DNA of 25,594 nucleotides, from NCBI GenBank assembly GCA_041309705.1, contig JBFYZC010000063.1, forward strand, positions 1 through 25,594, read 5' to 3'. This DNA is from Bacillota bacterium. GTDB lineage: Bacteria; Bacillota; UBA4882; UBA8346. Below are positions 1-25,594 of this stretch, one piece after another. Below the pieces are notes generated by a model. That model saw only the letters and a list, made by a program, of their open reading frames with translations. It made no database searches and had not been told where the DNA came from. Position 1 is the stretch's first letter; each line of letters begins with the position of its first letter. The position numbers were made by a program, and so were the translations under genes.

Positions 1-21
1 ATAAAATAAGAGATTTTTATT
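1..21 (+). repeat. Partial copy (right arm) of the palindromic intergenic repeat, cut by the window start
   Basis: ATAAAATAAGAGATTTTTATT matches 11364-11384 (ATAAAATAAGAGATCTTTATT) at 20/21; short and AT-rich, so chance is not excluded. Confidence 0.5.
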
Positions 22-89
22 GTAAAGGATTTGGTTATTTATTTTTTAAATGAGGTTAAAATAGGATTAATTGTGGAAGGAGTGGTATC

Positions 90-1139
90 GTGGAAAAGAT
101 TCGTGTGGGAGTGATTGGAATTGGACTCGCTTGGGAGAGACTGCATTTTCCTGCCTTTCAAGAATTGAATAATGAGTATCAGATTGTGGCGCTCTGTGAT
201 GTTGATCTAATGAAAGCGGAAAAATGGGGTCTTCGTCTAGGGCTTGATTTACAGAAAGATATCTTTACTGATTGTCAAGCGATGATTGAACGTGATGATA
301 TTCAAGTGGTTGATATTATGGTGCCGATTGCGAAGAATCATCTGGTAGCGGAGATGGTGGCGCGGTCTGGAAAAGCAGTAATTCTGGAAAAGCCAATGGG
401 AGCAACGATTGATCAGGCAATAGGTACTTGTGAGTTGCCTAGTAAATATGGAATCAAATTAATGGTGGCTGAGAATTTTCGTTATAGCGAAGAGTTTGGT
501 ATACTGTATAATCTGATCAACACTAAAAAAATTGGTGAGGTTGTTTTCTTTATTAATCATAGCACCAGTTGTTTTCCGTGTGCGATGACCAAAAATACTT
601 TTTCGGCTACTGAATGGCGTCAACATCCGGCTTATCCGGGCGGAGATATCTTAGATGCGGCAATTCATGATCTGGCAGGATTGCGTCATCTTTTTGGGGG
701 AATTCAGTATTTACAAGCCTTTGGAGTGCCACAACGTGATGATTTCAGTCCGTATGCAGTAGTAACGGTGAATATGCATTTTTTGAACGGGATCATCGGA
801 GAATATTCTTACTATTCTGCGGGTCGAGAAGTACAAAAGCCAGGAATTGGTTTGCGAATTTTTGGCACACAAGGGATGATTTATTTGGAGGATCCTGAGT
901 GTGGTATAATTAATGTTTTCTATAATAATGGGCAGCATGAAATGATTGAATATCGTCCGATGCGCGGCTACTATAATGAGCTGTTAAATTTCTATCATGC
1001 TTTTAATGGTCGGGAGCAGATTGCGGTAACTCCTGAGGTGGAGATTGGGGATGTGCGGACGGTTTATGCCATTTTGCAGTCGATTAATGAGCAAGATGTG
1101 GTCAAGGTGGATAAAAAGTCTCAATACGCGATGCGATAA
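90..1139 (+). CDS. Gfo/Idh/MocA family NAD(P)-dependent oxidoreductase
   Basis: N-terminal Rossmann motif VGVIGIG, VALCD, conserved EKP motif, GGDILD..IHD motif; GTG start with SD GAAGGAG at 75-81. Confidence 0.9.
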   Translation: MEKIRVGVIGIGLAWERLHFPAFQELNNEYQIVALCDVDLMKAEKWGLRLGLDLQKDIFTDCQAMIERDDIQVVDIMVPIAKNHLVAEMVARSGKAVILEKPMGATIDQAIGTCELPSKYGIKLMVAENFRYSEEFGILYNLINTKKIGEVVFFINHSTSCFPCAMTKNTFSATEWRQHPAYPGGDILDAAIHDLAGLRHLFGGIQYLQAFGVPQRDDFSPYAVVTVNMHFLNGIIGEYSYYSAGREVQKPGIGLRIFGTQGMIYLEDPECGIINVFYNNGQHEMIEYRPMRGYYNELLNFYHAFNGREQIAVTPEVEIGDVRTVYAILQSINEQDVVKVDKKSQYAMR

Positions 1140-1152
1140 GGTATGAGATTTC

Positions 1153-1196
1153 TTTTGTGCCAAAAAATATCAGCGACGATAATTTTTGGCACAAAA
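1153..1196. terminator. Bidirectional intrinsic terminator between convergent genes
   Basis: 14-bp perfect stem TTTTGTGCCAAAAA/TTTTTGGCACAAAA plus inner TATC/GATA pairing. Confidence 0.8.
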
Positions 1197-1212
1197 ATTA
1201 ATTGCAGCGAAC

Positions 1213-1551
1213 TCAAATTACTGTTTCACCCGTTTCACCAGTGCGGATTCGAATCCCTTCTTCAACTGGACTAATGAAGATCTTTCCATCTCCGATCTCG
1301 CCGGTCTGAGCGGCTTTGGTAATCGCTTTGATGGCTGAGCTGACTTGGGTGTCTTTGATAAAAAGTTCAATTTTAATCTTGGGGAGTAGATTGATGGTAT
1401 ATTCGGCACCACGGTAATGCTCAACGTGTCCTTTTTGTTGGCCATATCCTTTGATTTCGGTAAGACTGATTCCTTCGATTCCGATTTCGTGTAGGGAATT
1501 AATTACGTCACCGATACAATTGGGTCGAAGATATGCTTCGATCTTTTTCAT
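1213..1551 (-). CDS. glnK: P-II nitrogen regulatory protein
   Basis: 112 aa; T-loop QKG..E.YRGAEY, B-loop TGEIGDGKIF, C-loop RIRTGE; directly downstream of amtB; SD AGGAGG. Confidence 0.95.
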   Translation of the reverse strand: MKKIEAYLRPNCIGDVINSLHEIGIEGISLTEIKGYGQQKGHVEHYRGAEYTINLLPKIKIELFIKDTQVSSAIKAITKAAQTGEIGDGKIFISPVEEGIRIRTGETGETVI

Positions 1552-1618
1552 ACTTCATACCTCCTGAGATTTAATTAAGATAAATTTAATAGTGATAAAC
1601 TATCAGCTGTTGTTTTTT

Positions 1619-3112
1619 TTAATTTTTAGATTTTTCAATCGTAATACTATTGGGAATAGTGGTATTGTTGGTTGTAATGGAGAGACTTGAACTGATTGAA
1701 AATTCTGGATAACAAACTGCTCCGTGTACTGGAACATCTAAACCGGTTAATTCTTCTTCTGCCGAAACTCTCATTCCGATAGTTCGATCAAGTAGTTTGA
1801 AGAGTAAATATGAGAGTGAGAAGATAACGATGATTAAGGTAAGTGCTCCGATTAACTGTGCGCCTAATTGACCAAAACCTCCACCAAAGAAGAGACCTTT
1901 CACATTTCCGTAAGTTCCGTCTGCAAATAGACCAAGTGCGATTGTGCCCCACAGACCATTAACTCCGTGCACAGAAACTGCTCCGACTGGATCGTCAATC
2001 TTCAAACGGTTTTCGACAAAGTAAACTGAGTAACAAACGAGAATGCCAGCAATTCCTCCGATTAGTACGGCTGCCCAAGTTGGAACGTAAGCGCAAGGAG
2101 CGGTGATGGCTACTAAACCGGCTAAAATTCCGTTACATGACATACTGGTATCTGGTTTCCCGGAAGAAAAACACATATAAATCATTGCTGCCATTCCGCC
2201 AACACAACCAGCGAGCAGAGTGTTTACGGCAACTACTGTAAAACGAAGATCGGTTGCCGCAAATGTACTACCACAGTTGAAGCCAAACCAGCAGAAGATG
2301 AGGAGCATTGTCCCGAGAACACCCATTCCAAGGTCATGACCTGGGATGGCGACTGGCTTTCCTTTGATATATTTTCCGATACGCGGGCCTAGAACGATTG
2401 CGGAAGCCAATGCCATTGTACCACCAACTGCGTGAACAGCACTAGAACCGGCGAAATCTTTGAACCCTTGACCTAAACCAATTTGCCCAAGTTGTGATAA
2501 CCAGCCGCCGCCCCACACCCAGTTGCCAAAGAGGGGATAAATGAAAGCGCCAGCGATGAAAGTATAAACTAGATAAGTGCTGAATTTGATTCGTTCTGCC
2601 ATTGCACCACTGGGGATTGTTAGCGCGGTGTCCAAAAAGCCTACCTGGAAGAAGAAAAGCAGGAAGATGCTAACATCGTAGACGCTGTTGCCGAGACCAA
2701 ATCCTTTTGCTCCCAAAAGACCCCATGAATGACCGAACATTTTGATGGTTAAGAGTTTGTCGAGTGAACCGAACATTCCGCCGACTCCGCCAAACATTAA
2801 GCCGAAGCCGATGAAATAGAAGGCTAAACCGCCGACTGCCCAGACCATGAGATTCATCATCATGGTATTGTTGGCGTGGCGCGCACGAGTGAAACCTGTT
2901 TCGACCATTGCAAATCCGGTCATCATAAAAATTACCATTGCGCCGCAGATGAGTACCCAAATATAATTAACTGCGCTGTTGGGATCTTGCTTTAAGGTGG
3001 CGCTACCATTAGGATCGTTAGCCGCGAAAGCGGTTGAAGTAATTAATAAAACTAAAATTAGTGATATTAATAACCAGCTGCCAATGTGTCTGTTGTTGAA
3101 ATAGTTTGACAT
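1619..3112 (-). CDS. amtB: Ammonium transporter (Amt family)
   Basis: Multi-TM; TIPSGAMAER, DFAGSSAVHAVGG and DDPVGAVSVHG motifs with both pore histidines; N-terminal signal-like segment; SD AAGGAG. Confidence 0.96.
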   Translation of the reverse strand: MSNYFNNRHIGSWLLISLILVLLITSTAFAANDPNGSATLKQDPNSAVNYIWVLICGAMVIFMMTGFAMVETGFTRARHANNTMMMNLMVWAVGGLAFYFIGFGLMFGGVGGMFGSLDKLLTIKMFGHSWGLLGAKGFGLGNSVYDVSIFLLFFFQVGFLDTALTIPSGAMAERIKFSTYLVYTFIAGAFIYPLFGNWVWGGGWLSQLGQIGLGQGFKDFAGSSAVHAVGGTMALASAIVLGPRIGKYIKGKPVAIPGHDLGMGVLGTMLLIFCWFGFNCGSTFAATDLRFTVVAVNTLLAGCVGGMAAMIYMCFSSGKPDTSMSCNGILAGLVAITAPCAYVPTWAAVLIGGIAGILVCYSVYFVENRLKIDDPVGAVSVHGVNGLWGTIALGLFADGTYGNVKGLFFGGGFGQLGAQLIGALTLIIVIFSLSYLLFKLLDRTIGMRVSAEEELTGLDVPVHGAVCYPEFSISSSLSITTNNTTIPNSITIEKSKN

Positions 3113-3200
3113 GAAAGACCACTCCTTTTAAGAAAGTTATTGATGCAAAAAACTAGCTTACGAGCACCTCCTGTTATATTGATGTAAGTTTTATGAAAAT

Positions 3201-3229
3201 ATATTAACATGAATATGACAAAAGGTCAA
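3201..3229 (-). promoter_or_regulatory. Candidate sigma-A promoter of amtB-glnK
   Basis: Minus strand TTGACC-N17-TAATAT with TG extension. Confidence 0.55.
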
Positions 3230-3307
3230 GTTTTTTAACGTTGATACACTGTATACAAGTGATTTTATAACTCAAATATTACATCAAATTGAGTCTAGTG
3301 GTCGATA

Positions 3308-3343
3308 ATAAAAAATGGTTACTTCAGTGACGAAGTAACCATT
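3308..3343 (-). terminator. Intrinsic terminator of the cellulase operon
   Basis: 12-bp stem AATGGTTACTTC/GAAGTAACCATT, 6-nt loop, followed by a T-tract on the minus strand, 30 nt after the GH9 stop. Confidence 0.85.
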
Positions 3344-3372
3344 AATGATATTATAAATTTTGTTAATTTATT

Positions 3373-6267
3373 CTATATTTTAGGCTCAACACCCCATTGG
3401 AGTTGATTGTTGAGATGGGCAGTTACTTTCTCCCATTCGACAAAGGTTTTGGCAGTAGCATTATAGGAATAGTCATTGTTCTGCTGGTAATTCACCCAAT
3501 TGGTTTTACCAAAGCGTGCTTGTAAATCGATACTTTTACCAGGAGCAAGTGTACCTGTACCATTGATAAAACCGATTTCCATGTAATAATCTGCCCCTGC
3601 TTTTGGAGTGGCTAGAGGAACGAATTTAGAGGTTATATATTTTGAATCGATACTACAATAATCGCAATAGAAGACCTGGCTTTCGTTACTATCAATTGTA
3701 TAGTAGTAACGTAAAACGAGTTCGGCAAGGTTGATTGGTTGATTACTCGTATTGATAATTCTAAAGTAAGGATTAATATTTTTGCATGAATCATCAATTA
3801 CATTATTATACATGAGAACTTTAATCTGATCTTTGGCAGGTGGTTGAGGTGGATCATTGGGAACGCGTACCTTAATTTTGATTGGTGCTGAATTGCCTAC
3901 AATTCCTAGCGCATCAGTAGCTTTAACACTCAGGGTAAACTCTTCCAAAGTTCCGGCTGCATTGTTATAGCCAGTAGGATACCATGTAAATGAGTATGGA
4001 CTGGTAAGATCTTCACTGGCTTTAACTTGATTAGCAAAGAGCTCTGCTTTTTGAATTGCGCCATTATTCGAGGTGGCCGTAAGATTAATGGTAATTGGAT
4101 GTGTGGCGTCAACTATTTCAAACTGTTGATTGTTGAGTGGAGCAGTAATCTGAACTTTAGGTGCTTCAAGTACAGTTGGTTCTAGACCGAATACTTTAAC
4201 TCCATTAAAATAGACTGGAATGAATTTGCTAACTTCATTTAATTTACTGATTCCTTGACGACTCCAATCATTGGTAGGATCCCAATGACTCTTAAATTCT
4301 GCATCTTGTTTGGCAACCAGTGCAAATTGAAATTCCCGATCGCCATAGATTGGATAACCTGACCAATCAAAATCAATGTAGTAAGTGCCACAATCATCCC
4401 AAGCTAGTGGCCCGGTACATTTAACTGCCCCGCCATAGCTGGTTTTCTGTTCGTCATACATAATTTGAAATTCAAGATCTTTGATGCTTTGACCGGCATT
4501 GAGCATCTCTTTAATATTAAAGAAGTAACGACAACTCATGCCTGATTCATTACGTGGCGGATGGATAGATTCATTGTGGAGGGTCAGGGTGATCTGAGTA
4601 CGTTCACCACTCTCTTGTTCTAAACGTGCTTCCATATAATATTGATCGATTTTTTGCTCTTTTGGCGGGAAATTTGCGAGTGGTTTTTGACCACGACCAT
4701 AAAGCAGATAGTGACCAGCGAGTGCTCCGACGAAAGAAGCATTATAATCAATGGCGACCTCGTTATAGACATAATCCCAGGTAACATCTTTGTGAACATC
4801 ACTGCCATCAGGACCGCCTACCAAAGCACCCCAAAGTACATGACGATGATTTTCGGGAACCATCATGCTATTGGTTTTTGAACCATGTGCAGCACGATGA
4901 TGTGGATGCATCGCACTTTTTTCACCATAGCCAACTTCGTAGGAGTAGCCCATTGGATTGTCACCTAAGAGATAGTCGATCTGACTTTTTGCCCAATCAG
5001 CAATATCCATCCGTTCGGGATGATATTTTTGATAGACTAAACAACAAAGTTGTGCTGCGGTATTATAACGTGCCGAACCCCAAGTGTTAATCATGGCATA
5101 ACCGGCTTTAGTTGGTTTAATGTAACTGACATCAGCCGGATCATCGTGAGGTACTTTGCCACCACTCCAGTATTCGAGATTCCAGCGTGAGAAATAATCA
5201 AAGTTTTTGTACATTTTATTTTCAGGGAATTGACTGGTAGGGAAGAGTCTTGCTAATTCAGTAAAAACGCCACCCCAGACGGTATCCCAGCAATGTACCC
5301 AGATATTCTGCCAAGTATTTTCAGTAGTGGAGATGATTTTTTTCATATAACCAGTATAGATGCCATTAGCATCAACTGAGTCAATCTGATGAATGTAGTT
5401 CATATTGCCAGTAGCTACATAGAGCCATACTGCTGCCCAAGCAAGGTCATCATCTTCATAACTGGAGCCATAGAAGCCATCGCCATTGCCCAGACCAGGG
5501 TTTTTGCGTGCAAATTCATAAAGTGCTTTGGCGGTGGTCAGACATTTTTGGGCATAAGTTGCATCAATCTCACGATAATTTAGATACATCAGCGCTAAAC
5601 CAGCAGCGGCGGAAGCAGTCTGGTCGGCAGCAGGACTGCCAGTGGTCGCAAAGTCAGCAGGACGAGGACATTTATGAGGATCTTGCAGCTCTGGTGCTCC
5701 CCAATAAGTATGATCAGTACCACCTTCACCTACCATGTAACAGAAAGCTAATAATTCACCTGATGGAGAAAGGAAGCTGCAACGGAGATAACAATCAGAG
5801 AACCATTTTAAGATTTCTAACATGTGCTCTTCTTGACCAGTTTCTTGGAAAGCTTCACGAAAATGATAAAAACCCCAGCCTAAAGTGGAGAAGGAATATG
5901 ATTGCGGCATACCAAACCGTACATGGTCACCAGCATCATGAAAACCACCACTTAGATCCATGAAGCCATCACCATCGGGATCGAAAATTTTGGGGTACTG
6001 AACGAGTAATGTCTGCGGAATGGTGGTGTTAGTCAATGGAACTTTAGTATCTTCAGTATGACAATCGCCACGCCATTCCAGACGACCTCCGGTAATCCCC
6101 GGGCCACATTTTTCGGCGTCGTAAAAGTAAATTGATTTTTGCAGAGCTTCGGCATAGTTGTGTTGGGTGGGGGTCTCTGCCCAGAGAGTAGAACTACTGC
6201 CAACAATAGTCAAAACCAGACTGAGCATTAACAGAATACCTACATACATACGATGTGATTTTTGCAT
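3373..6267 (-). CDS. Secreted multimodular GH9 endoglucanase: signal peptide-GH9-CBM3c-Ig-like-CBM3b
   Basis: DLSGGFHDAGD, HPHHRAAHG and NEVAIDYNA GH9 motifs; CBM3c ending WDPTNDWS..IPVY..G..VFG.EP; Ig-like module PKVQITAP..PYSFTW; C-terminal CBM3 with LRYYYTID and NDYSY; no dockerin. Confidence 0.93.
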   Translation of the reverse strand: MQKSHRMYVGILLMLSLVLTIVGSSSTLWAETPTQHNYAEALQKSIYFYDAEKCGPGITGGRLEWRGDCHTEDTKVPLTNTTIPQTLLVQYPKIFDPDGDGFMDLSGGFHDAGDHVRFGMPQSYSFSTLGWGFYHFREAFQETGQEEHMLEILKWFSDCYLRCSFLSPSGELLAFCYMVGEGGTDHTYWGAPELQDPHKCPRPADFATTGSPAADQTASAAAGLALMYLNYREIDATYAQKCLTTAKALYEFARKNPGLGNGDGFYGSSYEDDDLAWAAVWLYVATGNMNYIHQIDSVDANGIYTGYMKKIISTTENTWQNIWVHCWDTVWGGVFTELARLFPTSQFPENKMYKNFDYFSRWNLEYWSGGKVPHDDPADVSYIKPTKAGYAMINTWGSARYNTAAQLCCLVYQKYHPERMDIADWAKSQIDYLLGDNPMGYSYEVGYGEKSAMHPHHRAAHGSKTNSMMVPENHRHVLWGALVGGPDGSDVHKDVTWDYVYNEVAIDYNASFVGALAGHYLLYGRGQKPLANFPPKEQKIDQYYMEARLEQESGERTQITLTLHNESIHPPRNESGMSCRYFFNIKEMLNAGQSIKDLEFQIMYDEQKTSYGGAVKCTGPLAWDDCGTYYIDFDWSGYPIYGDREFQFALVAKQDAEFKSHWDPTNDWSRQGISKLNEVSKFIPVYFNGVKVFGLEPTVLEAPKVQITAPLNNQQFEIVDATHPITINLTATSNNGAIQKAELFANQVKASEDLTSPYSFTWYPTGYNNAAGTLEEFTLSVKATDALGIVGNSAPIKIKVRVPNDPPQPPAKDQIKVLMYNNVIDDSCKNINPYFRIINTSNQPINLAELVLRYYYTIDSNESQVFYCDYCSIDSKYITSKFVPLATPKAGADYYMEIGFINGTGTLAPGKSIDLQARFGKTNWVNYQQNNDYSYNATAKTFVEWEKVTAHLNNQLQWGVEPKI

Positions 6268-6318
6268 TTAACTACCTCCTTAAGGAAATTGGTTTAATCC
6301 TTAATATTTAAGGATGCT

Positions 6319-8088
6319 TTATGGTAAGTTAATACCATTAGAGCCAAGTGGAATCTGGTGATCCAGACCAATAAACTTTCCTTGAGCATTCTGCCAAAGC
6401 AGCGGACGGACGAGCTCATATTTTTTAAGATCGATTGTCTTCCAATCATCCAGCAGAATTCCTCCTGTATCACCAGAATTTGGATTAATACACCAAAAGA
6501 AGAAATGTAACTGATTTTCCTTGATAAAGCTGGCTAGAGAACGCATCCATTGCTCGTTGTCGGCACCATCAAGTTTTCCGCCCCATTCACCAATTAAAAT
6601 GGGTGCGATGTTTTGTTCGTGGATATAGAACCAATTTGGACGCCAGACATCTCTAGTTAAAGTATCCTTATTAAAACCAGGATAGAACCATGGTTGAGGA
6701 TAAACACTTGCGCCATAATCGTGTGGTGAATAGACTAATTGATTTGGGACATTAAACTGTACTGGATCTTTGGCAACACCACGTAGACAACCGCCCCACC
6801 AATTAGAATAGTAGTGGTTCTTATCAGGATCACTATAAGTATAGCCTTCTTTTGGGTAGATTTCGTTGCCTTCAACGAAGATTAATAAGTGTGGATTGAT
6901 TTTTAAGATTAAGTTACCCACCTTTTCGGCCTCGTATTTCCAGTTATTATCATCAGTGGAATTATCCCATTTTGCACCTAATTCTTGGTAAGTTTTTCCG
7001 TGAGGTTCGTTGAAAAGATCCATTCCAACTAAGGTGTCATCATTTTTATAACGCTCGGTAAGCCACGTCCAACAAGCTTCGAAATCTGCAGTAGTGTATT
7101 GGCTAGCCCACCAGGTAGCAGATTGAGAATGATTGTGAATCCGATGCATATCAAAGACTACCTTAAGCCCGATTTTTTTGCAGTAAGCAATGGAGGTGTC
7201 GAGGATGTATAGAGAATCTTTATCAACTAGTTTTGGATTAGCATAATAGTTGATTGTAGTGGGAAAGACCTTGCGATTTTGACGCCATTCATTAACTAAT
7301 TGAACACAGAGCGGAATGCGCATCACGTTGAAGCCTAGATTGGCAATATTATCTAAGACATCTTCCATTCGAGCTGACCAGAGACCATGATAGCAAGCGT
7401 TAGAAGTCTCAAAACCAAACCAGGCAATCCCAGTAATTTGTACGGGTTGATTCTTCTCATCGAAAATTTGATTGCCATTTACATGAAGATAGTCGTTGTT
7501 GTTAATAGGGACAATTGGAGTTGGTGCTGGTGAAGGACGAGCTCCATTTGGCTCAGTACCCCAAATAAGATCGTTATCTAGATAAGCAGTCACCTTTGAC
7601 CATTCAATATAGTTGGTGGCAGTAGGATTAAAGGAGTAATCATTAGTTTGGTGATATTTAGTCCAATCGTTTTTAGTAATTCTAGTTTGAATTTCAATGC
7701 TTTGACCTGGACTTAAATTACCAGCCATCTCTTTGAAACTAATCTCGATATAATAATCAGTATCTAAAAATGGATTGGTAAGTGGGTTTAGGGTTCCAAT
7801 GACATTGCTGCTGCCGACAGTTGACCAGTCGCAGTTGAAACTTTGGGGCAAAGGTTCGCTATCAATTGTGTAGTAGTAGCGAAGTTTGATTATTTTTAAA
7901 GCTAAACTAGTTTCGCCAGTATTTACGAGCTTGAAACGTGGTGCCAGATTAGTACAGACATCAGCAGTTTCGCTATTATACATTTCGACGCGAAGAGACT
8001 CTCCGGGATTTGCTCCATTGACATCGATCGACACCAATGCACAAAAACACAAAATCAAGCTTAGACAGAAGAAAATTCTTTTTGACAT
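6319..8088 (-). CDS. Secreted endoglucanase: signal peptide-CBM3-Pro linker-GH5 (subfamily 1-like)
   Basis: CBM3 with LRYYYTID and NDYSF; PSPAPTP linker; GH5 acid/base DLFNEPHG and nucleophile IGEWGG, YSPHDYG; SD AAGGAGG. Confidence 0.93.
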   Translation of the reverse strand: MSKRIFFCLSLILCFCALVSIDVNGANPGESLRVEMYNSETADVCTNLAPRFKLVNTGETSLALKIIKLRYYYTIDSEPLPQSFNCDWSTVGSSNVIGTLNPLTNPFLDTDYYIEISFKEMAGNLSPGQSIEIQTRITKNDWTKYHQTNDYSFNPTATNYIEWSKVTAYLDNDLIWGTEPNGARPSPAPTPIVPINNNDYLHVNGNQIFDEKNQPVQITGIAWFGFETSNACYHGLWSARMEDVLDNIANLGFNVMRIPLCVQLVNEWRQNRKVFPTTINYYANPKLVDKDSLYILDTSIAYCKKIGLKVVFDMHRIHNHSQSATWWASQYTTADFEACWTWLTERYKNDDTLVGMDLFNEPHGKTYQELGAKWDNSTDDNNWKYEAEKVGNLILKINPHLLIFVEGNEIYPKEGYTYSDPDKNHYYSNWWGGCLRGVAKDPVQFNVPNQLVYSPHDYGASVYPQPWFYPGFNKDTLTRDVWRPNWFYIHEQNIAPILIGEWGGKLDGADNEQWMRSLASFIKENQLHFFFWCINPNSGDTGGILLDDWKTIDLKKYELVRPLLWQNAQGKFIGLDHQIPLGSNGINLP

Positions 8089-8150
8089 TTTAATTCCTCC
8101 TTAAAAGTTGATTTGACTTCTAAGTAGTAGTCTGTCATCCCTCCTTTTCG

Positions 8151-8258
8151 TATATATTTTCCAAAAGATCTATTTCATTTTATCTTCGCAAAAAATCCCT
8201 AGTACACTGGATATTTTCACTCGATATAATGAAAGATCTTTACCAGAAAATATATAGA
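8151..8258. repeat. ~102-bp imperfect palindromic intergenic repeat (MITE/REP-like), single copy
   Basis: Left arm 8154-8206 matches 11294-11346 at 49/53; right arm 8210-8255 resembles 11350-11395 and 11397-11442; the arms are inverted repeats of each other (ATATTTTC/GAAAATAT, AAAGATC/GATCTTT, TTCATTTTATC/GATATAATGAA). Confidence 0.85.
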
Positions 8259-8327
8259 TTAGATATATATTCAGTTAAAAAATAAACTAGTTTAACATAT
8301 TTTCTTGCAGGTATATAAATAAGTGAT

Positions 8328-8358
8328 GAATAGTTAGGCGTGCTAAGTGGGAATATTA
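8328..8358 (+). promoter_or_regulatory. Possible forespore sigma-F/sigma-G-type promoter of ypeB
   Basis: GAATA-N16-GGGAATATTA; the -10 fits the sigma-F consensus GGNNANAHTR but spacing is 1 nt longer than typical. Confidence 0.35.
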
Positions 8359-8395
8359 ACAACGAAGAGAAACAATATGTAAAGGATGAGTGAGC

Positions 8396-9757
8396 ATGAA
8401 AAATAGGTTTTGGATTCCATTATTTTTATTAATAGCAGTAATCGCAGTTGGTTGGGGTATTCTGCAATATCAGGGACGTCGTCAATGGGAGATTAATGCG
8501 GAAAATCAGTATCAGCGAGCTTTCCAAGAGTTAACTGGTCATGTCAATAATATGGAAACCAGTTTATCAAAATCAGTGGTTGCTGCATCTTTCCCACAAA
8601 CAGTCCAGTTATTAACTGGAATCTGGCGCGAAGCAAATGCGGCACAAGAAAATTTAGGGCAACTTCCTTTAACCTCAGTCGAACTCTCAAGTACAAAGAT
8701 GTTTTTGGCGAATGTGAGTGCTTTTAGTCTCGCCACGGCACAGAATCGTCTGGTAAAAGGAGTGGCTCTCAATGAGACTGAATGGAAGACTTTGAAAAAA
8801 TTTCAAGCACAAGCGCGAATGATGGCGCAAAAAATGAATGCATTACGTAATGATTTTTCTACTACACCAGAGAAGTGGTTAAAAGTAGATGAAATGACCG
8901 CTTTGAGTGCTACTGGAATGGCAAATCGTCAAATTAATACTAATAAGGTTACCAAAGCTTTTATTATGTTGGAAGATGGTCTGCGACGTGCTCCGGATAT
9001 TCAGTTTGAAGGAAATAATCTTAACTTTGTGCCAAAAGCAACAGGTGTGACAGGAACAAAAATTATTAAGCAAGAAGCAGTCAAACGAGCAAGGAATTTT
9101 TTAGCACCACAAACTCAAGATGTTTCTTTTGTTTATGAACGTGTGATTGGTGGTAATTTACCTAGTTATATGATACGTGCTAATCAAAAGCAGAATCAGG
9201 CACTTAATTGGCAGTTTAGCATCAGTCAAAAAGGTGGACATGTTATGTGGATGCTAAATAATCGCCAAGTAAAGAAATCTACTTTAAACCTAAGTCAAAC
9301 ACAGAAAGTGGCAAATGACTTTTTGAAGCGGAACGGTTATTTGGGAATGCGTTGTGTGGCTCGTGAAAGCTATGAGAATGCTGCCACGCTCTCGTTTTGT
9401 CCGATGCGTTATAATGTTTTGCGTTATCCTGAATTGCTCAAGGTTCAAGTGGCAAGGGATAATGGCGAGATTATTGGATTTGATGCGACAGCTTTTTTAA
9501 CTTTCTATAACCCAAAAGAACCTAAACAAGTGAATCCTAATATTTCAGAAGCTAGAGTCCGACAGTTGATTAATCCACATCTAGCAGTGAATCGAATTCA
9601 AAAAGCTCAGGTTTTAGATGAGATGTATAATAAAGTTCTCTGTTATGAAGTTGATGGTGTTCAAGGTGGTAATCGCTACTTGATTTACTATAATGCTAAT
9701 AATGGGCGTGAGGAGAAAATTCGGCAAATAGATAGTAATGGTAATGAAGTTATGTAA
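8396..9757 (+). CDS. ypeB: Spore germination protein YpeB (PepSY domains)
   Basis: N-terminal TM then ENQYQRAFQEL...IWREANAAQENLGQLP typical of YpeB; C-terminal PepSY-like repeats; SD AAAGGA spacing favours ATG 8396 over GTG 8390. Confidence 0.88.
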   Translation: MKNRFWIPLFLLIAVIAVGWGILQYQGRRQWEINAENQYQRAFQELTGHVNNMETSLSKSVVAASFPQTVQLLTGIWREANAAQENLGQLPLTSVELSSTKMFLANVSAFSLATAQNRLVKGVALNETEWKTLKKFQAQARMMAQKMNALRNDFSTTPEKWLKVDEMTALSATGMANRQINTNKVTKAFIMLEDGLRRAPDIQFEGNNLNFVPKATGVTGTKIIKQEAVKRARNFLAPQTQDVSFVYERVIGGNLPSYMIRANQKQNQALNWQFSISQKGGHVMWMLNNRQVKKSTLNLSQTQKVANDFLKRNGYLGMRCVARESYENAATLSFCPMRYNVLRYPELLKVQVARDNGEIIGFDATAFLTFYNPKEPKQVNPNISEARVRQLINPHLAVNRIQKAQVLDEMYNKVLCYEVDGVQGGNRYLIYYNANNGREEKIRQIDSNGNEVM

Positions 9758-9770
9758 AATTTTTATGATG

Positions 9771-9795
9771 ATCCCCGTGTAAGCGGGGATTTTTT
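9771..9795. terminator. Intrinsic terminator between convergent ypeB and the Trx-CcdA gene
   Basis: Stem ATCCCCG/CGGGGAT, 6-nt loop, T5 tail. Confidence 0.8.
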
Positions 9796-10963
9796 AGTTT
9801 CCCATCATCCAAAAACTTTTATAACCTAAGAAAATAGTGACTAAGAGAAAAAAGCAAGCTAAAATTAACTTTGCTATTCCAAGATTTTTTTCGATGATTT
9901 TCTTGATTCCATGTGAGGTACTGCTGGAATAGATGAGTAATAAAATTACGATTAAGGGAAGAATGAAGCATAAATTATAGATTAATAGATAGAAAAATCC
10001 AGTGGTATCGGTATTTGAAGTACTGATAATATAGACAATAGTTGGTAAATACACTTGTCCGGTACAGAAAAACTCAAGTCCAGAAATTAAAACTCCAGTG
10101 AAGAAACCATAAATAGGTAATGCTTGTAAAAAGTATTGACTTCGAATCACTTTGTGAATTTGAAGCTTGATCTGCTTTGGTAATTGAAGTGTTACCGCAC
10201 CGAAATTTCCCTTTTGAATCAGATAATAATCGCGAAAACTTAAGATGCAGAAGGTTAAAGTGATTAGAGTGAATAATGGGTAGGTAATTCTAAGGAAGAA
10301 TGGCAGATAACTGAAGGTCGTTAACATTTTTAACAATCCTACCCCGATTAAGGTATAAGTGAGAAAAGTACCAATAATAAAGCTAACTCCAATTGAGAGA
10401 ATCGTACTACTTTTACCATGCAAGAAGAATAAAAAGGATAAGAAAAAGAGTAGTGTGGTAATTGAACAGGGATTAATACCATCAACTAAGCCACCAACAG
10501 CAACAGTGAAGATAGTAAAAGAGGTAAATAGTTGCTGGAATTTTGTAGAAATAGTGTAAGAATTGTTTTTTTTCAAAAGAGAAATGATCTTGCGATTGTC
10601 TGAACTTTCTGTTAGAATCTGATTTAGCCTAGTGGCAGTAAGGTTTTTTTGTCCATAAAAAGCAGTGTTGCCAATGAAAATTTTTGGTACAATGCCATAG
10701 TAACTTTCATCTACTTGATATGCTTCGTCGAAGGCAGCTAGTAAATGTTGATTTTTGACTGAGGTGACCTGTTTTTTAATAACGATCGCTTGATCTTTAA
10801 TGACTTTATTGAGAATCTGTTCCATTCTGATGCAACTAGGACATCCTGGAACTTTGAAGAGGACAATTAATGTCTTCTCTGCGGCAGAGATATAGGGGGA
10901 AATAAGGAGAACTAAAGAGAAGGTTAACATAGTTAAGAAGGTGTGAAAAGAGTATCTTTTCAT
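9794..10963 (-). CDS. Exported thioredoxin-fold (CPSC) domain fused to a CcdA/DsbD-type transmembrane domain
   Basis: Signal-like N-terminus, GCPSC motif, about six C-terminal TMs with DGINPCS and EFFCTGQVY cysteines; SD GGAGG favours ATG 10963 over 10975. Confidence 0.8.
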   Translation of the reverse strand: MKRYSFHTFLTMLTFSLVLLISPYISAAEKTLIVLFKVPGCPSCIRMEQILNKVIKDQAIVIKKQVTSVKNQHLLAAFDEAYQVDESYYGIVPKIFIGNTAFYGQKNLTATRLNQILTESSDNRKIISLLKKNNSYTISTKFQQLFTSFTIFTVAVGGLVDGINPCSITTLLFFLSFLFFLHGKSSTILSIGVSFIIGTFLTYTLIGVGLLKMLTTFSYLPFFLRITYPLFTLITLTFCILSFRDYYLIQKGNFGAVTLQLPKQIKLQIHKVIRSQYFLQALPIYGFFTGVLISGLEFFCTGQVYLPTIVYIISTSNTDTTGFFYLLIYNLCFILPLIVILLLIYSSSTSHGIKKIIEKNLGIAKLILACFFLLVTIFLGYKSFWMMGN

Positions 10964-11019
10964 TTCATCCTCCATAAATGTTAAATTTTTGTTTTATATT
11001 TGTAAATTATCTTATATTA

Positions 11020-11048
11020 AATATACTTTAAATATCCATAGTAGTCAA
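11020..11048 (-). promoter_or_regulatory. Candidate sigma-A promoter of the Trx-CcdA gene
   Basis: Minus strand TTGACT-N17-TATATT. Confidence 0.55.
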
Positions 11049-11148
11049 GAATAAAATATAATTTATTGATTTTGTATTAACAAGAAATAAAGAGCTGTTA
11101 GGAGCGTTTTTTTATTATACATGTAGATTAATATTTAGTTCAGAAGGA

Positions 11149-11177
11149 TTGCCAAAGGGTTGATTTATTGGTATAAT
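11149..11177 (+). promoter_or_regulatory. Sigma-A promoter of the radical SAM operon
   Basis: TTGCCA-N17-TATAAT with TGn extended -10. Confidence 0.75.
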
Positions 11178-11184
11178 ATTAATT

Positions 11185-11198
11185 AGAACAGACGTTTG
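11185..11198 (+). promoter_or_regulatory. LexA (SOS/Cheo) box overlapping the predicted transcription start
   Basis: AGAACAGACGTTTG matches the Gram-positive consensus CGAACRNRYGTTYG at 13/14, 8 nt downstream of the -10. Confidence 0.75.
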
Positions 11199-11236
11199 TA
11201 AAAGATGTAAATACTTTTTAATTGTAAAGTATATAG

Positions 11237-11443
11237 ATATTTTCCGGAAAATCTAATTCATTTTACCTTCGTGAAAAATCCTTAGTACTAGCTATACTTT
11301 CCAAAAGATCTAATTCATTTTATCTTCGCAAAAAATCCTTAGTACTCTGGATATTTTCACTCTATAAAATAAGAGATCTTTATTAAAAAGTATATTGATC
11401 TTTTCACTCGGTAAAATAAAAGATCTTTATCGGAAAATATATA
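11237..11443. repeat. Nested double copy of the palindromic repeat (L1-L2-R1-R2)
   Basis: L1 11237-11289 vs L2 11294-11346 46/53 identical (period 57); R1 11350-11395 vs R2 11397-11442 38/46 (period 47); L1 pairs with R2 and L2 with R1. Confidence 0.85.
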
Positions 11444-11457
11444 GAAGGTGTTAATAG

Positions 11458-12762
11458 ATGGATCTACAAGAGAAATTAGGGATTTTGGCAGCAGCGGCAA
11501 AATATGATGTCTCCTGTGCTTCTAGTGGCAGTCAACGTAAGAATCAAGGAGGATTGGGAGATACCTCTGATAGTAAAATAGGTATCTGTCACAGTTGGAC
11601 TTCTGATGGACGCTGCGTCTCATTATTAAAAGTACTTTTTTCTAATTATTGTAGTCATGATTGTGTCTATTGTATTAATCGACGGAGTAATGATTTGCCA
11701 CGGGCAACTTTTACGATTGATGAATTAGTTCAACTAACCATTGGTTTTTACCGCAGAAATTATATCGAAGGACTTTTTTTAAGCTCAGGAGTCTTAGGGA
11801 CACCGGATCAGACCATGGAGCAGCTCAATCAAGTGGTGAAGCGCTTGCGTACTGAAGAAAATTTTCATGGGTACATTCATCTTAAGGTGATCCCTGGTAC
11901 TAGCTCCGAATTAATTAAAGAAGCTGGTAGTTATGTAGATCGTTTGAGTGTGAATATCGAATTACCTTCGGAGCAAGGTTTAAAACTATTAGCACCTGAT
12001 AAAAAGCGCGATCATATCTTGAAGCCAATGGCGTTTATTCATGAAGAAACTACTGCACTAACACTGGAGAAACCCGGCGTTGTGCGAGCACCAGTTTTTG
12101 CTCCGGCAGGTCAGAGTACCCAGTTAATTGTTGGAGCTACTCGAGAAAGTGATCTGCAGATCTTGCATTTAACTGAAAAACTTTATCAACGGGTTAGCAT
12201 GCGTCGGGTTTATTACTCGGCTTATGTTCCCGTGGTAAGCAATCCTTTATTACCTACCTTAAGTACGCCACCTTTAAAACGTGAAAACCGTCTTTATCAA
12301 GCAGATTGGCTCTTGCGTTTTTATGGCTTTAATGCGGAGGAGATCTTAGATACTGAGCAGCCATTTTTAGATTCAGAATTAGATCCCAAGACAGGATGGG
12401 CGTTGCGTAATCTACATCTGTTTCCTGTAGAAATAAATCGTGCTGCGAAACGAACCTTGTTACGTGTGCCAGGAATTGGACTTAAAGCTGCTGAACGAAT
12501 TTTAGCTGCACGACGTTTTGGTCAGTTGGATTTTGAGGCGCTCAAAAAGATGGGGGTAGTACTGAAACGGGCGAGATACTTTATTACCTGCCAAGGAAAG
12601 AGTTTGGAAAAAACACTTTATGCAGAGAGTTTGCGAGAAAAATTAATAGAGAAAACACCGTTAGCTCAAAAAGATCAAACAGTACAGTTAGCACTGTTTG
12701 CACCAGAAGAATTAAGTAATTTAGTACAGAAAGAGATTAAAGATGATTTGCTACTTATATGA
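11458..12762 (+). CDS. Putative DNA modification/repair radical SAM protein with helix-hairpin-helix (TIGR03916-type)
   Basis: AAKYDVSCASSG, GICHSW..DGRCVSLLK, CSHDCVYC (CxxxCxxC), RENRLYQADWLLRFYGF, HhH LLRVPGIG. Confidence 0.92.
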   Translation: MDLQEKLGILAAAAKYDVSCASSGSQRKNQGGLGDTSDSKIGICHSWTSDGRCVSLLKVLFSNYCSHDCVYCINRRSNDLPRATFTIDELVQLTIGFYRRNYIEGLFLSSGVLGTPDQTMEQLNQVVKRLRTEENFHGYIHLKVIPGTSSELIKEAGSYVDRLSVNIELPSEQGLKLLAPDKKRDHILKPMAFIHEETTALTLEKPGVVRAPVFAPAGQSTQLIVGATRESDLQILHLTEKLYQRVSMRRVYYSAYVPVVSNPLLPTLSTPPLKRENRLYQADWLLRFYGFNAEEILDTEQPFLDSELDPKTGWALRNLHLFPVEINRAAKRTLLRVPGIGLKAAERILAARRFGQLDFEALKKMGVVLKRARYFITCQGKSLEKTLYAESLREKLIEKTPLAQKDQTVQLALFAPEELSNLVQKEIKDDLLLI

Positions 12763-13525
12763 TGGCAGTTTTTGGGGCTTATTAACTGCTTTGGCAGTAG
12801 CTTTGAATAATTTTTCAGAAGAAAATCGAATTTTGGTGAGTGATGATTTTTTTCCGGATTTGTTTACAGAAACGATCGATGTTATCACAGAAGTTAATGT
12901 TTCTGAAAAATTTCTTCTAGAATTTAAAAATTATCTCAATGAACAACAAATGCTGGATATTTATTATATTTTTTTGGCAAATGAACCTAGAAAAGAGACA
13001 TTGCTGTTGCAATATTTATATTTAGTGAAAGTAAGCAAAGGGGCAATTGCTAAAAATAATGCCAACAATTTGGTTTTGCAACTGAATCGTTTAAGTAATC
13101 AAGTTGCTCATGAAGTGCTGCGTTATCAAGGTTTAGTGCGATTTCGCAAGTTGAATGAGGGGATTTTTTATGCACCAATCAAACCAAAACATAATATAGT
13201 TGAGCTTTTAGCGCCACATTTTGTGCGTCGGTTTGCTGATCAGCCGTTTGTGATTCAAGACATAGAACGACGGACGGGAATTTATTATGATCTGAACAAA
13301 TGTAGATATTTAAGTTTTTTAGAATTAAATGAAAAATTATTAATGTCAAGTCTTAATTTGGAGTCAGCAGATGAAATTTTTGCTAAAGAAGAAGTATTAT
13401 ATCAACAACTCTGGCGTGAATATTTTCGTAAAGCTAGCATTTCTGAACGAAAAAATTTAAAATTGCAAAGACAGCATCTTCCGAAGAAATATCGTGATCA
13501 CTTAGTGGAAAGTTTTGAAGAATAA
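12743..13525 (+). CDS. TIGR03915/DUF4130 family putative DNA metabolism protein
   Basis: YLYDGSF.GLLTA N-terminus, GLVRF, YAPIKPKHN, LAPHFVRRF, YQQLWREYF, QRQHLPKKY; overlaps the radical SAM gene by 20 nt as in the usual pair. Confidence 0.9.
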   Translation: MICYLYDGSFWGLLTALAVALNNFSEENRILVSDDFFPDLFTETIDVITEVNVSEKFLLEFKNYLNEQQMLDIYYIFLANEPRKETLLLQYLYLVKVSKGAIAKNNANNLVLQLNRLSNQVAHEVLRYQGLVRFRKLNEGIFYAPIKPKHNIVELLAPHFVRRFADQPFVIQDIERRTGIYYDLNKCRYLSFLELNEKLLMSSLNLESADEIFAKEEVLYQQLWREYFRKASISERKNLKLQRQHLPKKYRDHLVESFEE

Positions 13526-13534
13526 TTTTCTGAT

Positions 13535-13682
13535 TAATCCACAATTTTTTTGAGTTATCCACAGTTTGTGAAGAAGAAAGCTTTTAGTTATCAGCAAAAC
13601 TCGTTTAACTGTGTTTTTCTTTTAAAAATAAATTTTTTTCTCTAAAAACAAAGTTTTTAACTGTTGATAAACTTGTGGATAA
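13535..13682. promoter_or_regulatory. DnaA-box cluster (five boxes)
   Basis: TAATCCACA 13535-43 (+), TTATCCACA 13555-63 (+, perfect), TGTGAAGAA 13567-75 (-), TGTTGATAA 13662-70 (-), TGTGGATAA 13674-82 (-, perfect); all within 1 mismatch of TTWTNCACA; AT-rich core. Confidence 0.8.
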
Positions 13683-13733
13683 CTTTTTGTCTGTTTTAAA
13701 GAGATAATGTATTATTCAAGCAAAAGACCATGA

Positions 13734-13761
13734 CACCCTTTAAGTCGTTATTTCATATGAT
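13734..13761 (+). promoter_or_regulatory. Possible sigma-K-type promoter upstream of the holin-like gene
   Basis: CACC-N16-CATATGAT fits mACm-N16-CATAnnnT; short, low-information motif. Confidence 0.25.
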
Positions 13762-13811
13762 GAATTGAAGTAAGCGATGAGATAATGACTGATTAATAGG
13801 GGGTGACTGGA

Positions 13812-14201
13812 ATGAATCTTGATGTTGTAAGTGATCTTTTGGTAGTAACATTACCAATTATTACTGCGGGAGCGACTTATGCTTTAGGTGCTTTTGGTAT
13901 TTACTTAACTAATAAATATCGTAATAATAAATTAATGCAAGCAGTGGCATTATTAGATCAAGTAGTAATTGAAGTGGTGAAAGAGCTTAATCAAACATTA
14001 GTATCAGAATTAAAAAAGGCTAAAGCGGATGGGAAATTGACCCCAGATGAGGTGGCACAGATTCGTAGTAAAGCAGTAGAAATGGTAATTAGTAGATTGG
14101 GAAGTGGAATTGTGGAGATTTTGCTTAAATATTTTGGTAGCTTAACCGAATTAGTAGTTACTAAGATCGAGGCTGCGGTTTATGATTTGAAAACTAAGTA
14201 G
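13812..14201 (+). CDS. Small single-TM protein resembling LL-H-type phage holins
   Basis: One N-terminal TM, then helical domain with ELNQTLV..LK...DGKLT..E motif and IEAAV end; SD AGGGGGTGA favours ATG 13812; family call from recollection. Confidence 0.55.
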   Translation: MNLDVVSDLLVVTLPIITAGATYALGAFGIYLTNKYRNNKLMQAVALLDQVVIEVVKELNQTLVSELKKAKADGKLTPDEVAQIRSKAVEMVISRLGSGIVEILLKYFGSLTELVVTKIEAAVYDLKTK

Positions 14202-14232
14202 TAAAAAATTAAGAAATTAATTGTATTACATA

Positions 14233-14259
14233 AAGGAGGTTGCCCTCCTTGTTTTTTTT
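14233..14259 (+). terminator. Intrinsic terminator after the holin-like gene
   Basis: Stem AAGGAGG/CCTCCTT, 4-nt loop, T8 tail. Confidence 0.75.
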
Positions 14260-14269
14260 ATGTTATACT
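14240..14269 (+). promoter_or_regulatory. Candidate sigma-A promoter of nfnAB, overlapping the upstream terminator
   Basis: TTGCCC-N18-TATACT with TGn extension. Confidence 0.45.
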
Positions 14270-14305
14270 TAAACAAAGATTGTAGTATAGAAAGGAACGA
14301 GAAAA

Positions 14306-15151
14306 GTGAAAGTGTTAATTAAAGAGACTTTAGCACCACGAATTATGAAATTAATAATCGAAGCTCCGATGATTGCAACAAAAGCAGAACCTGGTCATTT
14401 TGTAGTAGTGCGGTTGCATGAAAAAGCGGAACGAATTCCACTAACAATTGCGGACTTTGATCGTAATCAAGGAACAATTACCTTAATTGTTCAAGAAGTA
14501 GGTAAAAGTACTGCCTTAATTAATGCTATGCAACCAGGTGATACTTTTATTGATATTCTGGGACCACTAGGAACTCCATATCCGATTACCAAATTAGGAA
14601 CAGTGGTGGGAGTAGCAGGGGGCTTGGGTGCAGCACCACTTTATCCTAAGTTAAAAGCCTTAGCAGCCGCAGGTAATAGAGTAATTACAATTATTGGCGC
14701 ACAACGTCAAGAACTCTTAATTATGTTGGATGAGTTAAAAGCAGTGAGTGATGAGTTAATTATTACTACAGATGATGGAAGCTGTGGTGAACATGGTTTA
14801 GTTACAGCTCCATTACGTCGTATTCTGGAAAATCAGCAGATCGATGAGGTAATTGCGATTGGTCCAGTACCAATGATGGATGCATGCTGTCAGGTGACTA
14901 GGGAATTTCAAACCAAAACGATTGTCAGTTTAAATGCAGTGATGGTTGATGGTACTGGAATGTGTGGGGGCTGTCGCGTTACCGTCGGAGGCGAGAGTAA
15001 GTTCTGTTGTGTGGACGGACCATCTTTTGATGGTTTGGCAGTAGACTTTACAGAGCTAAGACAACGGCAACGTTATTATGGTTCGCAAGAAAAAGCAGCC
15101 TATCAGGCACATCAACATGAGAGTGGGGGGTGTGGCTGTTGCGAGAAGTAA
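14306..15151 (+). CDS. nfnA: Electron-bifurcating transhydrogenase small subunit NfnA (FAD, 2Fe-2S)
   Basis: ERIPLTIAD, GPLG, GGLGAAP, DGTGMCGGCRV and CVDGP motifs; translationally coupled (TAATG) to nfnB. Confidence 0.9.
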   Translation: MKVLIKETLAPRIMKLIIEAPMIATKAEPGHFVVVRLHEKAERIPLTIADFDRNQGTITLIVQEVGKSTALINAMQPGDTFIDILGPLGTPYPITKLGTVVGVAGGLGAAPLYPKLKALAAAGNRVITIIGAQRQELLIMLDELKAVSDELIITTDDGSCGEHGLVTAPLRRILENQQIDEVIAIGPVPMMDACCQVTREFQTKTIVSLNAVMVDGTGMCGGCRVTVGGESKFCCVDGPSFDGLAVDFTELRQRQRYYGSQEKAAYQAHQHESGGCGCCEK

Positions 15152-16521
15152 TGCCAAAACAAGCTCCAGAAGTAAGAAGGAGTAATTTTGAAGAAGTAGC
15201 TTTGGGATATACTTTAGAACAAGCAAAAGCTGAGGCGGAACGTTGTCTGAACTGTAAAAAAGCTTTCTGTCGTCAAGGATGTCCAGTAGAAATTGATATA
15301 CCTGGATTTATTACCAAGATTAAAGAGAATGATTTGACAGGTGCGTTATTAAAAATTAAAGAGAAAAATAGTCTGCCTGCAATCTGTGGTCGGGTCTGTC
15401 CTCAAGAAAGTCAGTGTGAAAGTCAGTGTATTTTAGGAAAAAAGGGTGAACCAGTAGCAATTGGGGCTTTAGAGCGCTTTGTTGCAGATCAGGAAGAACA
15501 GCTTCATTTGGGTGAGAGTTGTCCGAATACTAAAGTTGAGGGTAAAGCCGCGATCATTGGAGCTGGACCAGCAGGACTAACTGCTGCGGCAGATCTTGCT
15601 TTGCAGGGGATGGAGGTAACGATCTTTGAATCATTACATGCCGCAGGTGGTGTTTTGCAATATGGAATTCCACAATTTCGTCTGCCAAAGGAGATTGTTG
15701 ATCGGGAAGTTGCTTATATTAAAAAACTAGGAGTCAAGATTGAGACCAGTATGTTAGTGGGTCAGGTAGTGACGATTGAAGAACTTTTCGCTCAAGGGTA
15801 TCAAACAATCTTTATCAGCACTGGGGCTGGTCTACCATATTTTTTAAATATTCCAGGTGAGAATCTGAATGGAGTCTACTCGGCGAATGAATTTTTGACT
15901 AGGGTTAATCTGATGAAGGCGTATCGTTTTCCAGAGTATGACACACCAGTCCGACTTGGTTCAAAGGTAGCAGTTATTGGTGGTGGTAATGTTGCCATGG
16001 ATGCAGCGCGTACCTCATTACGTCTCGGAGCAGAGGAAGTTTATATTGTTTATCGTCGTTCCAAGGATGAGTTACCAGCGCGTTATGAAGAGATTGAGAA
16101 TGCTGAAGAAGAAGGAGTTATCTTTAAATTATTAACTAATCCTACCCGTATTATTGGGAATGAACAAGGTGAAGTAGTGGCTTTGGAATGTTTACAGATG
16201 CAACTGGGTGAGCCTGATAGTAGTGGGAGGAGACGACCAGTAGAGATTCCTGATTCTGAGTTTCAATTTTCAGTAGATAATGTAATTGTAGCAATTGGAC
16301 AAGGTCCAAATCCGGTTTTGTTACGTAACTCAAGTGGACTTACCTTAAATAAAAAAGGCTATATTCAGGTTGATCCAGAAACTTTGGCAACCAGTATTCC
16401 CGGAGTATATGCTGGAGGAGATATTGTGACAGGAGCTGCAACAGTAATTGCTGCTATGGGGGCTGGTAAGCAAGCGGCACGTCAGATGATCGCGTATTGT
16501 GAAACCTTAAAGAGTAAATAG
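15151..16521 (+). CDS. nfnB: Electron-bifurcating transhydrogenase large subunit NfnB (GltD-like, 2x4Fe-4S, FAD)
   Basis: CLNCK..C..GCP, GRVCPQE.QCE..C, IGAGPAG, VIGGGNVAMD, YAGGD; start ATG 15151 overlaps the nfnA stop; no gltB nearby. Confidence 0.9.
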   Translation: MPKQAPEVRRSNFEEVALGYTLEQAKAEAERCLNCKKAFCRQGCPVEIDIPGFITKIKENDLTGALLKIKEKNSLPAICGRVCPQESQCESQCILGKKGEPVAIGALERFVADQEEQLHLGESCPNTKVEGKAAIIGAGPAGLTAAADLALQGMEVTIFESLHAAGGVLQYGIPQFRLPKEIVDREVAYIKKLGVKIETSMLVGQVVTIEELFAQGYQTIFISTGAGLPYFLNIPGENLNGVYSANEFLTRVNLMKAYRFPEYDTPVRLGSKVAVIGGGNVAMDAARTSLRLGAEEVYIVYRRSKDELPARYEEIENAEEEGVIFKLLTNPTRIIGNEQGEVVALECLQMQLGEPDSSGRRRPVEIPDSEFQFSVDNVIVAIGQGPNPVLLRNSSGLTLNKKGYIQVDPETLATSIPGVYAGGDIVTGAATVIAAMGAGKQAARQMIAYCETLKSK

Positions 16522-16545
16522 AATTAAAGTTGATCTTGAATTCTT

Positions 16546-16570
16546 AAACCCGTCTCAGGACGGGTTTTTT
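16546..16570 (+). terminator. Intrinsic terminator after nfnAB
   Basis: Stem AAACCCGTC/GACGGGTTT, 4-nt loop, T tail. Confidence 0.88.
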
Positions 16571-16935
16571 CTTGCGCTAGGTTCATTTTTGAATCAAATT
16601 AGCGCTTTATTATTTTTTGCTTTTAATATATAATATAGAACATGTTGAAAACATTTTAGCTATATGCTTTCAAAAGGCTTGATTTGTTTGATCTTTACCC
16701 TGATATTTGGTGCATTAAATATTTTTGTTGAATATGACGAAAAAGTAATAACTATGATCTGAAACTTTTTGAAATCAAATTATTCTTATGGTAACTATTA
16801 AGGGGGATTTTTGAAATATATCTGTAAAAAATCTGTTAAATTTATAATTCGTGATACATATGCAGAACGGGTTGCTTTTTGGTGCAACATATATACTTCG
16901 AAATTACAAATTGTTTTACTGAAAGGAATGAAGTG

Positions 16936-17700
16936 ATGCTTTTGAAATACTTGAAAAAATTGTTAATTAGTGGAGTAATTTTAATTGTATGGTTTTTAGC
17001 AAGTCACCATCCCAAAATGAACCCATTATTTTTACCAAAACCAGAAATTGTCTGGTCGGATTTAGTAACTCTCACTCAAAATGGCATGTTACAGCAAGGG
17101 ATGCTTGCTTCTTTTGGTAGAATTACGGTTGCTACGCTGATTACCAGTATGATTACACTTCCTTTGGGTCTTTTGGTGGTTAATCATGCTTGGTTGAATC
17201 GGATGCTCACTCCAGTAACTGCTGCGGCACGCTATATTCCAATTACCATAGCTTCACCACTTTTAATGTTATGGCTGGGAATTGGTGAACCAATGAAGAT
17301 TGCTTTTTTGACCCTAGCAACAATGTTCTTCTTTTTACCAACGGTAGTAATGACAGTGAAGGAGACTAGTCAAGAACTGATAGATACCGCCTACACAATC
17401 GGAATGAGTCCGACACAAGTGATGTTGCAGGTACTGTTACCTAATTCGCTCCCGGTAATCTGTGAAAGCTTTTTAATGATGTATGGGATTGGTTGGAATT
17501 ATGTAATTCTGGTAGAGACCTTTAATGCAACATCCGGCTTGGGTTATATTATTAATCTGGGAAGTATTCGTGGACGCACAGATCTGGTTTTTGCTGCTTT
17601 GGGAGTGATTCTCTTGATTAGTATAATCTTTGATAAAACTGGTAAGTACCTGATTAAAAAGGCGTTTCCTTGGAAGTATGCTCGAGCGGTAGAAGATTAG
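16936..17700 (+). CDS. ABC transporter permease, NitT/TauT (SsuC/TauC-like)
   Basis: FLPKP..VW, RYIPI..ASPLLMLWLGIGE, EAA-like loop ELIDTAYTIG, GLGYII; SD GAAAGGA favours ATG 16936. Confidence 0.9.
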   Translation: MLLKYLKKLLISGVILIVWFLASHHPKMNPLFLPKPEIVWSDLVTLTQNGMLQQGMLASFGRITVATLITSMITLPLGLLVVNHAWLNRMLTPVTAAARYIPITIASPLLMLWLGIGEPMKIAFLTLATMFFFLPTVVMTVKETSQELIDTAYTIGMSPTQVMLQVLLPNSLPVICESFLMMYGIGWNYVILVETFNATSGLGYIINLGSIRGRTDLVFAALGVILLISIIFDKTGKYLIKKAFPWKYARAVED

Positions 17701-17711
17701 GAGGTCAAAGC

Positions 17712-18347
17712 GTGATTGAGTTTCAAAATGTCTCATTGAAGTTTGACGAAAAAGTAATTTTTAATAATTATCAACAAGTCTTTGAAGCAGGCAAGATTTA
17801 TTGTTTGATTGGACCTTCTGGTTGTGGAAAATCCACTTTACTTAGATTAGCCTGTGGTTTGCAACGACCAGATAGCGGGAGAGTGCTTTTTCAGGGAACT
17901 CCAGTTAAGAAAAGTCAAGCGGAGATTTTTATGATGCATCAGAGTCATGTGAATTTTCCGTGGATGACTGTACTAGATAATGTATTATTGCCTTTAAAGA
18001 TTAAAGAAGGCATAATTACTCCCGAAAAAGCGGCACTAGCTCAAGAGATTCTATCTTTGGTAGAGCTCGAAGGGGCAGAGAAACTTTATCCCCATCAACT
18101 ATCTGGTGGAATGAATCAGCGAGTTGCTTTGGCACGAGTCCTGGTCTCACGACCCAAAATTTTGTTAATGGATGAACCTTTAAGTGCACTTGATCCAGAG
18201 TTACGTCTTAAGATGCAGAATCTGATCTTGCAATATCATCAGGCAGTAAATAACCCAATCAGTTTAATTATTATGATTACCCATGATCTAGCAGAGGCAA
18301 GTCGGATGGCAGATCTGCAACTTGATTTCTCACAAATAAGAAAATGA
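17712..18347 (+). CDS. ABC transporter ATP-binding protein (TauB/SsuB-like, compact 211 aa)
   Basis: Walker A GPSGCGKS, signature LSGGMNQR, Walker B LLMDEP, H-loop ITHD; SD AGGAGGT favours GTG 17712. Confidence 0.92.
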   Translation: MIEFQNVSLKFDEKVIFNNYQQVFEAGKIYCLIGPSGCGKSTLLRLACGLQRPDSGRVLFQGTPVKKSQAEIFMMHQSHVNFPWMTVLDNVLLPLKIKEGIITPEKAALAQEILSLVELEGAEKLYPHQLSGGMNQRVALARVLVSRPKILLMDEPLSALDPELRLKMQNLILQYHQAVNNPISLIIMITHDLAEASRMADLQLDFSQIRK

Positions 18348-18358
18348 GGTGATTTACG

Positions 18359-18946
18359 ATGGGTTTTATGGAGATCTTTATTAAAAGCGATGCGCCAGAA
18401 GAAGAGAAAGTTGTGGTAGAATCAAAAACTATAATTACACCAATACATAATGAGCCTCCTTCAGCACCTGAGATGTCAGAGATGAAATTAAATCCAGCAT
18501 CACCAGAAGTAACTAATCTAACCCCAACGATTGTTCTTGATGAAAGTGGAATGATTAAGCAGGTTTATGAAACAGCTGGACTTGGTGATCTAAGTAAATC
18601 AATCTTTAAAATTCAGCAGATTCGAACTTCGTTTCCAGAGACGATTCCGGATGAAGTAGTGCGCCAGACGATTCCCGGATTGCTGACTGCGGCTAATCTA
18701 GATACAGTTGAATTGCGTCTGGATGCCGAAACGAGAATAGCTACATTAAATACTGCCTTGCAAAATAATTTGATGGAGCAAACAGAAAAGATTAATAGTT
18801 TAACTGAAGAAATTAATGAGCTTGCAATGGTAATTGAAGCTAAACGTCAAGAGATTATCAATGCTCAGCAGAACAAGGATATCTTTAGCAAAGTAGTGGA
18901 GCAAGAGACTAAAGTAATTCAAGAAAATTTGACTTATTTATCTTAA
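18359..18946 (+). CDS. Hypothetical cytoplasmic protein with P/E/S/T-rich linker and C-terminal coiled coil
   Basis: SD GAGGTGA, 11 nt after the ATPase stop; no TM; heptad-rich C-terminal ~70 aa. Confidence 0.8.
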   Translation: MGFMEIFIKSDAPEEEKVVVESKTIITPIHNEPPSAPEMSEMKLNPASPEVTNLTPTIVLDESGMIKQVYETAGLGDLSKSIFKIQQIRTSFPETIPDEVVRQTIPGLLTAANLDTVELRLDAETRIATLNTALQNNLMEQTEKINSLTEEINELAMVIEAKRQEIINAQQNKDIFSKVVEQETKVIQENLTYLS

Positions 18947-18981
18947 TATAATACAAATTAAAAAAATAGGGAGGAAAAATA

Positions 18982-19734
18982 ATGTTACTATGGGTTTTAA
19001 TTGGAGTTGCTGTGGTTGCATTTGTTGTACTTTTTACAAAGCCGGGAGTGTTGATTCAGGGAGTTTATCATACCTTTTTTAAAGATATGATGGCAACTCC
19101 CGAAGGAGCAGAGAAAGTTTTTGCAGTGAAGATTGAGCAGATGCAAAAACGTCGCGTCCAAGCAGTAGAAGCATTACAGGAAGTCTCAGGACAACTCAAT
19201 CGAATGCAGGCTAATTATAAGAAAATCTCAAGAGAGCTAGAGGAGATTGAAAAGAGCTGTGAAACATTGGCACAGAAGGGTGAGTTTAATGGCGATTTAG
19301 AGGTTCTTGCCCAACAACGCGAGGGAATTTTGCAGCAAAAACAGATGTATCAGTCTCAGATCGCCGAGTTGGAACCAATGTGTCGTGAAACACAAGAAGT
19401 TTTGACTACATTAGAGTTACAATTAACTGCTTTGGAACGTGAAAAAGTAACAGTAGTGAATAATCTACGTCTAAATATTCAAAAGAAAGAGATGTATGAT
19501 ACTCTGGATAATCTACGCAAGACTACCGTGGACAAGTTGCTTGCCGATGCTCGTGATGGAGTACAACGTAAAGAAGATCTGGCGGCTGGGGCTAAGATTG
19601 TACATGACTCTCGTCTGGAGACCAAAGTTGAGAAAGCAAAACAATCAGCAACAGGTATGGCAAGCAGTAGTTATCTGGATCAGTTGAAGAATAAGTATAA
19701 TAGTCAAGAGAATAACTCGAGCATTTCAAAATAA
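18982..19734 (+). CDS. PspA/IM30-like coiled-coil protein with N-terminal TM anchor
   Basis: Hydrophobic residues 1-18, ATPEGA motif, long Q/E/K helical hairpin, C-terminal SSYLDQLKNKY reminiscent of the PspA tail; SD GGGAGG. Confidence 0.65.
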   Translation: MLLWVLIGVAVVAFVVLFTKPGVLIQGVYHTFFKDMMATPEGAEKVFAVKIEQMQKRRVQAVEALQEVSGQLNRMQANYKKISRELEEIEKSCETLAQKGEFNGDLEVLAQQREGILQQKQMYQSQIAELEPMCRETQEVLTTLELQLTALEREKVTVVNNLRLNIQKKEMYDTLDNLRKTTVDKLLADARDGVQRKEDLAAGAKIVHDSRLETKVEKAKQSATGMASSSYLDQLKNKYNSQENNSSISK

Positions 19735-19750
19735 TTAGAGGTGAAAATTT

Positions 19751-21265
19751 ATGTTTAGTCGGTTAACAACAGTAGGAAAAATATCAATTTTTGTGATTTT
19801 AATTTTAATCTTGGGAGCAGTAGGTTATTTTACCGGGCAGTTTGATAGTTTTTTGGGTAAAGGTAAGTTGCAAGTGAATCAACCAGGTGGGTTGCCAGCT
19901 AATAGTGAAGTAATGCAGATCTCCTTAGATGAATGGATTGGTTGGAAACCGATTCTGGATGCCAATGGTGGTCTGGAGACAAAGAAAGGTAGTATCTATG
20001 ATTCATTAGGTCTGAAATTAAATATTAAGGTAATTAATGATGCGGCTATAAGTTCAACCGCTTTGATCAATGGCTCGATTGTGGGAGCTGGCTATACAGT
20101 TAATCGTTATGCTTTTTTAAATGATAAGTTTAAAAATAATAATACTCCAGTACAGATGGTCTATTTAGTGAATGCCTCAGCTGGTGGCGATGGAATTATT
20201 GCTAGAGATGGGATTAACTCAATTGAAGGTTTGAAGGGTAAGAAAATTGCTTTGCCACAAGCAAGTGAAGCTCAAGTAATGATGGAGTGGCTCTTGGGTG
20301 CTAGTTCATTGACGGCCGAAGAGATTAACGGAATTCGTCGTAAATTTGTCTTCTTTAATACACCAGATGATGCTGCAAAAGCGTTTTTTGCCGGACAAGT
20401 TGATGCCGCAGCTACCTGGCAGCCTTATCTTTCGCAAGCACAACAACAGGGTGGATGTCATATCTTGTTCTCCACTAAGAATGCAACTAACTTAATCTTG
20501 GATGGAGTATTATTCCGTGAGGATTACCTCCAAAAATATGGTGCAAAAGTGCGATTATTTATTGAAGGTGCCTTAAAGGCAGCCTCGCTTTATGAGACTG
20601 AGTTTACTTCAATTAAGAATACCTTCCCGCTTTTTGCGAGTGAAACTGATGCGAATATCAAAGCGATGACTGGGGATGCAATCTTACTGGATCATGCTAA
20701 TAACTTAAGTCGTGAAAGTGTGGCAGTAAAGCTTTATGAGGATATGGCAAAGATCTGGAAGTCATTAGGGACAAATGCGGATTCAAGTGATGCAGGAAAA
20801 GCGTTTGATTTTAGCCTCTTAAAAGCACTTGCCGACAAGTTCCCGGCTGCAGTTACCAAAGTACCAGCCTTTACTGAGCAAGAACGCCTCTCGGCACAGG
20901 TGAAAAAAGAAGCTCTAATTACTAATCGCTTAACGATTAATTTCACCACCGGAACGGCAACCTTAACTGAGAATGATAAAAAAGCGTTGGATGAATTTGT
21001 TGGTAAAGTTGAGTTGCTTGACCGAGTGGTGATTCAGATTGAAGGAAACACTGATAATGTTGGAAATGCACAATCGAATGAAGAATTATCATATAAACGT
21101 GCACTTGCGGTAAAGAATTATCTGCAGTGGCAGCACGGGATTGATCCGAGTCGGTTTATCATTATTGGAAATGGGCAGAATAAGCCAGTGGCGGATAATA
21201 ATACCGATTCTGGTCGGAGTGCCAATCGCCGTACTGATGTCTATTTGAAAACAGTGGGTAAGTAA
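19751..21265 (+). CDS. Membrane-anchored NMT1/TauA-type substrate-binding protein fused to a C-terminal OmpA-like peptidoglycan-binding domain
   Basis: N-terminal TM, no lipobox Cys; SAGGDGIIA..GINSIEGLKGKKIA, DAAATWQPY; OmpA-C motif IEGNTDNVG....NEELSYKRALAV..YL...NRRTDV. Confidence 0.88.
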   Translation: MFSRLTTVGKISIFVILILILGAVGYFTGQFDSFLGKGKLQVNQPGGLPANSEVMQISLDEWIGWKPILDANGGLETKKGSIYDSLGLKLNIKVINDAAISSTALINGSIVGAGYTVNRYAFLNDKFKNNNTPVQMVYLVNASAGGDGIIARDGINSIEGLKGKKIALPQASEAQVMMEWLLGASSLTAEEINGIRRKFVFFNTPDDAAKAFFAGQVDAAATWQPYLSQAQQQGGCHILFSTKNATNLILDGVLFREDYLQKYGAKVRLFIEGALKAASLYETEFTSIKNTFPLFASETDANIKAMTGDAILLDHANNLSRESVAVKLYEDMAKIWKSLGTNADSSDAGKAFDFSLLKALADKFPAAVTKVPAFTEQERLSAQVKKEALITNRLTINFTTGTATLTENDKKALDEFVGKVELLDRVVIQIEGNTDNVGNAQSNEELSYKRALAVKNYLQWQHGIDPSRFIIIGNGQNKPVADNNTDSGRSANRRTDVYLKTVGK

Positions 21266-21275
21266 GTTGAAAAGT

Positions 21276-21310
21276 AACCAAAAACGCCTTGCAAAAGGCG
21301 TTTTTGGTTT
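21276..21310. terminator. Strong intrinsic terminator closing the five-gene operon
   Basis: Perfect 15-bp stem AACCAAAAACGCCTT/AAGGCGTTTTTGGTT with GCAA tetraloop. Confidence 0.9.
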
Positions 21311-21331
21311 AAAATTAGGGAGATGATAAAA

Positions 21332-21805
21332 ATGAAGATTGACAAGCCTTCGCCATATTTAATCTGGGGATCGTTGCTCCCTACAAATGTTATTTTTCTT
21401 TATCTCGGTCTTATCAAGATACCAAGTAATCAGTATTCAAAAGAGATCACTCCATTATTAATTGGATTTTTTGTTGTAGGGCTAATCAGTGCAGCGGTTA
21501 GTCTGTTTTTCTTTCGTTATCTTCATTTTAGTAAAAAGTTTTATAGCTCAAAGGTTGTAGAATTCTTGGATGAGCAGAAGAAGTTACCTAATACCAAAGA
21601 AGAATACCAGAATGTTTATGCTAAACTTTATGGAGTAGTGATGGGTTTAGCTGGAAATGCAGCAGGATTTGGGGCGATTGGTTTCTTTGTATCAAAGAAT
21701 TTCGAGTTTTTCATCTCTATGCTGAGTATCTCATTACTAGCTGAGTTACTGATCTTCCCTAGACCAAAGAAATTTGCTGAAAATATCTTGGGAGAGATTG
21801 AGTAG
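21332..21805 (+). CDS. Hypothetical membrane protein (about 4 TMs)
   Basis: Four hydrophobic segments; SD AGGGAG favours ATG 21332. Confidence 0.7.
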   Translation: MKIDKPSPYLIWGSLLPTNVIFLYLGLIKIPSNQYSKEITPLLIGFFVVGLISAAVSLFFFRYLHFSKKFYSSKVVEFLDEQKKLPNTKEEYQNVYAKLYGVVMGLAGNAAGFGAIGFFVSKNFEFFISMLSISLLAELLIFPRPKKFAENILGEIE

Positions 21806-21882
21806 TGAGTGAAGCAAGGTCATTTCACGCTTAGTTGGTAATTTGTTAATTGTTTAATCTTGGTTTTTATGGAGGAATCCTT

Positions 21883-22887
21883 GTGAAAAAATGGATATCG
21901 ATGAAATTTGTTTTGATAATTTTAATGTTTGGTTTAATAATTTGTATAATTGGATTAGCTTTTTGTTGTATTGAGAGTGATAAATATATAAGCAAGAATG
22001 TTAGTGAAAAGAATGCTAGAGTTGATGAACTAGCTACCAATAGCAAATTTTTGAAATTTAAGAATGATGCAGTAGCATTGGTTGAGGTTGAAGCACTGGA
22101 TAAAGAGACCAAAATTAAAATTAACAATGTTAAGTATTATGAAAAATTTTTAAACTATAAAAATAAATTTGATAATTTTATTATAAAGGAAAACCAGTCA
22201 ATCGAGACATTTGTGGGTCAAGAAGGGCAAAATTCTTTGATTACGGCAGAGATATTTAAGATTAATAGTGCTCGAAAAGTAAGTACAATTAGGATCAATG
22301 CCGATGCGCTTGATATTTTTGCAAGCTATTATAAGACTTCAAAATATGGTTGTTGTGGGGCAGAAAATTATCATGAATTAGTATCGTTATGGGGAAATAA
22401 GACTTTTTTGAAATATAACTCTAAATATTATTGCATTGATATACCAAATACAGGAATTAAATTATATTTTGGATTTTTGGTAGATTCATGGGATAAAAAG
22501 AATTTGATTCTTGGGGAGTTGTATTTTGCGCATTCGATATCGAAATCAGTGCCAGGAAAGGCATTTGTGACTCATGGGTTTACAACAGTTAATAAAGTGA
22601 TCTTTAAAACTAAAGATAAAGCTTTGTTTAATGAAATTCTGGGTTTTTCTCCACAAATAACTTTGTTAAAAAGTATTAAGCAGGATCGATTGATTGAATA
22701 CCAGGATCATCAGACTTTGACCCTTTGGTCATTTGACAAAAATGATAGATTGGAGGGAATTAGTTTTGTAGCATTAAAGCTGGAATTTGAAGGCGATAAA
22801 ACTATTTCGGTAGAGATTCCGATTAAAAATGGCTATTTGTTCGGCAAAGCAAATAAATTTGATCAAGTGGTATATCTTGGAGAATGA
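21883..22887 (+). CDS. Hypothetical exported/anchored protein, AT-rich
   Basis: SD GGAGGA before GTG 21883; N-terminal hydrophobic segment; YGCCGAE motif; no family recognised. Confidence 0.7.
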   Translation: MKKWISMKFVLIILMFGLIICIIGLAFCCIESDKYISKNVSEKNARVDELATNSKFLKFKNDAVALVEVEALDKETKIKINNVKYYEKFLNYKNKFDNFIIKENQSIETFVGQEGQNSLITAEIFKINSARKVSTIRINADALDIFASYYKTSKYGCCGAENYHELVSLWGNKTFLKYNSKYYCIDIPNTGIKLYFGFLVDSWDKKNLILGELYFAHSISKSVPGKAFVTHGFTTVNKVIFKTKDKALFNEILGFSPQITLLKSIKQDRLIEYQDHQTLTLWSFDKNDRLEGISFVALKLEFEGDKTISVEIPIKNGYLFGKANKFDQVVYLGE

Positions 22888-22907
22888 TTCGGGAAGAAGG
22901 ATAGCAA

Positions 22908-22955
22908 GTGAAGTATAAAGCTGTTATATTTGATTTATATGGAAAAAAATTATGA
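22908..22955 (+). pseudogene. 5' remnant of a HAD-family hydrolase
   Basis: GTG start after GAAGG reads MKYKAVIFDLYG (HAD motif I strand), then an A7 run and TGA after 15 codons. Confidence 0.5.
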
Positions 22956-23244
22956 ACACTTTTGTTTGGAAAATTCCGAGGTAAATGATTTTTAAAATAA
23001 AAATAGTGGAAGTTATTTTTTAACATTGCTCTAAATCGTTTGTACCGATACGTTAGTCGGGAAGTCAAGCCTGCGGAGAGTTATACAAACAGGAGTAGCT
23101 TTAGCCAAACCGGATTCGATGAAACAGGAAGAGAACAAAAAGTTTAATAGACTTTTATAAGTTTTTTGTAACGGAGAGTCTGAGGAAGTATTTGTAGTCA
23201 GTGATTTTAACTGAAAAATTTAATCTAAAAAAGGGGACTTGGAA

Positions 23245-23610
23245 ATGGCAAAAGCAGAAATAACATATGACACATATATGAGTAATCTGGATGAAGCGAA
23301 TCGGGTTGTTTTGGGTGAATTATTTACACGTGCCAAAGCAATTTTGCCTAATCATTCAGTGAATATGAAGTATGGTTTCCCATTGCTGGATGGGTTTGGG
23401 AAATTTGGTTTTGCGCAGAAAGCAAGTGGGATTACTTTATATTTTCATCATCATCAATTAGCCGAGGTTGTGGCGAAATATCATACTAAACTTGGTCAGT
23501 ATAAATTAGATAAAGAGAGTATTAAATATAAAAAGGCAGCGGAGATTCCGCTAGAGCAGATTTTGGAGATAATCAAAGAATTATTTACTGAGACGGAATC
23601 ATTTCATTAA
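23245..23610 (+). CDS. DUF1801 (YdhG-like) protein
   Basis: Y...L....R..L.EL, MKYGFP, ITLY, IPLEQILEII pattern; SD AAGGGGA favours ATG 23245. Confidence 0.65.
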   Translation: MAKAEITYDTYMSNLDEANRVVLGELFTRAKAILPNHSVNMKYGFPLLDGFGKFGFAQKASGITLYFHHHQLAEVVAKYHTKLGQYKLDKESIKYKKAAEIPLEQILEIIKELFTETESFH

Positions 23611-23618
23611 AAATATCA

Positions 23619-23643
23619 AGGGACGACTTTAAAAGTCGTCCCT
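23619..23643. terminator. Hairpin/terminator between convergent genes
   Basis: Stem AGGGACGACT/AGTCGTCCCT; T-rich tail on the minus strand. Confidence 0.75.
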
Positions 23644-23648
23644 CGTGA

Positions 23649-24335
23649 TTAATATCTTGCGAGCACTTTTGATTTCATTTCTTGAAACTCAGCATCATTG
23701 ATTGTGCCAGAGTCTAAAAGTGACTTTAATTGAGAAATTTCTTCTGTTAAAGAGATAGTAGTATTTTTGCTTTGGGGATCGACGTAGTTATTTGGTATAG
23801 CAGTATTGATTGAGATACCACCTGATTCGGCTTTTTTCTCTTCAAGTCCGCGAATTCTCATTTTTTCTTCCCAAGCTTGTTCTTCGGCTTGTGCATATTT
23901 ATAAATGTTATTTGCAACATCACTTGAAATTCCTTCAATAATCATACTTCCCGAATCAGTATGAAATTTTAAGGTTGAACCACATAGAGATGGTAATACA
24001 TTTTCGGACAATTGCACATCTGATAAATTTTTCCATTGAAAATCAACCATCTCAAAACCACCAAAGAGATTGCGTTTGAGAAGAATGACTCTAGAATTTG
24101 TAATCCCAAGTAGTTTTCTTCTTGAAAAAAAAGCATAGACTCTCAATTGAAGACCTTGGGTAATTAGTTTTTCTCCTGACATTAAGGTGTTTTCTAGTTT
24201 TTTTTCTACTTGTTCTTGTCGTTTCTTTGAGTTGAAGAATATTAAAAAATTGTAGATAACAGCAGGAATAAAATACAAAGATACTAATAAAATATTTAGC
24301 AAAATAAAACCTAAAAGCTGAAGAATGCCGTTCAT
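23649..24335 (-). CDS. Membrane-anchored bacterial PH-domain protein with C-terminal SHOCT domain
   Basis: N-terminal TM; GITNSRVILLKRNLFGG..DFQW PH-like core; LKSLLDSGTINDAEFQEMKSKVL SHOCT; SD GAGGAGG favours ATG 24335 over 24389. Confidence 0.75.
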   Translation of the reverse strand: MNGILQLLGFILLNILLVSLYFIPAVIYNFLIFFNSKKRQEQVEKKLENTLMSGEKLITQGLQLRVYAFFSRRKLLGITNSRVILLKRNLFGGFEMVDFQWKNLSDVQLSENVLPSLCGSTLKFHTDSGSMIIEGISSDVANNIYKYAQAEEQAWEEKMRIRGLEEKKAESGGISINTAIPNNYVDPQSKNTTISLTEEISQLKSLLDSGTINDAEFQEMKSKVLARY

Positions 24336-24450
24336 GTTGTTTTCCTCCTCGAAATTACTTATTAAATTGATCTTAGACACCGTTGACATAGATAATTAAA
24401 AAAATTATTTGTCTGATGAGATTGTGGGATAAAATTACACAACCGATTTA

Positions 24451-24479
24451 ATATTAACTAATTTTTTGCAATATGTCAA
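24451..24479 (-). promoter_or_regulatory. Sigma-A promoter of the PH-SHOCT gene
   Basis: Minus strand TTGACA-N17-TAATAT. Confidence 0.65.
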
Positions 24480-24793
24480 GAGAGATTGAATTATAATAAG
24501 TAAAAATTTGTGGTTAATTAATTGTGTTGTATAATAACATTAGAGTAATTATTTATTTTTAAATATATTAAAATTATAAAAATAAATTAATATAAAATTA
24601 TAAATTTTATTAAAAAACAAGGAGCTATTGGTGTAATTCATAAAGTGAGAGATTGAAGCTTCTTTTACAAGACGTTTTTGTTTTATAGTTGAGTAGTATT
24701 GTAAATTATTTAACCATGTTAAGTAATTTCTTGACCATCTTTCTAAAGGAAGTAATTTGGGTTTAATTGGCTTGAAATTAACCTAGGTCAAAA

Positions 24794-24823
24794 TTGCTAG
24801 CGAGAGGTGAATTGGCTTATAAT
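24794..24823 (+). promoter_or_regulatory. Candidate sigma-A promoter of the msrB-msrA fusion
   Basis: TTGCTA-N18-TATAAT, about 10 nt upstream of SD GGAGGTGA. Confidence 0.5.
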
Positions 24824-24845
24824 GAAGGCAAGGGAGGTGAACTCG

Positions 24846-25594
24846 ATGAAATACTTTGTAATAATTGGGGGAATCATACTAATAGCTACTTTGTTTTTAT
24901 TCTTAAAAGGTGGTGAGTCCAGCATGAGTCAGAGTAATAATCAATCGTGTCCGACTGAGTATAGCGAGGCAGAGCTGAAAAAACTCCTCACTCCGGAGCA
25001 GTATCGGGTGGTCAAGGAGAATGGTACCGAAGCAGCGTTTCAAAATGAGTACTGGAATAATAAAAAGCCAGGTATCTATGTGGATGTAGTCTCTGGTGAG
25101 CCACTGTTTAGCTCAACGGAGAAGTTTGATTCTGGCAGTGGGTGGCCGAGTTTTACGATTCCGATTGCCACGAAAAAGTTACAACAGATCAAAGATACCA
25201 GCTATGGAATGACACGAACTGAAGTACGAAGCAACAAAGCAAACTCTCATCTAGGGCATCTGTTTGATGATGGACCAACAGAGAGTACTGGCTTGAGATA
25301 CTGTATCAACTCGGCTGCTTTGAAGTTTATTCCGGCAGCAGAGATGGAAAAGCAGGGCTATCAAGATTATATGTATCTTTTTCCGGAAGTTTATGCTGCC
25401 AAACGAGATTGGAATTATATTATTTTTGGAGCGGGCTGTTTTTGGGGAACGGAAGCTTACTTTGCCAAAGTAAAGGGAGTCAAAGAAGTAATTTCTGGCT
25501 ATTCGGGTGGGAAGCTGCCCTATCCTTCGTATCAGCAGGTTTCGGCAGCGAAGACTGGTCATGCTGAGAGTGTGCTAGTCTATTATGATGAAAA
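24846..25594 (+). CDS. msrAB: Membrane-anchored methionine sulfoxide reductase fusion MsrB-MsrA (3' partial; absent from the ORF track)
   Basis: Translated by hand: [21 protein letters not shown] anchor; [41 protein letters not shown] (MsrB); GAGCFWG, GYSGG, TGHAE (MsrA); runs off the window. Confidence 0.95.

What the first reader, a model, noticed from the sequence alone, without database searches (positions are those of the whole stretch)
11237..11443. Self-nested palindrome with compensatory base changes filling the leader of the putative SOS operon
Seen: one repeat copy (L2-R1) sits at the centre of another (L1...R2). Arms differ between copies but pairing is preserved at three positions: T11240:A11437 vs C11297:G11390, G11246:C11431 vs A11303:T11384, and C11266:G11411 vs T11323:A11364, each in constant register. 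It lies between the LexA box and the SD (GAAGGTG, 11444-50), ending ~14 nt before the ATG. Inference: hairpin structure is maintained by selection (RNA or ssDNA/cruciform) or by arm-to-arm copying, and the element can insert into its own apex. A ~205-nt leader hairpin could gate translation or stability of a DNA-damage operon.
Basis: partly seen in the sequence, partly recalled or inferred. Interest (0 to 1): 0.68.

Follow-up and report, generated by a model that had tools for sequence, protein, structure and literature searches.

The report
Nested mobile repeat in SOS-operon leader
The "self-nested palindrome" is two copies of a very abundant ~106-bp hairpin-forming miniature transposable element, one sitting in the hairpin tip of the other, that landed in the leader of a LexA-controlled DNA-repair operon of an uncultured soil bacterium; it is an ordinary kind of selfish repeat, not a dedicated regulatory RNA.

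Summary
11237-11443 is L1-L2-R1-R2, and the three compensated positions check out. It is not a leader-specific structure. It is a ~106-nt AT-rich MITE-like repeat. A solitary copy lies at 8151-8256 and a truncated one at the contig start. More copies occur in three other metagenome contigs. Depth in soil metagenomes is several hundred times that of the flanks.

The inner copy (11293-11395) interrupts the outer one at its hairpin tip. It is 88-90% identical to copies elsewhere but only 80% to its host copy, so this is nesting, not local duplication. Other metagenomes hold the same locus empty, with the outer copy only, and nested. Unitigs from several runs cross every internal junction, so it is not an assembly artefact. 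Nesting at or near the tip recurs, with at least 7 different junction sequences.

The SOS context holds. A Cheo-type LexA box directly after the -10 is conserved in four homologous loci, whose leaders are only 20-30 nt.

Arm covariation over six copies is weak. The antisense strand folds better in five of six copies. No Rfam family matches. No regulatory role is shown.

Verdict: new member of a known kind; modest interest.

The parts
11149..11177 (+). sigma-A-type promoter of the rSAM operon: -35 TTGCCA, 17-nt spacer, extended -10 TGgTATAAT
   Evidence: Best promoter-like match in the region, 11 of 12 with TG. The equivalent TTGCAA-17-TATAAT is present in relative L002.
11185..11199 (+). LexA (Cheo-type) operator AGAACAGACGTTTGT, directly downstream of the -10
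   Evidence: Only GAACnnnnGTTY match in the window. The same box sits at the same position in L002, L008, L009 and L011; the latter three carry a second box between -35 and -10.
11230..11237 (+). left copy of the 8-nt direct repeat TATATAGA bordering the insertion (candidate target duplication, 2-8 nt)
   Evidence: Sequence read directly. The empty allele in run X5 has a single TATATAGA followed by AGGTGTTA.
11237..11292 (+). left half (L1) of the outer MITE copy
   Evidence: nhmmer match to model positions 2-56, E 7e-13; repeat finder.
11293..11395 (+). complete inner MITE copy (L2 + tip + R1) inserted at the hairpin tip of the outer copy
   Evidence: Full-length nhmmer match, E 1e-28. It is 88-90% identical to W8151, L003 and L005 but 80% to the outer copy. 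It is absent from the X21 allele of this locus.
11396..11443 (+). right half (R2) of the outer MITE copy
   Evidence: nhmmer match to model positions 59-105, E 2e-10. L1 + R2 joined align to a full copy with a 1-nt indel at the tip.
11438..11445 (+). right copy of the direct repeat TATATAGA
   Evidence: Sequence read directly.
11444..11450 (+). Shine-Dalgarno GAAGGTG of the rSAM gene
   Evidence: Sequence. Homologous AAGGATG is seen in L002 and L008.
11458..12762 (+). putative DNA modification/repair radical SAM protein (TIGR03916)
   Evidence: NCBIfam 622.7 bits against a cut-off of 343.5.
12743..13525 (+). TIGR03915 family putative DNA repair protein, partner gene of the operon
   Evidence: NCBIfam 217.3 bits against a cut-off of 112.25.
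8151..8256 (+). solitary copy of the same MITE between the GH5 cellulase gene (-) and ypeB (+)
   Evidence: Repeat finder D1: 107 nt, 88% identical to 11293-11399. nhmmer E 5e-30. Hairpin -25.4 kcal/mol, z -6.3.
1..30 (+). truncated right end of a further MITE copy; the contig starts inside it
   Evidence: 80% identity between 1-40 and 11364-11403 (family D4). The nhmmer hit is weak, E 1.9.

Best explanation
[quoted passage not shown] The two halves of the element pair along nearly their whole length. Its termini are (TA)n-YTTTCC...GGAAAR-(TA)n. The host is an uncultured, cellulolytic, spore-forming Bacillota from soil or wetland. History at this locus, partly shown: an ancestral leader of roughly 60 nt ran from the LexA-repressed promoter to the SD. 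It first received one copy (the outer one) at a TA-rich site just upstream of the SD. Later a second, independent family member came to lie in the 4-nt tip of that copy. This happened either by transposition into the tip or by gene conversion from another nested dimer. Inferred: hairpin complementarity and the compensated arm differences are properties of the element family. They would come from both ends having to stay recognisable or pairable for mobility, or from arm-to-arm homogenisation. They are not adaptations of this leader. For the operon the insertion is most likely neutral or mildly modulatory. LexA control is kept because the operator is upstream. The mRNA gains about 208 nt of structured 5' UTR whose base ends at the SD. 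That could alter mRNA stability or initiation, as shown for other bacterial MITEs, but this is untested.
For: Family and copy number: there is a full solitary copy at 8151-8256 and a truncated copy at the contig start. Further copies are in other metagenome contigs L003/L004, L005 and L007. Summed contig depth over the element is 4,700-7,700 against 6-12 in the flanks in X1, about 2,000-3,650 against 4-9 in X2, and 790-1,470 against 4.3 in X3. This agrees with about 5 copies in 25.6 kb. Element words occur in soil, sediment, subsurface, lagoon and freshwater runs from more than 15 studies.

Nesting: L1 + R2 joined reconstitute a normal copy with a 1-nt indel. nhmmer places the interruption between model positions 56 and 59. 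The inner copy is 88-90% identical to copies elsewhere and 80% to the outer copy.

Insertion polymorphism: relative L002 (83% aa identity) has the same promoter and operator and no element. Run X5 has an empty allele in a 318-nt contig, about 95% identical over 10976-11237, which joins directly to AGGTGTTA and then 11456. Run X21 has a single-copy allele in a 277-nt contig: 11241-11288 exact, tip GCTG, then 11397-11621 with 3 mismatches. Run X20 has the nested allele (176-nt contig, 11314-11489, 1 mismatch).

Not an artefact: exact unitigs cross L1/L2 in X1, X2 and X3 and R1/R2 in X2 (84 nt, 11333-11416).

Recurrent tip nesting: at least 7 different L-L junction sequences and several R-R junctions are seen.

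Not leader-specific: homologous operons in L002, L008, L009 and L011 have 20-30-nt leaders. No Rfam family matches.

Known behaviour of such elements: MITEs are AT-rich, have TIRs, fold tightly, insert into one another and can affect co-transcribed genes (PMC3049150; PMC3852290).
Against: No transposase with matching ends was found; the window has none. The only lead, a unitig that leaves the element after its first 23 nt and continues ATGAAATCTACTCAACC..., could not be followed. The target duplication is ambiguous, between 2 and 8 nt, because the element ends are TA repeats. The inner copy has no clean duplication, and the 4-nt tip GCTG of the single allele is replaced rather than split in the nested allele. 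Simple cut-and-paste insertion therefore does not fully explain the inner copy. All six loci carry the element in the same orientation relative to the neighbouring gene. A purely random selfish insertion would not predict this, although n is small and orientation relative to transcription is unambiguous at only three of them. Copy number rests on summed assembler depths and may include related organisms.
Confidence: 0.85

Rival explanations
1. The nested hairpin is a selected cis-regulatory leader RNA. It would act as a stability or translation gate, or as an RNase III site, and would tune the LexA-controlled rSAM/TIGR03915 operon.
For: It lies wholly inside the predicted 5' UTR and its base ends 1 nt before the SD. 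The fold is strong, -47.9 kcal/mol, z -4.1. No L1/L2 difference breaks a pair. Arm covariation is somewhat above shuffles. All copies seen are co-oriented with the adjacent gene. Other bacterial MITEs do change the stability of co-transcribed mRNA (PMC3049150, background section).
Against: The same sequence occurs at hundreds of unrelated sites. It is absent from the orthologous leader in L002 and in the X5 allele, and only one copy is present in X21. Homologous operons keep 20-30-nt leaders. The SD is not sequestered, P unpaired 0.41. Five of six copies fold better as antisense than as sense RNA. There is no terminator-like site, no Rfam match, and no RNA contig over the unique leader.
Confidence: 0.1
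2. The inner copy did not transpose into the tip at this locus. Instead the resident single copy was converted to a dimer by homologous recombination or gene conversion with a pre-existing nested dimer elsewhere, or a ready-made dimer moves as a 208-nt unit.
For: The exact 37-47-nt unitigs across the L1/L2 junction have depth 56-71 in X1 and 33.7 in X2, against 8 and about 5.6 in the flanks. The same junction therefore exists at several other loci. It is also seen in another study (X22). In the nested allele the 4-nt tip GCTG of the single allele is replaced by TAGC...T, and no target duplication flanks the inner copy.
Against: The stretch 11333-11416 (inner tip, R1 and start of R2) is at single-copy depth in X2 (8.3), so no near-identical whole dimer is abundant. 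At least 7 different L-L junction sequences argue for many independent nesting events. The single-copy allele shows that the outer copy was at this locus on its own.
Confidence: 0.3
3. Assembly artefact: a repeat-induced loop in the assembly graph put an extra L2-R1 unit into what is really a single copy.
For: The element is present in hundreds of copies, and contigs break at it (the window itself starts inside a copy; Logan contigs end in it). A single-copy allele of the locus does exist in another sample.
Against: Exact unitigs cross both internal junctions in independent runs. A 176-nt contig from a different study (X20) runs from L2 through R1 and R2 into the rSAM gene with 1 mismatch. An 84-nt X2 contig covering the inner tip, R1 and the start of R2 sits at single-copy depth.
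Confidence: 0.03
4. Local duplication or palindrome amplification: L-R became L-L-R-R by replication slippage or template switching on the hairpin, without any transposition.
For: The arrangement is perfectly symmetric, and the two units abut without spacer.
Against: Inner and outer copies are only 80% identical. The inner copy is 88-90% identical to copies at other loci, and even in other metagenomes. The inner copy is a complete unit with its own termini and a typical tip.
Confidence: 0.02

Closest known systems
RUP (repeat unit of pneumococcus), the 107-bp MITE of Streptococcus pneumoniae proposed to be mobilised by IS630-Spn1
   Same: Almost the same length (106-107 nt). It is AT-rich and intergenic, occurs in a Gram-positive host, and its TIRs pair in a tightly folded hairpin. 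It is found inserted into other repeats and is co-transcribed with neighbouring genes (PMC3049150). TA-type target (from my own knowledge of Oggioni & Claverys 1999); the termini here are flanked by TA.
   Different: No sequence relationship was shown. The element pattern has no exact match in 185,579 species-representative genomes. No IS630-like partner was identified. The target duplication is ambiguous. Copy number is several-fold higher than the ~100 copies of RUP. Host lineage is unrelated.
Correia elements (NEMIS) of Neisseria and ERIC/IRU elements of enterobacteria and Yersinia
   Same: These are 100-160-nt hairpin MITEs inserted in 5' UTRs and between genes of operons. Their transcribed hairpins are cut by RNase III or create RNase E sites, changing mRNA stability, in some cases depending on orientation (summarised in PMC3049150). 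This is the best model for what the insertion could do to the rSAM mRNA.
   Different: Proteobacterial hosts and unrelated sequences. No processing or expression effect has been tested here.
Nested ('Russian doll') MITE and IS insertions
   Same: Elements inserted within each other are a recognised feature in prokaryotic IS/MITE annotation (PMC3852290) and among pneumococcal repeats (PMC3049150). Self-nesting of MITEs is well documented in plants (own knowledge: Jiang & Wessler 2001).
   Different: Here nesting is concentrated at or next to the 4-nt hairpin tip of the same family and is frequent, roughly a tenth of copies by depth. I have not seen this reported for a bacterial MITE.
LexA-regulated COG4277 (radical SAM) / COG1573 (UDG-like) base-excision-repair operon
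   Same: The gene pair downstream is this operon type. Its SOS regulation is reported in Verrucomicrobia, Alphaproteobacteria and Bacteroidetes (PMC8565304). Here Cheo-type boxes are conserved in five Bacillota loci.
   Different: This concerns the context, not the repeat. The partner here is TIGR03915 without a recognised UDG domain call.

Membership tests
MITE (miniature inverted-repeat transposable element) | Small (< ~300 bp), AT-rich, no transposase | tested here: met
   The unit is 102-106 nt. An incidental open frame exists but has no start codon or RBS.
MITE (miniature inverted-repeat transposable element) | Terminal inverted repeats / highly base-paired structure | tested here: met
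   Termini are (TA)n-YTTTCC...GGAAAR-(TA)n. There are 32-35 consensus pairs with 93-94% of cells paired. Single copies fold with z -2.6 to -6.5.
MITE (miniature inverted-repeat transposable element) | Many dispersed copies in one genome | tested here: met
   About 5 copies in 25.6 kb. Summed depth is several hundred-fold that of the flanks in three runs. Caveat: the depth may include related organisms.
MITE (miniature inverted-repeat transposable element) | Presence/absence polymorphism at orthologous sites | tested here: met
   Empty site in L002. Empty allele in X5, single-copy allele in X21 and nested allele in X20.
MITE (miniature inverted-repeat transposable element) | Target-site duplication of fixed length | tested here: inconclusive
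   The outer copy is bordered by the 8-nt direct repeat TATATAGA, and the empty allele has one copy. Because the element ends are TA repeats, the true length is somewhere between 2 and 8 nt. The inner copy and L003 show no clean duplication.
MITE (miniature inverted-repeat transposable element) | Autonomous IS partner with matching TIRs | not testable with these tools
   There is no transposase in the window. One unitig that shares the first 23 nt and then reads ATGAAATCT... could not be extended.
RUP / IS630-mobilised MITEs | TIRs homologous to an IS630-family element and insertion at TA with TA duplication | tested here: inconclusive
   TA flanks most copies and is compatible with the empty allele (GTATA-TA-GAAGG). 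IS630 homology could not be tested. The element pattern has no exact match in any species-representative genome.
Dedicated cis-regulatory leader RNA / riboswitch-like element | Conserved in the orthologous leaders of the same operon and restricted to that context | tested here: not met
   It is absent from L002, L008, L009, L011 and the X5 allele. It is present at unrelated loci. No Rfam match.
REP/REPIN (RAYT-mobilised) elements | Short (20-40 nt) G+C-rich imperfect palindromes, often as inverted doublets, with a RAYT gene | tested here: not met
   The unit is 106 nt, AT-rich and a single long hairpin. No RAYT or other HUH gene is in the window.
LexA (Cheo-box) regulated promoter of Bacillota | GAAC-N4-GTTC-like operator overlapping the promoter, conserved across orthologues | tested here: met
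   AGAACAGACGTTTGT lies directly after the -10. The same box is at the same place in L002, L008, L009 and L011, plus a canonical CGAACnnnnGTTCG in the spacer of L009 and L011. LexA binding itself was not tested.

The most novel reading that the evidence does not exclude
The element has a built-in landing site at the tip of its own hairpin, perhaps recognised as an extruded cruciform or single-strand loop. Its full-length arm complementarity would then be kept by a structure-dependent (hairpin DNA) mobility mechanism rather than by ordinary TIR binding. This would explain three things: the frequent tip-nested dimers, the replacement rather than splitting of the 4-nt tip, and the one-sided orientation of all copies seen. 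Dimers in 5' UTRs such as this SOS leader would then act as graded (0/1/2-copy) modulators of mRNA fate.
Probability: 0.12. Interest if true: 0.6.

Novelty: new member of a known kind. Interest (0 to 1): 0.3.

Why it matters
It removes a tempting but unsupported reading, that an SOS operon has its own giant regulatory hairpin. It replaces that with a documented case of MITE dynamics in an uncultured cellulolytic Bacillota. The family makes up an estimated 2-3% of the genome. All three stages (empty, single, nested) of one insertion site are preserved in public metagenomes. Those natural alleles form a ready-made series for testing what a structured MITE in a 5' UTR does to a LexA-controlled mRNA. 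The apparent preference for nesting at the hairpin tip is a modest but testable clue to how such elements choose targets. Practically, the repeat explains why assemblies of this organism fragment every few kilobases.

Tried and rejected
1. An exact-pattern scan of 185,579 species-representative genomes gave only a chance hit (Marinifilum, L001). The metagenome scan gave three real loci and one chance hit (L006).

2. IMG/VR and PLSDB gave nothing.

3. To harvest more copies I searched the protein database with the element's open frame. Only one called ORF was found (P0121, locus L007). The covariation test is therefore limited to six copies.

4. Rfam at gathering and at E<=10 gave no match to the element.

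5. I looked for RNA evidence for the leader. One metatranscriptome has low coverage inside the rSAM gene only, and none over the unique leader. Element-containing RNA contigs come from other loci.

6. I could not fix the exact termini and target duplication from loose-end consensus sequences and six copies. Competing parses (TA + N-ATAY..., or TA + TAC...) each fail for some copies.

7. An element-borne promoter or terminator was rejected. There is only a 9/12 promoter-like match at the L1/L2 junction and no terminator-like site.

8. I looked for an empty allele of the 8151-8256 site in other runs. The flanks are not covered there.

9. The exact rSAM protein is not on record.

Full report
**What is there**

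The region 11237-11443 consists of two tandem 57-nt units, L1 11237-11293 and L2 11294-11350 (81% identical). They are followed by two tandem 47-nt units, R1 11350-11396 and R2 11397-11443 (81% identical). Of the seven L1/L2 differences in the arms, three are compensated, three are WC<->G.U changes, and one lies at a position unpaired in both copies. None breaks a pair. The 231-nt stretch folds at -47.9 kcal/mol, z = -4.1.

**It is a dispersed repeat, not a leader-specific structure**

- The same L+R unit occurs once more in the window, at 8151-8256. It is 88% identical to 11293-11399 over 107 nt.
- The contig begins inside the right end of a further copy.
- A pattern from the unit found copies in three contigs of another metagenome: L003/L004 (the same locus) and L005.
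- A search with the element's incidental open frame found one more copy in an ENA contig, L007.
- I laid Logan contigs of three soil metagenomes that contain this contig on the solitary copy. Summed depths were 4,700-7,700 (X1), 2,000-3,650 (X2) and 790-1,470 (X3), against 4-12 in the unique flanks.
- That is several hundred copies per genome equivalent, in line with about 5 copies in 25.6 kb. Related organisms may contribute to the depth.
- Words of the element occur in runs from more than 15 studies of soil, sediment, subsurface and freshwater.
- No match exists in Rfam, in species-representative genomes, in IMG/VR or in PLSDB.
- The host is an uncultured spore-forming, cellulolytic Bacillota, with YpeB and with GH9 and GH5 cellulases carrying CBM3. 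The closest rSAM homologue is only 83% identical.

**Anatomy of the unit**

Six full copies align over 102-106 nt at 76-94% identity. The termini are (TA)n-YTTTCC...GGAAAR-(TA)n. The two halves pair in four helices (32-35 pairs, 93-94% of cells paired) around a 4-nt tip, consensus GTAC-GCTG-GAT. Small size, AT-richness, TIRs, tight folding, high copy number and intergenic location are the defining traits of a bacterial MITE (PMC3049150).

**Nesting**

- L1 joined to R2 aligns to a normal copy with a single 1-nt indel at the tip.
- A profile HMM places the interruption between model positions 56 and 59.
- The inner copy (11293-11395) is 88-90% identical to W8151, L003 and L005 but only 80% to the outer copy. 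The two are independent family members, which excludes local duplication.

**The layout is not an assembly artefact**

- Exact unitigs cross the L1/L2 junction in X1, X2 and X3.
- An exact 84-nt X2 contig at single-copy depth covers the inner tip, R1 and the start of R2.
- A 176-nt contig from an unrelated subsurface study (X20) runs from L2 through R1 and R2 into the rSAM gene with one mismatch.

**Three allelic states of the same site**

- The closest relative (L002) has the same promoter and operator but no element.
- In run X5 a 318-nt contig, about 95% identical to 10976-11237, passes directly from ...TATATAGA to AGGTGTTA and the start codon. This is an empty allele.
- In run X21 a 277-nt contig matches 11241-11288 exactly, then has the consensus tip GCTG, then matches 11397-11621 with three mismatches. 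This is the outer copy alone at this locus.

The order was therefore empty, then single, then nested.

The outer insertion is bordered by an 8-nt direct repeat, TATATAGA (11230-11237 and 11438-11445), of which the empty allele has one copy. Because the element's own ends are TA repeats, the real duplication is somewhere between 2 (TA) and 8 nt.

**Recurrent tip nesting, and a loose end**

- Contigs in six runs show at least seven different L-L junction sequences at or next to the tip: TAGC, GCTAGC, GCTCGC, TCGT, AATAGC, GCTTTTA and GCTTTAA before the next left end.
- Each run also shows several R-R junctions.
- A few nestings lie at other positions, and some are head-to-tail tandems.
- The exact L1/L2 junction unitigs have 6-9 times single-copy depth, so this particular junction exists at other loci too.
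- In the nested allele the tip GCTG of the single allele is replaced by TAGC...T rather than split, and no duplication flanks the inner copy.

A simple cut-and-paste insertion does not produce that last result. Gene conversion from another dimer would, as would a mechanism that acts on the loop. I leave this open.

**Context**

- The best promoter match of the intergenic region is TTGCCA-17-TGgTATAAT (11149-11177).
- It is followed at once by AGAACAGACGTTTGT (11185-11199). The bare motif GAACnnnnGTTY is not significant on its own: one match against 1.55 expected.
- The same AGAACnnnnGTTTGT box occupies the same position in L002, L008, L009 and L011. The last three have a second box in the spacer, canonical CGAACnnnnGTTCG in L009 and L011.
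- The genes are TIGR03916 (radical SAM) and TIGR03915. This operon type has been reported as SOS-regulated in other phyla (PMC8565304).

The 'SOS operon' label is thus well supported. In the homologues the operator-to-ATG distance is 20-30 nt, whereas here it is 258 nt.

**Does the hairpin do something for the operon?**

Nothing shows that it does.

- The element carries no terminator-like site and only a weak promoter-like match.
- In the predicted ensemble the SD is not sequestered, P(unpaired) 0.41.
- No RNA contig covers the unique part of the leader. One metatranscriptome has low coverage within the gene.
- Covariation over six copies is modest. Four internal pairs are changed on both sides against 1.9 +/- 0.9 in shuffles (16/500), and five cells against 2.3 +/- 1.0 (4/500). 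With the terminal columns included the figure is 7 against 3.6. The tool's own calibration warns that related sequences can reach such values without any structural constraint.
- Other copies carry C.A/A.C mismatches.
- Five of six copies fold 6-11 kcal/mol better as antisense RNA than as the sense RNA that the flanking genes would make.

That last point argues against selection on the sense transcript. It favours a constraint at the level of the element (DNA or mobility), or arm-to-arm homogenisation. By analogy with Correia, ERIC and BOX elements (PMC3049150), a long 5' hairpin could still change mRNA half-life or initiation. The natural 0/1/2-copy alleles are the obvious test.

One observation is not expected for a purely random insertion: all copies seen share one orientation relative to the adjacent gene. 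Orientation relative to transcription is unambiguous at only three loci (the nested pair, L003 and L007). It is ambiguous between divergent or convergent genes at W8151, the contig start and L005. With so few loci, and with genes and replication co-oriented in Bacillota, I cannot say whether this reflects transcription, replication or chance.

**Comparison and verdict**

The closest known systems are RUP of S. pneumoniae, Correia/ERIC-type hairpin MITEs, and nested ('Russian doll') repeats in prokaryotes (PMC3852290, PMC3049150). RUP is 107 bp, has TIRs that pair, is thought to be IS630-mobilised, and is found inserted into other repeats.

Membership in the MITE class is met on size, TIRs, copy number and insertion polymorphism. 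It is inconclusive on duplication length and untested for the autonomous partner. Membership in RUP or any named family is not shown. As a dedicated leader RNA it fails the conservation test.

It is a new member of a known kind. Two features are mildly unusual: the very high copy number and the frequent nesting at its own hairpin tip. Interest is modest.

Noticed in passing
window 23070-23130 (+): RAGATH-18 RNA (RF03064) match above the gathering score (60.8 vs 44.9 bits), upstream of the DUF1801 gene at 23239-23610.
   Followed up: no
L002 3992-5266: In the closest relative, a 424-aa RRXRR + HNH (IscB-like) gene sits directly after the rSAM gene. In the window the TIGR03915 partner gene follows at once. 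This is a different mobile element in the same operon.
   Followed up: no
window 8151-8256 and all other copies; L007 2744-2950: The + strand of the element is an open frame in most copies (ILSKRSNSFYLRKKSLVLWIFSLDKIKDLY). One gene caller made a 68-aa protein of it (P0121). It has no start codon or RBS of its own and is probably incidental.
   Followed up: partly
unitigs leaving the element after window 11313 (runs X1, X2, X4): Contigs share the first ~23 nt of the left end and then continue ATGAAATCTACTCAACCTCTCAAGGAATCC, which is also present in RNA. This could be the autonomous partner or another family with the same end. It has no match in IMG/VR.
   Followed up: partly
window 11200-11236: The stretch between the operator and L1 contains AAAAGATGTAAAT, which resembles the SD region (L002 TAAAGGATGTTAAG). 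It also contains ATACTTT-8 nt-AAAGTATATAG, which resembles paired element termini (inverted repeat 11200-11217/11226-11243, 83%). It is present in the empty X5 allele, so it predates the outer copy. It could be a remnant of an older insertion or chance.
   Followed up: partly
window 11288-11397 vs run X21: The single-copy allele has the tip GTAC-GCTG-GATC. The nested allele has GTAC-TAGC-[inner]-T-GATC. The tip is replaced, not split, and no duplication flanks the inner copy.
   Followed up: partly
L008 1429-1475, L009 1442-1487, L011 1435-1482: Homologous rSAM operons in other Bacillota carry two LexA boxes, one in the promoter spacer and one after the -10. The window and L002 keep only the downstream box.
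   Followed up: partly
all six full copies (window, L003, L005, L007): Five of six copies fold 6-11 kcal/mol better as minus-strand RNA, because the mismatches on the + strand are C.A/A.C, which become G.U on the other strand. All copies lie in one orientation relative to the adjacent genes.
   Followed up: partly
window 3373-8088 (-): Two adjacent cellulase genes, GH9 + Ig + CBM3 (964 aa) and CBM3 + GH5 (589 aa). The solitary MITE copy lies 63 nt upstream of the second gene's start.
   Followed up: no
W8151 vs L005: Copies from the window and from the other metagenome are 94% identical. The one orthologous protein compared between those two metagenomes (rSAM) is 83% identical. This suggests recent activity or transfer of the element, or that L005 comes from a closer strain than L002.
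   Followed up: no

Follow-up and report, generated by a model that had tools for sequence, protein, structure and literature searches.

A five-gene cassette of Clostridia and large phages that may link an ABC importer core and a wall-binding protein to a membrane-anchored PspA/Vipp1-type protein

The five genes at positions 16936-21265 of the window, by which we mean the whole 25,594-nucleotide stretch of bacterial DNA analysed here, may form one self-contained, horizontally mobile envelope module, in which an ABC module, tethered to the wall and gated by a ligand, would be coupled to membrane maintenance of the PspA type. This reading is tentative, and we give it a probability of about 0.4. 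The copy in the window is chromosomal, its host being a cellulolytic spore-forming Clostridium, and the cassette is found in many Clostridia and in large phages. The genes are separated by gaps of 11-35 nt, each is preceded by a Shine-Dalgarno (SD) site, and the features of the locus are as follows:

16546..16567, + strand: upstream terminator, ending a gltD-like gene; 9-bp GC-rich stem, then a T-run; dG -13.9 kcal/mol, z -4.0
16568..16935, + strand: leader and putative promoter region, non-coding, about 370 nt
16936-17700, + strand: permease, 254 aa; SD GAAAGGAA 7 nt 5' of the ATG
17712-18347, + strand: ATPase, 211 aa; GTG start, which gives an 11-nt gap; GGAGG overlapping the permease stop
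18359-18946, + strand: g3, coiled-coil protein, 195 aa; SD GAGGTGA; 11-nt gap
18982-19734, + strand: g4, PspA/Vipp1-fold protein, 250 aa; SD AGGGAGG; 35-nt gap
19751-21265, + strand: g5, wall-binding substrate-binding protein, 504 aa; SD AGAGGTGA; 16-nt gap
21276-21309, + strand: intrinsic terminator at the 3' end of the operon; perfect 15-bp stem with a GCAA loop

The five-gene operon with good SD sites, short gaps and a 15-bp terminator, as described in a first-pass annotation of this DNA, was confirmed by ORF, SD and folding checks. On its 5' side, the transcription unit is bounded by the upstream terminator. The downstream terminator (dG -22.3 kcal/mol, z -5.1, with none of 200 shuffled sequences as stable) is symmetric, and so possibly bidirectional in action, and was missed by a simple terminator scan because its U-run lies partly within the stem. 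Within the operon, neither promoter-like matches (32, against 23.9 ± 5.2 in shuffled sequence) nor terminator-like matches (6, against 4.2 ± 2.5) were in excess. The first ~110 nt of the leader are shared with the closest relative (L001) and the remainder is not conserved; no Rfam family above threshold and no recognisable riboswitch were detected in it.

The order permease-ATPase-g3-g4-SBP/OmpA is exact in 86 of 111 related loci, with a second g5 in four more, and of the 44 lineages left after dereplication 33 have all five genes; as a rule, g3 and g4 adjoin or overlap each other (median gap -0.5 nt). When the search was started from g3, three of five homologue sites fell within the cassette, the remaining two being contigs of 1.2 and 1.5 kb, one of which holds g3 alone and the other the permease gene directly 5' of g3. 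The conserved order, the lineage count and this reciprocal lookup uphold the earlier proposal that the two extra genes form one unit with the ABC genes. No gene family is common to more than six of the flanks of the 44 lineages, so the cassette is self-contained, and the same survey found no sulfonate, nitrate or thiamine pathway genes as conserved neighbours. An AAA+ ATPase is absent from beside the cassette in 117 of 120 loci and adjacent to it in three. The only fusion observed (P0188) combines g3 with the C-terminal portion of g4, and no fusion of the ATPase with g3 or g4 was found. In a sister arrangement, type B, an unrelated helical protein with two transmembrane (TM) segments stands in place of g3 and g4, which suggests that the ABC/binding-protein core is able to work with other partners.

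The permease matches PF00528 (E 2.9e-19) in Pfam and the NCBIfam models SaoP, TauC and SsuC (E 1e-30 to 1e-25, far under the equivalog cut-offs), carries an EAA-type coupling motif, ELIDTAYTIG, at residue 147 and is, as judged from its sequence, of the TauC/SsuC/SaoP-like type-I importer fold. The ATPase (PF00005, E 5e-32) consists of the nucleotide-binding domain alone, with no C-terminal regulatory domain; it possesses Walker A (GPSGCGKS), signature (LSGGM), Walker B (ILLMDEP) and H-loop (ITHD) motifs, and its key catalytic residues are invariant among 81 unique homologues. By these motifs, the ABC core is a canonical binding-protein-dependent importer in which the catalytic motifs of the ATPase are intact.

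The putative binding protein, g5, has an N-terminal signal-anchor TM segment, an SsuA/TauA-like substrate-binding domain and a C-terminal OmpA-like peptidoglycan-binding domain; as read from the sequence, the N-terminus lacks a lipobox Cys. Both PF00691 (E 3e-21) and PF09084 (NMT1; E 6e-7) exceed their Pfam cut-offs, and TIGR01728 (SsuA_fam) matches with E 1e-22. Against the PDB, the OmpA domain gave E values down to 4.6e-24, and the binding-protein core was closest to TauA (6ssy, 6.5e-8) and SsuA (2x26), although these closest solved structures cover only part of the binding domain, with E ~1e-7. Among the motifs of g5 (GNTD, LSYKRA and NRRT), NRRT is invariant across the homologues, together with the OmpA Arg. 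The OmpA Asp, the residue that in model proteins touches diaminopimelate, varies within the family (D32/N32/A21). Conservation is highest in the binding domain, where the copies of this Clostridium and of phage G are about 50% identical and many residues are invariant.

The description of g4 as PspA-like held for its family and its predicted fold; the single protein falls below the Pfam threshold, its match to PF04012 (PspA_IM30) being colinear across residues 33-237 but scoring 18.7 bits against 33.9 (E 0.0015). PF04012 is matched by 11 of 15 relatives (best 5e-10), a distant homologue in L114 has a precomputed match to it, and the family profile gives a colinear match to Vipp1/PspA chains (E 0.0016). 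The AF2 model (pLDDT 80) places a TM helix at 2-18, a helix at 22-36, a hairpin at 40-98/104-227 and a helix at 230-244, and Foldseek returned Vipp1 and PspA as its top matches, with TM-scores up to 0.60/0.69. On its family matches and this model, g4 is a single-pass membrane-anchored PspA/Vipp1 protein of the ESCRT-III superfamily. The K/R count around the TM helix, 0.39 before and 2.77 after it, points to a C-in orientation, which would place the helical domain in the cytoplasm; that g4 may polymerize we infer from the fold alone.

The predicted cytoplasmic protein g3 has a short conserved hydrophobic peptide at its N-terminus, after which come acidic residues and a disordered linker; a small helical domain, also conserved, spans residues ~65-115, and residues 117-194 form a long coiled coil at the C-terminus. 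Searches of Pfam, NCBIfam, PHROG and the PDB gave nothing above coiled-coil noise. Nevertheless, the family comprises 200 clusters (50% identity, E<=1e-3), nearly all members are 170-200 aa long, and E14, Y70, I82, P93, I152 and E183 are invariant; on these homologues, g3 is a genuine and new protein family. Confidence in its AF2 model is low (pLDDT 65), except in the C-terminal helix, where it is high. By hhalign, g3 is not related to g4.

Bacillus phage G (JN638751) carries the whole cassette in gp243, 245, 246, 247, 249 and 250, with gp243 as permease, gp245 as ATPase, gp246 as g3, gp247 as g4 (38% identical to that of the window) and gp249 as g5 (49%). It is also complete on phage-like contigs of 197-558 kb, including a G-like contig of 558 kb, and on a 261-kb contig in which a terminase gene lies 3 kb upstream of it; in IMG/VR, the cassette is carried by at least 125 contigs. 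Its presence entire in phage G and in these contigs suggests that no host-specific regulator is needed. The association with phages proposed earlier was therefore found, in that large phages carry the cassette themselves, but it differs in kind from the phage response that had been supposed. Chromosomal and phage copies are interleaved in a rough g5 tree, which suggests repeated exchange, and in close relatives the copy of the window keeps its synteny and has been passed on vertically. The flanking genes are of replication, RNA repair and NAD salvage in phages, and housekeeping genes in chromosomes.

It is doubtful, though it deserves serious weighing, that the locus is mainly a nutrient importer (in phages, an auxiliary metabolic gene set) for a small solute of the sulfonate/taurine/nitrate/HMP class, captured by the wall-tethered g5, with g3 and g4 as accessories that guard the membrane round the transporter or regulate it, rather than as the output of the system. 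All BPD_transp_1 systems known to us are importers, so that plain uptake is possible, and the type-I hallmarks (EAA motif, intact ATPase motifs, SsuA/TauA-like binding protein) are all conserved. The identity of the binding domain to that of phage G fits a fixed ligand, PHROGs classes phage ABC ATPases under 'moron, auxiliary metabolic gene and host takeover', and the ABC core is kept in the type B cassettes that lack g3 and g4. However, an importer has no need of a PspA-like protein or of a coiled-coil partner, and here the overlapping genes for both are retained in three-quarters of the lineages (33/44). Moreover, the region upstream of the operon has no riboswitch and no recognisable nutrient regulator, pathway genes for sulfonate, nitrate and thiamine are not conserved nearby, and the scores are far under all equivalog cut-offs of known substrates.

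The frequency of the cassette on large phages, in variable genomic contexts, and the interleaving in the g5 tree would also fit an envelope barrier of phage against phage or host against phage, such as superinfection exclusion, in which a wall-tethered complex and a PspA layer block or reseal the breach made by DNA delivery, or counteract holin or lysis damage that sets in too early. It was through stress from a phage secretin that the Psp response came to light, and PspA restricts the leakage of protons, both of which suit such a role; the OmpA/MotB-like wall anchor also resembles ZorB of the Zorya defence system, at the domain level only. We regard a barrier as improbable, because PADLOC matched no system, giving generic domain matches only, the flanks are not defence islands in phages or chromosomes, the five proteins match no nuclease, protease or toxin family (g3 matching none at all) and the window copy is vertically inherited. 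The association with defence islands suggested at first was thus not borne out, either by PADLOC or by the flanks of the 44 lineages. Purely inferential, and of similarly low probability, is the proposal that the ABC ATPase powers assembly or disassembly of a g4 polymer, like Vps4 or PspF, with g5 as an anchor or trigger and no transport. It would account for the general lack of an AAA+ ATPase beside the cassette, given the double AAA+ in the Handelsmanbacteria operon of Ravi et al., and it is consistent with a bare nucleotide-binding domain of strictly conserved catalytic residues and with the adaptor-like layout of g3 (short terminal peptide, small domain, coiled coil). On the other hand, the importer-type coupling motif is kept, the binding domain is strongly conserved, as for ligand binding, and an AAA+ gene does adjoin the cassette in three loci. 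In addition, we know of no type-I importer that acts on a polymer in the cytoplasm.

In the envelope module that we prefer, g5 would be held between membrane and cell wall, with g3 and g4 on the cytoplasmic face, where g4 would form ESCRT-III-like assemblies that seal or stabilize the inner face of the membrane. The ABC module would position or gate this activity: docking of ligand-loaded g5 on the permease would lead to ATP-dependent movements of the ATPase subunits, which g3, by way of its N-terminal peptide and helical domain, might relay to g4. It is reasonable to suppose that local membrane maintenance would in this way respond to a signal or solute in the wall space or to wall-membrane strain, sensing being joined to repair. 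If so, the cassette would keep the host membrane tight and energized during the long infections of large phages, and bacteria would keep it for envelope stress. The suggestion of Ravi et al. 2024 and the pspA-like gene of jumbo gut phages, both described below, are precedents for this module; against it speak the absence of fusions of the ATPase with g3 or g4, the other partner of the core in type B, the variable OmpA Asp, the partial matches of the binding domain to solved structures and the low confidence of the g3 model.

We found no functional characterization of the cassette in the literature, as the first-pass annotation had stated; its description as an undescribed system stands only in that respect, since a related operon combining PspA/Snf7, AAA+, ABC and PBPB-OmpA components is the subject of one sentence in Ravi et al. 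2024 (mSystems; PMC11237479), who suggest that solute transport and membrane remodelling are linked. Their example, OGG56892.1 from Candidatus Handelsmanbacteria, likewise brings together an ABC ATPase, a permease, an SBP-OmpA fusion and an ESCRT-III-superfamily protein anchored in the membrane; its genes run PspA, SBP-OmpA, permease, ATPase, TM-Snf7 and double AAA+. It differs in having a separate soluble PspA and an inactive plus an active AAA+ ATPase, neither of which is present in the window operon, and in a TM protein of Snf7 type, whereas that of the window type scores as PspA_IM30. The new family g3 is, by contrast, an obligate partner in the window-type cassette, and neither phage carriage nor the fixed five-gene order is in their report. 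Jumbo gut (Jug) phages encode and transcribe a pspA-like gene (PMC12880540), but it adjoins terD genes rather than an ABC/OmpA cassette, and the hosts are Bacteroides. Phage G has the five genes in identical order (phrog_6743, phrog_33389, which is matched by g4, and phrog_25518), and differs in small extra ORFs (gp244 and gp248) and a second binding-protein/OmpA paralogue (gp250). The annotation of its genes goes no further than 'ABC-like', 'OmpA/MotB domain' or hypothetical. The families of g4, g5 and the permease were already listed for phages in PHROGs, but as of 'unknown function'.

The NitT/TauT importers (TauABC, SsuABC and the ThiXYZ/NMT1 type) share the Pfam families or subfamilies of the permease, ATPase and binding domain, whereas the operon of the window has a TM-anchored binding protein with an OmpA-like domain joined to it, an ATPase that lacks a regulatory domain and two non-transport genes. 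With the Psp and Lia systems (E. coli pspF-pspABCDE; B. subtilis liaIH-liaGFSR), the likeness lies in a PspA/IM30-fold effector at the cytoplasmic face of the membrane, although PspF, PspB/C, LiaI, LiaF and a two-component regulator are all absent from the window. In the Lia system, the small membrane protein LiaI anchors the PspA homologue, and the TM helix of g4 itself may play a comparable role; classical PspA, in contrast, relies on the amphipathic helix alpha0 alone. Unlike in Psp and Lia, the partners of this effector are an ABC importer and a wall-binding protein.

The five ORFs of the operon all lie on the forward strand and span 16936–21265. Read at each junction, every gene is preceded by a Shine–Dalgarno site, and the intergenic gaps are 11, 11, 35 and 16 nt when the ATPase start is taken as the GTG at 17712, a choice made after the gene call in the closest relative. 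Two terminators bound the unit:

16546–16567: terminator of the upstream gene, forming the 5′ border of the operon
21276–21309: closing terminator, a perfect 15-bp hairpin (dG −22.3 kcal/mol, z −5.1)

Promoter-like and terminator-like matches within the operon were no more frequent than in shuffled sequence and, taken with the ORFs, the junctions and the bounding terminators, this confirms the single five-gene operon described in the first-pass annotation. No riboswitch or leader RNA that might have given a clue to the ligand was found upstream of the operon. Alignment of the upstream regions of three relatives was uninformative with regard to a conserved promoter or operator, only the terminator-proximal ~110 nt being common with the closest relative.

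The first gene encodes a permease of 254 residues (PF00528, E 2.9e-19, 69.9 bits against a cut-off of 26.4) whose coupling loop is of the EAA type (ELIDTAYTIG, at residue 147), and the second an ATPase (PF00005, E 5e-32) in which the Walker A, signature, Walker B-Glu and H-loop motifs are all present; the K, SGG, D-E and H of these motifs are invariant among 81 unique homologues. In g5, the 504-residue product of the last gene, an NMT1 domain (PF09084, 30.1 bits against 20.5; PF13379, 25.6 bits against 24.7) and an OmpA domain both exceed the Pfam cut-offs. Like NitT/TauT-type importers, the operon thus has a BPD_transp_1 permease, an intact ATPase and an NMT1/SsuA-type binding protein; judged by these profiles it carries the parts of a binding-protein-dependent ABC importer of this type, with solute import itself predicted. 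It differs from the members of known substrate in that its proteins score far below their equivalog cut-offs: against the NCBIfam models for TauABC, SsuABC, NrtABC, ThiXYZ and SaoABP every cut-off was missed, the best scores being 106 bits for the permease (cut-offs 295–347) and 160 bits for the ATPase (cut-off 360), and g5 reached 80 bits with the SsuA_fam subfamily model (cut-off 163.5). The nearest solved structures to the binding domain are TauA and SsuA, at E ~1e-7 over its central part only, and with the substrate-specific cut-offs widely missed g5 is assigned to no known substrate.

The N-terminus of g5 reads as a signal-anchor without a lipobox cysteine. Its OmpA-like domain is unambiguous at the sequence level (PF00691, 75.9 bits against a cut-off of 27.2), with matches in the PDB to PA0833-PD (4.6e-24) and also to YiaD, ArfA, YfiB and MotS/MotB. 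In OmpA/Pal structures, a conserved Asp and a conserved Arg contact the diaminopimelate stem peptide. The window g5 has both residues (GNTD435 and R450). Among 87 aligned homologues the Arg and its NRRT motif are invariant, and the Asp position varies (Asp in 32, Asn in 32 and Ala in 21).

The fourth gene encodes g4, a protein of 250 residues with a hydrophobic N-terminal helix. The window protein itself matches PF04012 (PspA_IM30) colinearly over residues 33–237, at 18.7 bits against a cut-off of 33.9 (E 0.0015); in a 15-member alignment of the family, 11 members match this model (best E 5.3e-10), a distant homologue at one related locus (L114) carries a precomputed PF04012 match, and the family profile is colinear with Vipp1/PspA chains (35–204 against 14–182, E 0.0016). 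The AF2 model, which like that of g3 was built on an alignment of two to three sequences, has a mean pLDDT of 80, rising above 90 over the hairpin, and places a transmembrane helix at 2–18, a short helix at 22–36, a hairpin of 40–98 and 104–227, and a terminal helix. Its best Foldseek matches were Vipp1 (7o3w, 9eom) and PspA (4whe, 7abk), with probability 1.0, E 3e-3 and TM 0.5–0.69; such modest E-values are usual for all-helical proteins. Strong hydrophobicity of the N-terminal segment is seen throughout 71 unique homologues, with few Lys/Arg before it (0.39) and many after it (2.77), and the PspA-like domain should therefore face the cytoplasm. A conserved C-terminal helix of g4 has the motif DYLxxLKxKYN. 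At the N-terminus stands a hydrophobic transmembrane helix in place of the amphipathic α0 that binds the membrane in this superfamily, and the short helix 22–36 may be the counterpart of α0. We regard g4 as a PspA-superfamily protein with its own membrane anchor and, in the predicted fold, an ESCRT-III-type hairpin, a variant architecture within the PspA/IM30/Vipp1 superfamily.

The third gene encodes g3, a coiled-coil protein of 195 residues. Searches of Pfam (with all 14 family members), NCBIfam, PHROGs and PDB profiles, and a Foldseek search with a low-confidence model, returned only coiled-coil noise, and a diverged copy of g4/PspA was rejected on an hhalign probability of 0.5% against the g4 profile. 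Searched with a profile, 1.84 billion representatives yielded 200 clusters at E ≤ 1e-3, almost all of them 170–200 residues long and aligned over the same 130. It is a genuine family: a short conserved hydrophobic N-terminal peptide leads into acidic residues and a variable linker, after which come a conserved block (IYxxxxLxDxSxSIFKVxxxIxSLP...) and a long C-terminal helix. The present analysis defines this widespread family, for which Pfam has no model.

In order to establish the linkage of the genes, related loci were collected from g5 (111, or 118 with later look-ups) and typed with purpose-built family HMMs; they came from close relatives, 19 loci of species-representative genomes, 80 of at least 125 IMG/VR contigs, GenBank phage records and three long metagenomic contigs. 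The order permease–ATPase–g3–g4–g5 was found in 86 of the 111, and in four more with a duplicated g5. When g5 was clustered at 80% identity, 33 of the 44 resulting lineages had all five genes, one of these being circularly permuted. The median g3-to-g4 gap of −0.5 nt suggests that the two are translationally coupled. No flanking family was present in more than six of the 44 lineages and look-ups of five g3 homologues placed three inside the cassette, the remaining two being on contigs 1.2 and 1.5 kb long. From the fixed order, the lack of shared flanks and these look-ups, we conclude that g3 and g4 are integral to the cassette and that the cassette is autonomous; the view that the two extra genes belong with the ABC genes, formed from the one operon, holds in most of the lineages. 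No fusion of g3 or g4 to the ATPase was found, the long g3 homologues having only extended acidic linkers. One metagenomic protein of 229 residues (P0188) consists of the first two-thirds of g3 fused to the last ~80 residues of g4, and represents a natural deletion-fusion or else an artefact of assembly.

Variants of the cassette were also seen. A sister form without g3 and g4 (type B), in rumen and gut Clostridia (loci L010, L012, L014, L016 and L021), has the order g5–permease–ATPase–X–g5, in which X is an unrelated protein of 225–260 residues with two transmembrane helices, a helical domain and no family match; its OmpA-like domains have Ala at the Asp position (GNTA). A diverged PspA was considered for X and rejected (hhalign probability 13% over 42 columns; the PDB profile search was also against it). 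Remote cassettes, with g5 27–29% identical, occur in Lak megaphages and a 735-kb phage, in the order coiled-coil protein, 353-residue protein of no family, SBP-OmpA, permease, ATPase:

LR756501, 735-kb uncultured phage (L026), 6937–12695: remote cassette
Prevotella phage Lak-A2 (L027), 6367–12733: remote cassette

The 353–354-residue proteins beside these two cassettes gave no family match, and the ATPase of the 735-kb phage has an N-terminal extension of ~125 residues. Lak phages use an alternative genetic code, and ORF calls in them are unreliable.

The genes around the operon in the window are chromosomal, including an ammonium transporter with PII, YpeB, a radical-SAM/DUF4130 pair and a gltD-like pair, together with the following:

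3373–8088 (−): two tandem secreted cellulases, GH9 + Ig-like + 2× CBM3 (963 aa) and CBM3 + GH5 (588 aa)
13803–14201 (+): holin-like membrane protein of 132 aa (phrog_36209, E 1.6e-9; phrog_13712, E 6.8e-9)
21323–22887 (+): two ORFan genes immediately beyond the operon terminator, encoding a multi-TM protein of 160 aa and a protein of 345 aa

In close relatives, whose g4 is 86% and 72% identical, the cassette adjoins GerA-type germination genes, and these genes and the cellulases indicate that the host is a cellulolytic, spore-forming member of the Clostridia. The holin-like ORF, ~2.7 kb upstream of the operon, is the only phage-family match in the window and is kept at the same place in the closest relative (L001); no capsid, tail or terminase gene was seen in the window. 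The ORFan pair is probably a recent insertion: it has no family match, lies in a low-GC stretch (~30% against ~39%) and is lacking in the closest relative, which has a GerA germination operon in its place. Further downstream, a RAGATH-18 RNA motif at 23070–23130 (+) scores 60.8 bits against the Rfam gathering threshold of 44.9 (E 5.5e-10) and lies ~110 nt upstream of a 123-aa ORF (23239–23610) without a PHROGs match.

The cassette is also carried by phages. Bacillus phage G has all of it (gp243 permease, gp245 ATPase, gp246 g3, gp247 g4, with gp249 and gp250 as copies of g5), and the same layout is found on a G-like contig of 558 kb that also encodes RNA ligase, DNA ligase and gyrase, on a 197-kb contig with many small same-strand ORFs, Thg1, a RecD2-like helicase and NrdD, and on a contig of 261 kb in which a terminase gene lies 3 kb upstream. 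Phage-type neighbours also surround the cassette at several loci labelled as bacterial genomes (Dysosmobacter, Hominicoprocola, Acetatifactor and Lacrimispora assemblies, and Blautia and Faecalimonas metagenome-assembled genomes), these being primase-helicase, Pol III alpha, NAMPT, NAD synthetase, DNA methyltransferases, RNA ligase or RNA repair genes and HNH endonuclease; ORF calls here were naive, IMG/VR labels were used as given, and 'phage-like' was judged from a few neighbouring genes. At several large-phage loci from the gut (L011, L013, L015, L022 and L036) the cassette has genes of NAD salvage within a few kb, for NAMPT, NAD synthetase and a protein with a phosphoribosyltransferase domain, a proximity that, at only three of 44 lineages, may be coincidence. 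The cassette is plainly chromosomal in the window and at L017, L019, L024, L007, L009, L117 and L118. At L009 (WQYV01000072, labelled as a Betaproteobacteria metagenome-assembled genome) the full cassette stands beside a 1228-aa DUF748/AsmA-family gene and a PtsI gene. The DUF748/AsmA family is associated with two-membrane (diderm) bacteria; the cassette may function in diderm cells as well, unless the contig has been mis-binned. A rough neighbour-joining tree of g5, made without bootstrap, intermixes chromosomal and phage copies, and in it the window clade adjoins the 197-kb phage-like contig and the phage G group. There was no match in PLSDB that would place the cassette on plasmids, and PHROGs already lists g4, g5 and the permease among its families without assigned function.

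The analysis shows the parts list, the conservation of the catalytic residues and, among the wall-binding residues, of the Arg with its NRRT motif, and the fixed five-gene linkage, and the topology of the proteins is predicted from their sequences. On this basis we propose, with a probability of about 0.4, that the cassette couples events at the wall to the state of the membrane. Outside the cell, g5 would bridge membrane and peptidoglycan; inside, g4 would form PspA-type assemblies, which g3 would connect to the ATPase subunits, and the membrane would be stabilised locally in response to ligand binding or to wall–membrane strain. For large phages the cassette would serve to keep the host membrane sealed and energised. 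The intact ABC parts would also suit a plain importer with protective accessories, which is possible if somewhat doubtful, set beside the missed substrate cut-offs and the constancy of g3 and g4. If the function is indeed plain nutrient uptake, it would explain a recurrent 'ABC transporter' gene set of large phage genomes.

Phage carriage might also point to a barrier against superinfection or to defence. PADLOC-DB v2 gave no defence-system match, only generic ones (the ABC ATPase to mad3/AriA and the OmpA domain to a MotB-like ZorB part), with none for g3 or the permease; we have accordingly rejected membership of a known anti-phage defence system, and consider the barrier itself distinctly unlikely. 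Equally improbable is that the ABC ATPase, whose catalytic residues are invariant, serves as a motor for the g4 polymer with nothing transported, the importer parts being complete. An AAA+ ATPase as a hidden sixth component was also rejected, an adjacent AAA+ gene being present at only three of 120 loci:

L117, 9151–10272 (−): AAA+ gene, convergent with and abutting the SBP-OmpA gene
L118, 11562–12689 (−): AAA+ gene, convergent with and abutting the SBP-OmpA gene
L031, 7231–8211 (+): AAA+ gene of a different type, near the cassette

The ATPases of L117 and L118, which are related chromosomal loci, consist of AAA and AAA_lid_6 domains (~375 residues). A more far-reaching proposal, which we think unlikely, is that the cassette represents a new class of ESCRT-III-type machine in which a wall-tethered ABC transporter, rather than a Vps4- or PspF-like AAA+ ATPase, would act as envelope sensor and, with g3 as adaptor, power the assembly or turnover of a membrane-anchored PspA polymer; the machine would be traded by giant phages and Clostridia, and would serve phages in controlling the host membrane during infection, by sealing it, excluding rivals or shaping internal membranes.

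The interest of the cassette is that it would tie a protein of the PspA fold directly to a membrane complex powered by ATP as well as to the cell wall, and so offers a compact, portable system for testing such coupling. Bacillus phage G, which grows on B. megaterium and has the full cassette, provides a culturable system for the study of giant-phage membrane-maintenance genes.

With regard to known systems, the pspF/pspB/pspC and liaI/liaF/liaSR genes of classical Psp and Lia operons are absent from the operon and the window, in which the only PspB-like signal is a sub-threshold match in YpeB, ~9 kb away. A 2025 review of bacterial ESCRT-III proteins (PMC7619361) mentions no ABC or OmpA partners, and treats as an open question how PspA/Vipp1 polymers of bacteria are positioned and controlled in the absence of a Vps4-like ATPase; jumbo gut phages are reported to have a transcribed pspA-like gene in a different context (PMC12880540). 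The system had been put forward in the first-pass annotation as a candidate undescribed one, and that stands in so far as our literature search found no functional study of it, but not entirely, because a related PspA-ABC operon has been noted bioinformatically. In one sentence and one table row, Ravi et al. 2024 (PMC11237479) report operons of PspA, a TM-anchored divergent Snf7, a double AAA+, an ABC ATPase, a permease and a PBPB+OmpA protein, and suggest a link between remodelling and transport. Both arrangements unite an ABC ATPase, a permease, a binding-protein/OmpA fusion and a membrane-anchored ESCRT-III-like protein in one operon. The operon of Ravi et al. has in addition a double (inactive and active) AAA+ and a separate soluble PspA, neither of which the cassette has; the window holds no AAA+ gene, and that partner is echoed by the rare AAA+ neighbours at L117, L118 and L031. 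The cassette, for its part, has g3, a fixed gene order and carriage by phages. It is thus a real, strongly conserved five-gene unit of a bioinformatically noted kind of PspA-ABC system, with a predicted function, to which the present analysis adds that the cassette is common to giant phages and that g3 is a new family.
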